Positions 1 to 64,000 of a stretch of DNA of 64,000 bases are shown in pieces. Origin of the DNA: an uncultured Chloroflexia bacterium (GTDB taxonomy: Bacteria; Chloroflexota; Anaerolineae; Anaerolineales; Villigracilaceae). The translations under genes were made by a program, and so were the position numbers. The notes below the pieces were generated by a model that did not search any database, had not been told where the DNA came from, and was given only the letters and a program-made list of their open reading frames with translations. The stretch spans positions 14,816 to 78,815 of the forward strand of contig CAWDYX010000020.1 in NCBI GenBank assembly GCA_963806575.1. Reading direction: 5' to 3'. Each line of letters begins with the position of its first letter. Position 1 is the first letter of the stretch.

Positions 1-1
1 T

Positions 2-313
2 ACGCCCTTCCTGACCGGCCAGCGCGGCCTGCGCGCCGAATTGTTCAAATTCATTTCCCGCGAAGCAGCGGAGGGATATGGCTTCGAGGTCGCATTGACC
101 GTGGCAGCAAGCCAGCATAATTACCGCAGTCGTGCGGTCGCGCTCAGAGGGGTCTGGCATCCACAGAGCGAATTTCGCAGCGAACGTGGTTTCTGGGGCG
201 GGGCACTTTGGAAACTACGCATGTATGGCCAGATCATCCGGGCATGGTATATCTCCACCCGTGAGCGTTATCCCAAAGCAAAGGCTTTCTTCTCGGATAT
301 CAGTAAATTTTAA
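2..313 (+). CDS. C-terminal end of a gene that starts upstream of the window; function unknown
   Basis: The frame of ORF 41..313 is open from the window edge to TAA 311-313 and is followed by a hairpin plus T-run. No recognisable motif. Confidence 0.35.
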   Translation, partial: TPFLTGQRGLRAELFKFISREAAEGYGFEVALTVAASQHNYRSRAVALRGVWHPQSEFRSERGFWGGALWKLRMYGQIIRAWYISTRERYPKAKAFFSDISKF

Positions 314-331
314 CCACCGCCCGAATTCCGG

Positions 332-363
332 CCATCGCAGACAATCTGCGGTGGCTGTTTTTT
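332..363 (+). terminator. intrinsic terminator
   Basis: Stem CCATCGCAGA / TCTGCGGTGG (one G-U pair) with loop CAA, followed by CTGTTTTTT. Confidence 0.7.
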
Positions 364-394
364 AGAATGTTGGGAATTCCATCGACGGAAAACC

Positions 395-925
395 ATGCGA
401 AAAATCACTTCCCTGCTCCTGTTCATTTTCCTGCTGTCCGGCTGCGGCATGCGACATTCAACCCCCACGCCGGTACCCATGGCTTCCGCCCTTCCCAACG
501 CTCAGTGCACCTGGAATTGGGCCACGCAATCCCTGCCAGACCTGAGCGCCAAGGTGGAAGCGGACATGCAAGCCGGCGGATTGAAGGATGTGACCGTCAG
601 AGCCGAGGCCTATGGTGAAAATTGCATCACGAGGGCAGGCAAGGTGGACCATTTCGCGGCCATGGAGACGGATTTCCAAATTACGGCGAAGGTAGCGGAT
701 CTCACCGATAAAGATGATTTGGGGAATTTGCTCGAAAAGATCCTGGGCGTTCTCGATGCCTACCCGACCGGAAAAACACCCGGACCTCAGCCGGGGTACA
801 TTAACATTTCTTTCCACGCCGGAAGTGATGAATTAAAGATAAAGTTCATCGTCACGGCAGGGAAATCTGCGCGTGCACGCGGATACCATGGCGCAGCGTT
901 GTTGGGTGAATTGCAGAATAAGTAA
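395..925 (+). CDS. putative secreted lipoprotein, unknown function
   Basis: N-terminus MRKITSLLLFIFLLSGC has a signal peptide and lipobox L-S-G-C. The rest is hydrophilic with coding-like composition. Confidence 0.6.
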   Translation: MRKITSLLLFIFLLSGCGMRHSTPTPVPMASALPNAQCTWNWATQSLPDLSAKVEADMQAGGLKDVTVRAEAYGENCITRAGKVDHFAAMETDFQITAKVADLTDKDDLGNLLEKILGVLDAYPTGKTPGPQPGYINISFHAGSDELKIKFIVTAGKSARARGYHGAALLGELQNK

Positions 926-1598
926 AAGCGCCATTATAATATTCCCCGTGCCATTCAACATTCTCCGTATTTTCGGCTTCACCGGGACAGGTCTGTCCAT
1001 TCTGGCTGTTTTCTATCCCGCGCTGGCGTACCGCGGCAGATGCAGCGAGCGATTTTCCCTGCTCAACCATTTCATTTCCGAACTCGGCGAAGTGGGTGTT
1101 TCACAGGCGGCGTGGTTTTTTAACGCCGGTCTGCTGCTGGGCGGGCTGGTATTCCTGCCGTTCATCATCGGCCTGGGGATTTTATTTGGCAGCCTTCTAG
1201 GCTGGCTGGGAACTGCGGCGGGGATCATTGCGGGCCTGGGCGTGGCGGCGGTAGGCATGTTCCCGATTAACAATTTCAACCTTCACGCAATTGCTGCAAC
1301 GACCTATTTTCGCGCCGGCCTGGTAATGGTCTTTTTCTTCGGGCTGGCCATCCTCTTTCAGCCCAGCGGGAAGACAATGGTCCCGCAGTCAGCCAACCTG
1401 CTCAGCTTGCTGGCTTTCCTGGCTTATGGAGCCTTTCTGACCTTTCCAAGGCACAAGAATAAAGAGGACAAGCCTGCAGACGTTCCCGACCCGGAACAGA
1501 CGCCCGAACGCCCGCGGATTGAGCCTTTAGCCAGCCTGGAATGGCTGGTATTTTTATCCACTATTGCTTGGTTGTTTGGAATGGCTTTATTTATTTGA
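873..1598 (+). CDS. polytopic membrane protein, DUF998-like
   Basis: About six hydrophobic helices and an HFISELG motif resembling the ISELG signature recalled for DUF998. The start is uncertain because the first 53 nt overlap the preceding gene. Confidence 0.5.
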   Translation: MHADTMAQRCWVNCRISKSAIIIFPVPFNILRIFGFTGTGLSILAVFYPALAYRGRCSERFSLLNHFISELGEVGVSQAAWFFNAGLLLGGLVFLPFIIGLGILFGSLLGWLGTAAGIIAGLGVAAVGMFPINNFNLHAIAATTYFRAGLVMVFFFGLAILFQPSGKTMVPQSANLLSLLAFLAYGAFLTFPRHKNKEDKPADVPDPEQTPERPRIEPLASLEWLVFLSTIAWLFGMALFI

Positions 1599-1679
1599 GC
1601 CCGGTTCCTCTAAACATAAAAACTGGCGGAATTTCCAACAAATCCGCCAGTTTCTTTTCGCGAAATGTCAACTTGTCTG

Positions 1680-2084
1680 CTATTTGTTTAAATCAAGGAC
1701 ATATGCGATCACGTCCGCAATATTTTGCGGCTTCAAAGTGCCTTCATCTCCGAAGGCTGGCATTTTGCTGGCGGTTTTTGCTCCTGAAGGAGTGGAACCA
1801 TGTTCAATTACCAGACCCATAGCGGCCACATCCTTGAAATCCATGTCGATGGGTTTCAATTCCGGGACGGTCCCATCATCCGAACCAGGGTTGACAACTC
1901 CGCCTGTCCCGGCCAGGCCATGGCAGGACTTGCAGTACCCATCATAAATCACTTTTCCTGCCACAGGATCACCGGTCAGATTAACCTCTCTGCCCGGCTT
2001 TGTGACATCCTTAGCACAGGCAGTCAGGACCAGAATGACCAGACCAACGACAAGAGCAATTAATACGAACCATTTTCTATGCAT
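1680..2084 (-). CDS. membrane-anchored or lipoprotein monohaem c-type cytochrome
   Basis: N-terminal hydrophobic anchor with LTAC, haem-binding CKSCH (CxxCH), and a distal Met in SKMPAFG. Confidence 0.8.
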   Translation of the reverse strand: MHRKWFVLIALVVGLVILVLTACAKDVTKPGREVNLTGDPVAGKVIYDGYCKSCHGLAGTGGVVNPGSDDGTVPELKPIDMDFKDVAAMGLVIEHGSTPSGAKTASKMPAFGDEGTLKPQNIADVIAYVLDLNK

Positions 2085-2116
2085 ACATTCCTCCCGGGTA
2101 ATAGATTAGCAGCATT

Positions 2117-3416
2117 TTATACCAATTTCAACAATGAATCCAGTAATTTCATCTCTTCGGCATCTGTTTTCACTTCCTCATCCAGCCTGGCTTCCCGCAA
2201 GCATTGTAAAACCTGCTGGTAGCGCGGGCCCGGTGGCAACCCGCGTTTCATCAGATCGTGTCCATTCGTTTTCGGTTTGACGTGCCGCCAGGTTTCCAGG
2301 AATTTATGTAAACTCTGCTGCGCCACGCCTTCCGGGGTGGCCAAAAATACGGCATAGACCGCCGTCAATGGCAAATCCTGCAGCCGGCTGACCCACCGGC
2401 TTGGTTTCGATCCAATCAAGGATGGTAAATCGGCAAACAAGGCGGATGCAGCCAGCAATGAAGCGAACAAATTCGCATGGAAATGCAGACGCTGCTCGAG
2501 GCTTTCCAGGTCAATCGGTGCAACATCCATCAGCCAAAGGTGCCAGCCAAGGAAGCATTTTCCTCCAGAAGACGGATTAAACTTTAGAGGATGTTCCGGT
2601 AGGAGATGCAGGCTGTTCAAAAAACGCTCACGGATTGTGCCATTCCATGTCAACGCCGGATGGATGGGCTGCAGTAAGTCCAATTCCGCCAGGCGGCTCA
2701 GCATGGCAACGACTTTCTCTTCCGCGAGGATCAGATCCAATTCATGACGGAGGCGCTGGGCCGAGAGCAAGTCCGATGAGCGGATACGCCTGCGGCATCA
2801 GGGACAACGTCTCCGGGACGATCTGAAAGCCGTAACGCTGTTCGTAACGGACTGCACGAAAAAGACGGGTGGGATCGTCCTGAAAGGATCCGGCATGCAG
2901 GACGCGGAGCAACCCTCGTTTCAGGTCATCCAGGCCGCCCAGGTCATCTCTCAACTCGCCCCAATGTTCGCCATCCAGGCGCAGGGCCAGGGTATTGATG
3001 GTGAAATCGCGGCGGATCAGGTCATCAGCCAGCGTGCCGGGCTTCACGGTCGGCAAAGCGGCGGAGTGTTTGTAGGTTTCAGAACGGGTGGAGATGAAAT
3101 CAAGGCGCTGCTGGGGAGAGTCAGGTGGGAACCAGCGGGCTGTCCCAAAACGAAGATGGGAGGTTACCCGACCACCGTAATGGCCAGCCAACGCCCTGGC
3201 GAGGGAAATGGCATCGCCCTCGACAACCAGATCAAAATCTGTCGCCGGGTTGCCCAGAAGTAAATCGCGTACAAAACCGCCCACCAGGTAGAGCGGCAAG
3301 GCGTGTCTGGCAGCCGAATCCGCCACCATCCGCAAGAGCAAGAACTGCCCGGATGGGAGAACCTGGGAAAGGTCGGATCTCTTGAAATCCATTATAACAG
3401 GCATGGTTACCCTCAT
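2117..3416 (-). CDS. tRNA nucleotidyltransferase / poly(A) polymerase family protein (CCA-adding-enzyme-like); frame broken once
   Basis: ORF 2742..3416 carries the head domain (LYLVGGFVRDLLLG...DFDLVV, RRDFTINTLA). ORF 2117..2770 continues the family body (LSAQRLRHELDLIL...). The two ORFs overlap by 29 nt in different frames. Dropping one G near ATC-G-GAC at about 2773 joins PLI to DLLSAQRL. Confidence 0.75.
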
Positions 3417-3505
3417 GATTATATAGCAAAGCCAGGCAACAAGGATGCCTCGCCCTGTAAACCCATCATAGAGTAATATTTCACAAGATGTATTGACTTG
3501 CAGGA

Positions 3506-4417
3506 TCAGATATCGTGCGGATCCAGCAATTCACTTAATCCATCTCCAAGTATATTCCAACCGATCCCAAACAGGATCAGAACAAGCGTGGCAGGGATAT
3601 AGACCCACCAATATGTAAATATACCTCCCCCCGGCCCGAGCACCCAGTCTTTACCCATTACCAACATTCTCCCCCATGTGGAGGAGCTATCCAAGTTGAT
3701 GAACGTGAATGTGGCTTGCAGGATGACCAAGGCGCCCACATCACGTGCAGCCAAAACAATGGATGGGGTGATCGAGTTGGGAAGCAGGTGGCGCAGGATT
3801 ATCCGGATGGGTTTTGCTCCGATGGCGCGGGCAGCCAGGATGAATTCGGATTGCTTGATGGAGATGACAACAGAATTGATGATGCGGGCATGCGGCATCC
3901 AGGAAAATAAAATAAGAATCAACATGAGCGGATTAATCGCCTGGATCAAAACCAGTATGAACGAAGAAGATTTCACCGGCAGTAACGACCAAACGTTATG
4001 GTAGGTATCAAACCACGCCCCCGCAGCAACAATCACCGAAACCCATAATTGATTAAGCAGCACGACACCTGCAATAATCGGAAACGCTGTGAAGCCATCT
4101 GTGATTCGCATGAGGATATTGTTGATAGCACCCCCCGCATACCCCGCAGTAGCTCCCAATAGAGCGCCTATGATGGCAGACAGGAGGGAAATTTCCAGAC
4201 CAAAAACAAGGGCATCACGCGTACCCCAAACCAAGGCATGAAAAACATCCCTTTGTCCCGGCAGGCTGCCCAAAGGAGATGCGATGCTTGGAGGATGGGG
4301 CCGTTGATCCCCTACAAGGGAACCCTTTACTTGCATAAAAGGTCCGGGGTCTTTCGAATTGTTTGGAGAAATCCAAGGCGCGGTAATGGCGATGACAATA
4401 AACAAGCCGACAAGCAA
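3506..4417 (-). CDS. ABC transporter permease, DppC/OppC-like
   Basis: Six TM helices and the EAA loop SEFILAARAIGAKPIRIILRHLLPN. The open frame with family-like sequence (RWQNWIGI) continues upstream to 4510 without an ATG, GTG or TTG, so the start is unresolved. Confidence 0.85.
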   Translation of the reverse strand: MLVGLFIVIAITAPWISPNNSKDPGPFMQVKGSLVGDQRPHPPSIASPLGSLPGQRDVFHALVWGTRDALVFGLEISLLSAIIGALLGATAGYAGGAINNILMRITDGFTAFPIIAGVVLLNQLWVSVIVAAGAWFDTYHNVWSLLPVKSSSFILVLIQAINPLMLILILFSWMPHARIINSVVISIKQSEFILAARAIGAKPIRIILRHLLPNSITPSIVLAARDVGALVILQATFTFINLDSSSTWGRMLVMGKDWVLGPGGGIFTYWWVYIPATLVLILFGIGWNILGDGLSELLDPHDI

Positions 4418-4548
4418 AATACCGATCCAATTCTGCCAGCGGGAGGAAAATCGTGTTAAGCTTCTGGACCAACGGAATCCGAAAATTGGCTCGGGTAAAT
4501 GATGACCTCTTAATGGAGCAGAGCGGGTAACTGTCTGTGCAGGTACCT

Positions 4549-4947
4549 TCAGTACCTGAGGTTGGGTTTTTGGTCAGATGCCGCAAGTTTCCACGAAACA
4601 TCCTGAGCGGTCCTGCCGAACTTCGAAATTACCGCCACGTTCCGACGAGATAGAGTTTGCTTTCTAGAGGATTGTCCCGCCTGTACTCGCCTCAGGCGCT
4701 CCACCGCCCAATGCATCCCCTTCCGGGCTCTCAGGCTGTGGGGGTTAATCTTCAGTGCCTGTTCCAGATATTTTGTACTGGCACGCGGGCTGGCAACCGC
4801 AGCCAGGAAAAGCCAAGGTTCTTCAGAATCCGGATCCAAAGTGACAGCCTGCATTGCCCAGCCACGCGCAGCCAGGTGGTCACCTCGTTGCATGGCTTGC
4901 CGGGCGTTTAGAAGGGCTCCACGGACAAATTCTGAATCGGCCTTCAT
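4549..4947 (-). CDS. small TPR-like protein
   Basis: Helical-repeat sequence ARQAMQRGDHLAARGWAMQAVTLDPDSEEPWLFLAAV...YLEQALKINPHS. Its ATG overlaps the stop of the upstream small ORF (ATGA). Confidence 0.5.
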   Translation of the reverse strand: MKADSEFVRGALLNARQAMQRGDHLAARGWAMQAVTLDPDSEEPWLFLAAVASPRASTKYLEQALKINPHSLRARKGMHWAVERLRRVQAGQSSRKQTLSRRNVAVISKFGRTAQDVSWKLAASDQKPNLRY

Positions 4948-5129
4948 GGATCAGGTAATGCTTTGACGTTCTCGTTATTGACAAAGAACAAAATTCCAGA
5001 CTTCACGGAACGTGACATTATATCTGGAAGTCGAACAAGAATCTCACGGTGAATGTCTCGGAAACCAGTATCTATGATGACTACGGTTCTAGCAGAGTTA
5101 TTGGCTTTGATGGCAGGTAAATTCGTCAT
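4944..5129 (-). CDS. hypothetical 61-aa protein
   Basis: ATG at 5129 lies 1 nt after the DppB-like stop, and its stop overlaps the TPR ORF start. Support comes only from this tight packing. Confidence 0.3.
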   Translation of the reverse strand: MTNLPAIKANNSARTVVIIDTGFRDIHREILVRLPDIMSRSVKSGILFFVNNENVKALPDP

Positions 5130-5130
5130 A

Positions 5131-6195
5131 TTATTGGATGATTTCCTGGCGCACACGCGGGTCAAAAATCACCAGCACAATATCCACGATGAACATCAAT
5201 GCCATTACCAGAAGAACACTATAAACGGAAAATCCCAGTGCAGCCGCGGGATCGGGAATACCCAACATGGACTTAAGAATCAGATCGGAGATACCCAGAT
5301 AGGAATAAATAATCTCCACCACGAAAACCCCGGTTACAAGCGAAGCCGCGGAAAGTGCCATACTGGTAAAGGTGGGAGTCAACGTGTTCCGAAAAGCATG
5401 TTTCCACATGATCATGCTCTCTTTTGCGCCGCGTGCCCTAGATGCGATAATGTATTCCTTCTTCCTTTCTAAAATGACAGCGGAACGGATGATCCGACCA
5501 AGCGTAGCCCAATGAAAAAGACTCAACGTGATGACCGGCATGACCAAATGACGAACTGCATCAACAGTAACATCCAGGCGATGATTAAGTAGCCCATCGA
5601 TCGTATACATACCAGTATAGGAAATAAATCCCTTGGCTTTCAGAGTCATCTCAAGACCCATGTTCAACCGGAACGGTGCAAACCAGTGAAGGGCTACATA
5701 GAAGACTGCGATCAAAATGATGGAGAGGATGAAGGGTGGAAAAGCCGTAGATACGAATGCTGCCAACCGGAAGGCGTTGTCAAACCCTTTGCGCTGGTTC
5801 CAACCTGCAACCACACCGCTCACCAAACCCAAGGGAATAAATAACAGGAACGAATAAAGAGCCAATTCTGCCGTTGCGGGTGTTCTGCGAAGTAATGCTG
5901 GCAGGACGTCCTCATGCAGAACTGGACTATAACCCCAAGTTCCCTGCAAAAGAGACCTCGTCCAGGTCAAATATTGGATGAAGTAATTATCATCCAGATG
6001 AAATTTCTTTATATTGACCTGGATAGCATGTGCCATCTGCTCCTCTGTCACGTGTGCGCTCGGATGATAATAAAGCAAGGCTCGCGTGGTCGGAGGCGTC
6101 ATCATAACACCTGCATACAGCAACATGGTGATTATAATAAGTGAAATGATGATGGCAATCAGGCGGCGGGTGAGAAATTGTACGAATGGTGGCAT
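5131..6195 (-). CDS. ABC transporter permease, DppB/OppB-like
   Basis: N-terminal FLTRRLIAIIISLIII and EAA loop EYIIASRARGAKESMIMWKHAFRNTLTP. Confidence 0.85.
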   Translation of the reverse strand: MPPFVQFLTRRLIAIIISLIIITMLLYAGVMMTPPTTRALLYYHPSAHVTEEQMAHAIQVNIKKFHLDDNYFIQYLTWTRSLLQGTWGYSPVLHEDVLPALLRRTPATAELALYSFLLFIPLGLVSGVVAGWNQRKGFDNAFRLAAFVSTAFPPFILSIILIAVFYVALHWFAPFRLNMGLEMTLKAKGFISYTGMYTIDGLLNHRLDVTVDAVRHLVMPVITLSLFHWATLGRIIRSAVILERKKEYIIASRARGAKESMIMWKHAFRNTLTPTFTSMALSAASLVTGVFVVEIIYSYLGISDLILKSMLGIPDPAAALGFSVYSVLLVMALMFIVDIVLVIFDPRVRQEIIQ

Positions 6196-6290
6196 GAAGT
6201 CAACTCATCGAAGTTATATTTTACTCCATGGATGAAATAATTCCATTTTCACTATCATCCCTCACTATGTAGATATGCTATACTCTTATT

Positions 6291-7030
6291 ATGCAGTACA
6301 AATATGCTACGGAACGCGCCAATTATGCAGACCTGGCCAGCGGGCACGTTTTCTACAGCCTGCCGGGGCATCCGGCGCTCCCGGTGCGCCTGGCAAGTGA
6401 GATCTACCAGCGCTGTCTGGCACTGCGGGGGCAGGGAATCTCTCCATGTACAATCTACGATCCATGCTGCGGGGCTGCCTATCATCTCAGTGTGATCGCT
6501 TACCTGCACTGGGAGTCGATCTACCGGGTGATCTGCTCGGATATTGACGAAAAGGCCGTCAGACTGGCGGAACGAAACCTGGGTCTGCTGACGCCGGGTG
6601 GAATAAAGAGAAGGAGCCGGGAAATTTCGGCGATGGTGCACCTGTACGATAAAGATCCCACAAAGGAGCGCTGGAGAGCATCACCCGCATGCAGGAACAG
6701 GTCAACCGGCTGACGGCGGTACGCCCGATCCAGACGCACGTCTTCCGCGCCAATGCCCTTAAGGCTTCCAGCCTGCGGGCAGGTCTGCAGGGTGTTGCGA
6801 TTGACCTGGTTTTTTCCGACATCCCTTATGGCCAGCACTCCCAATGGAAGGAAAACCAGACACCCCATCCAGCCTGGGCAATGCTGGAAGCATTGTTCGA
6901 GTTCCTTTCTCCTAAGAGTATTGTGGCAATAGTATCCGATAAACTTCAGAAGGCCGCTCACGAAAAGTATGAACAGATTGAAAAATTTCAACTCGGCAAG
7001 CGCCAGGTGATCATCCTGAGGCCTGCCTGA
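6291..7030 (+). CDS. SAM-dependent methyltransferase (DPPY-type catalytic motif); frame broken once
   Basis: ORF 6291..6713 has motif I (IYDPCCGAAY). ORF 6689..7030 has motif IV-like DLVFSDIPYG. The second frame is open from 6653, so the frames can be joined within 6653-6713. Confidence 0.55.
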
Positions 7031-7073
7031 AATAAATTGCCATAAATCTGCTTCCCGGCCTGACATAATCAGG

Positions 7074-7197
7074 TATAATCTGAGCCAATGAAACTGAACC
7101 CGCTCCCGGCCCCTGCCACACGAAACCCATCCAGGTCTGGTTAGGTTCAGTTCGGCATGCACACCGGCGGCTCCCAGACTTGGAGAGCCGTTTTTTT
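7074..7197 (+). promoter_or_regulatory. candidate promoter plus structured leader or short RNA ending in a terminator
   Basis: TATAAT at 7074-7079. Long-range stem GAAACTGAACC (7090-7100) pairs with GGTTCAGTTC (7144-7153). Terminator at 7169-7197. The next gene starts at 7238. Confidence 0.4.
7169..7197 (+). terminator. intrinsic terminator
   Basis: GGCTCCCA / TGGAGAGCC stem with one bulge, loop GACT, then G plus T7. Confidence 0.7.
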
Positions 7198-7237
7198 ATT
7201 GGATTGCAGATTGACGATTTGGGATTGGTGAGTAAAA

Positions 7238-7558
7238 ATGGACATACGAGACTTAACCACCAAAATGCACGCCTTTGTCCGCTCGAAGGGTTGGTACGAG
7301 CCGGGCAGTAAACGTCCGCAGACGCCGCGCAACCTGGCAATCTCGCTCTCGCTGGAAGCCAATGAAGTACTGGAGCACTTCCAGTGGCGGGACAACTTGA
7401 AAGACAAGGATGAACTCGCCAGCGAATTGGCCGACGTGACGTTATATCTATTACAATTGGCCTCGGTCTCTGGAATTGACCTGGAGCAGGCAGTTTTGAA
7501 GAAGCTCGAAACAAACGCGCAGCGCGAATGGGATGATGTTACTTCAAACGACAGGTGA
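7238..7558 (+). CDS. MazG-like nucleotide pyrophosphohydrolase
   Basis: Single MazG-type helical domain: RNLAISLSLEANEVLEHFQW...ELADVTLYLLQLA. Confidence 0.75.
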   Translation: MDIRDLTTKMHAFVRSKGWYEPGSKRPQTPRNLAISLSLEANEVLEHFQWRDNLKDKDELASELADVTLYLLQLASVSGIDLEQAVLKKLETNAQREWDDVTSNDR

Positions 7559-7582
7559 CCTTTTACTGATAGGAATTCATCC

Positions 7583-8179
7583 ATGAATGTGACAGTATTC
7601 GGTGGCTCGCATCCCAAAGAAGGCGAGGCAGCCTACTTGGAAGCCTATGAACTTGGCAAACTGCTGGCATTGGCTGGGCACACCGTCCTGACCGGCGCGT
7701 ATATTGGCACGATGGAGGCCGTCTCCAGGGGCGCGAATGAAGCTGGTGGACACGTCGTCGGAGTGACCAGTGTGGACATCGAAGCCTGGCGCAAAGTCAA
7801 GGCCAACCCCTGGGTGCAGGAGGAGCGGCGTTTCAACACCCTGCAGGAGCGGCTGAATGAACTTGTCCTGGCCTGTGATGCGGCCATTGCCCTGCCGGGC
7901 GGCCCCGGCACGTTGACCGAAATTGCCCTGACCTGGAACCTGATGATCGTTGCCTCCATCCCACCCAAACCACTCATTTTAACAGGGACGGGTTGGAAGA
8001 ACGTGATGGAATCGTTTTACAGTTCATTCGAAGCTCATATCCCGCAGAACCAGCGCAGCCTGCTGCAGTTTGCACTGGATGTACAATCCGCAGTCATGCT
8101 CTTAAAAAATTCAACCACCCAGGACGCAAATGCTCATGAAGGCTCACAAAGGAAACCTGTAAACCTTCGTGCTCCTTAG
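7583..8179 (+). CDS. LOG / TIGR00730-type Rossmann-fold nucleotide-binding protein
   Basis: VTVFGGS...GAYIGTMEAVSRGA...ALPGGPGTLTE motifs. Confidence 0.75.
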   Translation: MNVTVFGGSHPKEGEAAYLEAYELGKLLALAGHTVLTGAYIGTMEAVSRGANEAGGHVVGVTSVDIEAWRKVKANPWVQEERRFNTLQERLNELVLACDAAIALPGGPGTLTEIALTWNLMIVASIPPKPLILTGTGWKNVMESFYSSFEAHIPQNQRSLLQFALDVQSAVMLLKNSTTQDANAHEGSQRKPVNLRAP

Positions 8180-8226
8180 TGTTCCTCGCGGGAAACAATT
8201 TATTATTCCAAATTACCGAGGTTCTC

Positions 8227-9666
8227 ATGCCAGACGAAAAACTTACCCCCCGCAATGTTGACTTCTCCGAATGGTACAACCAGATCGTCCAGCGCGCCGA
8301 GATGGCCGACTACGCCCCGGTGCGCGGCTGCATGGTGGTGCGACCATACGGTTGGGCGCTTTGGGAGAACATCCAGGCAGCCCTTGACCAGCGCTTCAAA
8401 GAGACTGGTCATGTCAATGCCGCCTTCCCGCTCTTCATCCCGATGTCATTCCTAGAAAAGGAGAAGGATCACGTGGAGGGATTCTCGCCTGAACTGGCGG
8501 TTGTGACCATCGGCGGCGGCGAGAAACTCGAAGAGCCGCTGGTGGTGCGCCCCACCTCGGAAACCATCATCGGTTACATGTACGCCAAGTGGATCAAGAG
8601 CTACCGCGACCTGCCGGTACTGATCAACCAGTGGGGCAACGTAGTGCGCTGGGAATTGCGCACGCGCCTGTTCCTGCGCACGCTGGAGTTCTACTGGCAG
8701 GAAGGTCACACCGCCCACGCCAGCGAACAAGAAGCACGTGAGGAAACCATGCGCATGCTGGGCGTGTATGCCGATTTCGCAATCACTGAAGGGGCTGTGC
8801 CGGTCATCCAGGGCGTCAAGTCCCAGACCGAGAAGTTTGCCGGTGCAAGTATGTCCACCACCATTGAGGCCATGATGCAGGATATGCGCGCCCTGCAATC
8901 CGGCACCTCACACTTCCTCGGCCAGAATTTTGCCAAAGCCTTCAACATCCAATTCCTGGATGAGAGCAACACACTCCAATATGCCTGGACGACCTCCTGG
9001 GGTTTGTCAACCCGCTTCATCGGCGCGCTCATCATGACACACGGTGATGATCAGGGGCTGATCCTGCCGCCGCGCCTGGCCCCCATCCAGGCCGTCATCG
9101 TGCCAATCTTCAAATCGGATTCGGAAATAACTGCGGTCATAGAGGCAGTCAAACGGGTCCAGACTGAACTCAAGGCCGCCGGTATCCGCGTCAAGGTGGA
9201 CGAGCGAAGGGAAGTCACACCCGGCTTCAAATTCAACGATTGGGAAATGCGCGGAGTGCCGCTGCGGATCGAGATCGGTCCCAGGGATGTGGAGAAAGGC
9301 AGCGTCGCCCTGGCCCGGCGCGATCGCCCAGGGCGAGAAGGCAAGTCATTTGTCCCGCAGGCTGGCTTGTCTGCGACAGTCACCGACCTGCTGAATGACA
9401 TCCAGAGATCCTTGCTGGAGCGGGCGACGATCTTCCGCGACAGTCACATTTTCCACCCGAAGGATTACGCCGAATTGACCAAAGTCGTCGAGAACGGCTG
9501 GGCTTATTCGTACTGGTGTGAGTCCGCCGATTGCGAAGCGAAGGTGAAGGAGGATACCAAGGCCACCACCCGCTGCATTCCTCTCAACCAGGAAGAAGGC
9601 CCAGGCAAGTGCATCGTGTGCGGGAAGGATGCCAAACGAAAGGTGTACTTCTCAAGGGCATACTAG
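8227..9666 (+). CDS. proS: prolyl-tRNA synthetase, archaeal/eukaryote-like type (no INS editing domain)
   Basis: N-terminus MPDEKLTPRNVDFSEWYNQIVQRAEMADY..., class II motifs, and a Cys-rich C-terminal domain ending in FSRAY. I moved the start to ATG 8227 from the ORF-track start 8179. Confidence 0.9.
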   Translation: MPDEKLTPRNVDFSEWYNQIVQRAEMADYAPVRGCMVVRPYGWALWENIQAALDQRFKETGHVNAAFPLFIPMSFLEKEKDHVEGFSPELAVVTIGGGEKLEEPLVVRPTSETIIGYMYAKWIKSYRDLPVLINQWGNVVRWELRTRLFLRTLEFYWQEGHTAHASEQEAREETMRMLGVYADFAITEGAVPVIQGVKSQTEKFAGASMSTTIEAMMQDMRALQSGTSHFLGQNFAKAFNIQFLDESNTLQYAWTTSWGLSTRFIGALIMTHGDDQGLILPPRLAPIQAVIVPIFKSDSEITAVIEAVKRVQTELKAAGIRVKVDERREVTPGFKFNDWEMRGVPLRIEIGPRDVEKGSVALARRDRPGREGKSFVPQAGLSATVTDLLNDIQRSLLERATIFRDSHIFHPKDYAELTKVVENGWAYSYWCESADCEAKVKEDTKATTRCIPLNQEEGPGKCIVCGKDAKRKVYFSRAY

Positions 9667-9699
9667 GGTGTCAAGTGTCACGAAAAGATAGGAGGAATG

Positions 9700-10090
9700 A
9701 TGGCGCTGATAAAACGGTCTGGGCAATGGCAATATCCTTGCCTGGCAGGAAGCAAGGAAACTGGTAAAGGATATCTACCTTTTCAGCAGAGACGGAAACT
9801 TCTAACCAAAGACATTTCGGATTGCGTGACCAGGAATTCAACGGGCAGCAGTTTCTGTGATGGCAAATATTTCCGAAGGTTTCGATTGCGATTCTCATAT
9901 CGAGTTATTGCACTTTGCTTCCTAGGTATTGCACGCTGATCGGCGGTAGAAGTGCAGTCGCAACATCGTCGCGGTGGTGAAGATACTGGCTAAATCACCG
10001 AGGAGAGTTTCGGAGTTGGATGAAATCCTTGGCTGAAAAAGATCAAAGCTCCCTTATAGGATGTATGGCGATCTCAAAAAAACCCTCAAA
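9700..10090 (+). pseudogene. decayed four-helix-bundle protein gene (23S rRNA intervening-sequence protein family)
   Basis: Family blocks are recognisable: NILAWQEARKLVKDIY, QRAAVSVMANISEGF, FLGIAR-SAVEVQSQ and SELDEILG. They are interrupted by at least five in-frame stops and at least one frame change. The boundaries are approximate. Confidence 0.6.
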
Positions 10091-10146
10091 CCTCGCACGT
10101 GACAACAGGAACACGTGTCACTGTTTCACGTATTCAGGCGGTAAAT

Positions 10147-11971
10147 ATGAAAATCAGCCAACTCTTCGGTCAAACCCTCACGCGAAACACCGGCGGAAGC
10201 GGAAGTCGAAAGTCACAAATTGCTCGTGCGCGCCGGTTTTATCCGACCCCTTGGGGCGGGCATCTTCACTTACCTTCACCTGGCAAATCGTTCGATGCAG
10301 AAAATCGAGGCCATCCTGCGCGACGAGATGGACAGGATCGGCGGGCAGGAGATCAGCATGCCGATTGTCCAGCCGGCGGACCTGTGGAAGGAAACCGGGC
10401 GCTGGTACCAGATCGGCTCCGAGATGGGCAGGTTCAGTGACAGGAACGCCCATGACATGGTCCTGGCCATGACGCACGAGGAGGTGGTGGCCGACCTGGT
10501 GCGCCGGGAAGTGCAGTCCTACAAGCACCTGCCGCGCCTGATCTATCACATCCAGACCAAGTTCCGCGACGAGCCGCGTCCACGTGCCGGGTTGATCCGG
10601 GTGCGTGAATTCACCATGAAGGACAGCTACAGCCTGGATGGCGACTGGGAGGGCCTGGACAAACAATATCGCCTGCATTACCAGGCCTATTTCAACATCT
10701 ACCACCGCTGCGGCTTGGATGTGATCGCGGTCAAGTCGGATACCGGCATGATGGGCGGCAAACTGGCCCACGAATACATGTATCTCAGTCCCATCGGAGA
10801 AGACACGCTCATCCTGTGCGACAAGTGTGGTTACAGCGCCAATCGGCAGGTGGCGCGCTTCCAGAAAGCGCCCGCCGCCCCTGAAGAGTTAAAACCGGTC
10901 GAGAGAGTCCATACTCCTGCCTGCAAATCCATTGAGGAATTGGCGAACTTCCTGGGGGTGCCAAAATCCAAGACTGCCAAGGCGGTGTTCTTTATGGCAG
11001 GAATTTCAAAAAACCCAAAGACATCAGAAGTAAAAGAGGAACCAAAGCAGCAATTTATCTTTGCGGTCATACGCGGAGACATGGAATTGAATGAGACCAA
11101 ACTTGCCAACGCCGTCGGCGCAAGCGAGCTGCGACCGGCTACGGAAGAGGAAATTAAAGCGATCGGCGCAGTGCCCGGGTTCGCTTCACCAGTTGCCCTC
11201 ACCTCCCGCTCCTCTCCCGGTGGGAGGGAGGTTGATGTGAGGGTGGTGCTGGATGACAGCATCCCCGCTTCCCCCAATCTGGTGGCGGGAGCCAACGAGA
11301 CTGACTATCATCTGCTCAACACCAATTTTCCACGCGACTACCAGGCTGACATCGTTGCTGACATTGCCGCGGCCGAGCAGGGTCACGCCTGCCCGGAGTG
11401 TGGAAATCCATTGAGAACGGCGCGCGGCGTGGAAGTGGGCAATATCTTCAAACTCGGCACGCGTTACTCAGACGCTCTCGGTTGTACATTTCTTGACAGG
11501 GACGAGCAGCCAAAACCGGTCATCATGGGTTCCTACGGCATCGGAGTGGGCCGCCTGTTGGCCTGCGTGGCCGAGGAGCACCACGACGAAAACGGCCTGA
11601 TCTGGCCGGTAACGGTGGCCCCGTACCAGGTGCACCTGGTGCTTTTACGTGGAAAGAACACGCCACAGGCTGAAGAGACTGCCAACAAACTCTATGTGGA
11701 GCTGCAAGCCGGGGGTGTGGAAGTGCTTTACGACGACCGGGACGAAAGCCCGGGTGTCAAATTTAACGATTCCGACCTGATCGGACTACCGGTCCGGCTG
11801 ACGGTCAGCGAACGCGCTCTGGCCCAAGGTGGAGTGGAAATGAAACTGCGCAGCGTAACGGAAAAGGTCATCATCCCGCTGGCTGAAACGGCAGTCCGGA
11901 TCCGGGCCGAACTCACCGCCCTGGAAAACGGGATCGCCGCCAGGGTCACTTCGGTGCAGTACAATGGCTAA
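10147..11971 (+). CDS. proS: prolyl-tRNA synthetase, bacterial type with INS editing domain; frame broken at codon 12
   Basis: ATG 10147 gives MKISQLFGQTL. The main ORF (track 10220..11971) is open from 10151 and reads RETPAEAEVESHKLLVRAGFIR... Skipping the single A at 10180 gives a canonical bacterial ProRS N-terminus. Confidence 0.9.
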
Positions 11972-11995
11972 ATATTGATATCTTTAAGCTGATCC

Positions 11996-12814
11996 ATGCC
12001 CGCGATTGACCTTGCCAGACTCAAAACCCAGGCTGCCCGACTCGCCGATAAATTCGCTGAACCGGAAGCCTTCCTGCGCGATTTGAACGAAATGCTGGAT
12101 TTTTACACCAACCGCACCATCCGCACAACACAGGTTGTCCAGCGATTATCCGCACCTACCTACAATACCCCGCGTCCGGTGCTCCGGCAGATCGAAAGCG
12201 AACTGGACACGCTCGCAGAAAAAGCCCCACGTGAGGCCGTTGTTCTGGTCAAGGTGCTTTGGAAGGCCGATTCGCTCGAAGCCCGTCTGTTGGCCGCCTA
12301 CCTGCTGGGTAGAATTCCGCCAGACCAGGCCATGCCCGTCCTGCCACTCCTGCCGGATTGGCTCAACCAGTCCACAGACAAAGAAATTCGCACGGCACTC
12401 CTGACCAATGCACTGAAACGTTTGCGCCAGGAAGAACCAGAGTCGTTCTTTAGCATACTGGAGGGCTGGCTTGGAAGCCCGCAACCGGCGCAGCAAGTGT
12501 GGGGCTTCCAGGCGCTTATTCCGTTGCTGCAGGATCCGCATTTCCAAAACCTGCCGGCTGTATTCCGCATCCTGCGCCCGGCCATCAAAGCGTTAAGTCC
12601 GGCGACACAATTGGATTTCACGGCCTGCCTGGCCGCCCTGGAACAGCATGCCCTGATTGAAACGGTGGCATTCCTGCGTGAGATCATCCACGCTAGTCCC
12701 AAACCGATGATGCTGCGCATATTACGCCGCATCCTGCCGGGACTAACACAAGAGCTGCAAGAATCTCTGCGGGAGAGCTTGCGCGAACTAACCAATCCGG
12801 CCTCCAGACCCTGA
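11996..12814 (+). CDS. hypothetical all-helical (HEAT/ARM-like) protein
   Basis: Long ORF with coding-like composition and a repetitive helical character. No diagnostic motif recognised. Confidence 0.5.
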   Translation: MPAIDLARLKTQAARLADKFAEPEAFLRDLNEMLDFYTNRTIRTTQVVQRLSAPTYNTPRPVLRQIESELDTLAEKAPREAVVLVKVLWKADSLEARLLAAYLLGRIPPDQAMPVLPLLPDWLNQSTDKEIRTALLTNALKRLRQEEPESFFSILEGWLGSPQPAQQVWGFQALIPLLQDPHFQNLPAVFRILRPAIKALSPATQLDFTACLAALEQHALIETVAFLREIIHASPKPMMLRILRRILPGLTQELQESLRESLRELTNPASRP

Positions 12815-12818
12815 AGTT

Positions 12819-13709
12819 ATGAGAATCCATCAAAACCACTGCGCGTTGATCTTTATGATTATCCTGGTCAGTTGCGCGGGTTTTCCTTCCATGACCCCGA
12901 CGGTCGTTCCTCTCAATCCGATCTCACAGACTCTCCTGCCCACTCCAACCGCTACGCCAACACCGACTCTGCTCCCCACTCCAACGGGAACACCAACAGC
13001 CCCTCCCACAACCACTGAAAGGCCACTCACCCTGGCTTTCTATGGGGATAGTGTCCTAAAGGTAGGTGACGTCAGCCGGCAGGGCGAAGTTGGTTTCTCG
13101 ATCGTAGATATCCTGCGCGCCGATCTCAACCCTGCCGATCAAATCATCACTTCGAACCATGGCGGGCGTAAGGCACAATGGGGATATGAAAACCTGGATA
13201 AGAATATTCTGATCTACAACCCCGACATTGTCACACTCTGGTGGGGTTTGAATGATCTGGGCGGCTGCCCGGGTATTTTCGACCGGGATACCAATAAGCT
13301 TCTATCATACAAACTGGATGCAATGCTGAACTTGCATCTGAAGTACATGAAGCTGCAGATCGATGCTCTACTTGGAAGAAATATACCAGTCATCGTCCTC
13401 ACACCCATGCCCATCCTCGGAACGCTCCCCTGGAGTCATTTCGACCTGGATAATGTACTTGTCTGGGAGAATGACTACCGCTGCGATTACAATACCGGCC
13501 TGGAGCAGTTGGTGAAAGCCCAGCGCAAACTGGTGGACGACTATGCGGCTGAGCAGGAGCCGGTTTTCCTTGTGGACGCCTGGCAGATCTACAAGGATCA
13601 TCCAAATACTGATAATATGTACATGGATATCGTCCATCCTGGCAGCTATGGAGCAAAATTGATTGCCGAGGGCTGGCTGCAGGTTTTTCAGGAATTCAAA
13701 TGGCCTTAG
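12819..13709 (+). CDS. SGNH/GDSL-family hydrolase, lipoprotein with Pro/Thr linker
   Basis: Lipobox LVSCAG, a PTPTATPTPT linker, block I FYGDS, block III WWGLNDL and block V DIVHPG. Confidence 0.75.
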   Translation: MRIHQNHCALIFMIILVSCAGFPSMTPTVVPLNPISQTLLPTPTATPTPTLLPTPTGTPTAPPTTTERPLTLAFYGDSVLKVGDVSRQGEVGFSIVDILRADLNPADQIITSNHGGRKAQWGYENLDKNILIYNPDIVTLWWGLNDLGGCPGIFDRDTNKLLSYKLDAMLNLHLKYMKLQIDALLGRNIPVIVLTPMPILGTLPWSHFDLDNVLVWENDYRCDYNTGLEQLVKAQRKLVDDYAAEQEPVFLVDAWQIYKDHPNTDNMYMDIVHPGSYGAKLIAEGWLQVFQEFKWP

Positions 13710-13743
13710 CGGAAATGGTTTTATCCCGGAACAGGTAAAGGAA

Positions 13744-14421
13744 ATGAACCCGGTCCTTAAACGTATTCTTCAGTTGCTGGCTTTGACGATCCTGCAAGCC
13801 GCCGTTCTGTGCCTGAGCGCGTGGAGTCTAACTTGGCTGGAGGGCTGGCTGTATGTGGAGATCTACCTGTTCCTGCTTGCAGCCGCTTCGCTCGTCATGC
13901 TACCCGGGCGAGTGGAGGTGGTGGCTGAACGCAGTAAAGGAGGAGAAGGAGGCAAACCCTGGGACCTGCTCCTGACCCGCCTGATCGCTATCCCCAGCCT
14001 CGGGATGCTGGTCGTGGCCGGATTGGGGCACCACTTCGGGTGGAAGCCCGAGGCTGGTTTGGTTGCACAGGTATTGGGCGTGGTGTTGTATATTCTGGGC
14101 TATATGCTGGTCATCTGGGCCATGTACACGAACAAGTTCTTCTCATCGGTTGTACGCATTCAAAAGGAGCGCGGCCACCAGGCCATCACGGATGGGCCAT
14201 ACCGCCTGATCCGCCATCCGGGCTATGCCGGCATGATGATTTCGGCACTGGGCTCCATACTGCTGCTCAAGTCGGTCTGGGCGCTCATCGCTTGGGCCTT
14301 GTATGTTGCAATGGTTGTCACCCGCACTGCCCTGGAAGATAAAACCCTGCAAGCTGAACTGGATGGCTACCAGAAATTCACCGCCCATACCCGCTACCGT
14401 CTGATCCCGGGAATATGGTAA
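13744..14421 (+). CDS. isoprenylcysteine carboxyl methyltransferase (ICMT) family membrane methyltransferase
   Basis: Several TM helices and ITDGPYRLIRHPGYAGMMISALG. I moved the start to ATG 13744, downstream of the SGNH gene. Confidence 0.7.
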   Translation: MNPVLKRILQLLALTILQAAVLCLSAWSLTWLEGWLYVEIYLFLLAAASLVMLPGRVEVVAERSKGGEGGKPWDLLLTRLIAIPSLGMLVVAGLGHHFGWKPEAGLVAQVLGVVLYILGYMLVIWAMYTNKFFSSVVRIQKERGHQAITDGPYRLIRHPGYAGMMISALGSILLLKSVWALIAWALYVAMVVTRTALEDKTLQAELDGYQKFTAHTRYRLIPGIW

Positions 14422-15416
14422 CCAACGCCGAACGCATGCATGCCTGCCTGTCAGGCAACCTGATCGACCACCCGCCGGTGGCGCTCTGGCGGCACTTCCC
14501 GATGGACGACCAGGACCCCGGTACACTGGCAGCCGCCACGTTGGACTTCCAGCAGCATTACGATTTCGACCTGGTTAAAGTCACCCCGGCTTCTTCGTTT
14601 TGCATCAAGGACTGGGGGGCGGAAGACGTCTGGGAAGGTTCCACCGAAGGGACGCGCCGCTACACCAAACGCATCATCCAGAAGCCACAGGATTGGGAAA
14701 GCCTGGAAGTGCTTGACCCGGCCAAGGCTCTGCATCTTTCCGGACAGATAAGCTGTCTCAGGCAGATCCGTTCGTCCCTGGGCACGGAGGTACCACTGCT
14801 CCAGACGGTCTTCAACCCGCTCTCCCAGGCCAAAAACCTGGCCGGAGGTGACCTGTTGATCGCCCATCTGCGACTGTATCCGGAAGCTGTATTGAAGGGG
14901 TTGCAGACCCTCGCAGAGACAACACGTCTCTTTGTGGAAGCGGCTGTGGGGACAGGTATCGACGGCATTTTCTACGCCGTCCAGCATGCCCAGGCTGAAC
15001 TGTTAACGCTGGACGAATACAAGGCCTTTGGTCTGCCGTTCGATCTGAAAACCACGGAGCCTGCCTCTGGTCTGTGGTGTAACCTGCTTCATCTCCATGG
15101 CCTCAATATCTATTTCGACCTGATTACCGAATCCCTGTTCCCTGATCACCTGTTTTCCATCGTCAACTGGCACGACCGTGAGACGCCCCCGTCGCTGGAG
15201 CAGGCACAGAAACGCTTCCCGGGTGTCGTTTGTGGCGGCGTGAGCCAGAAGACCATCGTATTCGGAGATGCTACCCAGGTACGGCAGGAAGCGGCTGATG
15301 CCATCCGTCAAACTGGTGGACGCCGGTTGCTGCTCGGCACCGGCTGCGTGGTCCCGGTCATCGCCCCGCATGGAAATATCCTGGCAGCCCGGCGGAGTGC
15401 GGAGGCTTCCCAATGA
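14415..15416 (+). CDS. uroporphyrinogen decarboxylase (URO-D) family protein
   Basis: Length and overall sequence resemble URO-D / MtaA-like TIM-barrel proteins. This is a family-level call only. Confidence 0.55.
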   Translation: MVTNAERMHACLSGNLIDHPPVALWRHFPMDDQDPGTLAAATLDFQQHYDFDLVKVTPASSFCIKDWGAEDVWEGSTEGTRRYTKRIIQKPQDWESLEVLDPAKALHLSGQISCLRQIRSSLGTEVPLLQTVFNPLSQAKNLAGGDLLIAHLRLYPEAVLKGLQTLAETTRLFVEAAVGTGIDGIFYAVQHAQAELLTLDEYKAFGLPFDLKTTEPASGLWCNLLHLHGLNIYFDLITESLFPDHLFSIVNWHDRETPPSLEQAQKRFPGVVCGGVSQKTIVFGDATQVRQEAADAIRQTGGRRLLLGTGCVVPVIAPHGNILAARRSAEASQ

Positions 15417-15970
15417 GCCTGCGCGTCATTTCTGGGAAGGCCAAAGGCCGAAAACTGAAGGACGTCCCCGGTGACACCACCCGCCCGGTGACAGATATGG
15501 TCAAGGAAGCCCTGTTTAATATCCTGGCAGGGGACGTACTAAACTCCACCTGGTGGGACCTGTTCGCTGGGACCGGTGCTATCGGCATCGAAGCCCTCAG
15601 CCGGGGAGCGGCGTTCGTGCGTTTCTCCGACCTGAACCGGGCGCCGATCGAGACCATCCAGGCCAACCTGGAGATCACCGGATTCAGCGCCCAAGCCGAG
15701 GTCAGGCGCGGCGACGCCTTCAAGATGCTGGAAGCCTCCCCCACCCGGCCCTTCGACTACGTCTATATCGCTCCGCCGCAATACAAGGAGATGGCTTCGA
15801 AAGCCGTCCTGATCTTGGATGGCAACCCCGGCTGGTTGAATGATGAAGGCGCCTGGGTGATCGTACAAATCCACCCGCGCGAGTATCGCAAGCTGGAATT
15901 AAAAGCTCTGGAAGAGTTCGAACAGCGCAAGTACGGCAGCACCCTGTTGGTCTTCTACGAGAAGAAATAA
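15413..15970 (+). CDS. rsmD: 16S rRNA (guanine966-N2)-methyltransferase
   Basis: LRVISGKAKGRKLK..PGDTTRPVTDMVKEALFNIL...DLFAGTGAIGIEALSRGA...YIAPPQY. Confidence 0.85.
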   Translation: MSLRVISGKAKGRKLKDVPGDTTRPVTDMVKEALFNILAGDVLNSTWWDLFAGTGAIGIEALSRGAAFVRFSDLNRAPIETIQANLEITGFSAQAEVRRGDAFKMLEASPTRPFDYVYIAPPQYKEMASKAVLILDGNPGWLNDEGAWVIVQIHPREYRKLELKALEEFEQRKYGSTLLVFYEKK

Positions 15971-15993
15971 GGAGCATTTCTGCGGAGGTACCC

Positions 15994-16482
15994 ATGAACC
16001 TGAAAACTGTAAACATTGAAAAACCCGAAGAAGTCAACTTCATCCTCGGGCAGTCCCATTTCATAAAATCGGTCGAGGATATCCACGAAGTTCTCGTCAG
16101 TACCGTGCCGGGGATCAAGTTTGGCCTGGCGTTTTGCGAAGCCTCCGGCAAATGTCTGGTACGCTGGTCGGGGACGGATGAGGCGATGATCGGCCTGGCC
16201 AGGAAGAATGCCCTGGCCATCGGGGCCGGGCACTCTTTCATCATTTTCCTGGCAGATGGGTATTACCCGGTCAATGTGCTGAACGCGGTCAAGAACGTTG
16301 CGGAGGTCTGCCAGATCTTTTGCGCGACCGCCAACCCGACCGAGGTCCTGGTCGCAGAGACCGACTTGGGACGCGGCATCCTGGGTGTGGTGGATGGCTC
16401 AATGCCGAACGGCATCGAAGACGAGGCTGATATTGCCTGGCGGAAAAGTTTCCTGCGGAAGATCGGCTACAAGATCGGATAA
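15994..16482 (+). CDS. adenosine-specific kinase family protein
   Basis: About 160 aa resembling the archaeal/bacterial 'adenosine specific kinase' family (FILGQSHFIKSVEDIHE..., ATANPTEVLVAE). Recalled from memory. Confidence 0.55.
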   Translation: MNLKTVNIEKPEEVNFILGQSHFIKSVEDIHEVLVSTVPGIKFGLAFCEASGKCLVRWSGTDEAMIGLARKNALAIGAGHSFIIFLADGYYPVNVLNAVKNVAEVCQIFCATANPTEVLVAETDLGRGILGVVDGSMPNGIEDEADIAWRKSFLRKIGYKIG

Positions 16483-16585
16483 CCCACTGACTACTCCTGG
16501 GAAGAACTCGATCCTGTACTGGCGTTCACACCGCAGGTGATCGAACAGCGTACAGGCCGGCGCCACGACCATTTAATCAAGAAAA

Positions 16586-16619
16586 GACCCGATGTCGTTT
16601 GACGTCGGGTCTTTTTTTT
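16586..16619. terminator. bidirectional intrinsic terminator
   Basis: GACCCGATGTC / GACGTCGGGTC stem flanked by an A-run and T8. It lies between convergent genes. Confidence 0.8.
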
Positions 16620-17118
16620 AGCTGGCGAATTTAACGATCAATTTTCCCCTCTCATCATAATATGAGCGGGCCGAGAACGGTGGGCTGCCAGGCTTCATTT
16701 TCCGGATGTGATCCAGGAGTACCGGCAAATCCTCGACTATGTCCAGCCGTGATACCTCTGAAAAAGGAACCCACTCCAGCGTCCCTTCGGCAGACGGTCG
16801 CGCCTGTCCTTCCGTGTACTCACCGGTAAAGAGATAAATTCCGACGCCGGGATTTTCACCCGTGTCGACCGCCACCGTCCCGCACAGCCATAGATCAACC
16901 GTCAGTCCAGTTTCTTCCAGCAATTCGCGCCGTGCCGCAGATAGGACGTCTTCACCGGGCTCGACATGCCCTCCAATGCCATTATATATTTCCGACCACA
17001 GGTGTTTGGTGGGTGCACCCTTGAGCAATAAGACGGATGTCCACCGCGTGATGAAGATCAACACACGCGGAATGAGCATATAACGGTCACGCGAGACGCT
17101 CTGGTCAGAGGCAGGCAT
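16618..17118 (-). CDS. NUDIX hydrolase
   Basis: Nudix box GIGGHVEPGEDVLSAARRELLEETGL. I placed the start at ATG 17118; the ORF track starts at 17184. Confidence 0.8.
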   Translation of the reverse strand: MPASDQSVSRDRYMLIPRVLIFITRWTSVLLLKGAPTKHLWSEIYNGIGGHVEPGEDVLSAARRELLEETGLTVDLWLCGTVAVDTGENPGVGIYLFTGEYTEGQARPSAEGTLEWVPFSEVSRLDIVEDLPVLLDHIRKMKPGSPPFSARSYYDERGKLIVKFAS

Positions 17119-17186
17119 GATTATCAAATGGTCTGGGGCACGGCGCTCGCCTTGATCTTGTCGAAGGGTCGCCTGCCTCAACATGA

Positions 17187-18134
17187 TTACTTAACCAGTT
17201 TGCGCACTTCTTCGAGTTGCCCGGCGCTGCCCAATTTTTCGTTCTTGTGGGCGATGAACTTGGCATACTCGGCCATGAAGATCTTGCCGGGGTCACGCAG
17301 GTCGAATTTCTCGGGGAAATCGCGGAAGAACTCGCGATGGACTCGCGTCCACACCAGGCGTCCATCCGTGTCGATGTTGACCTTGGTCACACCGAGCTTG
17401 GCGGCGCGCTTGAACTCATCTTCGTTGACGCCCTTGGCGCCCTTCAGGTTGCCGCCGGCGGCATTGATGCGGGCCACTTCCTCCTGCGGGACGGAGCTGG
17501 AACCGTGCATGACCAGCGGGAAGCCTGGCAGGCGCTTCTGGATTTGTTCCAGTACCTCGAAGTGCAGTCCCTGCGAACCGGAGAATTTGAAAGCCCCGTG
17601 GCTGGTGCCGATGGCGCAGGCCAGTAAATCACAGCCAGACCTTTCGACAAATTCCTTGGCCTGGTCTGGGTCAGTCAGTTTGGCGTTGGCCTCAGCCACT
17701 TTGACATGTTCCTCGACGCCACCCAACTGGCCAAGTTCGGCCTCCACCACGATCCCTTTGGCATGCGCGGCGTCCACGACGCGCCGGGTGCTGGCAACAT
17801 TTTCCTCGAACGGTTCGCTGCTGGCGTCGATCATGACCGAAGAATAAAAACCGCTCTGGATGCAGTCGTAGCAGGTGGCCTCATCGCCGTGGTCCAGATG
17901 GACTGCGAAAATGGCTTCCGGGAAGACTTCGTCGGCGGCACGGATCAGGCCTTCGAGCATGGTCTTGTGCGTAAAGGAACGTGCGCCTTTGCTGATCTGG
18001 ATAATGAAAGGCGCCTGGCTATCCATATTGCCACGAAACAAGCCCATGGTCTGTTCCAGGTTATTGATATTGTAGGCACCGATGGCATACTTGCCATACG
18101 CGGCTGCAAACAGTTGCTTGGTGGTGACGATCAT
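17187..18134 (-). CDS. fba: class II fructose-1,6-bisphosphate aldolase
   Basis: YAIGAYNINNLEQ, VHLDHGDE, VMIDAS and GTSHGAFKF motifs. Confidence 0.9.
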   Translation of the reverse strand: MIVTTKQLFAAAYGKYAIGAYNINNLEQTMGLFRGNMDSQAPFIIQISKGARSFTHKTMLEGLIRAADEVFPEAIFAVHLDHGDEATCYDCIQSGFYSSVMIDASSEPFEENVASTRRVVDAAHAKGIVVEAELGQLGGVEEHVKVAEANAKLTDPDQAKEFVERSGCDLLACAIGTSHGAFKFSGSQGLHFEVLEQIQKRLPGFPLVMHGSSSVPQEEVARINAAGGNLKGAKGVNEDEFKRAAKLGVTKVNIDTDGRLVWTRVHREFFRDFPEKFDLRDPGKIFMAEYAKFIAHKNEKLGSAGQLEEVRKLVK

Positions 18135-18402
18135 TTCTCTCTCCTTGATATTGAATTTATGATTTCAGTCCCTGGGGGTACCGCTTCCCATTATACCAAG
18201 TCCACCAGGCACATTACAACTTTCTCATCCAACCTGCGTATTTCTATGTGAAGGAAGGATGGTTCTCTGTGGATGGTCGGTTCAAGGTTGAAATTTCCGC
18301 AATAACCCGGCGATTCCCATTGAGCCGGACAGACAATCTGTTGCAAATGGCAGTATAATCTCAGCAGTAGCTCAACTGCCATCATTTCTCCAAGGAGGAA
18401 CC

Positions 18403-18930
18403 ATGAGTGACCTTTATGAAACCGTCAAAGGCGGCCAGGACATCTTCAAGAAACTCCTGTCCTACGTACCCGGCTTTAGCGGTTACGTCGAACGGACGAA
18501 CCGGCGCGCAGCCGACAAGCTTCTGCGCGACCAGGTGGCGTTGAAGTACAGCGAGCTGGTTTCCCGCACAAGCCGCATGCAGAAGGACATCGCCGACGCC
18601 GGTCAGCTTGATTTCCTCGACGATGTTGACTCGATAGGCCGGAAACTGCGCACTTTCACTGACCGCATCAAGAATGCCTCCTACGGTTATTCCGGATTCT
18701 TCGATGCCGTCAAGATCAACGAGAAGGAACTGGCCCAGATCTACACCTTCGATGCGGCCTTCTTCGATCTGGCCAACCAGATTTCCAACGGGTTGGACAA
18801 TGTGGAAGCCGGCATCGGAGGCGAGGGCCTGAAGTCTGCCATCCGCGCCGTCGATGATCTGGCCCGCCAGGTTGGCGAAACGTACGACCACCGATACCAG
18901 GTCATTACGGGCAGCGGCCAACAGCAGTAA
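18403..18930 (+). CDS. hypothetical cytoplasmic protein
   Basis: AGGAGG lies 6 nt upstream of the ATG and TATAAT is at about 18354. Composition is coding-like and preferred over the antisense ORF 18382..18960. Confidence 0.5.
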   Translation: MSDLYETVKGGQDIFKKLLSYVPGFSGYVERTNRRAADKLLRDQVALKYSELVSRTSRMQKDIADAGQLDFLDDVDSIGRKLRTFTDRIKNASYGYSGFFDAVKINEKELAQIYTFDAAFFDLANQISNGLDNVEAGIGGEGLKSAIRAVDDLARQVGETYDHRYQVITGSGQQQ

Positions 18931-18996
18931 TAGAACTTTCATTATAGTAAAGTAGCGCAATTGGCATCTTGCGCTACTTTGTGGTTTAATAACAGC

Positions 18997-20397
18997 ATGT
19001 GGAACGAGTATTTCATCCCTGCAACCCTCGATGAAACCCTGCGGTTGCTGGCTGAGAGAGGCGAAAAAGCCCGCCTGGTGGCCGGTGCAACCGACTTAAT
19101 GCTCGAACTCGAGCGTGGCGTCCGCAAAGGCATTGAAACGGTCATAGATGTGACCCGCCTTCCGGATCTGGACCGGATCAGCCTTGACGAAAACCAAATC
19201 ATCCATCTCGGCCCGCTGGTGACTCACAACAGCGTGGCAGCCTCCAAGCTGCTGCGCCAGCGCGCCTTTCCACTTGTCAGCGCGGCCTGGCAGGTTGGCG
19301 CACCGCAGATCCGTAACCGGGCCACCGTGGCAGGGAACCTTGTCACTGCCAGCCCGGCCAACGACACCATCCCCCCACTGATGGCACTGGGAGCCTGGCT
19401 ATTCCTGGCTTCGACCAGGGGCACACGGCGTGTGCCCCTGCAGGATTTTTATACCGGCGTGCGCAGGACAGTGCTGCAGCCGGATGAAATGCTGGTGGAT
19501 ATCGCTTTCCCGGCGTTACAGAAAAGCCAACGCGGGACGTTCCTGAAATTGGGACTGCGGCGCGCCCAGGCCATCTCGCTGGTCAATACAGCGATCATCC
19601 TGGACCTCCAACTGGATGGCGTCAAATCCGCGGTCATCACGCTGGGAGCTGTCGCGCCGACCATCATACACGCACCGGAAGCTGAGGCCTATCTGGCCGG
19701 CAAGCAACTGACTGACGAAGTCATTGATCAGACTGCCGAACTGGCCTGCGCGGCCTCCCGCCCGATTGACGATATCCGCGGCTCGGCGGCTTATCGCAAG
19801 GCAATGGTGAACGTCCTGGTGAAGCGCGGGCTGCGTTCCCTGCGGGACGGGCAGGAGCAGACCCAGGTCCCGGAAGATCCGGTGCTGTTGTGGGGAGAGC
19901 TCCCGGCAGCGGGCAATCCACGCTCGGTCAGATATCCGGGTTCCATCCATACGACCATCAACGGCAAGGAATACACCTTCACCAGTGGACATGAGAAGTC
20001 CCTGCTGCGGCTGTTGCGCGAAGAAGCCGAATTGACCGGCACGAAGGAAGGTTGCGCCGAGGGCGAGTGTGGCGCCTGCACGGTGTTCCTGGATGGCAAG
20101 GCAGTCATGGCCTGCCTCGTCCCTGCGCCGCGCGCGGACGGAGCGGAAATCATCACGGTGGAAGGGCTTTCAACCAGGGATGAATTGCACCCTGTCCAGA
20201 GTGCGTTTGTTGAGGATGGCGCAGTGCAGTGTGGATATTGCACTCCGGGATTTATCATGTCGGCCGCAAAGCTGCTCGAAGAACGCCCGCAGCCTGGGCG
20301 TGAGGAGATAATGCAATCGATCACCGGAAACCTGTGCCGGTGCACGGGTTATTACAAAATCGTCCAGGCTATTGAAGATGCCTCCAAACGATATTGA
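18997..20397 (+). CDS. xanthine dehydrogenase family: FAD-binding subunit fused to the [2Fe-2S] subunit
   Basis: The N-terminal half is CoxM/XdhB-like ([13 protein letters not shown]...). The C-terminal part has both cluster motifs ([11 protein letters not shown] and CGYCTPG...CRCTGY). I placed the start at ATG 18997. Confidence 0.85.
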
Positions 20398-20426
20398 TAA
20401 ACGAGATCCGCCCAAGAGGTGAAGAT

Positions 20427-20840
20427 ATGGGAATGAACGTTAAATTCAAGGATAAAGAGAGGAAAAGGCCGGAGATAAATCCCATCTGGCGCGGCATCGG
20501 CTTCATCCTCTTGATTGTTGTCCCGCTGGTAACTTTCGCCCTGACCGCCATCGCCGTTCCTCCCCTGGTAGCGACAGGATATGTCCCTAATCAACTTATG
20601 GGGCATATCAATTTCCCTGCCTGGGTCGCGCGCGTGCCTGTTCTTCGTGACATTGCCCACTTCATCTGGAGTTTCAACAACCTGGGTCTGGGCATCCTCG
20701 TGTTTATTGCTATCCTGGTCTTGCTGACGGGTATTTTCTCCCTGATCTACGTGGCGATTCTCCAGTACATCGGCCCGTCGCGTTACGCCGAAACAGATGC
20801 GCCTCCTTCGAAGCATAAAGGAAAGGTATATAAAAGGTAG
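20427..20840 (+). CDS. small 2-TM membrane protein, unknown function
   Basis: GAGGTG lies upstream of ATG 20427. Two hydrophobic helices and a basic C-terminal tail. It sits between the xdh-family subunit genes. Confidence 0.5.
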   Translation: MGMNVKFKDKERKRPEINPIWRGIGFILLIVVPLVTFALTAIAVPPLVATGYVPNQLMGHINFPAWVARVPVLRDIAHFIWSFNNLGLGILVFIAILVLLTGIFSLIYVAILQYIGPSRYAETDAPPSKHKGKVYKR

Positions 20841-20894
20841 ACAGCATAAAATTCCTGTGCATATCTTCCTTTATCCGTTCTGCCTCCGAAACAT

Positions 20895-23150
20895 ATGAAA
20901 TCCTCTATCGGTCAATCCGTCCCTCGCATCGATGCCCGTGATAAAGTCACCGGCGCAGCCGCGTATTCCGGCGATCTCACCCGCCCGGATATGCTGCATA
21001 TGAAGACCCTTTTCGCAGGGCGAGCGCATGCGCGCGTGATCAGCATCGACACCGCCCAGGCGCTGAAATTGCCTGGCGTAGTCGCTGTATTCACCGCCGC
21101 AGATGTCCCGGTCAACGAGTTTGGGCTGCAGTGGAAGGATCAGCCGGTGCTATGTGGACCTTCCCCCATCCTTTCCGCTCTGCCATCGGGACGTGTGCCC
21201 GTAAGGGTGGAGGGTTCAGGAGTGAGGGCGGATATCGTCCGCTGTGAAGGCGACCGGGTGGCGATCATCATCGCCGAAACGGAAGCCATTGCCGACAAGG
21301 CCCGCAACCTTGTTCGCGTAGGATTACATGGACTTGCCGGCCGTTTATGATGCGGCCGAGGCCATGCAGCCGGACGCGCCACGCCTGCACCCGGAGAGGG
21401 GCGATTCCAATATCTGCGTCTGGGACAAGATCCGTAAAGGCGAGGTGGAATCCGCTTTCGCCCGGGCGGATGTGATTGTCGAGGGCGAGTACCATACGCC
21501 TTACCAGGAACACGCCTATCTCCAGCCGGAGGCCGGGCTGGCTTATCTGGACGAGGCAGGCCGCATCACCGTGGCGTGCGGTGGTCAATGGACGCACACC
21601 GACCAGGAGCAGATTTCCCACGCCCTTGGCCTGCCCAACGAACAGGTGCGTGTCATTTACCCGGCCATCGGCGGCGCATTCGGCGGCCGGGAAGATATGT
21701 CCGTCCAAATCCTGCTGGCTTTGGCGGTCATGAAACTCAAACGCCCGGTCAAGATCGTCTGGAGCCGTAAAGAATCCATCGTCGGTCATGGCAAACGCCA
21801 TCCGATGACGCTCAAGACCAGATGGGCTGCCACCAAAGCTGGCAAGCTCCTGGCGGCCGAGACCACTGTCATCGCAGATGCCGGCGCTTACATGTACACC
21901 AGCAACAAGGTGCTCGGCAACTGCACCATCACCGCCACCGGCCCTTATTTTATTCCCAACGTCAAAGAGGACGTGATCGGTGTTTATACCAACAATGTCC
22001 CGACGGCGGCCTTCCGCGGGTTCGGCGCGCCCCAGGCTCTCTGGATGGCCGAACTCCAGATGGACAAACTGGCCGAAAAACTGGGCCTGGACCCGGTGGC
22101 GTTCCGCCACAGCAACGCCCTGCGGGATGGCGATACGCTCAATGTAGGCACCCCGGCTCCGGGCCCCGTCAGCATCGTGAAGTGCATCGAAGCGGCGCGC
22201 GATAAGTTTGGCTGGTCTGCCCCGAACTCTAAAGATCGGGCGCAGGCGGGCAAACGTCCTGGTTGGAGCGAGTCGTTGGCGAGGGGTCGAGGTTTCGCCT
22301 GTGGCTTCAAGAATGTCGGCTTCTCATTTGGCTACCAGGAAAACTCCTGGGCGCGCGTCGAACTGCACGGCAAGACAGTGATCGAGCGGGCTGTCGTCTG
22401 GCATGCCGGTGCGGAGGTCGGGCAGGGCGCGCATACCGTCATGGCTCAGATGGCCGCCGGGGCGCTGAACATCCCATTCGAGAAGGTGGCCATGGTCACG
22501 TCCGACTCGGCCAGGATGGGCAACCCCGGCAGTGCATCCGCTTCGCGCATGACCTTCATGTCGGGCAATGCCATCAAGGGCGCAGCCGAAGCGGCACTGG
22601 CCAAATGGAAAGCCGAGGAACGCCCGGCGGTGGCCGAGTACACCTACCTGGCCCCCAAAACAACCCCCTTCGACAAGGAGACCGGCTATTCGGTACCCAA
22701 CCTTTCCTACGCGTACGCCGCCCAGGCCGTGGAGGTTGAAGTGGACCTGGAAACCGGGTTTATCAAGATCCTGCGCGTGGTCTCGGCCAACGATGTCGGA
22801 CAGGCCATCAACCCGGCACTCGTCCAGGGACAGATCGAAGGCGCGGTGGTGCAGGCTGAGGGCTACGTCCTGACCGAAAACTTCATCACCAGGAACGGCC
22901 ATATCCTGACCGACCAGCTCAGTACCTATCTCATCCCAACCATTCTGGACATTCCGGATGCAGTTGAATCAGTCATCCTGGAAGTGGCTGAACCGAACGG
23001 ACCCTTTGGGCGCGCGGCCTGGGGGAACTGCCCTTCCTGCCGCTGGCTCCCGCCATCGCCGCGGCGGTCCATGATGCCACCGGCGTCTGGTTCAACGAGT
23101 TTCCATTGACTCCGGAGCGGGTGCTGCGCGGGCTGGGTAAAATCCAATAA
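20895..23150 (+). CDS. xanthine dehydrogenase family molybdopterin-binding subunit; frame broken twice
   Basis: ORF 20895..21350 (IDARDKVTGAAAYSGD...) continues into ORF 21328..23109 (DLPAVYD...QEHAYLQPEAG...). A third frame then gives the expected C-terminus GARGLGELPFLPLAPAIAAAVHDATGVWFNEFPLTPERVLRGL up to TAA 23148-23150. The breaks lie at about 21320-21335 and 23000-23015 (a G-run). Confidence 0.85.
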
Positions 23151-23863
23151 TGCTTCAGATTCTCTCCCGCCACAGATATAAACTGTTCGTTTTCGGGCTT
23201 CTGGCAAGCGCTTCGGCCATTTCCATCGCGCTGGCAACGGCCCGCATGGCCTACAGCAATACGAATGATTATTCAGCCCTGATCTGGAATCTGGGCCTTG
23301 CCTGGATCCCTTTCGTGTTCGCATCCATCGCCTATGTGGTTTCCTGGTCACGAAGACTGCTTTACCTGGTTGTGCCCGTGTGTGCCTTCATATGGCTGAT
23401 CTTTTTCCCCAATGCACCCTACATGCTGACGGATTTCCAGCACCTGACCACCACTGCCAACAACGCGCCGCTCTGGTATGACGTTCTCATGCTGGTCTGG
23501 TTTGCGTGGACGGGCCTGCTGCTGGGGTTGGTGTCCCTGCATTTCATGCAGGATATCGTCACACGCGCTTTTGGAAGGACCTACGGCTGGTTGTTCACCA
23601 TCATAGTTACCGCCTTGAGCAGCGTCGGGATCTTCCTGGGACGGTTCTATCGCTGGAACAGTTGGGACATTTTAGGCGACCCGATGCCTATTGCACAGGA
23701 CATTTGGGGGTGGTTGCGCAATCCCTTTGCGAATCTGCGCGTCTATGGGTTTACGCTTCTTTTTACCGTATTATTCCTATTTGTTTATCTCGCCATTCAT
23801 GCCTTCGGTCGGGTCATGCAGGAAAGACAACCCCAGGATAAAGCCGGGGAAAGGTCTGCTTGA
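23150..23863 (+). CDS. DUF1361-family membrane protein
   Basis: Polytopic protein with an FFPNAPYMLTDFQHL motif, as recalled for DUF1361. Its ATG overlaps the preceding stop (TAATG). Confidence 0.6.
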   Translation: MLQILSRHRYKLFVFGLLASASAISIALATARMAYSNTNDYSALIWNLGLAWIPFVFASIAYVVSWSRRLLYLVVPVCAFIWLIFFPNAPYMLTDFQHLTTTANNAPLWYDVLMLVWFAWTGLLLGLVSLHFMQDIVTRAFGRTYGWLFTIIVTALSSVGIFLGRFYRWNSWDILGDPMPIAQDIWGWLRNPFANLRVYGFTLLFTVLFLFVYLAIHAFGRVMQERQPQDKAGERSA

Positions 23864-24660
23864 TGATCCCACTCGACTATCACATCCATACCCGCTTCTC
23901 CGAAGATGGCCACGCTACCCTGGAAGCCATGTGCCTGCGGGCGATCGAGCTCGGTGTCCCGGAAATTGGTTTTTCCGAACACTGGGACGTCGGCCCGTAT
24001 GAAAAGAAGCCGCGCTATTACAAGCCCGAACCCTGGTACGCTGAGCTGGAGCGCTTGCGCGGCCTCTTCGCCGGGAAACTGGTTTTACTTGCCGGCATCG
24101 AAATTGCCGAGCCGCATCTGTATCCGCAGGAAACCGCCGAAGTACTTCAGCGGGCTCCATTCGACTATGTGATCGGTTCGGTCCATTTTGTTGGCAGGAA
24201 TTTCATGTTCCAGGGGGAGTATTTCCAGAATCACAGCGCCGACGAAGTCTTTGACGGTTATTTCGATGAACTGGGACGGATGGTCCGTACCGCCGACCTG
24301 GATATTGTCGCCCATTTCGATATACCGGCGCGTACCGGCATCCCCATTTTCGGTTACGACCCGCTCCGTTATGAAGAAAGAATCCGTTCCGTATTGAAGA
24401 CCTGTATCGAACGCAGCCTGGCCTTGGATGTGAATGTTTCCGGGCTGCGCAAGCCCGCCCGGAACATCATGCCCGATCCAGTCATCTTGAAATGGTACGC
24501 TGAAATGGGCGGGCAGCGCATCACCCTTGGCTCGGACGCACATCGCCTCCCGGAAGTGGCCCAGCATCTGGAAAAGGGCCTCGAAGCCGTCCGGGCAGCC
24601 GGGATCAACCGCATCACGCATTTCGAGCGAAGGCAGGCGCTGCTCCTGCCTCTGGAGTGA
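23860..24660 (+). CDS. PHP-family histidinol-phosphatase-like hydrolase
   Basis: N-terminal DYHIHTRFSEDG and later SEH / GSVH / GSDAH metal-ligand motifs. Confidence 0.75.
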   Translation: MMIPLDYHIHTRFSEDGHATLEAMCLRAIELGVPEIGFSEHWDVGPYEKKPRYYKPEPWYAELERLRGLFAGKLVLLAGIEIAEPHLYPQETAEVLQRAPFDYVIGSVHFVGRNFMFQGEYFQNHSADEVFDGYFDELGRMVRTADLDIVAHFDIPARTGIPIFGYDPLRYEERIRSVLKTCIERSLALDVNVSGLRKPARNIMPDPVILKWYAEMGGQRITLGSDAHRLPEVAQHLEKGLEAVRAAGINRITHFERRQALLLPLE

Positions 24661-24663
24661 CCT

Positions 24664-25464
24664 ATGCTTGTACTGATTCGCGGGGGCGGCGACCTGGCCA
24701 CCGGGGTCGCCCTCCGTCTCATACGTTCTGGTCTGCGCGTGGTGGTGACCGAGATCGCTCAGCCGCTGGCCGTGCGGCGTACCGTCGCCTTCGCTGAGGC
24801 GATCTATAACGGAGAAACCAGCGTCGAAGGCATGACCGCGCACCGCATCCCTGATCCGACCGACAGCTTCAGCATCCTGATGGTGCTCGGAAAGCAGCAA
24901 GTCCCGGTCCTGGTGGACCCGGATTGCTCTTCGGCAAAAACGCTGCATCCCCCGGTTATTGTGGATGCGCGCATGGCCAAGCGTGCGCCTGAGGCGATCG
25001 GCTATTCACCTGACATGTACATCGGATTGGGCCCCGGGTTCGAGGCAGGCGTGAACTGCCAGGCTGTCATCGAGACCCGCCGTGGTCCCATGCTCGGACG
25101 GGTATACTGGCGTGGGGGGCCGGAGCCGGATACCGGTCAGCCGGATGGCGACCCGGAGCGCGTCTTGCGCGCCCCGGCGGATGGTGAATTTATCGCCCAT
25201 ACCGAAATCGGCTGCCATCTCGTAGTTGGACAAGTCATCGCAGAAGTCGCCGGGCAATTGGTCACGGCCCCATTCCCGGGCGTTCTGCGCGGTTTGTTGC
25301 ATCCCGGGATGATAGTGAAAGAAGGCTTGAAGGTAGGTGATATCGACCCGAGGGATGACCCGCGTGTGTGCCAGTTCGTCTCGGACAAGGCCCTGTCGGT
25401 GGGTGGCGGGGTACTGGAGGCCATTTTGCACCGGTCGGAATTGCACGCGCAATTCTGGACCTAG
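24664..25464 (+). CDS. YqeB-family selenium-dependent molybdenum hydroxylase system protein
   Basis: N-terminus LIRGGGDLATGVALRLIRSGLRVVVTEIAQPLAVRRTVAFAEAIY and a length of about 266 aa match my recollection of the YqeB family. The context also fits. Confidence 0.6.
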   Translation: MLVLIRGGGDLATGVALRLIRSGLRVVVTEIAQPLAVRRTVAFAEAIYNGETSVEGMTAHRIPDPTDSFSILMVLGKQQVPVLVDPDCSSAKTLHPPVIVDARMAKRAPEAIGYSPDMYIGLGPGFEAGVNCQAVIETRRGPMLGRVYWRGGPEPDTGQPDGDPERVLRAPADGEFIAHTEIGCHLVVGQVIAEVAGQLVTAPFPGVLRGLLHPGMIVKEGLKVGDIDPRDDPRVCQFVSDKALSVGGGVLEAILHRSELHAQFWT

Positions 25465-25483
25465 CCATATTTTCAATTGGATA

Positions 25484-26836
25484 ATGCGACTCAAAGAAGC
25501 CATTCGTCTTTCGGATACAACCTGCCTGGCCCTTTCCGGCTCCGGAGGGAAGACTACCGCACTCTTCCAACTGGCACGCAGCCTGAGCGACGGGCTGGGC
25601 TCTTCACAACATGGAACCGTCGGGCGACCGGTCATTGTAACTGCCTCCACACACCTGCATATCGACCAGGTCAAATTGGCCGATTCGCATTGGATCGGGA
25701 CAGATCCGGCCGATCTGGCTGACCTCGAAAAAAACCTGCACGGAGTGATGCTCGTTACCGGCCCGGTGGACGGGGACCGGACCAGTGGTTTGAGCGAACC
25801 TGCGCTTGCACGGCTACGCGCAGTTGGTCAGCGCCATGCCCTGCCCATGCTGATCGAAGCTGATGGCTCCCGGCAGCATCCGCTCAAAGCTCCGGCGAAG
25901 CACGAACCACCCATCCCGGACTTCGTCGAGACGGTAATGGTTGTGGCCGGACTCTCCGGTCTTGGCAGGCCGCTCACCGAAGAATTCGTCCATCGGGCGG
26001 AGATCTTCGCTCAGCTAAGCGGCCTGGCGATCGGTGAAACCATCACACCTGAAGCGCTGGTGCGTGTCCTCACCCACCCTGCCGGCGGATTGAAAAACAT
26101 CCCGCCGCAGGCGCGCCGGCTGGTTTTACTGAACCAGGCTGACTCAGCAGAGTTACAGGCACAGGCAAAAAGCCTGGCTGAGAAGCTCCTGACAGCCTAC
26201 CAGTCCGTTGTGATCGCTTCGCTGGGGCGATCTCAAATTCACGCCGTTTACCAACCAGTCGCGGGGATTATCCTGGCAGCAGGCGAAGCCAAACGCTTCG
26301 GCCGGATGAAACAGCTCCTGGATTACCATGGAGATCCTTTTGTGCGAGCTGTGGCAAAGACTGCTCTGGCAAGCGGTCTTTCGCCGGTGGTGGCCGTCAC
26401 CGGGGCGAACGCCCAAATCGTGGAGATCGCTTTGCAGGGTTTACCGATAACCATAGCCCGCAATGCAGACTGGCAGAGCGGGCAAAGCAGCTCCATCCAG
26501 GCAGGCTTGCGCGCCTTGACCGGTCAGAGCGGTGCAGCAATTTTTCTGCTGGCCGACCAGCCACAGGTCACGCCGACCGTCATCCATGCTCTGACCGAGC
26601 AATACGCCCGTACCCTCGCGCCCATCCTGGCTCCGCTGGTTGCCGGCCAACGCGCCAATCCGGTTTTATTCGACCGCCAGACTTTCCCCGATTTGATGGC
26701 GCTTTCCGGCGATGTAGGCGGACGGGCCATTTTCAGCAAATATCAGATTGCTTACCTGCCATGGCAGGCTGAGGGGCTGTTGGTGGATGTGGATACCCCC
26801 GAGGATTTGCAAAGGCTAAGGGAGCAGGAAACGTGA
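25484..26836 (+). CDS. YqeC-like accessory domain fused to a MobA/MocA-like nucleotidyltransferase
   Basis: The N-terminus has a P-loop-like LALSGSGGKTTALFQLA (YqeC family). The C-terminal half is GIILAAGEAKRFGRMKQLL... (MobA-like NTP transferase). I placed the start at ATG 25484. Confidence 0.6.
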   Translation: MRLKEAIRLSDTTCLALSGSGGKTTALFQLARSLSDGLGSSQHGTVGRPVIVTASTHLHIDQVKLADSHWIGTDPADLADLEKNLHGVMLVTGPVDGDRTSGLSEPALARLRAVGQRHALPMLIEADGSRQHPLKAPAKHEPPIPDFVETVMVVAGLSGLGRPLTEEFVHRAEIFAQLSGLAIGETITPEALVRVLTHPAGGLKNIPPQARRLVLLNQADSAELQAQAKSLAEKLLTAYQSVVIASLGRSQIHAVYQPVAGIILAAGEAKRFGRMKQLLDYHGDPFVRAVAKTALASGLSPVVAVTGANAQIVEIALQGLPITIARNADWQSGQSSSIQAGLRALTGQSGAAIFLLADQPQVTPTVIHALTEQYARTLAPILAPLVAGQRANPVLFDRQTFPDLMALSGDVGGRAIFSKYQIAYLPWQAEGLLVDVDTPEDLQRLREQET

Positions 26837-27432
26837 TAAGAGGAATTTCTGCAATTTTGCTGGCCGCCGGGCAATCGCGGCGCATGGGCAAGCCCAAGCT
26901 GGTCCTTCCATGGGGGGATACTACCGTCCTTGGCCAGGTGGTGGCAAGTTTCGATGCGGCCGGGATTGAAGATATCCTGGTGGTAACGGGCGGAGCACGC
27001 AATCAGATAGAAGAATTGCTCGCACAGTTGGCAAAAACGCACCCGGTCCGGGCAATCTACAACCCGAACCACGAGCGTGGGGAAATGTTGAGCTCCATCC
27101 AGGCCGGACTGGTTGGGCTTGGTTCCGAGGCGCTCGCTGCCCTGATCGGTCTTGGTGACCAGCCGCAGGTCCGGGAAGAAACAATCAGGCGTATTTGTGA
27201 GGCCTTTTTCCAGACAGAAAGCCCCCTGGTCATCCCCAGTTTTCAGGGTCGCCGCGGCCATCCCTGGTTGGCAGCACGGTCGCTATGGCCGGAAATTCTT
27301 ACGCTTCCTGCTTCCTCCACGCCCCGCCAGTTCCTCAGTTCTCATGCCAGCCAGATCGAATACGTGGCGTCAGACGAGAGCGTCCTGAAGGATCTGGACA
27401 CACCGGAAGACTACCACCGCCAGCGACCTTAG
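26833..27432 (+). CDS. molybdenum cofactor cytidylyltransferase-like (MocA/MobA family)
   Basis: ISAILLAAGQSRRMGKPKLVLPW...LGDQP motifs. It overlaps the previous gene by 4 nt. Confidence 0.75.
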   Translation: MIRGISAILLAAGQSRRMGKPKLVLPWGDTTVLGQVVASFDAAGIEDILVVTGGARNQIEELLAQLAKTHPVRAIYNPNHERGEMLSSIQAGLVGLGSEALAALIGLGDQPQVREETIRRICEAFFQTESPLVIPSFQGRRGHPWLAARSLWPEILTLPASSTPRQFLSSHASQIEYVASDESVLKDLDTPEDYHRQRP

Positions 27433-27574
27433 GCCCTTGCCAATTCATCCATCCTATGCTATTTTTGATTTCGAGGAACCAATTAATGTCTCACGGGCCG
27501 AAAAATGGTATCGACCTCCTCAACCCGGTCAGCCATCCTGACCTGAAAAGGGCGATATAGAAGGTGCCTGGCGC

Positions 27575-28156
27575 ATGATGCTGCGGGCCTTCATAGCTTT
27601 GGAGATCCCTGCCGGGATCCAGAATGCCATCGCACAGAGCACGGCTTCCTTAAGGGTTGCCCTACCCAAACCGCTGGTGCGCTGGGCGGCATCACAGAAT
27701 GTCCATTTGACCCTTAAGTTCCTGGGGGATATATCGTCCACCAACCTGGAACACCTGGCCGAGAAACTCAAAATGGAAACCGTTTCTCACGAAATGTTTT
27801 CCATGTCCGTGGGCGGGCTTGGAGCATTCCCAACCGCGCGACGGGCGCGCGTGATCTGGGTCGGCCTCGAAGCCCCGACTGCTCTGGAAGCCCTGCAGCG
27901 CGGGGTGGAAGCAGCCGCAGCGCAAATGGGCTACGCGCCTGAAGAACGGCCGTTTTCTGCTCACCTGACAATTGGCCGCGTTGGGCAGAATGTCGCTGCC
28001 TCGGAAATGCAGCTCATTCGCAGCGCCCTTGAAGTTACCAAAGTTGGTACGCTGGGCACATTGCGGGTGGAGGCGGTATCCATCTTCAAAAGCGACCTGC
28101 AACCCGGCGGAGCGGTTTATACGCGTTTATACACTTTGCCGATGAAATCCATCTAG
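27575..28156 (+). CDS. thpR: RNA 2',3'-cyclic phosphodiesterase (2H family)
   Basis: Two HxTx motifs: HLTLKFLG and HLTIGRV. Confidence 0.85.
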   Translation: MMLRAFIALEIPAGIQNAIAQSTASLRVALPKPLVRWAASQNVHLTLKFLGDISSTNLEHLAEKLKMETVSHEMFSMSVGGLGAFPTARRARVIWVGLEAPTALEALQRGVEAAAAQMGYAPEERPFSAHLTIGRVGQNVAASEMQLIRSALEVTKVGTLGTLRVEAVSIFKSDLQPGGAVYTRLYTLPMKSI

Positions 28157-28230
28157 CATAGGCTGATTTTCCGAATACAAAGAGGTGACCTCTGGATACA
28201 CTTGAACTTGCGCATACCATTGTAAATGCC

Positions 28231-28536
28231 TTGGAAGATAAAAAAGGTGAAGATATTCTCCTGCTGGATATTAAAGAGATTGCTTCCTTCACGGATTACT
28301 TTGTCATCTGCACCGCCACCAGCAACCGCATGCTGAATGCCCTGGCGGATGGGGTGATCGAAAAAACACTCGAAGAGCACGAACGGAAAGGCAGAATCGA
28401 AGGGAAACCTGACGCCGGCTGGTTGGTCTTGGATTACGGCGATATTGTTGTCCATCTATTCGATGAGGATTTACGACATTACTATAGATTGGAAGAATTA
28501 TGGAAAGACGGGAAAGTATTATTGAGGGTGCAATGA
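28231..28536 (+). CDS. rsfS: ribosome silencing factor
   Basis: DKKGEDILLLDI...TDYFVICTATSNR...WLVLDYGDIVVHLF. Family-like sequence (LDTLELAHTIVNAL) continues in frame upstream to CTG 28192, so the TTG 28231 start is probably too short. Confidence 0.85.
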   Translation: MEDKKGEDILLLDIKEIASFTDYFVICTATSNRMLNALADGVIEKTLEEHERKGRIEGKPDAGWLVLDYGDIVVHLFDEDLRHYYRLEELWKDGKVLLRVQ

Positions 28537-28757
28537 ACAAGCTGACTGGAGCAAACATGGATATTGACCTGGCCACGCCTGCCAGCCAGATTTCCTGGCA
28601 CCAAGCAGAATGTCCGTGGAATGCACGGGAGGGTACCGATCATCACCGCTGTGCCGTCAAGAATATATCCATTTGCCCATATTTTTGCGGGGTGGAATAT
28701 CTGGATACACTCCTGTGCTGTTACCCCGAAGAAAATCCATACCGAAAAACCAGGTGA
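28533..28757 (+). CDS. hypothetical Cys/His-rich small protein
   Basis: Its ATG overlaps the rsfS stop (ATGA). 74 aa with 7 Cys. No family recognised. Confidence 0.35.
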   Translation: MNKLTGANMDIDLATPASQISWHQAECPWNAREGTDHHRCAVKNISICPYFCGVEYLDTLLCCYPEENPYRKTR

Positions 28758-28798
28758 TTGATTTCCCCTCCACCGAATCGGGGGGAGAATATCCTGGA

Positions 28799-30907
28799 TT
28801 ATGGATTGCCAGTCAATCCATTGGCAATGTCAACCGCCTTGAGCTGAAAATAAGCGCTCATGACATCCCTCACAGTTGGCGCAACCACTCTACCGCCCTC
28901 ACCGGCATTGTACATGAAGGCCAAAATAACTATTTCCGGGTTGTCATAGGGGGCATATGCAACCGTCCAGCCATGGGCCGGCCAGTTTCCACGCGTGCAT
29001 TGGTTTTTTGCCATGGCAACATCATCACAGAATTCAGCCGTACCGGTTTTGCCGGCGATTGCGATGGGGTAATTCAGGAACGAAAAATCATGGTTGAGCG
29101 TACCGGCTGGATCGGTCGCGGCCAGGCGCAATCCCGCCTGAAGATTCTGGACCGCCTCTGTTGAAACGGTCTTCATCAGGCCTGTCGCTGTGCACTCCCC
29201 ATTTACACAATTGAAATCCTTGATGATCGGGTCTGTCGTGATGTCCCAGCGCAAACGCGGATTAAAAGGCTGGACGATATTCCCTGCGCTATCCACAATG
29301 TCGTGGATGATGGTCGGTTGCATCTGACGACCATTATTGGCAATCGTGGCGGCTGACATAAGCACCTGCAAGGGGGTTGCCACCACATAGCCCTGGCCTA
29401 CACTGGCGAGGTAAGTATCACCAGTTGACCAGTTTTCGCCCTGGTAGATCCGTTTCCAGGTTGGGTCAGGGATAAGGCCGGAGGCTTCTGCTGGAAGCTC
29501 GATGCCGGAAGGCTGGTTGTATCCCAAAGCCTGTGCATATTGCTGAAGACGCAGGATGCCCAACCCCTGGTCAACCTCACCAGGGTAGCCACCACCCACT
29601 TTATAAAAGCACACATCGCTGGAGCGGGCAATACACTCCAGGAAAGGTATCTTCCCAAGGCCGGCAGTCTGGCCGTAAAAAGTGTAGGTCCAGTCGTAAT
29701 AATATTCCATGGTGCCAGGGTCGGTGGGAGAGAACGTATCCTTCAGACCAATCATGGCTGGAGCATCGATGACCGTTTTGGGAGTAACAACACCCTCGTT
29801 CAAAGCACCCAAGGCGGTTGAAAGTTTGAAAGTGGAACCAGGCGCATATTCTGTTGAAATGGCATAATTGAGCAGGGGGTGTGCGGGGTCTTTCGCCAAC
29901 TGGTTGTAGTAGTATGAAGGGATGATTCGCGCCATCCGGTTATTCTCATACGTCGGATACTGCACCATCGCCAGGATCTCACCTGTCTTGGGATTCATGG
30001 CAATGACAACGCCGCTGGAAATACGATAATAGTGGTTGTAAACATCGTTCCAGTAATCGATGTCGCGTTTCAGGATCGATGCGGCTGCCTGTTGAAGTCG
30101 GGTATCGATCGTCAGAACGACATTATCCCCGGGGATCGGATCGACCGGTGGCTGCAAGTTGCGCAATTCCTGCCCGGCCACATCCACTTCCACGGTGCGT
30201 TGGCCCGGTTTCCCAATCAGGGTATCATTCAATGTTAATTCCACGCCGGCGTACCCAACCTTATCGCGATTGGGCAGAAAATTCTGGGCGCGGTATACCT
30301 TCTCCAGCGCTGCCGGGATGGGGCCTAAAAAGCCGACAATGTTCGCAGTCAACGATCCGGTCGGATAATCACGAACCGGTTGAATATCCACGCCCACGCC
30401 CGGCCAGTCCATTGCATGCTCCCGTACCATCATGGCTATTTTTTCTTCGACATTGCACTGGATTTTTACCGGCAAATATGGGGCATTGGAGAAACCCAAT
30501 TCAACGAACTGCAGGATGCCTGGACCAGGGATACAGGGGGCAAGCAATTTGGCATCCTCGACGGTTCCATGACTGACTGGAATGCCCGTCAAAGCGGAAA
30601 GGTCGCGGTAAATTCGTTGGACATCGCCATCATCATCCGGCAGGTAGGCGGGCGTGATGATGATGTTATACGAAGCAATGTTTCGCGCCAGGATAATCCC
30701 GTTCCGGTCATAGATGATCCCGCGTGACGGAGCAACGCTGATAATGTTCGTACGATTGCTGTCTGTTTCAAGGCTGTATTTTTTTCCATCCAGAATTTGC
30801 AGCTTGAACAAACGGCCTGCAAAGATGACTGCCACCGTACCAAGCAAAACATACACGATCAGGAATCGCCAGGTCTGGAAATGCACCGAACGCGGAGAAG
30901 TTGTCAT
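28799..30907 (-). CDS. mrdA: penicillin-binding protein 2 (elongasome transpeptidase)
   Basis: N-terminal TM helix, STFK active-site motif (PGSTFKLST) and KTGT (AGKTGTAEF). Located next to mreBCD. Confidence 0.9.
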   Translation of the reverse strand: MTTSPRSVHFQTWRFLIVYVLLGTVAVIFAGRLFKLQILDGKKYSLETDSNRTNIISVAPSRGIIYDRNGIILARNIASYNIIITPAYLPDDDGDVQRIYRDLSALTGIPVSHGTVEDAKLLAPCIPGPGILQFVELGFSNAPYLPVKIQCNVEEKIAMMVREHAMDWPGVGVDIQPVRDYPTGSLTANIVGFLGPIPAALEKVYRAQNFLPNRDKVGYAGVELTLNDTLIGKPGQRTVEVDVAGQELRNLQPPVDPIPGDNVVLTIDTRLQQAAASILKRDIDYWNDVYNHYYRISSGVVIAMNPKTGEILAMVQYPTYENNRMARIIPSYYYNQLAKDPAHPLLNYAISTEYAPGSTFKLSTALGALNEGVVTPKTVIDAPAMIGLKDTFSPTDPGTMEYYYDWTYTFYGQTAGLGKIPFLECIARSSDVCFYKVGGGYPGEVDQGLGILRLQQYAQALGYNQPSGIELPAEASGLIPDPTWKRIYQGENWSTGDTYLASVGQGYVVATPLQVLMSAATIANNGRQMQPTIIHDIVDSAGNIVQPFNPRLRWDITTDPIIKDFNCVNGECTATGLMKTVSTEAVQNLQAGLRLAATDPAGTLNHDFSFLNYPIAIAGKTGTAEFCDDVAMAKNQCTRGNWPAHGWTVAYAPYDNPEIVILAFMYNAGEGGRVVAPTVRDVMSAYFQLKAVDIANGLTGNP

Positions 30908-31410
30908 ACTGTTTCCTTCTCCGGATAGAGCCGGTTTGCCAGATCACGAATAAGAGCGTGAACGGGTATGGCGAGCAGCAGGTTCAGCAGAATGGTCGGC
31001 AGGAATATTTGAAGAAAAACTTCACTCAGGGAGAGTGGAACTTCAAAAAGTGTGCGGCGGAGGAACATGAGCATAAGCAACTCCAGCGTACCAATAAGTG
31101 TGACGGCAAACATCACCAGAAGCGGTGCCTGCCAGATGCGATGCGCCATTAAGCGTGCGACGCCGACCGCGGATAAATATCCGATAAGATAAATATACCA
31201 TGGGACACCCGAAACCAGCCCAACCAGCAGCCCGGCCGCAACTCCCCAGATCCAGGCGCCGCTGGCACGCTCGTGCAACCCCCAGGCCACCACCACAAGC
31301 AATACCAAATCGGCGTTACCGCTGAGCAGCATGATCCGGCTGGCTATGGATGTCTGGAGGATGACCGTCAATACCAAAACAGGAATTCCCGTCAGGATGG
31401 CGCGACGCAT
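30904..31410 (-). CDS. mreD: rod shape-determining protein MreD
   Basis: 168-aa polytopic protein between mreC and PBP2. Confidence 0.8.
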   Translation of the reverse strand: MRRAILTGIPVLVLTVILQTSIASRIMLLSGNADLVLLVVVAWGLHERASGAWIWGVAAGLLVGLVSGVPWYIYLIGYLSAVGVARLMAHRIWQAPLLVMFAVTLIGTLELLMLMFLRRTLFEVPLSLSEVFLQIFLPTILLNLLLAIPVHALIRDLANRLYPEKETV

Positions 31411-31411
31411 T

Positions 31412-32263
31412 TTACGGACCTGGTGTCCCGATCAGGGGCGTAATATCCACCGGCTTGAAGTTGGAAATGACAAGGATAAACTGCAGCTGGTTGTAATCCA
31501 CATTCGGCTGGATGGAAGCCTGCTGGAACAATTCGGATTGCAGTTTTCGGACGCTGACCACCTGTCCCACCAGCAAATTGGGCGGGTAGTTGCCACCCAA
31601 ACCGGAGGTCAGCACTACATCCCCAACCTGGACATTTGCATCTTGAGGAATCATATCCAGAGACAGATCGCCGGTAATCGAACCAACCAGCATTGCCTCG
31701 GTGTTGGAGGCCTGCATTCGGACGTTGATGGCCGAGGCAGCATCGGTCACCAGCTGGACGCGGGCTGCCTCCGCAATGACGGCATCCACACGTCCGACCA
31801 GGCCTTTATCGGTAACTACCGGCATCCCTGGCAAAATGCCCTCATTCGAGCCGATATTAATGATGACATAACGGAGGAATGGGCTTGGGTCCCGCCCGAT
31901 AACGGCGGCAGCCTTATAGGAATATTCGGGATTTGCGCGGGCAAAGTCCACCAGGGCGGAAAGGATGTTCGTCTCGGTAACCTGTTGTTGGAGGTCGATC
32001 ACCTGCGTTTGGAGTCGGGCCACATCCCCCTCCAATTGTGCATTGCGGTTCCGCAGGGAGGCCACATCCCGCGGCACTGTCAGAAAATCCACCAGTGTCA
32101 GATAACGGCCGGAAATCCAGGTCTGAGCGTTTACCGTTATGCGTGTGAACCAGTTGGTGACCGGATTGAAATAGCCGCCCAGGGCCAATGCCACCAGGCC
32201 AATTGCCACCAGGACGATCACAACTGTTTGCAGGGAACGTGGAAAACTGGATTTCATAGGCAA
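31412..32263 (-). CDS. mreC: rod shape-determining protein MreC
   Basis: N-terminal TM helix, a coiled-coil segment (LRNRNAQLEGDVARLQTQVIDLQQQ) and a beta-rich C-terminus (VVTDKGLVGRV...). Confidence 0.85.
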   Translation of the reverse strand: MPMKSSFPRSLQTVVIVLVAIGLVALALGGYFNPVTNWFTRITVNAQTWISGRYLTLVDFLTVPRDVASLRNRNAQLEGDVARLQTQVIDLQQQVTETNILSALVDFARANPEYSYKAAAVIGRDPSPFLRYVIINIGSNEGILPGMPVVTDKGLVGRVDAVIAEAARVQLVTDAASAINVRMQASNTEAMLVGSITGDLSLDMIPQDANVQVGDVVLTSGLGGNYPPNLLVGQVVSVRKLQSELFQQASIQPNVDYNQLQFILVISNFKPVDITPLIGTPGP

Positions 32264-32299
32264 CAGGCAAAACCGCGCCAGCGAGACGCGGCCACGCGG

Positions 32300-33367
32300 T
32301 TAGGAATGCCGCGTACTGCCGCGCTCGAGGCCAACTAAATAACGGCGGTAAGTGGAAAAATCGTCCAATACCATGCCGGTACCGCGCACCACGCAGGTCA
32401 GCGGATCTTCAGCGACCCAGGCGTGTAAATTCAATTCATCCGAGAGACGGTCGGCCAACCCCTGCAGCAACGACCCACCCCCTGCCAGGCAAATACCATT
32501 GTCCATCAGGTCGGCCACAATTTCGGGTGGGACTTCATCCAGGGCGTCTTTGATCGTGTCAACGATCACCCCGACTGATTGTGAAAGCGCCTCACGCACC
32601 TCAATGGAAGAAATCTCAATGGATTCAGGCAGGCCCGTTACCAGGTTACGTCCGCGCACCTCTACCGTCTTCTCGACCGGAAGAGGAAAAGCCGAACCAA
32701 TTTCCCATTTTACTTGCTCGGCAATACGTTCACCGATAAGCACATTATATTTATTTCGGACGTATTGGACGATATCCTGATCCATTTCATCGCCCGCCAC
32801 GCGCAGAGACCTGGAAATGACCACGCCACCCATGGACAAGACCGCCACTTCGGTCGTCCCTCCGCCGATATCCACGACCATCGAGCCGCGTATTTCGGAT
32901 ACTGGCAGACCGGCCCCCAGTGCCGCGGAAGTCGGTTCCTCGATAAGATAGGCCTCGCGTGCACCAGCGGACATGCATGCATCGTAAACAGCGCGCTTCT
33001 CAACCTCGGTCACACCGGATGGAATGCCAATTACCACACGCGGGCGCGGCAGTGGCACTACACTTTGCTCGTGTACTTTTCCGATGAAATATTCCAACAT
33101 GGCCTCTGTTATTTCAAATTCTGAGATGACACCATCTCGCACTGGACGCACCACGATAATGTTGCCTGAAGTCCGCCCGACCATTTCCTTGGCATCCAGA
33201 CCAATGGCCATTGGCTGGCGGGAACGCTTGTCTATGGCTACCCATGAAGGTTCATTTATTACGATACCCTTTCCCCGGACATGGACAAGTGTATTTGCAG
33301 TACCCAAATCGATACCAATATCCAGGGAAAAAAGGCCCAGAAGCCAATTGAGTGGGTTAAAAGCCAA
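32300..33367 (-). CDS. mreB: rod shape-determining actin homologue MreB
   Basis: IGIDLGTANTLV, EPSWVAI, VVDIGGGTTEVAV and LAGGGSLLQG motifs. Confidence 0.95.
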   Translation of the reverse strand: MAFNPLNWLLGLFSLDIGIDLGTANTLVHVRGKGIVINEPSWVAIDKRSRQPMAIGLDAKEMVGRTSGNIIVVRPVRDGVISEFEITEAMLEYFIGKVHEQSVVPLPRPRVVIGIPSGVTEVEKRAVYDACMSAGAREAYLIEEPTSAALGAGLPVSEIRGSMVVDIGGGTTEVAVLSMGGVVISRSLRVAGDEMDQDIVQYVRNKYNVLIGERIAEQVKWEIGSAFPLPVEKTVEVRGRNLVTGLPESIEISSIEVREALSQSVGVIVDTIKDALDEVPPEIVADLMDNGICLAGGGSLLQGLADRLSDELNLHAWVAEDPLTCVVRGTGMVLDDFSTYRRYLVGLERGSTRHS

Positions 33368-33490
33368 AGTGGGATGCTCCTACGTGGAATTTCCAGCTTT
33401 TTGATTATACCATGGGGCTTAAAATGACGATTTAAGGATGTTTTTAAGGTTTAAATGGACTAGAAGAAGGCGTTAAGCGAATATACGGCA

Positions 33491-36400
33491 CTATGCGATT
33501 CGTTTCAATGCCAGCATCGTCAGATCATCCGCAGCGGGGAGCGAGTCCATGAACTGGTTCACGGAAGCCTCAAGCGTGTCCAGCACCCCACGCGCCGGGG
33601 ATGTTTCTGCCATCTTCAACACCTCCATCAGGCGCGCCTCCCCGTAAGGTTCATCTTCAGGCGAGAAAGCTTCCGTCAGTCCGTCGGTATACAACAAAAG
33701 AAGATCGTCGAGACCGAGCGAGATGGTCCGTTCACCGATCGAAAAGTCCTCGATGATACCTAAAGCTGCTCCCGTCCGGCGCAAACTCTCGAGCGTCTTC
33801 CCCGCCTTGTTCATCCAAACGGGAGGATTATGCCCGGCATTGGCAAAAGTGAACGCCCCACTTTCCAATGAGAGAACGCCATATACCGCTGTCACGAACA
33901 TCTCCTGGCGATTATCCGGAATGATCAGGGCATTGACGCGGTGCAAGACCTCGGCCGGAGAGGCGGTATCATTAACAACGGCCCGTACCAGGGTGCGCGT
34001 AAGGGCCATGAACAGGGCAGCCGGCATGCCTTTATCGGAAACGTCAGCAATTAACAAACCCAGCTTTCCGCCCGGTAGTTCAATCACATCGTAAAAATCT
34101 CCGCCCACTTGCCGCGCGGTCAGCCAGGTGGCAGCCAGTTCCCAGCCAGGGAATTCAGGCAGGTGCTCTGGCAGGAAGGTTTTTTGGATCTGCCGGGCAA
34201 GCTCAACTTCATGTTCGAGGCGTTCGCGAACCACCATTTCGAGTTGAAGATGCTCGTTCTGAATGCTTAGTACCACCTGCTGGGCAATGCTGTTGACAAT
34301 CTCCACGCGTTTCAAGCGGAAGCGGCGTACATCCGCATCTTCTTCGACGAGCATGACACCATAAAAATCATTCCGGATTACCAGCGGGAAACCAATCAAT
34401 AAATGTTCCCCGGTCTGCAAGGTGTACATGGTTTCCTGCTCATTGCTTGCTAATGCCGGGGTCAGCCAGTCCACAGGGACGGAGGGCGCCAGCAGGCCGA
34501 CGGTCATCTTTGCCCCCTCTCGCACAGCATCCAACAGGGGGAAATCACCGGGGAGGAAGTCGCGTCCCAATATGCTTGGCTGAACATCCTCCGTCAATCC
34601 ATAGGCTTGGGCCGGATGAAAACAGCCTGCCTCCCAAAGGAAGATGGCACACGCCTTAACTCCGACCAGGATGGGTGTGATGCGGACAACACTCCCGATC
34701 ATCTCTTCCAAACTGTTCGAGTTGGCGACTGCCTGGGCCACCTGCAAGAGGGCTGCCGAGGCATAGGCTTGTTCCTGAGCTGCATCATACAGACGGACAT
34801 TCTCGATGGCGACAGATGCATAATTCCCAAAGGTGGAGGTGATGGCCTGGGCCTCGTGGCCATACCGACCCGGTGCATGATGTGTAAGAGTCAGTACGCC
34901 TAGGGGACGGTCACCCGCGCGCAGGGCCGTGGAAATGGAAGAATAATCAGCAGAGAAACCGCGCGCCGCGCCGGTTGGTCCGATCGGATCTTCCGGCTTG
35001 CGAATGACCGGTTGTTGAGAAGCCAGCGTGGAGACGAGATAGTCATACGATTCCGGCCAGTGATGAATTGCATCCTCCACATCCAACCTCTCGGCACCAT
35101 GAATGTGAGCCAGATAGAGCTCCTCGCCTTCCAACAGCCATACAGCCGCCACCTCACAAGGCAGATTGTGCTCCAATTCGTGCAGAACACTGTCCAGCAC
35201 ATCATCCAAGCCCACTTCAGCCGAGATGGATCCAGTCACTTCGCGCAGGCTGTCTGCAACCTGGCGTCTCCAGCGTTCGGTTTGGTACAGGTCGGCATTA
35301 TGGATGGCCGAAGCGACGCTGTCGGCCAGGGCTTCGCACAGGAAATGGTCTTCCTCGGTAAAGGCATCGATATGGTCGCTCTGCAGGTCCAGCACGCCTA
35401 CAACCCGGTTATCGAAGACCAGCGGGATGGTCATTTCAGAACGGGTATCTTCAGGGGAAAACGGAGAAGGCTGGTAACGCGGTTCCTTCGTTACGTCGTT
35501 GGTCAGGATGGCCTGCCCTGTGCGTGCCACCCAGGCAATGATGCCTGCATCATTATCCAGGTCAAGTACAGACCCTTTTAAGGAAGCGCTGCTGGCCCCA
35601 CTCCCGGCTTCGTATATGATCTGACGCCGGTTGGGATGTACGCTAAAGAGATGAACGTATGGGAAATCCAAACGCTCATGGATGAGAACAGCCACTTTAA
35701 TGAGCAACTCTTCCAGATCAAGAATGGAGGTTATGTCATTGCTGACTTCTGCCACCATTTCGAGATGTTCAGCACGCGTGCGCAACTCGTCATACAGGCG
35801 TACACTATTGATGGCTATGGCAATCGTATCGGCCAAAGCCCGAAAGACCAGCAGGTCATTCGGGTGGAATGCCCCCAGACGATCAGACTGCACATCCAAC
35901 ACCCCCAGGATCTGACCCTCAATTTTCAAAGGAAGGACGGCTTCAGACTGGGTCTCCGGCAGCAGATCGAGGAACCGGAAACGCGGCTCGGTATGAACAT
36001 CATTCGTGATGGCCTCCTCACCGGTCCGGGCGACTGATCCTATCAAACCATCCCCCAAACGGATTTTGAGTGGCTTGCCACGACCGCGCGCCTGCCCGGC
36101 GCTCGAACGGAAATTCAGGAATTCCTGGCCTTTCACATGGGTGAAGAGCGCCACATAATAGTAATTAAATGTGCGCTGGATAAGTTTGGTGATCCGCCTG
36201 GTTAATACGTCCAGGTCGAGTACATTGGCTATCTGGGCGTTAACCCGGCGGACAAGGGTCAACTGCTCAACCCGCCACTGGTCCACGGCGAAACGGTGCG
36301 CAGCCACCAGCGCAAGCGATACATGCCCGGCCAACCCTTCCAGAATTTCAATTTCCTTTTTTTGGAACGGCTTGGCAGGACGGCTCACCTGGAGCACGCC

Positions 36401-37135
36401 CATGCAGACATCCCCATTCTTTAGCGGGAACGCAAGCAGTCTCCTTTGCCCCTTTGCAGGATAGGCAATCCCCGTTTTATATGTCTCGAACATCGGCCCA
36501 TCAGGTGGTTGTAGTGGGAATAAAGGCGTCTGGTTCAGACCGGGAAGGCGAAACAGGTTTTCATCCAGCCACAGTTCTGCCTGGCCATTCAGGAGACGGG
36601 CAGCAGCCTCCAGAATGAGGTCACGCCGGGCGGCAAGGGATTCCTTCTGCATCAGCTCATCCCCCAACTGGATGATCTGCCGCCATGTCGTGTCGACCGG
36701 TTCGAATTGAGATTTCAGCTTGCCCGGTTTCAGGCGTTTTACCATCGTAAGAACATTGCCCGATTCCCCCAGCGATTCGAAGTGGACCTCATCCATAAGC
36801 TGCCTCATCAGGAAAACGCCCAGTCCGCCGATGGCTCGGTCATCAATATTTGCTTTCAGGTCCGGGGTACGGACTGTGAAGGGATCAAAAGGTTTTCCGT
36901 GGTCGCGCAATACGAGCGTCAGGCAGACGTCGTTGGATTCACAAGTGAGTTCAATCTCTCCCAGGCCTTCTCCCTGATAGGCATGTTCGATAATATTGGT
37001 ACATGCCTCATCAACAGCCAGTTCAACGGCATAGGTTTCGGAATCATCCATGCCGGCATCGCGGGCTGCCTGGGTGGCAAACCCGCGGATGGTATCCAAC
37101 TGGTCAAATCTGGCAGGAAAAATCGCCGTGCGCAT
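33491..37135 (-). CDS. multidomain sensor: RsbW/SpoIIAB-like serine kinase, multiple GAF domains and a PP2C (SpoIIE/RsbU-type) phosphatase
   Basis: The N-terminus has LAVDEACTNIIEHAY...LRDHGKPFDP (anti-sigma-type HATPase). About 800 aa of repeated GAF-like units follow. The C-terminus has GGDFYDV...IADVSDKGMPAAL...NAGHNPP...LYTDGLTEA. Confidence 0.85.
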   Translation of the reverse strand: MRTAIFPARFDQLDTIRGFATQAARDAGMDDSETYAVELAVDEACTNIIEHAYQGEGLGEIELTCESNDVCLTLVLRDHGKPFDPFTVRTPDLKANIDDRAIGGLGVFLMRQLMDEVHFESLGESGNVLTMVKRLKPGKLKSQFEPVDTTWRQIIQLGDELMQKESLAARRDLILEAAARLLNGQAELWLDENLFRLPGLNQTPLFPLQPPDGPMFETYKTGIAYPAKGQRRLLAFPLKNGDVCMGVLQVSRPAKPFQKKEIEILEGLAGHVSLALVAAHRFAVDQWRVEQLTLVRRVNAQIANVLDLDVLTRRITKLIQRTFNYYYVALFTHVKGQEFLNFRSSAGQARGRGKPLKIRLGDGLIGSVARTGEEAITNDVHTEPRFRFLDLLPETQSEAVLPLKIEGQILGVLDVQSDRLGAFHPNDLLVFRALADTIAIAINSVRLYDELRTRAEHLEMVAEVSNDITSILDLEELLIKVAVLIHERLDFPYVHLFSVHPNRRQIIYEAGSGASSASLKGSVLDLDNDAGIIAWVARTGQAILTNDVTKEPRYQPSPFSPEDTRSEMTIPLVFDNRVVGVLDLQSDHIDAFTEEDHFLCEALADSVASAIHNADLYQTERWRRQVADSLREVTGSISAEVGLDDVLDSVLHELEHNLPCEVAAVWLLEGEELYLAHIHGAERLDVEDAIHHWPESYDYLVSTLASQQPVIRKPEDPIGPTGAARGFSADYSSISTALRAGDRPLGVLTLTHHAPGRYGHEAQAITSTFGNYASVAIENVRLYDAAQEQAYASAALLQVAQAVANSNSLEEMIGSVVRITPILVGVKACAIFLWEAGCFHPAQAYGLTEDVQPSILGRDFLPGDFPLLDAVREGAKMTVGLLAPSVPVDWLTPALASNEQETMYTLQTGEHLLIGFPLVIRNDFYGVMLVEEDADVRRFRLKRVEIVNSIAQQVVLSIQNEHLQLEMVVRERLEHEVELARQIQKTFLPEHLPEFPGWELAATWLTARQVGGDFYDVIELPGGKLGLLIADVSDKGMPAALFMALTRTLVRAVVNDTASPAEVLHRVNALIIPDNRQEMFVTAVYGVLSLESGAFTFANAGHNPPVWMNKAGKTLESLRRTGAALGIIEDFSIGERTISLGLDDLLLLYTDGLTEAFSPEDEPYGEARLMEVLKMAETSPARGVLDTLEASVNQFMDSLPAADDLTMLALKRIA

Positions 37136-37145
37136 AGGAATAACG

Positions 37146-37177
37146 AGGCCGCCTCACAGCCCGAAAGTCGAGGCGGC
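37146..37177 (-). other. GC-rich intercistronic hairpin between the STAS gene and the sensor gene
   Basis: 9-bp perfect stem GGCCGCCTC / GAGGCGGCC, with no clear U-run. Confidence 0.4.
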
Positions 37178-37205
37178 CCGAACTTAGGATGGACATTCGG
37201 ACAGG

Positions 37206-37541
37206 TTAGAAACTACCAACCGCCGCGGTAACGTCGTCAAATATTCTAAAAAGTGGTGTAAAACCGGTCAATTCCAGGGCTTCCATGATTCTCTTGGGTA
37301 CTGCAGCCAGTATCATCTCGCCACGGTTATAGCGCTTGCAGTTCCGCTGCCCGATGAGCAAAGCCCGGAACCCGGCGCTGGACATATACTCCAATTCGCC
37401 CATATCAAAGACGATTTTGAACTGGCCGTCGTGGTTAAGCATCTCGATGGCCTTGGACAGGTCGGGGGCAGTGTAACTATCCACCTTGCCCTTTGCACTG
37501 AGCAAGTCACAATGTTTATAATGCCTCGTTGTGATTTCCAT
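37206..37541 (-). CDS. STAS-domain anti-sigma-factor antagonist (RsbV/SpoIIAA-like)
   Basis: 111 aa with a conserved phosphorylatable Ser context (LEYMSSAGFRALL) and a C-terminal ELTGF motif. Confidence 0.85.
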   Translation of the reverse strand: MEITTRHYKHCDLLSAKGKVDSYTAPDLSKAIEMLNHDGQFKIVFDMGELEYMSSAGFRALLIGQRNCKRYNRGEMILAAVPKRIMEALELTGFTPLFRIFDDVTAAVGSF

Positions 37542-37586
37542 TTGGCCTCCGTTCTGGTTGCTGGTCAGAAATTATATCACGAGAGA

Positions 37587-38912
37587 TTACAGGCCTGCTC
37601 CGAAGATTTCGCCGCCGAGTTTGTATCCGGCCGCTTCCAGGCGCGGCGTGAAGAGCGGTCGCATCTTGGTTGGGCGCAATAGGCCAGTGATTTTGCCTTC
37701 CGGCGTAACACCCGTCTGCTCAAACTTGAAGATATCTGTCAATGTGATCACATCACCTTCCATCCCGGATAGTTCGGTGATGTGGGTCATCCAGCGGGAA
37801 CCATCTGGAAAGCGTGCGAGATGAACAATCAGGTTTATGGCTGCGGCAATCTGCTTGCGGATGGCCAGAAGAGGCATGTCCAGCCCGGCCATCATCGACA
37901 TCGTTTCAAGGCGGGAGGTGCCATCGCGCGGTGAATTGGCATGCAGGGTGGTCAGTGACCCGGTATGTCCGGTGTTCATGGCTTGAAGCATATCCATTGC
38001 CTCGCCGCCGCGTACCTCGCCGACCACAATCCGGTCGGGGCGCATACGCAGGGCATTCCGGACCAGTTCGCGCACGCCAACAGCCCCAGTTCCATCCACA
38101 TTGGGAAGTTTCGTCTCCAAACGTACTACATGTTTCTGTTTGAGCTTCATTTCGACGGCATCCTCAATCGTCACGATCCGCTCATTATCAGGGATAAAGC
38201 CCGAAAGGGCATTCAGTACGGTGGTCTTGCCGGAACTCGTATTACCTGTCACCAGGATATTCAAACGCGTCACTACACAGGCTTCCAGAAATTTCGCCAT
38301 GTATGTGGTCATTGCGTTCATGGCGATCAGATCATCCATGGTCATCTTGGTCTGCAGAAACTTGCGGATGGTGACGTGTGGACCGTCCACGGCCACTGGC
38401 GGGATGACCACATTGACACGCGAGCCGTCTGGCAGGCGGGCATCGGCAGTTGGGTTGTCCGAGTCCACCCGGCGGCCCAGCGGGCTCACGATCCGGTCAA
38501 TGATGCGCAGGAGATGCTCATTATCGTCGAATTGAACGTCCGTCTCGAGCAATTCCCCGTTGCGTTCCACGAAAACATGCTTGGCACCATTTACCATGAT
38601 TTCACTGATCTCAGGATCAGGCAGGAGCAAATCAATGGGACCATAACCGATCAAATCAGACAGCGCGGAATTAATGATCCGGTCGCGCAGGTCGGGCTTG
38701 AGTCCCGCCTTGGTGTTTGTATACACCTCGAGCAGCAGGGTGCGCAATAAGTCCCGGTCGGGCGGTTTCAAAGTGGATTGAGGCTGCATTTCAGGTCTGA
38801 CCGCATCGATCAGGTATTCCTTCAGCTTCACCAGACGCGGGTCTGAAGTGATGAACGCACTGGCACGGTAGATCTCCGACATGGTTGCTTCCTTGGGCAT
38901 GACTCCTGCCAT
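37587..38912 (-). CDS. CpaF/TadA-type type II/IV secretion ATPase
   Basis: Walker A VTGNTSSGKTTVLNAL, Asp box, Walker B and His box (TGHTGSLTTLHANS). The true start may be ATG 38882 (MSEIY). Confidence 0.85.
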   Translation of the reverse strand: MAGVMPKEATMSEIYRASAFITSDPRLVKLKEYLIDAVRPEMQPQSTLKPPDRDLLRTLLLEVYTNTKAGLKPDLRDRIINSALSDLIGYGPIDLLLPDPEISEIMVNGAKHVFVERNGELLETDVQFDDNEHLLRIIDRIVSPLGRRVDSDNPTADARLPDGSRVNVVIPPVAVDGPHVTIRKFLQTKMTMDDLIAMNAMTTYMAKFLEACVVTRLNILVTGNTSSGKTTVLNALSGFIPDNERIVTIEDAVEMKLKQKHVVRLETKLPNVDGTGAVGVRELVRNALRMRPDRIVVGEVRGGEAMDMLQAMNTGHTGSLTTLHANSPRDGTSRLETMSMMAGLDMPLLAIRKQIAAAINLIVHLARFPDGSRWMTHITELSGMEGDVITLTDIFKFEQTGVTPEGKITGLLRPTKMRPLFTPRLEAAGYKLGGEIFGAGL

Positions 38913-39086
38913 CAGATGCCGGTGGGGCTTTGCAGGTTCTTTTCACTGGCAAACGCAGGATCCTTCACTGTAGTATAGCATAGAGGCAATCTTGATCGCA
39001 ATAAACTGACAAAAAACGTTTTTGTAAGGATAATATTTCTTCAGTACATACTGATAAGGGATAACCATGTAGAAATGATATAGTGC

Positions 39087-39177
39087 TGACATCCCCCGAT
39101 ACATCGGGAATCCTCACCGCCGTCCGGGTGGGTCCGGCGCGGCGGAACCCTGCGGATCCCGTCAGGTCCGAAAGGAA
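39087..39177 (+). repeat. truncated duplicate of the SRP RNA promoter and 5' half (left direct repeat)
   Basis: 91 nt align with 42224-42314 with 3 mismatches. The -35 and -10 elements are degraded (CTGACA / AATCCT), and the copy stops inside the conserved GGTCCGAAAGGAA apex. Confidence 0.85.
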
Positions 39178-39299
39178 ACATTTCTTTGTCTGAAATAGCT
39201 GACTTCTTGTCAAAAAAAAGAACCGGTTTCCTGGGAATTGCTGGATATATGAGAAAATGGGCGGTCAATAATCGGCTGCCCATGACAACAAACTTGCTC

Positions 39300-40253
39300 T
39301 TATTTTACCTGCACCAGCACTGCTCTTACGATTATGCGGTATTTGTAGGAATTGCTGGTTTCATCATAACCACGGCAGGTAACCAGCGTGACCCAGGATA
39401 GGTCTTCGTGCTTGAGCAAGGTTGCCGTAGCGTCCGGCGAGACCTGTAGCACACTCCGGACTTCGTAGACGTATTGTACGCCCCAGGCATGGACGATGAT
39501 TTCATCCCCATACCATAACCCATTCAAGTGCACGAATGGTCCCGGTCGGCCGTAGGCATCATAAACATGACCGGTCAGTACCGAGTTCCCGGAATGGGTC
39601 GGGAAAGCCGACCCATTCAGCCATCCGGCATCATTCCCCAGCCAGGATACATCCCATGTCCCATCCTCGGATTGAGGTACACCCACGATCGGCAACTCCA
39701 CACCCATCCGCGGGATCTCCAGCCAAAGGGTACCCAGGTTGGCATAGCGAATGGATGGCTGGGTCAGAAAAGTCACCCTGTTTGGGGCAAAACCAGTGCT
39801 CGGGAGGCTGACAGCCTTTGGCTTAGACCAGGTGGCACTGGCAGAGCCCACGTTTTGTTCGCCAGGATCGGTGGTGTTGCCATTCCCATTCAGATCAGAA
39901 TCAATGGTAGCCTTATTGGTTGCTGAGGTCACACCAGAGTTTAGGGAGGTTTTGAATTGAATAATAAGCTCATTCTTCGCAGCGGCTACATTCTTCGCTC
40001 CAAAATCAGGAGCGATCGATCCGGTCCACACCACCCGTCCACGAGGGTAGGTCAGGCTCGGTTTTTCGTACAGGCAGCTCGTGGTTGTTGTGAGAGTAGA
40101 CGCACCCATGCAGCTCAGACTTCCTTCCACATAGGTCGTGCCTGCCGGGATAGAATCATGGACCGCAGCATTCACCGCCACATGATTTAACCCATTGATC
40201 CAATACATTGTCCAGACCAGGTTCGGCAACCCGGATGAATCCACTACTTTCAC
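39300..40253 (-). CDS. DUF11-like beta domain, LPSTG motif and sortase catalytic domain (C-terminal part of a longer gene)
   Basis: Sortase His (LTGHVYD), Cys (VTLVTCRG) and Arg (YRIIVRAV). LPSTGF lies immediately N-terminal to the sortase fold. The frame stays open upstream to 40697 as Thr/Pro repeats with no canonical start, and is the same frame as ORF 40698..41891. Confidence 0.8.
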
Positions 40254-40289
40254 GCCGAACGGCGGGTTGTAAAGGTGCCAGCGGGGGGT

Positions 40290-41297
40290 AATTGTCGGCG
40301 TTTGAGTGGCGGTCGAAGAGGGGGTAAAGGTCGGTCTGGGCGTCGGGGTGTAGGTTGGGGTAAGGGTGATGGTCGCGGAGGGCGTTAGGGTCAGCGAGGC
40401 CGTCGGGGTGTAGGTTGGAGTATCTGTGTCGGTCGGGGTTAACGTCGGGGTATCTGTCGGCGTATTCGTCGGCGTGGAGGTCGGAGTTGCGGTATTGGTC
40501 GGCGTGAAGGTCGGAGTATTAGTGTCCGTCGGGGTATAGGTCGGCGTGTGTATCTGTAGGCGTGTAGGTTGGAGTATCCGTGTCTGTCGGCGTGTAGGTT
40601 GGAGTATCCGTGTCTGTCGGGGTGTAGGTTGGAGTATCCGTATGCGTCGGGGTGTAGGTTGGGGTATGAGGGTAATGGTCGCGTGAGGGCGTTAGGGTCA
40701 GCGAGTGTCCGTCGGGGTGTAGGTCGGAGTATTTGTGTCGGTCGGGGTTAACGTCGGGGTATCTGTCGGCGTATTCGTCGGCGTGGAGGTCGGAGTTGCG
40801 GTATTGGTCGGCGTGAAGGTCGGAGTATTAGTGTCCGTCGGGGTGTAGGTCGGTGTATCCGTATCCGTCGGGGTGTAGGTTGGAGTATTGGTGTCGGTCG
40901 GGGTTAACGTCGGGGTATCTGTCGGCGTATTCGTCGGCGTGGAGGTCGGAGTTGCGGTATTGGTCGGCGTGAAGGTTGGAGTATCCGTGCCTGTCGGCGT
41001 GTAGGTTGGTGTATCCGTATCCGTCGGCGTATAGGTCGGAGTATTGGTGTCGGTCGGGGTTAACGTCGGGGTATCTGTCGGCGTATTCGTCGGCGTGGAG
41101 GTCGGAGTTGCGGTATTGGTCGGCGTGAAGGTCGGAGTATTAGTGTCCGTCGGGGTGTAGGTGGTGTACGTTGGCGTGAAGGTCGGAGTATCCGTGTCCG
41201 TTGGAGTGTGGGTCGGTGTATCCGTCGGCGTAAAGGTCGGAGTATCTGTGTGCGTCGGGGTATAGGTCGGGGTTTCCGTGTTCGTCGGAGTTGCAGT
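40290..41297 (-). repeat. tandem 156-bp (52-codon) coding repeats encoding a (T-P-T-x) linker
   Basis: The block GTCGGGGTTAACGTCGGGGTATCTGTCGGCGTATTCGTCGGCGTGGAGG recurs at 40431, 40741, 40897 and 41053. The last three are spaced 156 nt apart. 30-nt sub-repeats lie at 40560-40650. Confidence 0.9.
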
Positions 41298-41891
41298 GGG
41301 TAAAGTCGTGTCTTGCACCCACAGCCAGTATTCATGACAATCGCGAATGGAATGTCCGTAAAGGGGTCCCCATTGGGTCTCCTCAACATAATACCAGCCA
41401 TCGGCAGGGGCAGTCCATGTAATCAAACTATCCCGGTAGAAGTAATACCCCATGTACCAGGTAGTCCACCCCACATCATCATCGAAAGCTAACTGCGTAA
41501 CGCCATCCGGGGCATAGAGGTAGAGGTATGTGTCATTGGCGGCAACATCACCTGAATTGATGTCATTTATCAGCTGAGTCCTGATCTCATAATCATCGCC
41601 ACTGAATGCATAAAACGTTACCCAGTCCTGCTCGCTTGGAGGATTCGTGTTTATATGAAATTGGCGTGTACCATCGGTGGGGACAATACTAGCTTGCAGG
41701 TAGGTGTTATCAGGTTCGTAACTATCATTTTCACATAAAGGAGGTGGTTGGTCTCTCGACGCCGCCAAGACAGGCCGGGTCTGGGCAGCAAAGGTAAGCA
41801 CCAGGATCAACGCCACAATTCGCCCCATAAGCAAAAATAGTTTGCCTGGTTGATCTTTAGGCTTCTTTATATGCATGTCTCTTTCCACCAA
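40698..41891 (-). CDS. secreted protein: signal peptide, PPC (pre-peptidase C-terminal)-like domain and long Thr/Pro repeat linker (N-terminal part of the longer gene)
   Basis: Signal/anchor [23 protein letters not shown]-like block [11 protein letters not shown]...[17 protein letters not shown]...[14 protein letters not shown] repeats then run to TGA at 40698-40700. Confidence 0.8.
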
Positions 41892-42222
41892 ACACCTTCC
41901 AGGTTACGGGGAGGACGGCCCAGACACAAAAGAGACAATGTGATTAATCCCTTTTCAAATTTAAAATAGGAAAAAGGGCAAGAATACCGTCAGCGTCCCG
42001 CAAATCTGGCTCGACTCAATAATAACCTAAAGAAATCACTTCCTTTTTGGACCAATGGTAATTCGGCTCTGCGGGGATAAGAACAATAACAAAAAAAAGT
42101 ACCTTTTACGGTAAAAAGGTTGTAATAATTATTTGCCTATATGATTATATTCTAATATTGTCTAATGTATATAAATAAATTGATTCCTTTTCTTCTGGAT
42201 AACATGAGGAGACCAAACGCGG

Positions 42223-42251
42223 TTGACATCCCCCGATACATCGGGTATCCT
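42223..42251 (+). promoter_or_regulatory. sigma-70-type promoter of the SRP RNA gene
   Basis: TTGACA (42223-42228), a 17-nt spacer and TATCCT (42246-42251). Confidence 0.7.
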
Positions 42252-42257
42252 CACCGC

Positions 42258-42366
42258 CGTCCGGGTGGGTCCGGCGCGGCGGAGCCCTGCGAATCCCGTC
42301 AGGTCCGAAAGGAAGCAGCGGTAAGAAGGTGTCTCCGGGTGCCGCCGGGTCTCCTGCCCGGACATT
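42258..42366 (+). ncRNA. ffs: signal recognition particle RNA (small, 4.5S type)
   Basis: Conserved domain IV GTCAGGTCCGAAAGGAAGCAGC with a GAAA tetraloop. The 5' GTCCGGG pairs with the 3' CCCGGAC. The ends are approximate. Confidence 0.85.
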
Positions 42367-42435
42367 TTATTTAATGTCATCACAAGTTCGCTGATATAAT
42401 ACCCCCCATCATTATCCTATTTCAGGAGTTCGTGT

Positions 42436-43857
42436 ATGGCCTTCAAAATCACCTTTGGTACCGATGGCTGGCGCGGTGTCATTGCCGAGGATTACACCTT
42501 CGATAACGTCCGTCGCTGCACTCAGGGTTTCGCCAATTACCTGGTCGAAAAAGGCCGGCAGGGTCAATGGGTGGTGGTTGGGCATGATAAACGTTTCGAT
42601 AGTGAGTTCTTTGCCGCGGCGGTAGCCGAAGTGCTGGTCGGCAACGGGCTGAAAGTGTACCTGACGAATGGAGCCACTCCCACCCCGGTGATTGCCTTCT
42701 CTGTGGTGGACAAAAAGGCCGGTGGAGCGGTCAACATCACCGCCTCGCATAACCCCGGCACCGACAACGGTTTCAAGGTCCGCAACGAGTTCGGTGGCGC
42801 CATCGACCCGGATGGGCTGCTGAAGATCGAGGCGCTCATTCCCGCTTCCGTGGCAGCGGTGAAACGGAAAGCTTATAAAAACGCCCAGGCGGCCGGAGAG
42901 ATAGTCATGTTTGACCCGGTTAAGCCCTACGAAGCCCATATCAACAAGCTGATCGACCTGCAGCCCATCCAGCAGGCCGGCCTGACCGTGCTGGTGGATT
43001 GCATGTGGGGCAATGGTGCAGGTTATTTCCCGCGCCTGCTGGCCGGCGGCAAGACCAAAGTAATCGAGATCCATAACCAGCGCAACCCGCTCTTTCCCGA
43101 AATGATCCGCCCCGAACCCATCCCTCCCAACATCAACGTTGGCCTGCAGGCCACCCTCGAAAACCATGCCGATGTGCTGCTCATCACCGATGGCGATGCC
43201 GACCGTGTGGGCGTGGGCGATGAGAACGGGCAGTTTGTCAACCAGCTGCGCGTCTACGGTTTGCTGGCATACTACCTGCTGGAGGTCCGCGGGCTGCGCG
43301 GTGCCATTGTCAAGACCCTCTCCACCACCGGCATGCTCAACAAACTTGGGCAGATCTACAACGTCCCGGTCTATGAAACCGGTGTGGGCTTCAAATATGT
43401 GGCTCCCAAGATGCTCGAGACGGATGCTCTGATCGGCGGCGAGGAAAGCGGCGGCTACGCTTTCCGCGGTAATGTGCCTGAACGTGATGGCATCCTGGCC
43501 GGGTTGTACATCCTCGACCTGATGGTACGGCTCGGCAAGCAGCCTTCGGAACTGCTCAAGTTGCTCTTCGCCAGGGTGGGAGGCGAGTACTTCTACGACC
43601 GCATCGACCGCCCCTTCAGCGGCAGCCACGCTGACCGTAAAAAGATGATCCTGGACGCAAACCCGCAGACCATCGGCGGCTTGAAAGTGGTCCAACTCGT
43701 CACGGTGGACGGCTTCCAGTTCAAACTCGAAGATGGCGGTTGGATGCTCATCCGCTTTTCTGGTACCGAACCCATCATGCGTGTCTATTGCGAGACGATG
43801 CACGCTGATAAAGTGCAGGCCATCCTGCAGGACGGTTTGAAGATCGCCGGCCTTTAA
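42436..43857 (+). CDS. alpha-D-phosphohexomutase family (phosphoglucomutase/phosphomannomutase)
   Basis: FGTDGWRG, the active-site Ser loop [14 protein letters not shown], the metal loop TDGDADR and GGEESGG. Confidence 0.9.
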
Positions 43858-43930
43858 TAGACTAGTGTCAAGGGTTCCGGTGTCAGGTGTCAACAAACAC
43901 TGGCACACTTGATACGGGACAACGGGATAC

Positions 43931-44788
43931 GTGACCCTTACAGACACCCATTGCCATTTGGACATGGACAAATTCGACTCCGACCGGGAAGCCGTGCTGG
44001 AACGTTCTGCCCAGGCCGGTGTGGTCCGCATTTTGATCCCGGGACTCAACCTCGCCTCCAGCCGGACCGTCCTCAAACTGGCCGGAAGCCATCCCATGCT
44101 CTTCGCGGCGGTTGGTGTCCATCCCACCGAGGCAGGCACTTGGACAAAAGAAACCAGGGATGAACTGAGAAACCTCTTCAAGCCCTCAGGCACGTCAGAA
44201 ACCTCAGGTTCGTCAAGAATCGTCGCCATCGGCGAAATCGGGCTGGATTATTACTGGGACTCCGCGCCTCACGATCTCCAGAAAACCGTCCTGCAGATGC
44301 AGCTGACTCTGGCGGCTGAAGCTGGTTTTCCGGTCATTCTGCATATGCGCGAAGCCAGGGATGAACCGAACGGGAATTGCGCCGGAGATCTTCTGCAAAT
44401 CCTGGAGGAATGGTGCTCAGGACTGCGCGCTGCGAAGAGTCCGCTGGCAGAGCGACCCGGTGTACTGCACTCCTTTTCCGGGACTCTGGAATCGGCGCAG
44501 GCCGCGCTGAGTCTCGGATTCTACCTCGGGGTGAGCGGCCCCGTCACCTTCGAGAACGCCGCCAGCCGACAGGAAATCGCCGCGGCGTTACCTCTGGATC
44601 GTGTTCTACTTGAAACGGATGCCCCCTTCCAGGCTCCCCAACCGCATCGCGGAAAACGCAACGAACCGGCCTATGTTCGCCTGATTGCTGATAAAATTGC
44701 CTTGCTCCATTCATGCAGCTTGGAGCGGGTCGCCGCAGTCACCAGCGGGAATGCCCGCAGGCTTTTTGGTTGGAAAGAGACAGCTTGA
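43931..44788 (+). CDS. tatD: TatD-family metal-dependent hydrolase
   Basis: LTDTHCHLD at the N-terminus, then GEIGLDY, HMRE, VLHSFSG and ETDAP. Confidence 0.85.
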   Translation: MTLTDTHCHLDMDKFDSDREAVLERSAQAGVVRILIPGLNLASSRTVLKLAGSHPMLFAAVGVHPTEAGTWTKETRDELRNLFKPSGTSETSGSSRIVAIGEIGLDYYWDSAPHDLQKTVLQMQLTLAAEAGFPVILHMREARDEPNGNCAGDLLQILEEWCSGLRAAKSPLAERPGVLHSFSGTLESAQAALSLGFYLGVSGPVTFENAASRQEIAAALPLDRVLLETDAPFQAPQPHRGKRNEPAYVRLIADKIALLHSCSLERVAAVTSGNARRLFGWKETA

Positions 44789-45750
44789 ACACAGCCCCTA
44801 TTTTTGCACCCGTTCAGGTCAACCTGCAGGAAGTCGAAACGCTCCTGCATTCCCAGGCCGAGGATGCCCATCCGGAATTGCGAACCGCGCTGGAGCATTT
44901 GCTCTCTTCCGGAGGGAAGCGCATCCGCCCGGCGGTCGGCCTGTTGACCGGTCAAATGCTTGGGGCGCCCCATGATAAACTCCTGACCCTGGCGGCCTCG
45001 GTGGAGATGCTGCACACCGCCACCCTTGTCCATGATGATTTGATTGATGGGGCGTTGCTTCGGCGGGGTATGCCGACCCTGAACGCTCATTGGTCACCCG
45101 CCGCCACCATCCTGACCGGGGACTATATGTTCGCGCGCGCTGCCAAACTGGCAGCCGAGTCGGATAATTTGTTATTAATGAAACTCTTCGCCGATACGCT
45201 GGCAACCATCGTCAATGGCGAACTGACCCAATTATTTGCCGCCCGCGGGGTGATCAGCCGCGCGAATTACAACAAACGCATTTACGCCAAAACCGCTTCG
45301 CTCTTCGAACTGACCACGCAGGCCGCTGCAATCATCAGTCCGGTTGATGAGGCCATGGTGGAAACCATGCGGCAATACGGTTACCATCTGGGGATGGCTT
45401 TCCAGATTGTGGATGACATCCTGGATTTCACCGGGGAGCAGGAAACAGTCGGCAAGCCGGTCGGCTCGGACCTGTTGCAGGGCCTGGTGACGCTCCCGGC
45501 CATTCTTTATGCGGAAGCTCATCCCTACGACCCGGATGTGCTGTGTCTCACGGGTGGTTGCTACACAGAGCACGAACGCATGGAACGGTTGGTACAATCC
45601 ATCCGGGAAAGCGATGCGGCCACGCAATCCATGAAAGAAGCGCAAGCTTTCATACAAAGGGCGCTGGAAATCCTGCGGACGGTGCCGGCAGGGCAGGAGC
45701 GGCAGGCTCTGGAAGACTTGACCGGTTACATCGTAAACCGGAGTATTTAA
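44785..45750 (+). CDS. trans-polyprenyl diphosphate synthase
   Basis: First DDxxD (LVHDDLID) and second DDxxD (QIVDDILD). I placed the start at TTG 44785, overlapping the tatD stop; the ORF track starts at 44713. Confidence 0.85.
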   Translation: MNTAPIFAPVQVNLQEVETLLHSQAEDAHPELRTALEHLLSSGGKRIRPAVGLLTGQMLGAPHDKLLTLAASVEMLHTATLVHDDLIDGALLRRGMPTLNAHWSPAATILTGDYMFARAAKLAAESDNLLLMKLFADTLATIVNGELTQLFAARGVISRANYNKRIYAKTASLFELTTQAAAIISPVDEAMVETMRQYGYHLGMAFQIVDDILDFTGEQETVGKPVGSDLLQGLVTLPAILYAEAHPYDPDVLCLTGGCYTEHERMERLVQSIRESDAATQSMKEAQAFIQRALEILRTVPAGQERQALEDLTGYIVNRSI

Positions 45751-45755
45751 CATCG

Positions 45756-46176
45756 ATGCCACCCTACTCCCTTCGCCGCTTGTTGTGGGGCGGCCCAGTC
45801 GCGACGGTTGCTGCAATTACTGGCAAATCTGTTGTATTTTGCAGTTACAAAGGCTCTCGGTGAGCGATATATTCTGCCGCTCGACGGGGACAGTTCCCGT
45901 TTCAGCCCAATGCCTGTCGCAATGCCTGTAATAGCCATCCTGGTCGCGGGTCTCCTGGCGACTGTTTTCTTTGGTCTGCTTATCCGCTTCAACCGCAAAC
46001 CGGCAACCGTTTTCCTGTCGGTAGCCGTGGCTGCCCTCATCCTCTCTTTTGGGGGACCCTTCAACCTGCCGGCTGCATCCTTGATAACAAAGCTCCTCTT
46101 GTGTGGAATGAATATCATTGCTGCAGTGATTATCACAGTTGGAATATTGCTCATGAGCCATAGAAACGCCACATGA
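45756..46176 (+). CDS. DUF6069-like small membrane protein; N-terminus in a different frame
   Basis: ATG 45756 gives MPPYSLRRLLWGGPVATVAA in one frame. ORF 45808..46176 continues as LLANLLYFAVTKALG... plus 3 TM helices. This implies an indel at about 45800-45815. Confidence 0.55.
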
Positions 46177-46189
46177 GTCATAAAGAACG

Positions 46190-46232
46190 AAAAAAAGAGT
46201 GAGTGGCGCAATGCGCCGCTCACTCTTTTTTT
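46190..46232. terminator. bidirectional intrinsic terminator
   Basis: A7, GAGTGAGTGGCGC, loop aat, GCGCCGCTCACTC, then T7. Confidence 0.8.
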
Positions 46233-46244
46233 GATATAAATTAC

Positions 46245-46627
46245 AAGAGGCGTCGATGGGATTTGCGTAGTCCCGCACAGCGGGAAACCCATGATGGCAG
46301 GGATCAGAAGCACAATCACCAAATCAAAACGAGCCTTTACAAACTCGTTTTATAAGAGGCGTCGATGGGATTTGCGCAGTCCCGCGCAGCGGGAAAGTCC
46401 CACGCAGTGGGAAAGTCCCGCACAGCGGGAAACCCACGTTGGCAGGGATCAGGAGCATAACCATCAAATCAAAACGAGCCCTTACAGACTCGTTTTTAAG
46501 AGGCGTCGATGGGATTTGCGCAGTCCCGCGCAGCGGGAAAGTCCCACGCAGTGGGAAACCCATGTTGGCAGGGATCAGAAGCACAATCACCAAATCAAAA
46601 CGAGCCTTTACAAACTCGTTTTTTAAG
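46245..46627 (-). repeat. three tandem pseudo-copies (109, 144 and 127 bp) of the tRNA-Cys 3' end plus its terminator hairpin
   Basis: Each unit (minus strand) ends in AAATCCCATCGACGCCTCTT, identical to the tRNA-Cys T-loop/acceptor 3' end plus trailer. It is followed by AAAAACGAG..CTCGTTTT. Units begin at 46245, 46354 and 46498, and the true tRNA follows at 46625. Confidence 0.9.
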
Positions 46628-46699
46628 AGGCGTCGATGGGATTTGAACCCATGATGAGGGTTTTGCAGACCCTTGCCTTAGCCACTTGGCCACGACGCC
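46628..46699 (-). tRNA. tRNA-Cys (GCA)
   Basis: Acceptor GGCGTCG/CGACGCC, anticodon stem AGGGT/ACCCT with loop CTGCAAA, and T-arm ATGGG-TTCAAAT-CCCAT. CCA is not encoded. Confidence 0.95.
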
Positions 46700-46778
46700 A
46701 TTCTTCATTTGCTGATTGAAAATTACGGATTGCTGATTGACCGTCTGCAACCATCAATCTGCAATCCGCAATCGTCAG

Positions 46779-46851
<73 letters not shown>

Positions 46852-46875
46852 GGAGGCCCCTACTTTCAGGCCGAG

Positions 46876-46948
46876 TGCCGAGAGCCAGGATCGGACTGGC
46901 GACACCGCAATTTTCAGTCGCGTGCTCTACCAACTGAGCTATCTCGGC
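46876..46948 (-). tRNA. tRNA-Phe (GAA)
   Basis: Acceptor GCCGAGA/TCTCGGC, D-arm GCTC-AGTTGGTA-GAGC, anticodon loop CTGAAAA and T-arm GCCAG-TCCGATC-CTGGC. Confidence 0.95.
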
Positions 46949-46978
46949 CTGGACACGAACTGTTTTTGAAGCGGGAGG

Positions 46979-47007
46979 ATTTTACACGCAGAGAGGGAGA
47001 TTGTCAA
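46979..47007 (-). promoter_or_regulatory. sigma-70-type promoter of the tRNA Phe-Gly-Cys operon
   Basis: On the minus strand: TTGACA (47007-47002), a 17-nt spacer and TAAAAT (46984-46979), about 25 nt upstream of tRNA-Phe. Confidence 0.7.
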
Positions 47008-47114
47008 GCAAAGGTCCAAAATGTTTACAGGGATTTTACATCCGGTTCATCTGCCGGTTACTTGAAGAATCTAAAATGCAGGTTACAAATCGAAATCAAA
47101 AAGGAGATGACACG

Positions 47115-47660
47115 ATGTTCAAAATGAAGTCTTTGATCAAGAAGATCGCCCTGGCTGCCCTGGTACTGGTAATCGGTTTGACTCCCTACCCGATATCCGG
47201 CGCATCGGCTGCCGGTATGAATGACCAGGCCAATCCCCAGCCGGATAACTCCCGGCTGGAAAACCTGTGGGCAAGCGAGCAGTCCCGTTATAAGCTCCAA
47301 GGTGACCGGATTTCAAATGCCGGCGATTTTATCGCCTGGGTGCAGACTCTGATCAATCGGACCAATTCCAAAGGCTGGGATACGTCCTCCGTCCAAGCCG
47401 CCCTCAATGCTCTCAGCGCCGTCATCCCGGCCGTCCAGGCTGCCCATGCTCCCGGATCCGCCATCCTCGCCAGTCACACCGGTTTCAATGCCAATGGCAA
47501 GGTCACCGACCGCATCACCGCCATTGCCACGGCCAAGTCCCTCGCCCGGGTTCTCAAGAACACCCGCACTGCGATGAACGGCACCGGCATGGCTTTACTC
47601 GCTGCGATCAGGGTCTTCCGGGATGCCCATCCTCGCTCAACCACCATACCTGTCCGCTAG
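47115..47660 (+). CDS. hypothetical secreted protein
   Basis: AAGGAG lies upstream of ATG 47115. Signal peptide MFKMKSLIKKIALAALVLVIGLTPYPISGASAAG. The mature part is helical and Ala-rich. Confidence 0.6.
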   Translation: MFKMKSLIKKIALAALVLVIGLTPYPISGASAAGMNDQANPQPDNSRLENLWASEQSRYKLQGDRISNAGDFIAWVQTLINRTNSKGWDTSSVQAALNALSAVIPAVQAAHAPGSAILASHTGFNANGKVTDRITAIATAKSLARVLKNTRTAMNGTGMALLAAIRVFRDAHPRSTTIPVR

Positions 47661-47782
47661 GCAGGTTCTCTCCCTCCAGCATAATTAACTCCGACTCTAA
47701 GCTTTGGGGTGAATATTATCGCCAAGTGATCTTTACCAATCCCCCAACCCCCTTTCCGAGTGCAGGCAGGGGTGCTGGATTC

Positions 47783-47832
47783 GAAGAAAAGGGTGCGGGC
47801 GGCGCAAAGCGCCTGCTCGCACCCTTTTCTTC
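47783..47832. terminator. long perfect-armed hairpin (possible terminator or palindromic element)
   Basis: GAAGAAAAGGGTGCG ... CGCACCCTTTTCTTC (15-bp arms) enclosing a second GGCGC/GCGCC stem. Confidence 0.45.
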
Positions 47833-48100
47833 GATTAAACTCCCCTCCACCGAATTGGTGGATCGCGAAGCATGCCCGAAGGGCTGGGCAGGGGTGGGGG
47901 CAATTCCTTGGAAACCACTTGGAATAAATAAATTTGGGGTCCATCATGCCTTTTGCAGTACAATCAAGAATTCCTTAACACAAAGTCGCTAAGTCACGAA
48001 TTCCAAGGTTCTTTATCCTCAGAGTTCGTGTCTTCGTGCCTTGGCGGTAAATTTTCCCAGCAAAACTGATGAACCATAAAACCAAAAACATGAGGCAGAC

Positions 48101-48484
48101 ATGGACAAGAAAGTCATTCTGAGCGAAAAAGCACCCAAAGCGATCGGCCCGTATTCCGTTGCAATCCGCACCGGCAATCTGGTCTTTGCCTCTGGGCAGC
48201 TTGGCTTGGACCCGCAGAACGGGAACCTTGTGCCAGGCGGGATCGAAGACGAGACTCGCCAGGCCCTTACCAACCTCCGCCATGTCCTGGCGGATTCCGG
48301 GTCCGGGATGCAGGCGGTCGTCAAGACCACCGTCTTCCTGAAAGACATGGCCGACTTCCCCAAGATGAATGCCGTTTATGCCGAATTCTTTCCGGAGAAC
48401 CCGCCTGCCCGCAGCACCGTTCAGGTGGCGGCCCTGCCCAAGGGCGGCAATGTTGAGATAGAAGCAACTGCCACTGTAATATGA
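48101..48484 (+). CDS. ridA: RidA/YjgF-family reactive intermediate deaminase
   Basis: APKAIGPYSVAI...ASGQLGLDP...VKTTVFLKDM..F..MN.VY..FF...PARS.V.VA.LP.G..VEIEA. Confidence 0.9.
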   Translation: MDKKVILSEKAPKAIGPYSVAIRTGNLVFASGQLGLDPQNGNLVPGGIEDETRQALTNLRHVLADSGSGMQAVVKTTVFLKDMADFPKMNAVYAEFFPENPPARSTVQVAALPKGGNVEIEATATVI

Positions 48485-49161
48485 GTTCCGAACTCGTTCT
48501 GCTGGTTGACGACGAACCCTCCATCGTCCAGCTCGCCCGCATGTACCTGGAGCGCGAGAACTTCCGGGTGGAAGCCGCCGGTGACGGAGAAGCCGCGCTG
48601 GAGGCCGTAAAGCACTTGAAACCGCACCTGGTTGTGCTGGATGTGATGCTCCCCAAGCTGGACGGGTTCGAAGTCTGCCGCCGCCTGCGGGCGGAGAATA
48701 ACCCGGTCGCCATCATCATGGTGACCGCCCGCGATGAGGATATCGATAAGATCCTCGGCCTGGAACTGGGCGCGGATGATTACCTGACCAAGCCTTTCAA
48801 CCCGCGCGAACTGGTGGCGCGCATCAAGGCCATTCTGCGACGGGCTGACCGCTCCACGCAAGTGGATACCGCTCCCATTACCCTGGCAGACCTGACTGTT
48901 GATGCCTTGCGCCGCGAGGCGTGTGTTTCCGGCCAGACCCTCGAACTGCGCACCCAGGAGTTCGAAGTGCTGCTCACACTAGCCAGGCAGCCCGGACGGG
49001 TTTTTACAAGAGAACAGCTGCTCCAACAGGCCTGGGGCTTCGATTTTTACGGCCAAACCCGCACCGTGGATGTTCATATCGCCCACCTGCGCAAGAAACT
49101 ATCCGGGAGTTCCGTGACCATCGAGACTGTCACCGGTATCGGGTATAAACTGTTGGCATGA
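48481..49161 (+). CDS. OmpR/PhoB-family response regulator
   Basis: Receiver domain (LLVDDEP...LDVMLPKLDG...TKPF) plus a winged-helix output domain (LTLARQPGRVFTREQLL...RTVDVHIAHLRKKL). Confidence 0.9.
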   Translation: MSSELVLLVDDEPSIVQLARMYLERENFRVEAAGDGEAALEAVKHLKPHLVVLDVMLPKLDGFEVCRRLRAENNPVAIIMVTARDEDIDKILGLELGADDYLTKPFNPRELVARIKAILRRADRSTQVDTAPITLADLTVDALRREACVSGQTLELRTQEFEVLLTLARQPGRVFTREQLLQQAWGFDFYGQTRTVDVHIAHLRKKLSGSSVTIETVTGIGYKLLA

Positions 49162-50597
49162 TGTCTTCATCTTTGCGTTCCCGTTTGTGGTGGAGTTATA
49201 TACTGGTTACATTGTCCGCACTTGGCATTGTGGCAGTGGTCCTTTTGGTCTATATCATTCAAAACCCCTCCACCTACCGGCAGGCCAGCGCAAGAATGAC
49301 TGTCGTCGCGGCACTCCTGCGCAAGAATGAAACGGACCTGGTCAATCTGGGTGCATCGGAACTCCAGGCGCGTATCGAACAAGTCGGTCAAACTTCCAAT
49401 GTCCGGATTGTCATCTTCAACAAAAAACGGCAGGTTCTGGCTGATTCACAATCCACGGGACAGGGTTCCCTCCATATGCCGCTTTTCCCCCGTTTGCGAG
49501 TCTCGTCGGCATTGCGCGACCAGAACGGTCAATACTGGCTTTATATCATTCAGCACCTGAATAATGGAAACTGGCTGCTGGTGGCCGTTCCCCGCCCGGC
49601 TGTTCCCTTGTTGACCGTCCTGAGTGATGAATTATTGTTGCCGATTTTGGGCGCTGCAGTTGCGGCTTTGATCATTTCCCTTTTCGTGGCATTCTGGCTG
49701 GCCCGCTGGATTGGTAATCCGCTTCAGCAAGTGGTGGTCGCCTCCCGGCGGATGCCAGTACCGAATGTTGCACCGATAGAACCGCGCGGCCCTCAGGAGG
49801 TCCAGGAGCTGGCGCTGGCGTTCAATGATATGAACAGACGGGTTTTGGCCACCCAAAGATCCCAGCGCGAGTTTGTTGCCAATGTTTCCCACGAGCTTAA
49901 AACTCCGCTCACCTCCATCCAGGGATTTTCACAGGCCATCCTGGATGGTACGGCGAACACCCCTGAAACGCTCAGGCAGGCCGCCCAGGTGATATACGAT
50001 GAGGCCGGGCAGATGCACCGTCTGGTGCTCGACCTGCTGGACTTGGCCCGCCTGGATGCCGGTACGCTCGACTTGAGACGCGCTCCCGTGGATTTGCCCG
50101 GCCTGCTCAGAAATATCGCCGAAAAGTTCACCCCCCAGGCACGTACCGCAGGTGTGTCGATAAGGGTGGACTCCCCCGCCCTGCCGCCTGTCACTGGTGA
50201 CGGCGACCGGCTGGCGCAGGTCTTCTCCAATCTGGTGGATAACGCCCTGAAGCACACTCCTGCCGGGGGCAATATCACAATGCATGCCCGGTTGACCGGC
50301 CCTTCGACAGGTCCCGGGACAGGCACCGGGATCCAGGTGGATGTTGCGGATACCGGTGTTGGCATTCCACCGGAAGCCCTGCCTCACATCTTCGAGCGGT
50401 TCTACCAGGCTGACCCGGCCCGACCGGGAGGCGAGAAACACGGCACCGGTCTGGGTCTGGCAATTGTAAAGGAAATTGTTGGAGCACACGGTGGTAAAAT
50501 AAGCGTTCGCAGCGGCCCTGATGCCGGTAGCACCTTTACTGTCACTCTGCCGCTGGCAATGCCGGATGCTTCCAGCGTGGCCCGGCGCATCAAATAG
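49158..50597 (+). CDS. sensor histidine kinase (2 TM, HAMP, HisKA, HATPase)
   Basis: H-box SHELKTPLTSI, N-box NLVDNALKHT and G-boxes DTGVGIP / GTGLGLAIV. Confidence 0.9.
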   Translation: MMSSSLRSRLWWSYILVTLSALGIVAVVLLVYIIQNPSTYRQASARMTVVAALLRKNETDLVNLGASELQARIEQVGQTSNVRIVIFNKKRQVLADSQSTGQGSLHMPLFPRLRVSSALRDQNGQYWLYIIQHLNNGNWLLVAVPRPAVPLLTVLSDELLLPILGAAVAALIISLFVAFWLARWIGNPLQQVVVASRRMPVPNVAPIEPRGPQEVQELALAFNDMNRRVLATQRSQREFVANVSHELKTPLTSIQGFSQAILDGTANTPETLRQAAQVIYDEAGQMHRLVLDLLDLARLDAGTLDLRRAPVDLPGLLRNIAEKFTPQARTAGVSIRVDSPALPPVTGDGDRLAQVFSNLVDNALKHTPAGGNITMHARLTGPSTGPGTGTGIQVDVADTGVGIPPEALPHIFERFYQADPARPGGEKHGTGLGLAIVKEIVGAHGGKISVRSGPDAGSTFTVTLPLAMPDASSVARRIK

Positions 50598-50603
50598 GTC
50601 ATC

Positions 50604-51617
50604 ATGCCTTCCGTTTCCATTATTGTCCCCTGTTACAACGAACAAGACACCATCCGTAAACTGCTCGAGGCCATCTACGCACAGGCCTTTCCGCGCCCCG
50701 ACCTGGAGGTGGTGATCGCAGACGGCATGTCCTCGGATGGGACGCGCACACAGATTGCGGCCTTTTCCGATTCTCATCCGGACCTGCAGATTGCCGTGGC
50801 GGATAACCCCTCTCGTAACATTCCTTCTTCATTGAATTGTGCGTTGAAAGAAGCCCAGGGCGAGATCATCGTTCGCCTGGATGCGCATTCGATGCCATAT
50901 CCTGACTACGTTGAGCGCTGCGTCGCGGACCTGGAGGCGGGTCTCGGTGAAAATGTCGGCGGCATATGGGAGATCCAACCTGGTGCCGAAACGTGGGTGG
51001 CGCAATCCATCGCGGCGGCTGCCTCCCACCCATTGGGTGTGGGTGATGCACTTTACCGCCACACCGCTGTGGCCGCTCAGGTGGATACCGTCCCCTTTGG
51101 AGCCTTCAAACGCGAGCTGCTGGCGTTGGTCGGCTTCTTTGACGAGTCGTTGCTTACCAACGAGGATTACGAGTTCAATGCGCGCATCCGCAAATCAGGC
51201 GGCAGGGTCTGGCTTGACCCTTCCATCCGTTCGATCTATTTTGCCCGGCCCACACTGGCGAAACTGGCCAGGCAATACTCCCGTTACGGGTTCTGGAAAT
51301 GGCGCATGTTGCGCCGTTATCCTGGGACGCTGCGCTGGCGGCAGGCTCTCCCGCCTTTGTTCGTCCTGAGTCTTATCGTCGGGATGGTCCTGTCTCCATT
51401 TCTACCTGTTTTCCGGGTTCTGCTGGCAGTGGAAATTTCCATTTATCTTGTCGTTCTGGCTGCCGCGGGAGTCCAGGCGGCTGTGCGCCAGAAAAAAGTC
51501 CAAATGGCGGTCGGTTTACCACTCGCGATCGCGACCATGCACATTGTCTGGGGTGCAGGCTTTTTATGGAGTATGATTAAGGGGATTTTCACCGAACGAC
51601 ACCCGGAGAAGGAGTAA
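50604..51617 (+). CDS. family 2 glycosyltransferase with C-terminal TM helices
   Basis: VSIIVPCYNEQDTI..., a DAH motif region and a hydrophobic C-terminal third. Confidence 0.85.
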   Translation: MPSVSIIVPCYNEQDTIRKLLEAIYAQAFPRPDLEVVIADGMSSDGTRTQIAAFSDSHPDLQIAVADNPSRNIPSSLNCALKEAQGEIIVRLDAHSMPYPDYVERCVADLEAGLGENVGGIWEIQPGAETWVAQSIAAAASHPLGVGDALYRHTAVAAQVDTVPFGAFKRELLALVGFFDESLLTNEDYEFNARIRKSGGRVWLDPSIRSIYFARPTLAKLARQYSRYGFWKWRMLRRYPGTLRWRQALPPLFVLSLIVGMVLSPFLPVFRVLLAVEISIYLVVLAAAGVQAAVRQKKVQMAVGLPLAIATMHIVWGAGFLWSMIKGIFTERHPEKE

Positions 51618-53041
51618 TGCAACCAACTGCACGATCCAAGCCTGTCGGCTGGCGCGTCCGTGCGCGCGAGCAACGCACCATCCTGCTGATAGGTGACGCG
51701 CTTGCCTCTTTATTGGCACTCTTCGGCGGCCTGTATTTCTGGGGGCAAAAGTATGACTGGCTGAAGTTTTCGTTGAATTTCCTCCAGCAGCGCGTTGAAT
51801 TCTGGTTTTACCTCCTTCCGCTGATCTGGATGGTATTCCTGGTCGAATTGTATGATACGCATCGCGCCAGGGACCTGCGCCAAACTGTGACTGGCATTTC
51901 CCTGGCTGCTTTGGCCGGGCTCTTATTCTATGCGCTGATCTACCTCATTTCGCCCAAAGGTTCTCTGCCGCGTCTTGGCATTGGCATTTTCCTGATTTTC
52001 GCATCCATCCTGACACTGCTCTGGCGCCTTGTGTATATCCAGATCGTCACCGCCCAGGCATCCCTGCGGCGGGTGCTGGTGATCGGCGCAGGCAAAGCCG
52101 GTGAGACGCTTGCGCGCGTTTACAACAAACTGCGACCGCAGCCGTTCTACCTGGTTGGCTTCATGGATGACGATCCGAAGAAAATTGGGGATAACCTGGA
52201 AGGATTTCCCATTTTGGCCGGGAACGACCGTTTGCTCGAGATCATCGAGACGATGGCGATCACGGAGATTGTTATTGCCATCACCGGCGAAGTGCAGGGC
52301 AGCACCTTTCAGGTGCTCCTGGATGCCCAGGAGAGCGGGGTGGATGTCATCCCAATGCCCGCCCTGTACGAGGAGTTGCTCGGGCGCGTCCCCATCCATC
52401 ACCTGGAGTCCGAGTGGTTGATCCGTTCCTTTGTGAACGATGCACGCGTCGGGGGGTTCTACGAATTGACGAAGCGGCTGCTTGACATCCTTATCGCGTT
52501 GGCCGGTTTGATTATTTGCATCATCCTCGCCCCGATTACTGCCATCATAATCCTGGTGGATAGCGGATTTCCCATCCTGTACAGGCAGATTCGCTCCGGC
52601 AAAGGAGGGAAGATCTATTCCATCTACAAGTTCCGCACCATGGTCCAGGATGCCGAAAAGGATGGCAGGGCGCGGGTCACGGATGAAAATGACGAACGCA
52701 TCACGCGTGTGGGAGGCTTTCTGCGTCGCACGCACATCGATGAATTGCCGCAGTTTTGGAACGTCCTGCACGGCGAAATGAGTATTGTCGGCCCGCGCGC
52801 CGAACGCCCCGAATTGATTGCCAAATATCAGAAGGAAATTCCCTTATACCGGGCGCGTTTGCTCGTCAAGCCGGGCATCACCGGCTGGGCGCAGGTAAAT
52901 TATGGTTATTCCGCCACGATCGCCCAAACCATTGTTAAACTTGAATACGACCTGTATTACATCAAACATCGCAATTTATTCATGGATGTTCTCATCATCC
53001 TGCGTACCATGACCCAGATCATTGGGTTTCGGGGAAGATAG
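51617..53041 (+). CDS. polyprenyl-phosphate sugar phosphotransferase (WbaP / exopolysaccharide priming type)
   Basis: N-terminal TM block, a central Rossmann-like domain (VLVIGAGKAG) and the C-terminal bacterial sugar-transferase motif DELPQFWNVLHGEMSIVGPRAERPE. Confidence 0.85.
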   Translation: MQPTARSKPVGWRVRAREQRTILLIGDALASLLALFGGLYFWGQKYDWLKFSLNFLQQRVEFWFYLLPLIWMVFLVELYDTHRARDLRQTVTGISLAALAGLLFYALIYLISPKGSLPRLGIGIFLIFASILTLLWRLVYIQIVTAQASLRRVLVIGAGKAGETLARVYNKLRPQPFYLVGFMDDDPKKIGDNLEGFPILAGNDRLLEIIETMAITEIVIAITGEVQGSTFQVLLDAQESGVDVIPMPALYEELLGRVPIHHLESEWLIRSFVNDARVGGFYELTKRLLDILIALAGLIICIILAPITAIIILVDSGFPILYRQIRSGKGGKIYSIYKFRTMVQDAEKDGRARVTDENDERITRVGGFLRRTHIDELPQFWNVLHGEMSIVGPRAERPELIAKYQKEIPLYRARLLVKPGITGWAQVNYGYSATIAQTIVKLEYDLYYIKHRNLFMDVLIILRTMTQIIGFRGR

Positions 53042-53045
53042 CCGG

Positions 53046-53969
53046 ATGCGCGCCCTGGTCACCGGCGGAGCCGGTTTCATCGGTTCTCATATTGTGGAGG
53101 AACTCCTGCGAGGCGGCGCTTCCGTGCGTGTGCTGGATAACTTCTCTTCCGGAAAACGCGAAAACCTGGAATCATTTCAGGGCGATCTGGAAATCCTGGA
53201 GGGTGATCTGCGCGACGCGCAGGCCATCAAGGCCGCCACACGGGATGTGGACCTGGTCTTTCACCTGGCAGCCTTCGTCTCCGTCCCGCAGTCCATGTCG
53301 GAGCCGGAGACCTGTTTCGCGATCAACGTGGCTGGGACGGTTACCTTGCTTGAAGCGGCCTGCCGGGCCGGTGTCCGCAAAGTCGTCTTGTCTTCCAGCA
53401 CGGCAGTTTATGGAAATCCGGACAAATTCCCGACGGACGAAGAAGCTCCGCTCCGGCCATTATCCCCCTATGCTTTGTCGAAACAGGTGAACGAGCTGTA
53501 TGCCCGCCTGTACACGCAAACCTTCAACCTGCCGGTAACTGCCCTGCGCTATTTCAACGTCTACGGACCGCGCCAGCGTCCTGATTCCGACTATGCGGCT
53601 GCCATTTCCATATTTACCCGGCAGCTGGCGAACAAGGAACCGATTACGATCTTCGGTGATGGCAAACAGAGCCGTGATTTCATCTTCGTCAAGGATGTGG
53701 TCCGCGCCAACCTGCTGGCGGCCGAATCCGCAGCCGGTGAGGTGTTCAATATCTGCACCGGACGCGAGACGACTCTGTTCGATTTGCTGGAGGAACTGAG
53801 TGAGCTGGGCTTCCACCAGCCTGAGGTGCGGTTCGAAGCACCGCGCCCGGGTGACATCTATCGTTCGAAAGGTGATCCCGATAAAGCGGCCTCGATCCTG
53901 GGCTTTCGTGCCGTGACATCTCTGGCAGATGGCTTGGCCAAAACCATGGAATGGATGATAAGTAAATGA
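53046..53969 (+). CDS. NAD-dependent nucleotide-sugar epimerase/dehydratase (SDR)
   Basis: VTGGAGFIGSH and the catalytic YALSK. I placed the start at ATG 53046. Confidence 0.85.
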   Translation: MRALVTGGAGFIGSHIVEELLRGGASVRVLDNFSSGKRENLESFQGDLEILEGDLRDAQAIKAATRDVDLVFHLAAFVSVPQSMSEPETCFAINVAGTVTLLEAACRAGVRKVVLSSSTAVYGNPDKFPTDEEAPLRPLSPYALSKQVNELYARLYTQTFNLPVTALRYFNVYGPRQRPDSDYAAAISIFTRQLANKEPITIFGDGKQSRDFIFVKDVVRANLLAAESAAGEVFNICTGRETTLFDLLEELSELGFHQPEVRFEAPRPGDIYRSKGDPDKAASILGFRAVTSLADGLAKTMEWMISK

Positions 53970-55870
53970 ATGCAAAATTTCGTTCCCAACTCCCCAATGC
54001 TTTTATCTTGTTAGTGGATATTGTAGTAACCGTGGTCGCCATCGTAGCTGCGTTTGCACTCCGGCTGGAAGGCGACCAGACCACGATTTACATTGGGTCC
54101 CTTTATTGGATGGTTCTCATCAGCGTTCTGATAAAGCCCGTCGTTTACTACTTGTTCGGTCTTTACCGGCGCCTGTGGGCTTATGCCAGTGTAAAGGAAT
54201 TAACCCTCATCTTTTCGGCAGTGACAGCTGCCTCGGCAGTTTTCTCTGCCATTACGCTGATACTTTACATATCCCGGGCAGATTCCACCCGGATCCTGAA
54301 TTTTCCACGCGCGGTCCTGCCGATAGACTGGTTGCTTTCCCTGGTCGGCATCGGCGGTTTGCGCTTTTCCATCCGGTTGTTGGCGGAAGGGCGCGCTGCC
54401 AGTAAAAAACCCGTGCCAAGGAAAGCCAGAAATGTTTTGATCATCGGTGCAGGTGATGCCGGCGCGTTGGTGGTGCGGGAATTGCAAAAGAACAAACAAC
54501 TTGGCCTGCGCCCGGTCGGTTACCTGGATGATGACCCAACCAAGCAGAAGCGTCAAATCCATGGGATATCGGTGATCGGAAAACTCGCCGACCTGGGCCG
54601 CGTTCTGGATCACCGCCGTGTCGAGGAGGTCATCATTGCTATCCCCAGTGCAGGTGGGACAGTGGTCCGCCTGGTGACAGACATCTGCCGGTTGAAGGGC
54701 ATTCCGTTCCGCACCATGCCAGGCCTGTTCGAACTCATTAATGGGAAAGTCAGTGTCAACCGGCTGCGCGATGTGGATATCGACGACCTTTTGCGCCGTG
54801 AACCGGCACGCATCCAGGATGAACTGATCGGCGCGGCGCTGGCCGGCAAGCGGGTGCTCGTCACAGGCGCAGGCGGTTCCATCGGCCGTGAGATCTGCCG
54901 TCAGGTTGCCCGCTGGAGCCCTGAAGTGCTGATCATGCTCGGTCACGGCGAGAACAGCATTTTCGAAGCCATGCTCGAATTGCGCGAGGATTTCCCCGTC
55001 CTTCCGGTTAAACTGGTCATTGCGGATATCCGTGACAAGAACAGGATTCAAAGTGTTTTCACCGATTTCCGCCCGCAGGTGGTTTTCCATGCTGCCGCCC
55101 ACAAACATGTCCCGTTGATGGAAATTAATGTGGAAGAAGCCGTTACCAATAACCTCATTGGAACGAAATATGTCGTCGAGGCAGCCAGTGCAGTTGATAC
55201 GGAACGGCTGGTGCTGATCTCCACCGACAAGGCTGTCCGCCCATCCAGCGTAATGGGGGCCACCAAGCGCATCGCCGAAATGGTTGTGGTCGATGCCGCT
55301 CATCGCACCGGGCATGCCTACTCGGTGGTCCGTTTTGGGAATGTATTGGGCAGTCGCGGCAGCGTGGTTCCGCTTTTCAAACGGCAGATCGCCCATGGAG
55401 GTCCGGTGACGGTGACCCACCCGGAGATGAAACGCTACTTCATGACCATCCCGGAGTCTGTCCACCTGGTCCTGCAGGCCGCCGCAATGGGTCAGGGTGG
55501 CGAGGTCTTCATGTTGAATATGGGCCAGCCGGTGCGTATCCTCGACCTGGCGGAAGACCTCATCCGGCTTTCGGGCCTGGAACCAGGCAGGGATGTTGAA
55601 ATTGTTTTCACAGGCATCCGTCCGGGAGAAAAGCTCACTGAAGATCTGTGGGGGGATGGCATGGATTACAAGAAAACGGCCCACCCTGAAATCTTCCGTG
55701 CTGAAACCGAGGAGGCCGTCCTGCCAGCTGACCTGGACAAGCTCGTCGAAGAATTAGCCCAGCTCGCAGACGAAAGCGAAGCTTCCGCGATCCTTCATCT
55801 GCTGGACGAAACCATCCCCGATGGGAAAATACAGGCCGCCTCACCGCTGGACCTGACTTCACCGGATTAA
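53966..55870 (+). CDS. membrane-bound nucleotide-sugar 4,6-dehydratase (CapD/WbpM/PglF-like)
   Basis: 4 N-terminal TM helices and two Rossmann motifs (IIGAGDAG; VTGAGGSIGRE). Confidence 0.85.
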   Translation: MNAKFRSQLPNAFILLVDIVVTVVAIVAAFALRLEGDQTTIYIGSLYWMVLISVLIKPVVYYLFGLYRRLWAYASVKELTLIFSAVTAASAVFSAITLILYISRADSTRILNFPRAVLPIDWLLSLVGIGGLRFSIRLLAEGRAASKKPVPRKARNVLIIGAGDAGALVVRELQKNKQLGLRPVGYLDDDPTKQKRQIHGISVIGKLADLGRVLDHRRVEEVIIAIPSAGGTVVRLVTDICRLKGIPFRTMPGLFELINGKVSVNRLRDVDIDDLLRREPARIQDELIGAALAGKRVLVTGAGGSIGREICRQVARWSPEVLIMLGHGENSIFEAMLELREDFPVLPVKLVIADIRDKNRIQSVFTDFRPQVVFHAAAHKHVPLMEINVEEAVTNNLIGTKYVVEAASAVDTERLVLISTDKAVRPSSVMGATKRIAEMVVVDAAHRTGHAYSVVRFGNVLGSRGSVVPLFKRQIAHGGPVTVTHPEMKRYFMTIPESVHLVLQAAAMGQGGEVFMLNMGQPVRILDLAEDLIRLSGLEPGRDVEIVFTGIRPGEKLTEDLWGDGMDYKKTAHPEIFRAETEEAVLPADLDKLVEELAQLADESEASAILHLLDETIPDGKIQAASPLDLTSPD

Positions 55871-55879
55871 ATCAAGTGC

Positions 55880-56878
55880 ATGCCTGAAATCAGTCTCTCC
55901 AACTGGAATGAATTTCTCGCAGATCATCCGGAGGCGCATATCCTGCAATCGGGCGAATGGGGGGAGCTGAAATCCGCCTTTGGCTGGGATGCCCTGCGGG
56001 TGATAGAAGACGGCCTCGGCGCACAAATCCTTTTCCGGCGGCTGCCGCTCGGCCTGACCTTCGCCTACATCCCAAAAGGGCCGGTGGGGAGTCCAGTAAG
56101 GGGAACCACACAACGATTTTGGGCGGAAGTGGATGCGCTCTGCCAGAAAAAACATGCCGTCTTCCTGAAGATGGAGCGGGATGGGTGGGAGGGTGATGCG
56201 TCCTCCATTATCCCGCCTTCAGCCTTCCTCCCAAGCCCGCAACACATCCAGCCGCACAGCACCCTGGTCGTGGACCTGGGTGGCAGCCAGGAGGAAATTT
56301 TCAACCGCATGAAACCGAAGACCCGCTACAACATCCGTCTGGCCGGTCGCAAGGAAGTGGTTGTCGGACCCTCCAATGACATTGAGAACTTCTGCCGTGT
56401 GATGGGTGTAACCAGCCAAAGGGAAGCTTTTCATGTCCATTCGCTGGAATATTACCGGCGCGCCTATCAGCTTTTTTACCCTAAGGGCATGTGCGAGCTC
56501 TTTGTGGCCGATTACCAGGGCCAGAGCCTCGCCGCCGTGATGGTATTCGCATGTGGCAAAAGCGCCTACTATTTTTATGGCGCCTCGGCCGATGCGGAAC
56601 GCAACCGTAAACCGACTTACCCGCTGCAATGGGAAGCCATCCGCTGGGCGCTTGGGAAAGGTTGTACCGAATACGATCTGTGGGGGATCCCCGACGAAGC
56701 CATCGACATTGACGACGACGAGGCTGAGGCCCGCGAAGACGGGTTGTGGGGCGTCTACCGTTTCAAGCGGGGCTTTGGCGGCTCGATTAAAAGGGCCCAG
56801 CAGACCCTGGATCGGGTTTACACTCCCCTGCTCTATAAACTCTACCTGTGGCGTTTCTCCGGTTCCGGTTCGGACTGA
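55880..56878 (+). CDS. FemAB-family aminoacyl-tRNA-dependent peptidyltransferase
   Basis: ILQSGEWGELK..., KTRYNIRLA and SAYYFYGAS...LQWEAIRWA...YDLWGI blocks typical of FemAB / lipid II glycyltransferase proteins. Confidence 0.7.
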   Translation: MPEISLSNWNEFLADHPEAHILQSGEWGELKSAFGWDALRVIEDGLGAQILFRRLPLGLTFAYIPKGPVGSPVRGTTQRFWAEVDALCQKKHAVFLKMERDGWEGDASSIIPPSAFLPSPQHIQPHSTLVVDLGGSQEEIFNRMKPKTRYNIRLAGRKEVVVGPSNDIENFCRVMGVTSQREAFHVHSLEYYRRAYQLFYPKGMCELFVADYQGQSLAAVMVFACGKSAYYFYGASADAERNRKPTYPLQWEAIRWALGKGCTEYDLWGIPDEAIDIDDDEAEAREDGLWGVYRFKRGFGGSIKRAQQTLDRVYTPLLYKLYLWRFSGSGSD

Positions 56879-56882
56879 CCGC

Positions 56883-58052
56883 ATGATCGCGTTTACCGGC
56901 ACTCCCCAGGCCTGGAACGAATTGATCTCCTCCCTTCCCCTTGCCCATCTCCTGCAAACCTGGGAATGGTCGCAAGGGAAGGCCAAATACGGCTGGCGGG
57001 CCATGCCGTTTGTTTGGAACGCTCCCCAAACCATCCTTGATCTTTCGCAGTCGGCAGAAAGCGGTCAACCAATGGCAGCCGCCATGCTGTTGAAACGCAA
57101 TTTCCCGATAGGCGGGTTTGCCAAAAAAATGTGCGTGTTATACGTTCCGAAGGGTCCGCTAATGGACTGGAACGACGCTGCCCTGCGCCAGCGCGTCCTG
57201 GACGACTTGCAGGCGTTCGCCAAACGCCAGGGGGCGATCTTCGTCAAGGTGGACCCGGACGTGGCATTGGGCATCGGCATTCCCGGAACAGCTGCAGCGG
57301 TCGAATTTGCCGGCGGTCAGAAGGTCAGGCTCGATTTGGTGCGGCGGGGCTGGAAATTTTCGCAGGACCAGATCCAATTCCGCAATACCGTTTTGATCGA
57401 CCTGTCCCCGTCCGAAGACGAACTGCTGGCGCGCATGCGGCAGAAGACACGTTATAACGTCCGCCTGGCGCAGAAGAAGGGCGTGACGGTGCGGGTCGGG
57501 ACGCTGGATGATCTGCCCCAACTGTATCGCATGTACGCGGAAACTTCGGTACGGGATAATTTCTTGATCCGGGAAGAGGGCTATTACCAGACGGTCTGGC
57601 ATAATTTCATGAGCAACCCCTCCTCCATCGGCGGGCAACAGCCGTTCAGCGAACCTTTGATTGCCGAAGTGGGCGGCCAGACGGTGGCAGCCGTCTCATT
57701 GTTCTATTTTGCGGGGCGGGCGATTTTTCTCTTCGGCATGTCAAGCGGCGATCAGCGCGAGAAAATGCCCAATTACCTGCTCCAGTGGGAAGCCATCCGG
57801 CGGGCTAGGGCGCTGGGCTGCACGGTCTACAATTTGTGGGGCGCGCCGGATGAGTTCAATGAGAAGGACGGCCTGTGGAGCGTCTTCCGCTTCAAGGAGG
57901 GTTTTGGCGGGGTTGTCTCACGCACCCTCGGGGCGTGGGATTTCACTTCCAATCCGTTGCTGTACAGGTTGTATACGCAGATCCTCCCCAAGGTGTTGGA
58001 TGGAATGCGCTTTCGTGGCAAGGCAAAAACCAGGCAAAGCGTAGAGGCTTAA
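56883..58052 (+). CDS. second FemAB-family protein
   Basis: LLQTWEWSQGK..., KTRYNVRLAQKKG and FYFAGRAIFLFGMSS...LQWEAIRRA...YNLWGA. I placed the start at ATG 56883, after the previous stop. Confidence 0.7.
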   Translation: MIAFTGTPQAWNELISSLPLAHLLQTWEWSQGKAKYGWRAMPFVWNAPQTILDLSQSAESGQPMAAAMLLKRNFPIGGFAKKMCVLYVPKGPLMDWNDAALRQRVLDDLQAFAKRQGAIFVKVDPDVALGIGIPGTAAAVEFAGGQKVRLDLVRRGWKFSQDQIQFRNTVLIDLSPSEDELLARMRQKTRYNVRLAQKKGVTVRVGTLDDLPQLYRMYAETSVRDNFLIREEGYYQTVWHNFMSNPSSIGGQQPFSEPLIAEVGGQTVAAVSLFYFAGRAIFLFGMSSGDQREKMPNYLLQWEAIRRARALGCTVYNLWGAPDEFNEKDGLWSVFRFKEGFGGVVSRTLGAWDFTSNPLLYRLYTQILPKVLDGMRFRGKAKTRQSVEA

Positions 58053-58054
58053 AT

Positions 58055-58290
58055 CCACGCAGATACACGAAGTTGCACGAATGGCTTAGAACGAATATCG
58101 ACAGTCCGAAAACTGCCATTCGAAGCGCAAAAAGTTCTCCAAATCCATTACAAAGAGCACTTATCAATTTTGGCTCACGTGGTCGGCTGGAGTGGAAACG
58201 TTTCGTTCTATGAACTTATTCCGTACTGAGTAATCTTGGTGTCTCATCGTGTGACTTCGTGGACAAAAAAGCCTTCGTGTTCTTCGTGGA
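58055..58290. repeat. MITE-like non-coding element bounded by imperfect inverted repeats rich in CACGAA
   Basis: The left end is TCCACGCAGATACACGAAG. The reverse complement of the right end is TCCACGAAGA-ACACGAAG. There are 2 exact CACGAA plus an AACGAA variant on the left and 3 TTCGTG on the right. No ORF lies inside. Confidence 0.35.
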
Positions 58291-58295
58291 GAAAT

Positions 58296-59252
58296 ATGAT
58301 CCCTCGCATTCGTTTCGCCCATCTCCCCACCCCCATCGAGCCTCTTCCCCGCTTGACACAGGAATTGAACGGTCCGCGCCTGCTTGTCAAGCGCGACGAC
58401 CAGACCGGTCTCGCCTTCGGCGGAAATAAGACCCGCAAACTGGAATTCCTGGTCGCCGAGGCGCAGGCCCAGGGAGCGGACATATTGCTCACGGCCGGGG
58501 CGCTGCAGTCGAACCACTGCCGCCAGACGGCCGCGGCTGCGGCCAGGTTCGGTTTCGGTTGCACTCTGGTTTTGGTCGGAGAACCGCCTGCCAAGGCCAG
58601 TGCCAACCTGTTGCTCGACGAACTTTTCGGTGCACGAATGGTCTGGACAGACAGGCCCCACCGGGACGAGACCTTGCAGGCCGCCTTCGATTCTGCCAGG
58701 CGGCAGGGCAAAAGGCCCTATCTCGTCCCCTATGGAGGCTCGAATTCCACCGGGGCGCTTGGGTACGTGTTCGCGCTGGAAGAGTTTATCGGTCAGGGCG
58801 TCCAGGCCGACTGGATCGTATTCGCCTCCTCCTCCGGCGGGACACAGGCCGGCCTGGTCCTGGGTGCGCGTCTCTTCGGCTTTTCCGGAAAGATCCTCGG
58901 CATCAGCGTGGATGAGCCGCAGCATGACCTGCAGATCCATGTGGCAAAATTGGCCTCCGAAACCTCCCTGCGGATGGGGTCGCGCATTGAATTCACGCCA
59001 GGCGATGTGCTGGTCAATGCCGATTACGCTGCACCCGGCTATGGGGTTATGACCGCTGTGGAACGCGCCGCCATCCGGCTTTTCGCCAGGTGTGAGGGCC
59101 TGTTGCTCGACCCGGTCTACACCGGGCGGGCTGCCGCGGGGCTGATCGACCTGATCCGCAAGGGGTTTTTCCGGAAGGATGAGACTATCCTGTTCTGGCA
59201 TACTGGCGGGCAACCGGCGCTGTTTGCCGAAAAATACCAAAATGATTGGTGA
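58296..59252 (+). CDS. PLP-dependent D-cysteine desulfhydrase / ACC deaminase family protein
   Basis: LPTPIEPL...KRDDQTGLAFGGNKTRKLEFLV...LQSNHCRQTAA. I placed the start at ATG 58296. Confidence 0.85.
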   Translation: MIPRIRFAHLPTPIEPLPRLTQELNGPRLLVKRDDQTGLAFGGNKTRKLEFLVAEAQAQGADILLTAGALQSNHCRQTAAAAARFGFGCTLVLVGEPPAKASANLLLDELFGARMVWTDRPHRDETLQAAFDSARRQGKRPYLVPYGGSNSTGALGYVFALEEFIGQGVQADWIVFASSSGGTQAGLVLGARLFGFSGKILGISVDEPQHDLQIHVAKLASETSLRMGSRIEFTPGDVLVNADYAAPGYGVMTAVERAAIRLFARCEGLLLDPVYTGRAAAGLIDLIRKGFFRKDETILFWHTGGQPALFAEKYQNDW

Positions 59253-59293
59253 AGCAATTTCCCGGCATTTTCAATAAATGCCGGGGACTGCTG

Positions 59294-59848
59294 TTAACGC
59301 ACTTCCGATGTCCGGTTTTGGAAAAGCACGACGGGACCGGTTCCGTACCCGAACAATCGAACAAGAACCGTATCCCGATCCGCCAAATCCAAGGCACGCA
59401 TGGCGCGCGCATCCAACCGGACCTGTGTGGGTAGATCCAGGTGAAACGAGTCTGCATATATCGAGAATATCTTCTGTGGATCGTCATCGGCGGCGATACG
59501 GTTTATGGACAGGGCTTTACATTCCTCGCAGGAATGGATCAGCATCAACTCGCCGCGACCGGCACCGTATTTCTTTCGGGTAGACTTGACTGTCAGCCCG
59601 ACCGGTCGCATGGACGCTTTGCAGGCTGAAAGCCGGTCTCCCGCCGCGTACAGATCCAGGTGGCGCGACCACAGGCAATACGGACAATGGTTGCGGTTCT
59701 GGACGCCAGAGCGTCCGGATTTCGAGTAAACGAAACCGTGACAGTGAGCACACGTAAAGCCGTTCGAGGCGGTTTTTTTGTCAGGCCGTCCATATCGAGA
59801 TCTTGACTTTTCTTTCCATTCGGACATTATTACGGCATTGTCTTTCAT
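59294..59848 (-). CDS. RNHCP-domain zinc-ribbon protein
   Basis: FTCAHCHGFV...QNRNHCPYCLWSRHLD motif plus a further CEEC pair. Confidence 0.7.
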   Translation of the reverse strand: MKDNAVIMSEWKEKSRSRYGRPDKKTASNGFTCAHCHGFVYSKSGRSGVQNRNHCPYCLWSRHLDLYAAGDRLSACKASMRPVGLTVKSTRKKYGAGRGELMLIHSCEECKALSINRIAADDDPQKIFSIYADSFHLDLPTQVRLDARAMRALDLADRDTVLVRLFGYGTGPVVLFQNRTSEVR

Positions 59849-60855
59849 CAGACTTCCTCTTTCAAACGCAAATAACTCTCATAGCGGAGAGGGCTGATCC
59901 TGCCTGCTACGACCTGCTTGCGTATGGCGCAGCCGGGTTCTTCGTCGTGCATGCAGCCCAATCCGAATTTACATTGCCCGACGAACGGGCGCATCTCCGG
60001 GAAGAACAGGGCCAGATCTTCTCCGTCCAAATCGGGCAGGCCGAATTCGCGTATGCCGGGCGTATCCACGATATCCGCGCCAAAGGCCGTGGTGACCATC
60101 TCGGCAGCCGGGGTGGTATGTTTCCCTTTTCCAACTCTGCCGGTTCCAACGAACTCAACGCGCAAGCCCAGGCCCGGCTCGAGGGCATTCAAAAGGGCGG
60201 TTTTACCAACCCCGGATTTTCCGACGAATGCCGAGACGGTTCCTTTTAGCTTTTGGCGCAGGCTGTCCAGACCTTCCCCGGTGACCGAACTGGTCAAAAG
60301 GATCGGGTAGCCGATCTGACGATATTCTTCGATCACAGTTTGCAATTCCTCATCCAGCCTCCCATCAGGTCCGCGCCCAAGATCCAGTTTGGTGATCACC
60401 ACCAGCGCGGAGATTTCAAGATACTCAGCCGAGGCCAGGTACCGGTCGAGCAGACCCCATTTCGGAGTCGGATTGGCCGCGGCAAAGACCGGGACCAGGT
60501 AATCCACATTCGAGAGGACGATTTGCTCGAATTTGTGCTTGCCCGGATACGGGTCCCGGCGCGCCAGGCGGTTGCGGCGCGGCAGCACATCGGTGATCTT
60601 GCCGCTGCCATCGTGCGTGTTCACAAACCGGACGATATCGCCAACCACCACTGGGTCCATCTTGTCGAGGATTTTAACTTTCCGGACAATCGGACTGAGC
60701 GAAGTGGGGTCGGCAATCGGATAGACCAATTGCTTGCGCAGGCGCGCTGAAAGGACGCAGGGCAGCACTTGCCCGTTGCTGCGAACATGGTATGTGCCGG
60801 TATTTTTTTTAACCACGACACCCTGGTCGTGAGTATTGGTGTTGCACGCGTCCAT
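59848..60855 (-). CDS. rsgA: ribosome small-subunit-dependent GTPase A
   Basis: OB-fold N-terminus, circularly permuted GTPase (VITKLDL then GKSGVGKTALLNAL) and a C-terminal Zn motif CKFGLGCMHDEEPGC. I placed the start at ATG 60855. Confidence 0.9.
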   Translation of the reverse strand: MDACNTNTHDQGVVVKKNTGTYHVRSNGQVLPCVLSARLRKQLVYPIADPTSLSPIVRKVKILDKMDPVVVGDIVRFVNTHDGSGKITDVLPRRNRLARRDPYPGKHKFEQIVLSNVDYLVPVFAAANPTPKWGLLDRYLASAEYLEISALVVITKLDLGRGPDGRLDEELQTVIEEYRQIGYPILLTSSVTGEGLDSLRQKLKGTVSAFVGKSGVGKTALLNALEPGLGLRVEFVGTGRVGKGKHTTPAAEMVTTAFGADIVDTPGIREFGLPDLDGEDLALFFPEMRPFVGQCKFGLGCMHDEEPGCAIRKQVVAGRISPLRYESYLRLKEEV

Positions 60856-60879
60856 TGTGAAGTTCCTTGTTTTGTTAAT

Positions 60880-61136
60880 ATAAAAACCGGCCACAGGATG
60901 ACTCCCGTGGCCGGTGTAATACATTATCTACTGGTTGCCTGAGGCGCTTGATGAGACGCGCATCCAGACCGTTGACCGATTAAATAGAAAAGCCACGGGT
61001 AGACGTGCGCCCGTGACCGAGGTTAATTCAAAAAGAACCTGACTGGACTCGCTTCACAGGCGCACACACAGGACAACCGCCGATGCCATACTTAACATGA
61101 AACTGTGTGCGCTCCTTTCCTCTATAATATTTACAG
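60880..61136 (-). ncRNA. candidate structured non-coding RNA or leader (family unknown)
   Basis: Putative promoter on the minus strand: TTGACA (61173-61168), an 18-nt spacer and TAAAGT (61149-61144). Hairpin GCGCACACAG/CTGTGTGTGCGC at 61059-61112. Imperfect 5'/3' closing pairing. Terminator CCGGCCAC..GTGGCCGG plus U5 at 60914-60882, 26 nt before the rsgA ATG. Confidence 0.35.
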
Positions 61137-61248
61137 CGGGCCAACTTTATCATGAAGTCCGAATTACTGTCAAGACAAATTTATCGGGAAAATGGAAAGT
61201 TGAATAATCCAATGGAAGTCTGGACTCGCCATAGTATAATTCACCCAA

Positions 61249-61695
61249 ATGGAACCCCGCCCCAACTCTTCCTTCCTTCCCTACCTCGCTTCCGCCATCA
61301 GCCTGCTTGTGCTCGGCTTTGGCGCAGCCGCCTTCTCGATTTTCGCTCTCACCCCCACCGTCTGGGCGCGCTGGCTGCTCTTCTTCGGCGCAACCCTCGG
61401 GCTGACCGGACTGGCCTTGCCGGTTACCTGGTTCCTCAACCTGCGCTTCCCTTCCGAACCACCCGCAGGACCGTACGTGATCGTCCGGCAGGCCATCTGG
61501 GTGGGTGTGTACGGGGTCGTACTGGCCTGGCTGCAGCAGGTCCGCCTGGTTACGGTCTGGACCGCTCTCGGCCTGGCCATCGGGCTGGTCGCCATCGAGT
61601 ACCTGGTCCGCATGCGCGAGAAAGCCCGCTGGCAGCCAAAACCCATTCCCGCTGAACCACCGCCGGCGGAAGATAAGCCCTCTACCGAAGCATGA
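61249..61695 (+). CDS. hypothetical 4-TM membrane protein with a Pro-rich tail
   Basis: Four hydrophobic helices. Preferred over the overlapping Arg-rich ORF 61152..61655. Its stop overlaps the selA start. Confidence 0.5.
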   Translation: MEPRPNSSFLPYLASAISLLVLGFGAAAFSIFALTPTVWARWLLFFGATLGLTGLALPVTWFLNLRFPSEPPAGPYVIVRQAIWVGVYGVVLAWLQQVRLVTVWTALGLAIGLVAIEYLVRMREKARWQPKPIPAEPPPAEDKPSTEA

Positions 61696-63063
61696 ACCTG
61701 CATGGACTCCCTTCCGTCGATCAACTTCTCCAGACCCGATTGGCGGCTGAACTCATCGCGAGCTACGGCCGCCCGTTGACTTTCCAGGCCATCCGCAGCG
61801 TATTGGATGACGTGCGGGCACGTGCCTCAACGGGTGAAAGTTTCACCCTTCCTGACCGGAAAAACATCCTCGCCGTAACGGCTTCCCTCCTGGAAACCTG
61901 GACTTCCCCGACATTGTTGCCGGTCATCAACGCCAGCGGGGTGATCCTGCACACGAACCTGGGCCGGGCACCGCTTTCGAGCGCCGCTCTGCAGGCCGTC
62001 GAAACGGTTGCGCGCGGCTACTCGAACCTGGAACTCGACCTGAAAACCGGCAAGCGCGGCGCGCGCCTGGTCCATGCCGAGGGTTTGCTTCAACGTCTGA
62101 CCGGCGCCGAAGCTGCCATGGTGGTTAATAACAATGCTGCCGCAGTGCTGCTGGTGCTTGCGGCGCAGGCCAACCGCCGGCGGGTCGTCATCTCCCGCTC
62201 GCAACTGGTCGAGATCGGCGGTGGCTTCCGCCTGCCGGATGTGATGAAGCAGTCCGGGGCGAAACTGGTCGAGGTGGGCACCACCAATAAGGTCCGGCTG
62301 GCCGATTACGAGGCAAGCCCTCCAGGAACCGGCCGCCCTCGTCCTGCATGCCCACCGCTCGAATTTCAGGATCACCGGCTTTACCGAAGAGCCGGAGTTG
62401 AAAGAGCTCGTAAACACGGCGCACAGCCACGCGGTTCCGTGCGTGGACGACCTCGGCTCCGGCGCGCTGCTCGACACAGCCCGCTACGGTCTGGCCCACG
62501 AACCGACCGTCCAGGAAAGCCTGGCCGCCGGCATGGACCTGGTCTGCTTCTCCGGCGATAAACTGCTCGGCGGTCCGCAGGCCGGGATCATCCTTGGCCG
62601 GGCTGGGTTGGTCGCCGGCCTGAAAAAACATCCGCTGGCGCGCGCCTTGCGCCCCGACAAACTCTGTCTGGCCGCGCTGACCGCCACCTTGCTCCATTAC
62701 CTTAAAGACGAGGCCGAACAGACCATCCCGATCTGGCGGATGATCGCACTGATGCCTGCCCAGCTTCGCAAGAAGGCCGAAGGCTGGCAGCGCAACCTGG
62801 GCCGGGGCGAGATCATCCCCGGAAAGTCGACCATCGGAGGCGGCAGCTTGCCCGGGGAGGACCAGCCCACCTTCCTGCTGGCGCTGGACGTGAAAAAACC
62901 GGATGGCTTTCTGGAAAAACTCCGCCAGCAAAACCCGCCCATCCTCGCCCGCACCGAAAACGACCGCATCCTGCTCGATCCGCGTACGGTCCTTCCCGAG
63001 CAGGATGGAGCGCTGCTGGTTGGCCTGATGAATGTTCTACAGGGAAAAAAGACAACCGACTAG
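61692..63063 (+). CDS. selA: L-seryl-tRNA(Sec) selenium transferase; frame broken once
   Basis: LPSVDQLL...VINASGVILHTNLGRAPL...MVVNNNAAAVLL...SQLVEIGGGFR in ORF 61692..62561. It continues in another frame as QALQEPAALVLHAHRSNFRITGF...FSGDKLLGGPQAGII (PLP Lys) in ORF 62398..63063. The break is at about 62305-62312 (GAG-G-CAA). Confidence 0.85.
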
Positions 63064-63112
63064 GGCGAACGGGGTTATCAATGGTATCCTTTTTATCTCC
63101 GACACTGATCCT

Positions 63113-63928
63113 ATGACTCGTCAAACCGACCTTCTGCGTGTGCTCAAGGAAACCAGCCGGACCTTTTTCATCCCGATCGTCCGCCTGCCGGTCAGGCTGC
63201 AGGAGGTGATCGGGGCTGCCTACCTGTGTATGCGCGCCATCGACGAGATCGAAGACCACCCCTCCCTGGATAACCGGACGAAAGCCTCCATCCTGCACGG
63301 GCTCAGTTGGGCCTTGCAGGCCCAGCTCGCCTCGGACGACCCGGCGGACAGATCCCTGCTCGATGTCCTTTTTCTGCCATACCAGAAGATCCTGCCCGAA
63401 GTGACCCTGCGGATCAGCGACTGGTTGTCGCATGTGCCGCCTGGCATTGCGCCGCGCCTCTGGGATGCCACCATCGCGATGGCAGATCGCATGGCTTATT
63501 GGGCGGAGAATAACTGGCTGATCCGGACCGAAGCCGACCTCAACAGTTACACGTTCAGCGTGGCCGGTGCCGTCGGCCTGCTGATCTGTGACATCTGGAC
63601 CTGGTTCGACGGATCCCAGGTTGACCGTCTGGCGGCCATCCATTTCGGGCGCGGCTTGCAGTCCGTCAATATCCTGCGCAACCGGGCCGAGGACACCCGC
63701 CGCGGCGTGAACTTCTTCCCGTCCGGCTGGAACGATCAGCAGATGTTTTCCTACGCCCGTAAGAATCTCGCCCAGGCCAGGCTGGGTATCGCCCGGATCA
63801 CCCAGGCAAGCTTCAGAACCATGGTGGATATCCCCCTGGCGCTCGCCGAAGCCACCCTGCACGCCCTCGAGAACGGCCAGGCCAAGCTGACCCGCAGCCA
63901 GGTGCTGCAGATCGTCGGACAAATCTAG
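63113..63928 (+). CDS. squalene/phytoene synthase family protein
   Basis: SRTFFIPI..., an Asp-rich AYLCMRAIDEIEDH, a second motif region SVNILRNRAEDTRRG. I placed the start at ATG 63113. Confidence 0.7.
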   Translation: MTRQTDLLRVLKETSRTFFIPIVRLPVRLQEVIGAAYLCMRAIDEIEDHPSLDNRTKASILHGLSWALQAQLASDDPADRSLLDVLFLPYQKILPEVTLRISDWLSHVPPGIAPRLWDATIAMADRMAYWAENNWLIRTEADLNSYTFSVAGAVGLLICDIWTWFDGSQVDRLAAIHFGRGLQSVNILRNRAEDTRRGVNFFPSGWNDQQMFSYARKNLAQARLGIARITQASFRTMVDIPLALAEATLHALENGQAKLTRSQVLQIVGQI

Positions 63929-64000
63929 AGATTCAACGCGAGTTTTACGAGTGCACGAATTAGCGGGAATGATGTTTTGCCGGGTGGCAAAACGACAAAG

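Follow-up and report, generated by a model that had tools for sequence, protein, structure and literature searches.

The stretch of DNA analysed here (64,000 nucleotides of contig CAWDYX010000020.1; the window) carries a run of minus-strand genes, which in the ORF listing consists of a CpaF-type ATPase, a STAS protein, a 1214-aa protein and then mreBCD-pbp2. The first three genes span 33491-38912; the STAS gene and the gene of the 1214-aa protein are together called the cassette below. Distances along the minus strand are 45 nt between cpaF and STAS, 70 nt between STAS and the kinase ORF and 123 nt between the 1214-aa ORF and mreB. The first-pass annotation had described three minus-strand ORFs with short gaps followed by mreBCD on the same strand, and this arrangement was found as described, coordinates included; with Pfam, the downstream genes could be identified as mreB, mreC, mreD and a gene for a PBP2-type transpeptidase. 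The genes and domains are as follows.

37587..38912, minus strand: cpaF-A, an orphan CpaF/TadA-type ATPase paralogue (PF00437 T2SSE, E 3.9e-66)
37206..37541, minus strand: STAS protein of the anti-sigma-antagonist family, 111 aa (PF01740; TIGR00377)
33491-37135, minus strand: kinase-GAF-PP2C protein, 1214 aa, a single ORF (Pfam domains)
36731..37135, minus strand: RsbW-type serine kinase domain, residues 1-135 (PF13581, HATPase_c_2, residues 6-133, E 1.5e-32)
34256..36688, minus strand: array of five GAF-like domains, three clear and two divergent
33500..34075, minus strand: PP2C (SpoIIE/RsbU-type) phosphatase domain, residues 1021-1212 (PF07228, E 1.2e-50)
32300-33367, minus strand: mreB, TTG start (Pfam)
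31412-32263, minus strand: mreC (Pfam)
30904-31410, minus strand: mreD (Pfam)
28799-30907, minus strand: pbp2, PBP2-type transpeptidase (Pfam); the whole mreB-pbp2 block spans 28799..33367
39087..39180, plus strand: partial copy (5' half) of the SRP RNA gene, 96% identical to 42224-42317

As had also been noted, no sigma factor gene is adjacent and the ATPase gene is not accompanied by tadB or tadC. No sigma-70-family gene was found in the window; the contig has a single match, located ∼10 kb ahead of the window. Around 37587-38912, no genes for a TadB/TadC platform, an Flp pilin or CpaE/TadZ could be found, and matches to PF00482 (TadB/C) in the genome are confined to contig C13, where they lie beside another CpaF. 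The partial SRP RNA copy marks a variable flank beside cpaF-A; the intact SRP RNA gene is located at 42263-42362. In relatives, SRP RNA sequence adjoins cpaF-A, and in loci from which cpaF-A is deleted it lies a few hundred nt from STAS. The ORF at 42436-43857 is a phosphoglucomutase/phosphomannomutase-family gene and not dnaX. A 605-aa ORF on the minus strand (42412-44229) is probably spurious, because it has no Pfam match and runs antisense to this gene.

Domains and known relatives of the three proteins

The initial assignments of the three gene products could be confirmed: a CpaF/TadA-like secretion ATPase (PF00437 and identity to Caulobacter CpaF), an RsbV-like STAS protein with a serine predicted to be phosphorylatable (TIGR00377 and alignment with SpoIIAA), and a protein with an N-terminal RsbW-type kinase, a GAF array and a C-terminal PP2C domain (Pfam and motif alignments). 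The domain reading that the opposing kinase and phosphatase of a STAS partner reside on one sensor polypeptide is correct as well.

The STAS protein is a single-domain protein and scored 64.3 bits against TIGR00377 (anti-sigma factor antagonist; cut-off 53.45). In the alignment with SpoIIAA (1th8_B) and TM1442 (1sbo), Ser55, the second serine of YMSSAGF (codon 37377-37379), is the predicted phospho-acceptor; it aligns with the 1th8_B serine that we take to be the phospho-acceptor of the DSSG motif in B. subtilis SpoIIAA.

In the kinase domain of the 1214-aa protein, the N-box, G1 and G2 motifs (E..N..H, D.G..FD and GGLG.(F/Y)LM..LMDEV) align with those of RsbW (6m36), and this domain scores far above every other HATPase_c_2 match in the genome (117.6 bits versus at most 37). 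The clear GAF domains comprise residues 307-442, 473-612 and 643-779, and the divergent ones residues ∼150-290 and ∼810-960. No Response_reg match, and thus no receiver (REC) domain, was found in the protein; the input position is held by the five GAF-like domains. The nearest solved structures to the PP2C domain are Rv1364c (3ke6, best score, E 1e-14) and 3es2/3eq2, and its conserved Asp residues (GGDFYD, ADVSD, YTDG, ADD) align with 3ke6 and 3es2. The 3es2/3eq2 entries are annotated as 'probable two-component response regulator' and presumably represent PA3346 (HsbR).

The fused form of this protein is restricted to the crown clade of the genus. Basal congeners and other genera encode the kinase in an ORF of its own (134-139 aa, ATGA stop/start overlap), and the ancestral gene order is STAS-kinase-phosphatase with separate genes. 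The kinase-phosphatase fusion originated within the genus, where the single-polypeptide form arose when the rsbW-like gene became fused to the GAF-PP2C gene downstream of it.

The modules of a partner switch are thus all present, namely a single-domain STAS protein, an RsbW/SpoIIAB-type GHKL kinase and a PP2C phosphatase, with no cognate sigma factor encoded alongside. The RsbU/RsbV/RsbW-SigB and SpoIIE/SpoIIAA/SpoIIAB-SigF systems of Bacillus subtilis contain the same STAS, GHKL kinase and PP2C modules with conserved motifs, but unlike these systems the cassette had no cognate sigma gene in or near it in any genome examined. A kinase and a phosphatase on one polypeptide are already known from SypE, HsbR, CrsR and Rv1364c, and the organization found here, with both activities predicted on one ORF and the STAS gene directly upstream, is of the SypE/HsbR/CrsR type. 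Rv1364c of Mycobacterium tuberculosis, whose PP2C domain is the best-scoring solved homologue of the cassette PP2C, combines sensor, PP2C and RsbW-like kinase functions in one multidomain protein. Its chain also includes STAS, and its sensor is of the PAS type, whereas the cassette has STAS as a gene of its own and a GAF array as the putative sensor.

SypE of Vibrio fischeri has the same domain order, with an N-terminal RsbW-type kinase, a central input and a C-terminal PP2C, and acts on the single-domain STAS protein SypA at Ser56, comparable to the predicted Ser55 here; neither pair is encoded with a sigma factor (PMC10120452). The input of SypE is a REC domain fed by a phosphorelay instead of five GAF-like domains, and SypE-SypA sits in the polysaccharide (syp) locus (PMC10120452), whereas the cassette has no conserved functional neighbour. 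Beyond the shared domains, the sequence relationship between the two is not close. In HsbR-HsbA of Pseudomonas aeruginosa and CrsR-CrsA of Shewanella, a bifunctional protein with PP2C and RsbW-like kinase/anti-sigma parts also sets the phosphorylation of a STAS antagonist, and the outputs are the unlinked partners RpoS, FlgM and the cyclase HsbD (PMC6482189, PMC5085249); RpoS is bound by the kinase domains of CrsR and HsbR (PMC6482189). These proteobacterial proteins differ in their order (REC-PP2C-kinase, with the kinase C-terminal) and in having REC and not GAF as input.

The orphan ATPase and its repeated loss

Residues 56-427 of cpaF-A are ∼55% identical to the Caulobacter CpaF structures 8rkd/9e24 (E 1e-115; 1.4e-115 versus 8rkd), and the GKT P-loop (GNTSSGKTT), GEVRG and HANS motifs align with those of Caulobacter CpaF. 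Since its homologues are almost all 431 aa long, the true start is probably Met11 at 38882, which gives a protein of 431 aa. Among the NCBIfam equivalogs, the best model was TIGR03819 with 326 bits, below its cut-off of 373.15. In the phylogenetic tree, cpaF-A branched as a distinct clade (support 1.0), apart from the tad-locus CpaF clade. It is 52% identical to the tad-locus CpaF of the same genome and represents a third type of paralogue. The tad locus, on contig C13, is complete and encodes two Flp-like pilins, RcpC/CpaB, a REC-CpaE-like protein, CpaF, TadB and TadC.

CpaF of Caulobacter crescentus is a bifunctional Tad pilus motor, with which cpaF-A shares the ATPase core and the nucleotide-binding motifs (PMC6920026, PMC11300603, PMC12019362). 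The long N-terminal extension of the Caulobacter protein is missing from cpaF-A, which, unlike its counterpart, is encoded without TadB/TadC, pilin or CpaE and is frequently lost. The gene probably encodes a dispensable, genus-specific extra Tad pilus motor paralogue, with its own predicted promoter, whose partner would most plausibly be the TadB/TadC platform of the contig C13 tad locus, or it may have another role. Orphan CpaF proteins fall into class A, the window copy, and class B, the copy in a conserved operon (HK, GAF-HK, OmpR-type regulator, REC-ParA, DUF6812, CpaF, HTH, TPR, GNAT). Complementarity between the two classes was considered and rejected, as their counts (∼16/14/14/9 for A+B+/A+B-/A-B+/A-B-) showed no association.

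The presence of cpaF-A was tallied in 50 congeneric genomes carrying the STAS/kinase-GAF-PP2C pair. The gene was adjacent to the pair in 26-28 genomes, located elsewhere in 2 and undetected in 20, and 9 of these 20 genomes are at least 95% complete. Where it is retained, it is strongly conserved (72-94% identity) and nearly always immediately precedes STAS, on the same strand and 45-120 nt away. In loci without it, 3' stubs of 158, ∼24-30 or 327 nt, or none, were observed upstream of STAS, and one genome has the cpaF promoter region fused directly to the final 24 nt of the gene. The stub lengths indicate at least four distinct deletion endpoints and therefore repeated loss of cpaF-A; a tree built from STAS and the kinase-GAF-PP2C protein places these losses on no fewer than 5-6 different branches. 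The switch genes are intact after every loss.

Outside the genus, STAS, kinase and GAF-PP2C genes occur together, without CpaF or mreB, in several other families as well as in four further genera of the same family. Among 14 loci from such genera and families, no conserved neighbour beyond STAS and the kinase was found, and a cognate sigma gene was likewise absent. The triad is thus not syntenic in many relatives, which the first-pass annotation had itself named as a finding against its proposal, and CpaF lay beside the cassette in no other genus or family examined.

Promoter-like elements and gene order

Three promoter-like elements, all of them predictions based on consensus matches only, and one conserved hairpin are found in the run.

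38972..38980, minus strand: predicted extended -10 element of cpaF-A (TGCTATACT), consensus match
37571..37579, minus strand: predicted extended -10 element of the STAS/kinase-GAF-PP2C unit (TGATATAAT), 8 nt past the cpaF stop codon
33404..33412, minus strand: predicted extended -10 element of mreBCD-pbp2 (TGGTATAAT), consensus match
37147..37178, minus strand: conserved GC-rich hairpin between STAS and the kinase start (GGCCGCCTC, a 14-nt loop, GAGGCGGCC)

The cpaF-A element forms part of a promoter-like match at 39001..38972 and precedes the cpaF-A start in 13/16 loci compared. A TGaTATAAT or TGtTATAAT motif at constant distance from the STAS ATG was observed in 25/28 congeneric loci, both with and without cpaF-A, and the mreB element occupies the same position in 27/28. 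Nearly all congeneric loci retain the hairpin, as do other genera of the family. Its loop varies in sequence and length (∼12-21 nt), and compensatory changes were found in 2/10 pairs; it may act as an attenuator or in translation control. Between cpaF-A and STAS no strong terminator could be identified, and the gap before mreB contained no terminator-like site.

The order STAS, kinase-GAF-PP2C, mreB, mreC, mreD, pbp2 is constant in the 27 congeneric loci inspected (27/27), and the genes past pbp2 are equally syntenic across the genus. Beyond the genus, in the four further genera of the family and in other families, mreB was found on another contig than the cassette or at least 20-90 kb away from it.

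Possible outputs of the switch

Taken together, we consider it likely, with a probability of roughly 0.6, that the run consists of three separately promoted units which are neighbours by descent and not one functional triad, and that STAS and the kinase-GAF5-PP2C protein form a self-contained switch. The pair, conserved across the Anaerolineales, would be a partner-switching cassette without a sigma gene. The GAF array may sense a ligand or state and bias phosphorylation of the predicted Ser55 by the kinase against its dephosphorylation by PP2C, and the phosphorylation state would then determine the binding partners of STAS and of the kinase domain. The mreBCD-pbp2 genes would be an ordinary elongasome operon with its own promoter.

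The target of the switch would be encoded elsewhere, unlinked to the cassette. Purely by analogy with CrsR/HsbR, a non-primary RpoD-like sigma factor held by the kinase domain would be preferred, and a SypA-like client bound by STAS is the alternative. The genome encodes four RpoD-like and seven ECF-like sigma factors. Among the RpoD-like proteins, one of 540 aa (contig C25), profiled as a candidate target, has a full-length orthologue in 61/61 genomes of the order and is thus universal, whereas RsbW-like kinases occur in 37/61. The first-pass annotation had named, as a finding against its proposal, a tad locus and a sigma factor elsewhere that clearly pair with these genes. Contig C13 does carry a complete tad locus that includes a CpaF; no SigB/SigF-sized sigma factor was found in the genome.

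The ATPase had been suggested to be the output of the switch in place of a sigma factor. This is not favoured, as 20 of the 50 congeners lack cpaF-A, a complete tad locus exists elsewhere and the promoter-like element of STAS is conserved both with and without cpaF. Given its repeated deletion among close relatives and a promoter element of its own, cpaF-A is probably a neighbour and not a target. In a facultative form of the proposal, CpaF-A would be a client only where it is kept, with STAS, unphosphorylated or phosphorylated, docking on the hexamer and gating an accessory Tad motor. The short same-strand gap to STAS in 26-28 genomes and the lack of a predicted terminator in it would allow read-through co-transcription and such a facultative link. 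The absence of a sigma gene nearby and the strong conservation of cpaF-A where present also fit, and regulation of an ATPase by a STAS protein has a precedent in MlaFB, in which MlaB regulates the MlaF ATPase. Set against this are the several independent deletions, after which STAS and kinase-GAF-PP2C remain intact and conserved, the two genomes that keep cpaF-A away from STAS, the order-wide occurrence of the cassette without CpaF nearby, and promoter elements that are conserved for STAS regardless of cpaF-A and separately for cpaF-A itself. Even this facultative form is therefore regarded as improbable.

The constant position of the cassette ahead of mreB could reflect function and not only descent. 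GAF signals might then tune mreBCD-pbp2 and control rod or filament elongation, either by read-through from the STAS promoter, for which the terminator-free gap before mreB would leave room, or by binding of STAS or the kinase to an elongasome component. A loose precedent is the contact between the B. subtilis PP2C protein SpoIIE and the morphogenic protein RodZ (PMC4945075). Such a genus-level recruitment to the elongasome appears unlikely, since the cassette and mreB are unlinked in the other genera and families and a strongly conserved extended -10 element of its own precedes mreB. Moreover, with the genes past pbp2 equally syntenic, descent alone would suffice to explain the adjacency. We also give little weight to a combined version, in which a sigma-less switch was captured at the head of the mreBCD-pbp2 operon and couples a metabolic or ligand signal to elongation or filament growth, with the CpaF motor as an optional second client.

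Partner switches that act on targets other than sigma factors, such as SypE/SypA and HsbR/HsbA, are an active topic. To these, the cassette adds a well-sampled natural series from uncultured filamentous Anaerolineales, with three-gene and fused two-gene forms, a five-domain GAF input and a neighbouring CpaF paralogue that was deleted independently many times. Its practical value is mostly negative, as it cautions against reading gene adjacency as wiring, and CpaF as the output is no longer the default hypothesis. The analysis also points to a family, present in at least 180 protein clusters, that carries no annotation beyond 'GAF domain-containing protein' or 'RsbU'.

Gene organization around the predicted STAS switch

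The window originates from contig C20 of a 3.4 Mb Anaerolineales metagenome-assembled genome with a completeness of 90.6%. The minus strand carries seven genes from 28799 to 38912, in the following order:

37587-38912, minus: CpaF/TadA-type ATPase, here cpaF-A (PF00437, E 3.9e-66)
37206-37541, minus: STAS protein of 111 aa, above the NCBIfam anti-sigma-antagonist model TIGR00377
33491-37135, minus: kinase-GAF-PP2C protein of 1214 aa, assigned by domain matches
downstream of the kinase-GAF-PP2C gene, minus: mreB, mreC, mreD and a PBP2-type transpeptidase gene

The first-pass annotation had described the run as a CpaF ATPase, a STAS protein and a kinase-GAF-PP2C protein followed by mreBCD, and both the ORFs and the domains were confirmed throughout. 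The ATPase shares ∼55% identity with the Caulobacter CpaF structures 8rkd and 9e24 over residues 56-427, and its P-loop (GNTSSGKTT), GEVRG and HANS motifs align with these structures. Since nearly all homologues are 431 aa long, translation probably starts at Met11 (38882). Ser55 of the STAS protein, located within YMSSAGF, aligns with the phospho-acceptor serine of B. subtilis SpoIIAA. In the 1214-aa protein, an RsbW-type GHKL kinase domain (residues 6-133) is followed by five GAF domains, three of them clear and two divergent, and by a SpoIIE/PP2C phosphatase domain (residues 1021-1212). In alignments with RsbW (6m36), the N-box, G1 and G2 motifs are retained in the kinase domain; the phosphatase domain shares its Asp-containing motifs with the solved structures nearest to it, Rv1364c (3ke6) and 3es2/3eq2, the latter presumably P. 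aeruginosa PA3346 (HsbR).

Elsewhere in the window, a 605-aa minus-strand ORF without family match (42412-44229) lies antisense to a plus-strand phosphoglucomutase/phosphomannomutase-family gene (42436-43857). The ORF is probably spurious, the plus-strand gene being the real one.

Distribution and origin of cpaF-A

The CpaF ATPase, and not a sigma factor, had been proposed as the output of the STAS switch, an inference that fails the tests set for it beforehand. Of 52 further genomes searched from this GTDB genus, 50 carry the kinase-GAF-PP2C protein. CpaF matches with at least 68% identity were assigned to cpaF-A (class A), and their positions were combined with the kinase-GAF-PP2C coordinates.

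Position of cpaF-A in the 50 congeneric genomes
Immediately upstream of STAS: 26
Adjacent, truncated: 1
Contig end between cpaF-A and the cassette: 1
At another genomic location: 2 (G070, where it adjoins a giant sortase-fusion gene, and G063)
No match: 20

Among the genomes without a cpaF-A match, nine have a completeness of 95-98%. Inspection of 27 fetched congeneric loci by tblastn showed that the order STAS, kinase-GAF-PP2C, mreB, mreC, mreD, pbp2 is constant in all of them. Upstream of STAS, remnants of the cpaF-A 3' end persist in some cpaF-less loci, with lengths of 327 nt in G066, 158 nt in G068 and ∼24-30 nt in G100, G072 and G076; seven other cpaF-less loci have none. In G100, the putative cpaF promoter region directly abuts the 3'-terminal 24 nt of cpaF-A. 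In a tree of the STAS and kinase-GAF-PP2C proteins, with four other genera as outgroup, genomes that carry cpaF-A are found on deep and shallow branches, and losses fall on at least 5-6 separate branches. From this branch pattern and the 3' remnants it is concluded that the ancestor of the genus carried cpaF-A at its position upstream of STAS and that the gene was repeatedly deleted, while the switch remained intact.

Between cpaF-A and the SRP RNA gene, the flank (38913-42362) is a hot spot, and all four presence/absence combinations of cpaF-A and the sortase-fusion gene occur among the relatives. In G070, cpaF-A directly follows a 2997-aa sortase-fusion ORF, apart from STAS.

Contig C13 of the window's genome carries a complete canonical tad locus with two tandem Flp-like pilins, RcpC/CpaB, a REC-ParA protein (CpaE/TadZ-like), its own CpaF of 471 aa, TadB and TadC, the same arrangement that Xia et al. 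(PMC4877987) reported for Anaerolineales. The window CpaF is only 52% identical to this copy. The two pilin genes (C13:13400-14300, upstream of the tad locus) are almost identical, with ∼52-aa cores (GLVEYALILVLVAV...), and score just below the Pfam Flp_Fap cut-off (32.0 vs. 32.2). In a CpaF tree rooted with Caulobacter CpaF, tad-locus copies form one clade (support 0.998), and class A, seen in this genus only, forms its own (support 1.0), nested among other "orphan" Anaerolineales CpaFs (class B). Class A is best regarded as an additional, dispensable paralogue of the Tad-type motor.

Class-B CpaFs are encoded in an operon with a histidine kinase, a GAF-kinase, an OmpR-type regulator, REC-ParA, DUF6812, double-HTH, TPR and GNAT proteins. 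This operon is conserved order-wide (e.g., L017:4952-13870, and the loci L014, L022, L024 and L025); at these loci it additionally encodes a DsbA-like protein, its REC-ParA is CpaE-like, and no TadB/C was found. The window's genome has it on contig C26 (∼35000-43400; histidine kinase, GAF-histidine kinase, OmpR-type regulator, REC-ParA, HTH, TPR, GNAT and DsbA-like proteins) without CpaF and DUF6812, with a gap of only 177 nt between REC-ParA and HTH.

Predicted transcription units and hairpin

Three predicted extended -10 elements and a hairpin were identified:

TGCTATACT, before cpaF-A, in 13/16 loci
TGATATAAT, ∼30 nt before the STAS ATG and 8 nt past the cpaF stop, in 25/28 loci
TGGTATAAT, before the mreB TTG start, in 27/28 loci
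37147-37178: GC-rich hairpin GGCCGCCTC-loop-GAGGCGGCC, between STAS and the kinase start

TGATATAAT is in place whether cpaF-A is present or absent. The conservation of the -10 elements against variable flanks argues for three predicted transcription units: cpaF-A, STAS/kinase-GAF-PP2C, and mreB onward. Read-through is possible, because no strong terminator was found between these units.

Conservation of the hairpin stem extends beyond the genus to other genera in the family, with compensatory changes at two positions; sequence and length of the loop vary freely. The 3' arm contains the sole Shine-Dalgarno-like GAGG before the kinase ATG, at a distance of 16 nt from that ATG. The hairpin plausibly reduces kinase/phosphatase expression relative to STAS.

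The conserved unit and its possible output

In the four genomes sampled from the family's other genera, mreB and the cassette are on different contigs or ∼1.9 Mb apart, and the best CpaF matches are also away from the cassette. Across 14 loci from at least five families, the STAS gene recurs beside a GAF-PP2C gene, in most cases with a small kinase gene, and no recurring CpaF, mreB or sigma gene was found beside GAF-PP2C. Since no other gene recurs in these loci outside the genus, the conserved unit is STAS, kinase and GAF-PP2C, nothing more, and the suggested triad with CpaF does not extend to these relatives. An RsbW-like kinase is present in 37/61 genomes of the order.

Outgroup genera and basal lineages of the genus encode the kinase separately, in an ORF of 134-139 aa, whose TGA in basal congeners typically overlaps the GAF-PP2C ATG (ATGA). 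The fusion is young: the single 1214-aa reading frame is restricted to the crown clade to which the window's genome belongs. Public data nonetheless commonly contain the fused PF13581, GAF and PF07228 architecture, in at least 180 clusters (90% identity) whose names do not go beyond "GAF domain-containing protein" or "RsbU".

The cassette belongs to a known class, the bifunctional partner-switching regulators, as a variant with GAF input. SypE controls the phosphorylation state of SypA through its kinase/phosphatase balance (PMC10120452), and HsbR and CrsR control HsbA and CrsA likewise (PMC6482189). Here, the GAF array would sense a cue and shift the balance of kinase and phosphatase within the same protein, which would set the phosphorylation state of Ser55. 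The output would be encoded elsewhere. One possibility is that a non-primary RpoD-like sigma factor is sequestered by the kinase domain and set free when unphosphorylated STAS takes its place, the same principle as in CrsR/HsbR, where the kinase domain holds RpoS. Alternatively, STAS would itself be the binding partner of an unlinked client, in the manner of SypA and HsbA. By analogy, a kinase-held sigma factor would be weakly favored over a STAS-bound client, because the genome contains several RpoD-like paralogues and only one clear RsbW-type kinase domain. The phylogenetic profile of one of these paralogues, the 540-aa factor on contig C25, did not discriminate, as full-length orthologues of it occur in 61/61 genomes of the order.

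With 117.6 bits, the kinase domain of the window far outscores every other RsbW-type match in the genome (at most 37 bits). The genome contains three STAS proteins and gives six clear matches to SpoIIE-type phosphatases. Its 11 sigma-70-family proteins comprise four RpoD-like (390-540 aa) and seven ECF-like members, none of them SigB/SigF-sized. None of the 11 genes lies in the window, in agreement with the first-pass annotation, which had noted no adjacent sigma factor. Two RpoD-like genes (C28:111889-112221 and C21:82513-82725; 399 and 408 aa) are near-identical over their whole length, reflecting either a recent duplication or an assembly/binning duplicate.

What the first reader, a model, noticed from the sequence alone, without database searches (positions are those of the whole stretch)
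39087..42314. 3.05-kb insertion bracketed by about 91-nt direct repeats of the SRP RNA promoter and 5' half
Positions 39087-39177 and 42224-42314 are about 97 percent identical (3 mismatches). The right copy continues into a complete 4.5S RNA with a near-consensus promoter (TTGACA-17-TATCCT). The left copy has degraded -35 and -10 hexamers and breaks off inside the conserved GGUCCGAAAGGAA apex. Between them lie only the sortase-fusion gene and a visibly AT-rich 330-bp stretch (41.9-42.2 kb). A partial duplicate of the target gene at one end is the classic scar of site-specific integration. Such integration is usually seen at the 3' ends of tRNA or tmRNA genes. Use of ffs, and of its 5' half including the promoter, is unusual. 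No integrase remains.
Basis: partly seen in the sequence, partly recalled or inferred. Interest (0 to 1): 0.7.

Follow-up and report, generated by a model that had tools for sequence, protein, structure and literature searches.

The report
Gene inserted inside SRP RNA gene
A 3-kb piece of DNA carrying one surface-protein (sortase-fusion) gene sits inside the essential signal-recognition-particle RNA gene of an Anaerolineales bacterium, and the gene still works because the incoming DNA brought its own copy of the promoter and first half of the RNA; no integrase is present, so how it got there is unresolved.

Summary
39087-39180 and 42224-42317 are a 94-nt direct repeat with 4 mismatches. It runs from the -35 hexamer of ffs to 7 nt past the apical GAAA tetraloop. 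Only the right copy continues into a full SRP RNA (Rfam 63.6 bits).

Comparative data show an insertion into ffs, not a local duplication. Relatives L093, L099 and L103 have cpaF - Haem_bd gene - one intact ffs - PGM. A separately assembled relative (L097, insert 2.6% diverged) has both copies and the same junction. Its orphan copy lies directly after the Haem_bd gene, where ffs normally sits.

The orphan copies are decaying (7/94 differences between strains, against 1/94 for the working copies). Both carry a -10 T>A change.

The cargo is one sortase-fusion gene with its own AT-rich upstream region. The insert has no integrase and no terminal inverted repeats. The genes scanned within about 18 kb are housekeeping.

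Site-specific integration is therefore only one candidate. The two copies share a promoter spacer found in no other relative. Another relative (L100/L101) has a sortase-fusion gene natively beside ffs. Both points favour recombination with closely related chromosomal DNA.

Known ffs integration (phage phiEf11) uses the 3' part. This is a new variant of a known kind, of moderate interest.

The parts
37587..38912 (-). cpaF/TadA-like secretion ATPase gene; native left neighbour
   Evidence: Pfam T2SSE E=4e-66. Collinear with L011 and L103.
38913..39071 (.). Native cpaF-Haem_bd intergenic DNA. The Haem_bd gene itself is deleted in this window.
   Evidence: 38976-39059 aligns at 75% to the cpaF-Haem_bd intergenic region of L103, up to the Haem_bd ribosome-binding site. 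tblastn finds no Haem_bd gene anywhere in the window.
39086..39114 (+). Decayed orphan ffs promoter (CTGACA-17-AATCCT)
   Evidence: Sequence. All functional copies in relatives have TTGACA and TATCCT. The -10 T>A change is shared with the L097 orphan copy.
39087..39180 (+). Left repeat copy: the orphaned native ffs promoter plus 5' half of SRP RNA, ending 7 nt after the GAAA tetraloop
   Evidence: No Rfam hit. No stable fold (z = -0.18). It sits at the native ffs position by comparison with L097, L093, L099 and L103.
39181..39299 (-). Left end of the insert: 3' flank of the sortase-fusion gene, with a hairpin plus T-run seen by eye
   Evidence: Found only in the window and L097 (98% identical). 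The junction ...AGCA|T(A/T)TCTTTGTCTG is the same in both.
39300..41891 (-). Cargo: secreted sortase-fusion protein gene (signal peptide, N-terminal domain, Thr-Pro repeats, C-terminal sortase domain). Split here by two compensating frameshifts near 40550-40700.
   Evidence: ORFs and Pfam. Frame analysis. Intact 690-aa orthologue in L097. Thr-Pro repeat array 40400-41288.
41892..42223 (.). AT-rich (GC 0.37) right end of the insert: upstream region of the cargo gene, abutting the -35 of the working ffs
   Evidence: Composition. Promoter-like site on the minus strand at 42171-42144. Present only in the window, L094, L097 and L098.
42223..42251 (+). Working ffs promoter TTGACA-17-TATCCT
   Evidence: Both hexamers are conserved in all relatives.
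42224..42317 (+). Right repeat copy: promoter plus 5' half that came with the insert, fused to the native 3' half
   Evidence: 1/94 difference between the window and L097, which indicates purifying selection.
42263..42362 (+). Complete SRP (4.5S-type) RNA. By fold and the promoter position, the transcript probably spans about 42257-42364.
   Evidence: Rfam RF00169, 63.6 bits. Long hairpin, -58 kcal/mol. Terminator-like stem 42345-42361 plus T-run.
42436..43857 (+). Phosphoglucomutase/phosphomannomutase gene; native right neighbour
   Evidence: Pfam PGM_PMM I-IV. Syntenic in 80 Anaerolineales loci.

Best explanation
A 3.04-kb cassette was inserted inside ffs, at the top of the SRP RNA hairpin. 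It holds one sortase-fusion gene with its own 3' flank and AT-rich upstream region. The incoming DNA ended in its own copy of the ffs promoter and 5' half. That copy is now fused to the native 3' half and forms the working gene. The native promoter and 5' half were left stranded 3.1 kb upstream and are decaying.

I think the most likely mechanism needs no dedicated integrase. Host recombination joined this chromosome to DNA from a very close relative, or from elsewhere in the same genome, in which a sortase-fusion gene lay directly upstream of ffs. That takes one homologous exchange in or beyond ffs plus one illegitimate join (...GGAAGCA|TWTCTTTG...). This is homology-facilitated illegitimate recombination, or equivalently a Campbell-type single crossover of a circular fragment through the 94-nt ffs homology.

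Shown: the insertion, its boundaries, the native position of the orphan copy, empty sites in relatives, decay of the orphan copy, and the absence of mobility genes.

Inferred: the enzymology and the donor.
For: Insertion rather than duplication:
- In L097 the orphan copy directly follows the 3' end of the Haem_bd gene, with native-type upstream sequence (GGGGCTTATCTTGGAACTGAAATAGCG|TTGACA, compared with GGGGTTTATCTTGGAAATAAAAGTGCGG|TTGACA in L099).
- In the window it follows the native cpaF-Haem_bd intergenic region.
- Empty arrangement cpaF - Haem_bd - ffs - PGM in L093, L099 and L103. L103 is collinear with the window over 14 kb.
- A single intact ffs in every other complete ffs locus examined.

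Orphan copy non-functional and drifting:
- No 3' half, no Rfam hit, no stable fold.
- 7/94 differences between strains, against 1/94 for the working copy.
- All window-specific and L097-specific changes are derived relative to relatives.

Against a dedicated element and for ordinary recombination:
- No recombinase or transposase in the insert, and none among the ORFs scanned out to about 18 kb on either side. That neighbourhood is MreB, PBP2, polysaccharide synthesis and a two-component system.
- No terminal inverted repeats.
- Both copies share the promoter spacer ...CCGATACATCG..., found in none of about 12 other native spacer types of the clade. The incoming copy therefore came from the same species-level lineage.
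- L100/L101 carry a 3472-aa sortase-fusion gene divergent from ffs and about 270 nt upstream of it. L003 has a 920-aa one directly upstream of PGM. A sortase-next-to-ffs donor arrangement is therefore realistic.
- Sortase fusions of this type are common in this clade (408 hits at E<=1e-20).
Against: - No same-species donor with this particular sortase gene next to ffs, and without the orphan copy, was found. L100/L101 are a different species-level lineage with a different fusion protein.
- The structure, a partial target gene repeated at both ends and the target precisely restored, is also exactly what site-specific integration leaves.
- The identity block starts at the first base needed for promoter function. 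That looks designed, although conservation among relatives also starts abruptly there.
- The same insert (2.6% diverged) sits in two different flank contexts, the window and L097. The right flank is more diverged than in L094 (6/93 against 0/118, p=0.007). This hints that the cassette moves.
- The non-repeat coding parts are mildly atypical in composition: GC 0.52 against 0.558, tetranucleotide distance in the 1.5% tail, and GC3 0.52-0.585 against 0.61-0.74 for neighbouring genes.
Confidence: 0.45

Rival explanations
1. Relic or integrase-less satellite of a site-specific integrative element. Its attP mimics the ffs promoter plus 5' half, and its integrase crosses over at the apical loop of the SRP RNA gene. 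The integrase was later deleted, or acts in trans from elsewhere in the genome.
For: - Direct repeats made of part of the target gene, with the intact gene restored at one end.
- Empty sites in relatives.
- The identity block spans exactly what is needed to rebuild a promoter-driven 5' half.
- The RNA 5' half is 100% conserved in most of the related loci examined, so such a mimic would work in many hosts.
- The same insert occurs in two different flank contexts.
- Mild compositional deviation.
- Precedents: phiEf11 integrates in ffs (PMC12540744); dusA islands replace a gene's 5' end and supply a putative promoter (PMC4482086).
Against: - No integrase in the insert or among the neighbouring ORFs scanned.
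- A 3-kb, one-gene remnant that keeps both att copies would need tidy secondary deletions.
- No other instance in 13 metagenome contigs, 80 genome loci or 46 ffs-spanning ORFs. No hits in viral contigs, phage records or plasmid records.
- The incoming copy's promoter spacer matches the native copy and no other relative. That is unexpected for an element-borne mimic with its own history.
Confidence: 0.33
2. Repair-associated template switching within one genome (MMBIR-like). A break at the ffs apex was repaired by copying the sortase cassette from another locus and then re-entering ffs at the -35. This duplicated the intervening 94 nt.
For: It explains why both copies carry the same lineage-specific spacer. 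It explains the absence of any mobility gene and the single complete transcription unit copied.
Against: No second copy of the cassette or of its non-coding ends is in the 64-kb window or in any fetched locus. The rest of the genome could not be searched. Re-entry exactly at the -35 would be a coincidence, apart from selection for a working promoter. It does not explain the different flank contexts of the window and L097.
Confidence: 0.1
3. Old local tandem duplication followed by deletion, or an assembly chimera.
For: Direct repeats can arise from tandem duplication. Metagenome assemblies can be chimeric, and the window's cargo gene has frameshifts in a repeat array.
Against: - The orphan copy's upstream flank is the native Haem_bd/cpaF flank. 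The working copy's upstream flank is unrelated AT-rich DNA. A duplication-plus-deletion would have to recreate the native Haem_bd-promoter junction exactly.
- Relatives lack the duplication.
- Two separately assembled contigs from other samples reproduce the arrangement (L097 with both copies, L094 with the right junction).
Confidence: 0.04

Closest known systems
Enterococcus faecalis phage phiEf11 integration into ffs (Stevens, Zhang and Fouts 2025, PMC12540744)
   Same: The target is the SRP RNA gene. The insertion is bracketed by a repeated ffs segment, and the gene is (partly) rebuilt from incoming sequence.
   Different: phiEf11 uses a 27-nt core at ffs nt 62-88, in the 3' part. It replaces the last 17 nt and has its integrase 74 nt from attP, in a full prophage. 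Here the repeat is 94 nt covering the promoter plus 5' half up to the apex, the insert is 3 kb with one gene and no integrase, and the host is a Chloroflexota bacterium.
Genomic islands and prophages at tRNA/tmRNA genes (Williams 2002, cited in PMC12540744; details from my own knowledge)
   Same: The element carries a copy of part of the RNA gene so that integration restores it. Crossover is often at a hairpin loop. A displaced partial gene marks the far end.
   Different: Those identity blocks run from the crossover to the 3' end of the RNA gene, so no promoter has to be supplied, and an integrase gene lies next to the att site. Here the block runs to the 5' end and includes the promoter, and no integrase is present.
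dusA-specific integrases and their islands (Farrugia et al. 2015, PMC4482086)
   Same: Integration is into the 5' end of a gene. The island supplies the new 5' end, putative -35/-10 elements are seen upstream of dusA both before and after integration, and the original 5' end is left as a remnant.
   Different: The target there is a protein-coding gene, the att sequences are 21-bp semi-conserved repeats, a defined integrase family is present, excision was shown by PCR, and the islands are tens of kb.
Homology-facilitated illegitimate recombination in transformable bacteria (de Vries and Wackernagel 2002; Prudhomme et al. 2002; from my own knowledge, not checked here)
   Same: One homologous anchor plus one illegitimate join inserts foreign or rearranged DNA without any mobility gene. 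The donor is related DNA.
   Different: It is usually accompanied by deletion of recipient DNA rather than a neat 94-nt duplication. Competence is unknown in Anaerolineales, and the donor was not observed.
Type I-F3 CRISPR-associated transposons that use ffs as a homing landmark (search hit PMC9723613; details from my own knowledge, paper not read here)
   Same: ffs is the chromosomal landmark.
   Different: As I recall, these insert downstream of ffs, not inside it, and carry tns and cas genes, terminal repeats and 5-bp target duplications. None of these features is present here.

Membership tests
Integrase-mediated integrative element at an RNA gene | Insert bracketed by direct repeats that are a segment of the target gene, one copy continuing into the intact gene | tested here: met
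   94-nt repeat, 96% identical. The right copy continues into a full SRP RNA.
Integrase-mediated integrative element at an RNA gene | Tyrosine or serine recombinase gene inside the element next to one att site | tested here: not met
   The only real gene in 39181-42223 is the sortase fusion. No recombinase is among the ORFs scanned out to about 18 kb on either side.
Integrase-mediated integrative element at an RNA gene | Sporadic occurrence: precise empty sites in related genomes | tested here: met
   Empty cpaF - Haem_bd - ffs - PGM in L093, L099 and L103, and a single intact ffs in every other complete ffs locus. These relatives are only 80-86% identical in DNA. No empty site was found at strain level.
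Integrase-mediated integrative element at an RNA gene | Identity block extends from the crossover to the 3' end of the RNA gene | tested here: not met
   The block runs from the -35 to 7 nt past the apical loop, which is the 5' side.
Integrase-mediated integrative element at an RNA gene | Recurrence: the same att with different cargo or hosts | tested here: inconclusive
   The same cargo is seen in two flank contexts (window, L097). No other cargo was found at an ffs 5' half in any collection searched. The genome collection could not be scanned for this.
Integrase-mediated integrative element at an RNA gene | Excision to a circle and restoration of attB | not testable with these tools
   This needs read-level data from the source samples.
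phiEf11-type ffs prophage | 27-nt core within ffs nt 62-88 with the integrase adjacent | tested here: not met
   The junction here is at about nt 60, with the identity on the 5' side, and there is no integrase (PMC12540744).
Tn7-like / CAST elements homing at ffs | Insertion downstream of ffs; tns genes; terminal repeats; 5-bp target duplication | tested here: not met
   The insert is inside ffs, the duplication is 94 nt, there are no terminal inverted repeats and no transposition genes.
IS or transposon | Transposase, terminal inverted repeats, short target-site duplication | tested here: not met
   The alignment score of the two ends equals the shuffled expectation. There is no transposase ORF.
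Tandem or segmental duplication | Both copies share flanking sequence on at least one side, or are adjacent | tested here: not met
   Left copy: native Haem_bd/cpaF flank. Right copy: unrelated AT-rich DNA. Beyond the repeat the sequences are unrelated on both sides.
Homology-facilitated illegitimate recombination product | One junction in homology shared with a related donor, one junction illegitimate, no mobility genes, and a donor arrangement that exists | tested here: inconclusive
   There are no mobility genes. The copies share a lineage-specific spacer. A sortase-next-to-ffs arrangement exists in L100/L101. The actual donor and any microhomology at the join are unknown.

The most novel reading that the evidence does not exclude
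Anaerolineales harbour a so far undescribed kind of site-specific element. Its recombinase crosses over at the apical tetraloop region of the SRP RNA gene, and the element carries the ffs promoter and 5' half so that it rebuilds this essential gene from the upstream side. That would be the mirror image of tRNA/tmRNA-type integration. The window and L097 would then be two integrations, or transfers, of an integrase-less cassette mobilised in trans.
Probability: 0.25. Interest if true: 0.65.

Novelty: new variant of a known kind. Interest (0 to 1): 0.42.

Why it matters
ffs is single-copy and essential. In the literature found here, only one ffs integration site has been verified experimentally, and it lies in the 3' part of the gene.

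This locus shows that the gene can be split at the most conserved part of the RNA, the Ffh-binding apex, and survive if a promoter plus 5' half is supplied in cis. It also gives a dated, two-strain view of how the orphaned half and its promoter decay.

If an integrase is behind it, this would extend the logic of RNA-gene integration to the 5' side and to SRP RNA in Chloroflexota. It would also offer a highly conserved landing site.

If not, it is a clean natural example of recombination healing an essential RNA gene, and a warning. A partial target gene repeated at both ends of an insert is not by itself proof of site-specific integration.

Tried and rejected
- Exact-protein look-ups of PGM, cpaF and the 100%-identical sortase fragment P0005 found nothing on record.
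- Two viral-contig scans with parts of the ffs 5' half gave 0 hits.
- blastn of 39000-42400 against phage records gave no match. Against plasmids it gave only Thr-Pro-repeat noise and one 60-nt ffs-like hit.
- The metagenome scan with a 32-nt ffs 5' pattern returned 13 contigs, all with a single intact ffs.
- I used the protein database as a stand-in DNA search, with the antisense ORF that spans ffs as query. It gave 46 ORFs, all over full-length ffs, each with a different upstream tail. None had the insert junction.
- A terminal inverted repeat test on the insert ends gave a chance-level score.
- The non-coding ends of the insert have no other copy in the window or in the 98 loci held at that point.
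- The idea that the left copy's 15-20 nt upstream discriminates native from imported DNA was at first equivocal by hand count (after). It was settled only by L097, L099 and L103.
- L097's orphan copy shares T11 and A21 with L082. My hand estimate of coincidence is about 0.005 before, and about 0.04 after, allowing for the number of relatives compared. I left this as a hint, not a conclusion.
Full report
**1. Observation**

The repeat finder on 37000-44500 returns one two-copy family of 94 nt, 39087-39180 and 42224-42317, 96% identical and 3137 nt apart. The four mismatches are at repeat positions 23, 61, 69 and 92.

The right copy begins inside TTGACA-17-TATCCT (42223-42251). It continues into a complete bacterial small SRP RNA (RF00169, 42263-42362, 63.6 bits against a gathering score of 40, model positions 1-97). 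That RNA folds into the expected long hairpin with an apical GAAA tetraloop (-58 kcal/mol).

The repeat ends at ...GGUCCGAAAGGAAGCA, 7 nt 3' of the tetraloop, inside the conserved AGCA of the symmetric loop. The left copy reads CTGACA-17-AATCCT and lacks the 3' strand. It gives no Rfam hit even at E<=1 and no stable fold.

**2. What lies between the copies**

The 3043 nt from 39181 to 42223 contain three things:
- a 119-nt 3' flank;
- one minus-strand gene;
- a 332-nt AT-rich stretch (GC 0.367).

The gene encodes a signal peptide, an N-terminal domain with few homologues (4 hits), about 1 kb of Thr-Pro repeats and a C-terminal sortase domain (PF04203, E=2e-23).

In this window the gene is split by two compensating frameshifts about 120 nt apart in the repeats. 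The orthologue in L097 is an intact 690-aa ORF. The breaks are therefore either recent or sequencing errors.

There is no recombinase or transposase ORF, and the ends carry no terminal inverted repeats. The ORFs scanned out to about 18 kb on either side encode housekeeping proteins: MreB, PBP2, a GAF-PP2C/STAS module, PGM, TatD, a polyprenyl synthase ORF by layout, a two-component system and polysaccharide synthesis.

**3. Organism and relatives**

PGM-anchored loci place the window in Anaerolineales. The closest genome locus, L001, has 92% amino-acid identity in PGM and about 79% DNA identity.

The ffs neighbourhood varies across the clade:

| Arrangement | Loci |
|---|---|
| STAS - ffs - PGM | L001, L102 |
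| STAS - ffs (contig ends before PGM) | L083, L087, L088, L089 |
| cpaF - Haem_bd - ffs - PGM | L093, L103 |
| Haem_bd - ffs - PGM (contig ends before cpaF) | L092, L099 |
| Haem_bd - ffs (contig ends before PGM) | L082, L084, L090 |
| cpaF - Haem_bd - ffs - ygiQ-like - methylase-like - PGM | L011 |
| ffs - ygiQ-like - methylase-like - PGM | L046 |
| giant sortase fusion (opposite strand) - ffs - PGM | L100, L101 |

L103 is collinear with the window from 33000 to 47000 at 80-83% identity.

In every relative, homology to the window's working ffs begins abruptly at (G)GTTGACA. The 46 antisense ORFs that gene callers placed over ffs in related metagenomes all have different upstream tails. The DNA just upstream of the -35 is therefore a hot spot for rearrangement.

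**4. Insertion, not duplication**

Two close relatives of the window were found through the cargo protein.
- L094 (JGI 3300078566) matches 41200-42927 at 97.2%. It shows the same right junction, cargo - AT-rich - ffs - PGM.
- L097 (JGI 3300069939, 3508 nt) spans the whole structure. It has both repeat copies, the intact cargo gene and the same junction ...AGCA|TATCTTTGTCTGAAATAGCTGAC.

In L097 the orphan copy lies immediately after the 3' end of the Haem_bd gene (...GGMPPAIYLPLHKNAQLTAAERQQLITGLTNTLLK*). Its upstream sequence is clearly homologous to that of the empty-site relative L099.

In the window the orphan copy follows the native cpaF-Haem_bd intergenic region, up to the Haem_bd ribosome-binding site (75% to L103). 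The Haem_bd gene itself is deleted.

So the orphan copy occupies the native ffs position, and the working copy's 3' half and PGM are the native right flank. Everything between, plus one copy of the repeat, is extra. A tandem duplication followed by deletion would have to recreate the native Haem_bd-promoter junction exactly, so I reject it.

Of the 18 other ffs-bearing loci, 16 have a single contiguous ffs, L090 is cut by its contig end, and only L097 also has an orphan 5' half.

**5. State of the two copies**

| Comparison | Differences in 94 nt |
|---|---|
| Window working copy vs L097 working copy | 1 |
| Window orphan copy vs L097 orphan copy | 7 |
| Window orphan vs window working | 4 |
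| L097 orphan vs L097 working | 8 |

For comparison, the insert's AT-rich non-coding DNA differs by 3.9% between the window and L097.

The working copy is under constraint and the orphan copy is drifting. Both orphans share T23A, which turns the -10 TATCCT into AATCCT, and G61A. At the window/L097 split the two copies therefore differed at only 2 of 94 positions. The event is recent relative to the clade, where PGM DNA is 14-20% diverged from the empty-site relatives.

**6. Mechanism**

The final structure needs incoming DNA that carried a second promoter plus 5' half of ffs next to the cargo. Two families of explanation fit.

(a) Site-specific integration of an element whose attP mimics ffs from the -35 to the apex.
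- In favour: the classic scar; empty sites in relatives; a block that covers exactly what is needed; an RNA 5' half identical in most of the related loci; mild compositional deviation.
- Also in favour: the same insert, 2.6% diverged, sits in two different flank contexts. L097 has Haem_bd and a 440-nt ffs-PGM spacer, and the window has neither. The right flank differs at 6/93 positions, against 0/118 for L094 (p=0.007).
- Against: no integrase anywhere nearby, a one-gene remnant, and no second instance in any collection searched.

(b) Host recombination with closely related chromosomal DNA.
- In favour: both copies share the promoter spacer CC(C/T)GATACATCG(G/A)G. About 12 other native spacer types in the clade differ from it at 3-5 positions. 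The incoming copy therefore came from the same species-level lineage.
- Also in favour: sortase-fusion genes of this family are abundant in the clade. One lies natively beside ffs in L100/L101 and another beside PGM in L003.
- One homologous exchange plus one illegitimate join gives the observed structure without any mobility gene. A Campbell-type crossover of a circular fragment through the 94-nt homology does the same.

I give (b) about 0.45, (a) about 0.33 and intragenomic template switching about 0.1. The rest goes to duplication, artefact or something not considered.

The ffs arms are very highly conserved. Once formed, the cassette could also spread between lineages by plain homologous recombination. 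That would explain the two flank contexts under either model.

**7. Comparison with what is known**

ffs as an integration target was reported in 2025 for phage phiEf11. That site is a 27-nt core at nt 62-88, the 3' end is replaced, and the integrase is adjacent. The authors found no other prophage example and mention only bioinformatic predictions in Streptococcus pneumoniae (PMC12540744).

tRNA/tmRNA islands use the 3' side of the gene (Williams 2002, from my own knowledge). Replacement of a gene's 5' end by island sequence, with putative promoter elements still present upstream, is documented for dusA islands (PMC4482086). Type I-F3 CRISPR-associated transposons turned up in the literature search (PMC9723613). 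From my own knowledge they insert downstream of ffs.

The present case shares the healing logic of these systems. It fails the defining test for an integrative element, which is a recombinase gene, and it differs in the side of the gene used. I therefore file it as a new variant of a known kind, not as a member of any integrase family.

**8. Verdict**

The integrase reading is unproven and, on balance, slightly less likely than recombination with related chromosomal DNA. Interest is moderate (0.42).

The most novel reading still open is a 5'-side, SRP-RNA-specific integration system in Chloroflexota. I give it a probability of about 0.25, and it would deserve about 0.65 if true.

Noticed in passing
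window 40250-40760: The cargo gene is interrupted by two compensating frameshifts about 120 nt apart inside its Thr-Pro repeat array, while the L097 orthologue is an intact 690-aa ORF with fewer repeats. This is either a very recent pseudogene or long-read/assembly error in a repeat. The source annotation also splits the gene (P0005 269 aa, P0127 392 aa).
   Followed up: partly
L100 1205-8997 and L101 928-8720; L003 7222-9984: Sortase-fusion genes recur at this locus in relatives. A 3472-aa protein with a C-terminal sortase domain lies divergent from ffs and about 270 nt upstream of it in L100/L101. A 920-aa one lies directly upstream of PGM in L003, where no ffs is within 10 kb. The far end of the giant gene could not be fetched.
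   Followed up: partly
upstream of the ffs -35 in L001, L011, L046, L081-L103; proteins P0128-P0173: Across this clade, sequence conservation starts abruptly at (G)GTTGACA of the ffs promoter, and the DNA immediately upstream is different in almost every lineage. Neighbours include the STAS gene, cpaF, the Haem_bd gene and a sortase fusion. The boundary looks like a hot spot for rearrangement.
   Followed up: partly
window 38986-39086 compared with L103 10300-10830: The window has lost the 142-aa Haem_bd (PF14376) gene that separates cpaF from ffs in relatives. The ribosome-binding site and about 15-20 nt next to the -35 remain. The first T of the orphan -35 is also changed (CTGACA).
   Followed up: yes
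L097 1-487 (minus strand); L100 380-830: A non-coding spacer of about 440 nt between ffs and the PGM promoter is present in L097, L100/L101 and several other relatives. It is absent from the window, L094, L099 and L001. Its first 100 nt or so are conserved (87-89%).
   Followed up: partly
window 42091-42130: An A8 run is followed by the near-palindrome ACCTTTTAC-G-GTAAAAAGGT and T-rich sequence. Read by eye, it looks like a weak, AT-rich bidirectional terminator between the cargo promoter region and the ffs promoter. The terminator scan did not report it because its stem lacks G-C pairs.
   Followed up: no
window 46378-46645 and 46627-46948: A 126-nt unit is repeated twice (89% identical) and contains 18-nt sub-repeats (AGTCCCGCGCAGCGGGAA). 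It lies immediately next to a tRNA-Cys / tRNA-Gly / tRNA-Phe cluster on the minus strand. The tRNA cluster is conserved in relatives, but the repeats were not examined there.
   Followed up: no
L099 6211-7941; L102 8169-9595: PGM and other genes in these ENA contigs are split into several called fragments. This looks like indel errors in long-read assemblies and is a reason for caution when calling pseudogenes in this data type.
   Followed up: no

Follow-up and report, generated by a model that had tools for sequence, protein, structure and literature searches.

The last ~170 residues encoded by a minus-strand gene in the window (the whole 64,000-nucleotide stretch of DNA analysed here) constitute, as read from sequence comparison and a structural model, a self-contained sorting module composed of an [L/I/V/M]PxTG motif, a flexible tether of 23–26 residues, and a catalytically complete sortase. 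Judging from the relatives surveyed, this placement of substrate and enzyme in cis defines a very large Anaerolineae family. We propose, at roughly even odds (a probability of about 0.5), that the members of this gene family are Sec-exported, multi-domain surface proteins with a cis-acting, single-use sortase module that would cleave LPxT|G and probably deliver the passenger to the cell wall.

Architecture of the locus

The features of the locus, in window coordinates, are as follows.

41763–41876, minus strand: putative signal peptide, from the translation (likely ATG start at 41876; VLA|AS cleavage site, AxA type)
41304–41762, minus strand: N-terminal passenger domain, PPC-like, below the threshold of the PF04151 profile
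40281–41303, minus strand: Thr/Pro-rich repeat linker of ~340 codons (30-nt units and a 156-nt higher-order repeat)
40548–40706, minus strand: frame disruption within the Thr/Pro repeats (in-frame stops, ~50 codons in the offset-2 frame)
39825–40280, minus strand: beta-sandwich stalk domain (NPPFGVK...), CLIPPER/DUF11-like (AlphaFold2 and a weak profile match)
39792–39806, minus strand: LPSTG pentapeptide, L150–G154 of the 317-residue ORF (predicted scissile bond T153|G154)
39729–39791, minus strand: conserved, length-constrained tether of 21 residues from the motif to sortase strand 1
39303–39728, minus strand: sortase catalytic domain (PF04203, Foldseek), followed by the stop codon at 39300–39302
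39567–39569, 39375–39377 and 39336–39338, minus strand: catalytic codons for His229, Cys293 and Arg306, respectively
39087–39180, plus strand: left copy of the direct repeat of 94 nt found on either side of the gene; it duplicates, in truncated form, the 5′ portion of the SRP RNA gene together with the region upstream of that gene
42224–42362, plus strand: right copy of the 94-nt repeat (42224–42317) overlapping the complete SRP RNA gene (42263–42362)

An earlier, sequence-only reading of this DNA had described an LPSTG motif fused directly to a sortase domain, with the enzyme standing in the place of the hydrophobic helix and basic tail of a canonical substrate and thus in cis to its motif. 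That description holds at this locus and family-wide. Neither a stop nor a start codon lies between the motif and the sortase domain, LPSTG is not followed by a hydrophobic helix or a basic tail, and the protein ends with the last strand of the sortase (...RAVLVQVK). At the other end of the gene, inspection of the sequence upholds the signal peptide proposed earlier; the purine-rich GGAAAGAG lies immediately 5′ of the likely ATG, and a 95%-identical fragment (P0255) shares the same start Met.

The sortase domain

The complete sortase fold that had been read from the translation is supported by both profile and structure comparisons. The domain matches Pfam PF04203 (Sortase) with E = 2.3e-23 and 82.7 bits (cutoff 26.6) and TIGR01076 with 43.6 bits (cutoff 39.35), and the top 50 Foldseek matches in the PDB are all sortases (E 2e-9 to 1e-7, target TM-scores mostly 0.5–0.7), the best being SrtE1 (5cuw) and SrtC (2xwg) at E ~1e-9. 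The His of LTGHVYD and the Cys of TLVTC, both previously singled out, are invariant among 81 aligned relatives. The catalytic Arg had been placed in IVRAV, but that residue (R310) is conserved in fewer than 90% of these relatives, whereas Arg306 in YKYRIIV is present in all of them, at Cys+13, the same spacing that Staphylococcus aureus SrtA has (C184/R197). His229, Cys293 and Arg306 also align with the catalytic residues of class C enzymes, and WDVSWLG and H282 are additional invariant positions of the family. The domain may cleave or transpeptidate an LPxTG-type peptide.

Classification by HMM places the domain in the sortase superfamily and below every class-specific cutoff. The best class model, that of class F (NF033748), gives 53.1 bits against a cutoff of 166; among the others compared (NF033745, NF033746, NF033747, NF058671 and TIGR03784; cutoffs 140–165), the scores are 49.7 for class C, 35.5 for class D, 34 for SrtD, 32.3 for class E and 28.1 bits for GN, and the matches of the window sortase in the NCBIfam profile scan include no model for class A or B. 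The architecture likewise departs from the canonical membrane-anchored one. The catalytic domain is C-terminal, after 120–3400 residues of passenger, and an AxA cleavage site comes directly after the hydrophobic segment at the N-terminus (sequence inspection); no membrane anchor adjoining the enzyme domain was seen in the window protein or in the intact relatives.

The LPxTG motif and its tether

The 81 aligned relatives all share P151, G154 and F155, and at least 90% of them have T153. In the family, the first position of the motif is L in 79 sequences, I in 30, V in 8, M in 4 and A in 4, and the x position is free. On these alignments the motif follows the conservation pattern of a sorting signal, with Pro, Thr and Gly entirely or almost entirely fixed, an unconstrained x, and L, I, V or M at position 1. 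Conservation continues into the tether, where at least 90% of the same 81 relatives have each of P157, T161 and Y170, within a family pattern of FAPxxxTxL...Y..LG. The length of the tether is also tightly held, with 23–26 residues from the Gly to strand 1 (xEIP) in 234 of 239 sequences (98%). A constraint of this kind would follow from a need for the motif to enter the active site of its own chain; a substrate acting in trans would not require it.

AlphaFold2, run on the 317-residue C-terminal ORF and on the 188-residue module alone, predicts the motif and tether to lack secondary structure (pLDDT ~40–57) and both flanking domains with pLDDT >90; in both runs the motif was left undocked from the active site. 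Mutual information with APC correction between motif or tether columns and sortase columns brings out no clear coupling, the best z-score being 4.2, for R159–V268, in 250 related sequences in which phylogeny is a confounder. As an alternative, the sequence-only reading had allowed that the motif-like sequence might simply belong to the structure of this class of sortase. This is disfavoured: the segment is predicted with low confidence, the alignment to the class F model begins at residue 177, 23 residues past the motif, and a distant sortase relative from the CPR (L023) lacks the motif.

A family with substrate and enzyme in cis

When the sortase domain alone served as the query, with the motif excluded, 1272 clusters at 50% identity were recovered with E ≤1e-30. 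In the best 150 of the 1272, the sortase domain is always at the extreme C-terminus, in proteins of 120–3600 residues. An xPx[T/S]GF sequence lies 140–150 residues upstream of the Cys in 129 of 134 new representatives, and three of the remaining five have near-variants of it. A survey of the motif–sortase arrangement, which had been suggested along with the original observation, thus finds the motif at a constant spacing in ~97% of a set of over 250 relatives; on this sequence comparison, the conserved distance of the motif from the sortase is not a matter of chance.

The intact relatives are all from Anaerolineae MAGs and have cleavable-looking AxA signal peptides similar to that of the window protein (sequence inspection). 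Their passengers are unrelated to one another and include S8 subtilase, PD40 beta-propeller, PMP repeats, Big (Ig-like), Ice_binding and DUF7507/CLIPPER domains, and there are several paralogues per genome, each with its own sortase copy. The six-frame ORFs of the window and 23 loci (351,511 residues) contain 25 occurrences of [LIVM]PxTGF, and 24 of these stand directly before a sortase module. None of the 2715 ORFs in this ~370 kb of sampled DNA has a canonical LPXTG, helix and basic tail, and no stand-alone sortase was seen in it. We also considered whether the gene is linked in function to its CpaF-type ATPase, STAS or PP2C neighbours and set this idea aside, the neighbourhoods of the relatives being composed of unrelated housekeeping genes.

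The earlier statement that similar proteins are annotated simply as sortase in Chloroflexota agrees with the record names of the relatives ("sortase", "class F sortase" or "LPXTG-site transpeptidase (sortase) family protein"), all of them from Anaerolineae. Openly searchable full-text literature yielded no functional description of a natural LPXTG–sortase fusion, and only engineered fusions were found there. Current surveys of adhesins and anchored proteins restrict the LPxTG search to the 50 C-terminal residues and hence miss the proteins of this family.

Passenger domains

The N-terminal domain of the window protein had been called PPC-like, and its similarity to PF04151 indeed spans nearly the full profile (positions 2–67 of 70, E = 1.3e-4), although the score of 23.2 bits is below the cutoff of 25.9. 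This match is present when the N-terminal domain is scanned separately and absent when the full ORF is scanned, and a distant homologue of the domain (P0258) carries a PF04151 match. "PPC-like" is a fair label at the level of sequence, with membership putative. A search with the N-terminal part gave four matches only, all of them fragments or short contigs.

The Thr/Pro repeats that follow were correctly recognised and extend over ~340 residues; Tandem Repeats Finder detects a period of 30 across 40402–41288 and a period of 156 (3.0 copies, 93% matches) at 40708–41168. The domain immediately before the motif is predicted by AlphaFold2 to be all-beta, with pLDDT >90. Its description as DUF11-like fits the window protein only weakly, with 19.1 bits against TIGR01451 (cutoff 24) and no Pfam match here, and homologues at 55–65% identity carry PF01345/PF24346 matches; a sequence search of the PDB with the beta domain found zero relatives. 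DUF11 corresponds to CLIPPER, a CnaA-like isopeptide domain (PMC12617251).

The reading frame of the window copy

The locus had been read as encoding one long secreted protein, which its reading frame contradicts. The frame running from 41891 to 39300 is interrupted within the Thr/Pro repeats by a TGA at 40700–40698 and a TAA at 40694–40692, and from ~40706 to 40548 the repeat is readable only in the offset-2 frame, for ~50 codons, with 1 nt lost near 40705 and 2 nt near 40553 and the original frame back at ~40547. The break begins exactly at the end of the 156-nt higher-order repeat. In the downstream piece the first start codon is a GTG at 40253, inside the beta domain, with neither a Shine-Dalgarno sequence nor a signal peptide, and the gene call of the source at this locus is a truncated protein of 269 residues (P0001). 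The window copy as written cannot make the full-length protein.

Two stops together with repeat codons out of frame indicate that the window copy is either a pseudogene or the product of a mis-assembled repeat. The locus may then be a dead gene, split by two real frameshifts into a PPC/Thr-Pro part that is secreted and a remnant of the sortase that is not expressed, or the repeat region may contain assembly errors while the gene is intact in the organism; we regard an account in these terms as a substantial possibility, somewhat short of an even chance. It draws on the stops at 40700 and 40694 and the ~50 displaced codons, on the absence of a usable start or Shine-Dalgarno sequence for the downstream part, on the position of the break at the very end of a 93%-identical repeat, on the truncated gene call, and on a relative from a long-read MAG (L024) that likewise has abutting broken ORFs. 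However, the shifts of −1 and −2 nt compensate each other so that the frame is restored, and neighbouring ORFs of 1214 and 702 residues are intact, which also rules out indel errors scattered through the assembly as an explanation of the two frameshifts. Long-standing decay in particular is at odds with the 460 codons downstream, which are undamaged and include every invariant residue of the family.

Discussion

How might a module of this kind operate? In the mechanism that we envisage, the signal peptide would be removed after export, and the tether would allow the motif to enter the active site of its own sortase domain, where Cys293 would attack the Thr153–Gly154 bond and hold the passenger as a thioacyl intermediate. 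An amine acceptor, likeliest a peptidoglycan stem peptide or lipid II, would resolve this intermediate and leave the passenger covalently attached to the wall, and the sortase fragment of ~163 residues, starting with GFAP, would be discarded or might act on siblings. The net effect would be that one enzyme copy per substrate replaces a separate membrane-anchored sortase and the classical signal. We infer the recognition in cis, the cleavage and the identity of the acceptor; the diverse passengers are of the kinds that wall-anchored proteins carry. On a broader scale, with odds that we would put just under even, the Anaerolineae may have swapped the membrane sortase and the LPXTG, helix and tail signal for a natural autosortase, a portable, single-turnover C-terminal module that would attach any upstream passenger covalently to the cell wall or another amine acceptor and would do so for hundreds to thousands of surface proteins.

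Several features sit less comfortably with action in cis. Anchoring that depends on lipid II does not usually involve a soluble acyl-enzyme with no membrane anchor, the reaction could simply be reversed by the N-terminal Gly that the enzyme gains on release, and in both predicted structures the motif is undocked.

This last feature might be expected if the motif is a genuine substrate that is processed in trans, either by the sortase domain of a neighbouring molecule or by a separate housekeeping sortase. Passengers could, for example, be linked head-to-tail or from Thr to Lys to form covalent fibres or pili, in the way that class C sortases link pilins, with each subunit bringing its own polymerase. 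The passengers adjacent to the motif are often stalks of the CnaA/CnaB type (PF01345/PF24346 CLIPPER, DUF7933) typical of pilins and fibrillar adhesins, a Lys in FDPPFG[VI]K is conserved in the subfamily to which the window protein belongs, and there are tandem paralogues and neighbouring adhesin-like genes. We nonetheless consider processing in trans unlikely. The domain just before the motif varies across the family (subtilase, ice-binding-like, Big, TIG), so that there is no common Lys acceptor, and the conserved Lys is at the position of the Lys that forms the intramolecular isopeptide bond of CLIPPER domains (PMC12617251); moreover, the tight tether length would have no obvious role, and one enzyme per substrate would be wasteful. 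It is also conceivable, although quite improbable, that LPxTGF stays uncleaved and serves as a pseudo-substrate, lid or regulatory tether at the active site, comparable to the lid of class C sortases or the appendage of Bacillus anthracis SrtA discussed below, with the sortase acting on other substrates while tethered to the surface protein. That F155, P157, T161 and Y170, all after the Gly, are as conserved as the pentapeptide is unusual for a sorting signal and suggests docking, and segments preceding strand 1 reach the active site in other sortases, as in PDB 2KW8, which is among the matches. Yet the exact cleavable consensus next to an intact triad would call for a special mechanism of protection, the ~370 kb of sampled DNA contains no separate motif-bearing or canonical-signal proteins, and the segment is predicted to be flexible and not packed; further, the enzyme has no membrane anchor and occurs in many paralogues with differing passengers.

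The architecture that points to anchoring in cis would equally suit a self-removing C-terminal pro-domain, which would cut its own LPxT|G, hydrolyse the thioester and release a mature, soluble passenger with no anchoring. A membrane retention element is absent, and some of the passengers, for instance a prodomain-bearing S8 subtilase (L011), are enzymes that could be free exoenzymes. Hydrolysis by sortases of classes A–D is weak compared with transpeptidation, however, a transpeptidase of 140 residues would be a costly device for a single cut, and many of the passengers are of the stalk or adhesin type and need anchoring; we therefore give this possibility only a slim chance.

The reading that we prefer, of anchoring by a cis-acting module, can be set beside several known systems. 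With the known sortases, the nearest being those of classes F, C and E (NF033748, NF033745 and NF033747; 5cuw and 2xwg), the family shares the eight-stranded beta-barrel fold, the His-Cys-Arg triad, TLxTC, the Arg at Cys+13 and an LPxTG-type recognition sequence. It differs from them in that the class HMMs score far below their cutoffs, in the extra invariant WDVSWLG and H282, in having no membrane anchor beside a catalytic domain that is the C-terminal end of secreted proteins of 120–3600 residues, and in carrying the presumed substrate motif on the same chain, 23–26 residues upstream. The database name "class F sortase", given to proteins scoring 53 bits against the 166-bit class F threshold, would be corrected if the module works in cis. 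Like the canonical LPXTG signal (Gram_pos_anchor), the family has an [L/I/V]PxTG pentapeptide C-terminal to diverse surface passengers, and the window protein has a stalk and a Thr/Pro linker before the motif, comparable to Gram-positive wall-spanning proteins. In place of the hydrophobic segment and charged tail of that signal, however, the family has a flexible tether and a whole sortase, and it conserves residues after the Gly (FAP...T.L).

Engineered self-cleaving sortase fusion tags, such as those of the BISOP method (PMC2901362), place enzyme and LPXTG on one polypeptide so that cleavage frees the two halves, but these are man-made, have the opposite order (sortase–LPXTG–target) and serve hydrolytic or Gly-driven release, not anchoring. 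A looser parallel, by analogy only given the unrelated fold and chemistry, is the Hedgehog Hint domain, likewise a cargo-independent C-terminal domain that forms a (thio)ester at the new C-terminus of its cargo, hands the cargo over to an acceptor and is then discarded. In the DP(W/F/Y) lid of class C sortases and the N-terminal appendage of Bacillus anthracis SrtA, a segment of the same chain preceding strand 1 contacts the active site; these are not cleavable sorting motifs, whereas the segment in the present family is a perfect LPxTG and is predicted to be flexible.

If action in cis proves true, it would constitute a new route of bacterial surface-protein sorting in which every substrate has its own disposable enzyme and a membrane anchor is dispensed with, and it would explain how surfaces are built in the large, abundant and mostly uncultured Anaerolineae (Chloroflexota). 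Protein engineering could then also use such a module as a small, genetically encoded tag that ligates or cleaves itself.

As for the surroundings of the window gene, the two copies of the 94-nt repeat that flank it are 96% identical and are the only two in the window, with zero in shuffled sequence (repeat search). The SRP RNA gene at the right copy matches Rfam RF00169 (Bacteria_small_SRP) with E = 6e-13 and 63.6 bits, above the gathering score of 40.

Conservation of the motif–sortase fusion

The fusion of LPSTG to a sortase domain, which the sequence-only reading had picked out, proved to be real and strongly conserved. A homologue search with the 317-residue C-terminal piece of the gene, in which residues are numbered here, matched 409 proteins, and in nearly all of the 120 homologues listed, [L/I/V/M]PxTGFAPxxxTxL lies 141–145 residues upstream of the catalytic Cys. 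The alignments show P151, G154 and F155 to be no less invariant than the catalytic triad. A non-circular search, with the sortase domain alone as query (motif left out) and 1.84 billion representative proteins as target, returned 1272 clusters at E<=1e-30. In every one of the best 150 of these 1272 clusters the sortase domain forms the extreme C-terminus of a protein of 120–3600 residues, and the search finds xPx[T/S]GF 140–150 residues before the Cys in 129 of 134 new representatives; of the other five, one is a fragment, one was missed by the regular expression for the Cys (motif present), two have LPxAGF and one has NPINTGF. Position 1 is L in 79, I in 30, V in 8, M in 4 and A in 4, and x is free; sorting signals are conserved in just this way. 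Strand 1 (xEIP) follows the motif Gly at a distance of 23–26 residues in 234 of 239 sequences. The fusion is thus a family trait and not a chance juxtaposition. Across the six-frame ORFs of the window and 23 loci (351,511 residues), 24 of the 25 occurrences of [LIVM]PxTGF stand directly before a sortase module.

All 22 close loci in a scan of one genome per species come from Anaerolineae/Chloroflexota MAGs; one distant CPR sortase, also found there, is without the motif. Members with a database name also belong to Anaerolineales or Anaerolineaceae, and are entered as "sortase", "class F sortase", "Ig-like domain-containing protein" or "LPXTG-site transpeptidase (sortase) family protein". Intact full-length relatives have 557–1192 aa, and one has at least 3445 aa, with a typical AxA signal peptide at the N-terminus. 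Their passengers, meaning everything upstream of the motif, are mutually unrelated: S8 subtilase with prodomain, PD40 propeller repeats, Chlamydia-PMP repeats, Big_5/Big_12, Ice_binding and DUF7507/DUF11. The gene neighbourhoods, in the window (MreB/MreC/PBP2, CpaF-type ATPase, STAS, phosphoglucomutase, TatD) and in both relatives examined, consist of unrelated housekeeping genes. What is conserved is therefore a C-terminal module, composed of motif, tether and sortase domain, that does not depend on its cargo and behaves like a sorting tag.

Several genomes carry more than one copy: two MAGs have two loci each, and another locus, L012, on a 4.89-Mb Anaerolineales contig, has two tandem paralogues (3135–5348, 738 aa, and 8264–10537, 758 aa) about 3 kb apart. 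Their motif regions are nearly identical (SSLPKTGFAPNKITTLPAQPADSAY), which suggests recent duplication of a whole passenger-plus-module gene. In the relative L022 (6653–7555) the sortase module reaches only position 153 of the 181 in the profile, short of the end of the catalytic Cys region, and this is another truncated or frameshifted copy. The relative L024 (4604–11578 on contig_78672, a long-read MAG) comprises three abutting same-strand ORFs of 701, 1085 and 525 aa, separated by 2–31 nt, with DUF7933, CLIPPER, SdrD_B and Sortase domains and an Arg-rich, frameshift-like tail on the second ORF. It is probably a single giant family member split by indel errors, so protein lengths are unreliable in such assemblies.

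The window copy and its domains

Features of the sortase-fusion gene
40698..41891, minus strand, ORF piece 1, 397 aa
39300..40253, minus strand, ORF piece 2, 317 aa
41763–41876, minus strand, signal peptide, cleavage site between VLA and AS
39825–40280, minus strand, beta-sandwich domain, modelled pLDDT above 90, weakly DUF11-like (TIGR01451 19.1 vs 24)
39792–39806, minus strand, LPSTG pentapeptide, upstream of the tether
39303–39728, minus strand, sortase domain (PF04203 E 2.3e-23; TIGR01076 over its cutoff)

The gene had been taken to encode one long protein; in the sequence as it stands, the gene is disrupted. The ORF listing divides the 864-codon frame 41891->39300 (minus strand) into two pieces, and direct translation places in-frame stops at 40700–40698 (TGA) and 40694–40692 (TAA), followed by ~50 codons of Arg/Pro/Gln-rich nonsense. 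Three-frame translation recovers an ordinary Thr/Pro repeat from this stretch in the offset-2 frame only, and thus one base is missing near 40705 and two near 40553; the original frame returns after ~40553. The break starts exactly at the end of a 156-nt higher-order repeat (40708–41168, 3.0 copies, 93% identical). The first start codon of the downstream piece is GTG 40253, within a folded domain, and neither a Shine-Dalgarno sequence nor a signal peptide was found; the source's gene call (P0001) is truncated, at 269 aa. General indel noise is ruled out as the cause, since the adjoining ORFs (1214 and 702 aa) are uninterrupted. Whether this copy is truly dead or its repeat mis-assembled is separate from the question of mechanism, and we regard a genuine pseudogene as somewhat less likely than mis-assembly.

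Read through the break, the 153-residue N-terminal domain falls just under the PPC threshold (PF04151, 23.2 vs 25.9 bits, E 1.3e-4) and is followed by about 340 residues of Thr/Pro repeats. Close homologues of the beta-sandwich domain match PF01345/PF24346, families that have been renamed CLIPPER and CLIPPER_2 and comprise CnaA-like isopeptide stalk domains found in fibrillar adhesins (PMC12617251). The domain starts NPPFGVK, and homologues keep FDPPFG[VI]K and VSDxIPxGTT at the sites of the isopeptide Lys and catalytic Asp in CLIPPER/DUF11 (CnaA-like) domains (PMC12617251); by this likeness of layout an intramolecular Lys-Asn isopeptide bond is possible.

Profile, triad and fold all place the C-terminal domain, 21 residues beyond the motif, in the sortase superfamily. 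Every one of the top 50 Foldseek matches in the PDB is a sortase, with SrtE1 (5cuw) and SrtC (2xwg) at the head, and His229, Cys293 and Arg306 are invariant among relatives. The catalytic Arg is R306 of YKYRIIV, at Cys+13, and not the Arg of IVRAV proposed earlier. No curated sortase class is reached: the best, class F, scores 53 bits against a cutoff of 166, with C, D, E and GN lower. Canonical sortases have a membrane anchor of their own, whereas this family is without one. Likewise, the pentapeptide of an LPXTG sorting signal is present but its hydrophobic helix and basic tail are absent, nothing being found C-terminal to the sortase domain. Further invariant positions in this domain are W200, W204, L205 and H282 (G.WDVSWLG...AGWL.G.AFP; KHE with H282), a pattern that to our knowledge matches no description of sortase classes A–F; these residues might form an acceptor (nucleophile) site.

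A possible cis mechanism and its alternatives

AlphaFold2 was run twice, once on the 317-aa piece and once on the isolated 188-aa module. In both models the flanking domains are confident, and motif and tether have pLDDT of about 40–57 and no secondary structure. The models accordingly do not place the motif within the sortase fold, which disfavours the earlier suggestion that it is a structural element of this sortase class. Because the segment is conserved, length-constrained, flexible, of exact consensus and next to a catalytically intact sortase, the best explanation for it is a linear motif engaging the adjacent enzyme. Neither run docks the motif in the active site. Mutual information over 250 related sequences, with phylogeny as a confounder, points to no clear link of motif or tether positions with the domain, the best APC z-score being 4.2 (R159–V268). 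No canonical signal (LPXTG, helix and basic tail) occurs among 2715 ORFs of a ~370-kb sample, which is consistent with cis use. Among the alternatives, processing of the motif in trans, or polymerisation into fibres, is unlikely, if the least so; that the LPxTGF segment is an uncleaved pseudo-substrate or lid seems to us improbable, and a hydrolytic pro-domain that removes itself is the least probable.

Returning to the linear motif, the analysis shows the architecture and its conservation, an intact triad, export signals, diverse cargo, and the flexibility and length of the tether; from these we infer a scheme of cis recognition, cleavage and transfer to an acceptor. Once the protein has been exported by Sec and has lost its signal peptide, the tether would bring LPxTG to the protein's own active site, where Cys293 would cut between T153 and G154 and keep the passenger bound as a thioester. 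This intermediate would be resolved by an amine acceptor, with peptidoglycan or lipid II the most plausible, so that the passenger is anchored, and the sortase fragment (GFAP...) would be thrown away. Of the original interpretation, then, the cis architecture has become a family hallmark, and self-cleavage stays a proposal.

The nearest functional precedent is the self-cleaving sortase fusion tag, which is engineered and has the opposite domain order (PMC2901362). Full-text searches of the literature accessible without subscription found no description of a natural LPXTG–sortase arrangement. Adhesin surveys search for LPxTG within the last 50 residues only and would therefore miss such proteins.

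Genes and repeats around the locus

Directly downstream of the fusion gene, 33491–38912 (minus strand) encodes a 1214-aa protein, a STAS anti-sigma antagonist and a CpaF/TadA-type T2SSE ATPase. The 1214-aa protein, its translation judged by eye, has an anti-sigma-kinase-like N-terminus, GAF repeats and a PP2C/SpoIIE-type C-terminus. The set looks like a partner-switching module beside a Tad-type ATPase and, as far as can be told, has no relation to the sortase gene. A cell-shape cluster at 28799–33367 (minus strand) holds mreB, mreC, a 168-aa ORF and a PBP2-type transpeptidase; the 168-aa ORF, at the mreD position, has no Pfam match.

The fusion gene is also flanked by a 94-nt direct repeat, 96% identical, at 39087–39180 and 42224–42317 (both plus strand). 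The right copy comprises the first 55 nt of the following gene and 39 nt upstream.

42263–42362, plus strand, SRP RNA gene, complete, bacterial small type (RF00169, 63.6 bits)

Since the right copy covers the 5′ end of this gene, the left copy duplicates the gene's 5′ part in truncated form. No integrase lies between the two copies. The repeat may be a trace of insertion or duplication of the 3.1-kb segment at the SRP RNA gene, or it may be the mark of an assembly loop.
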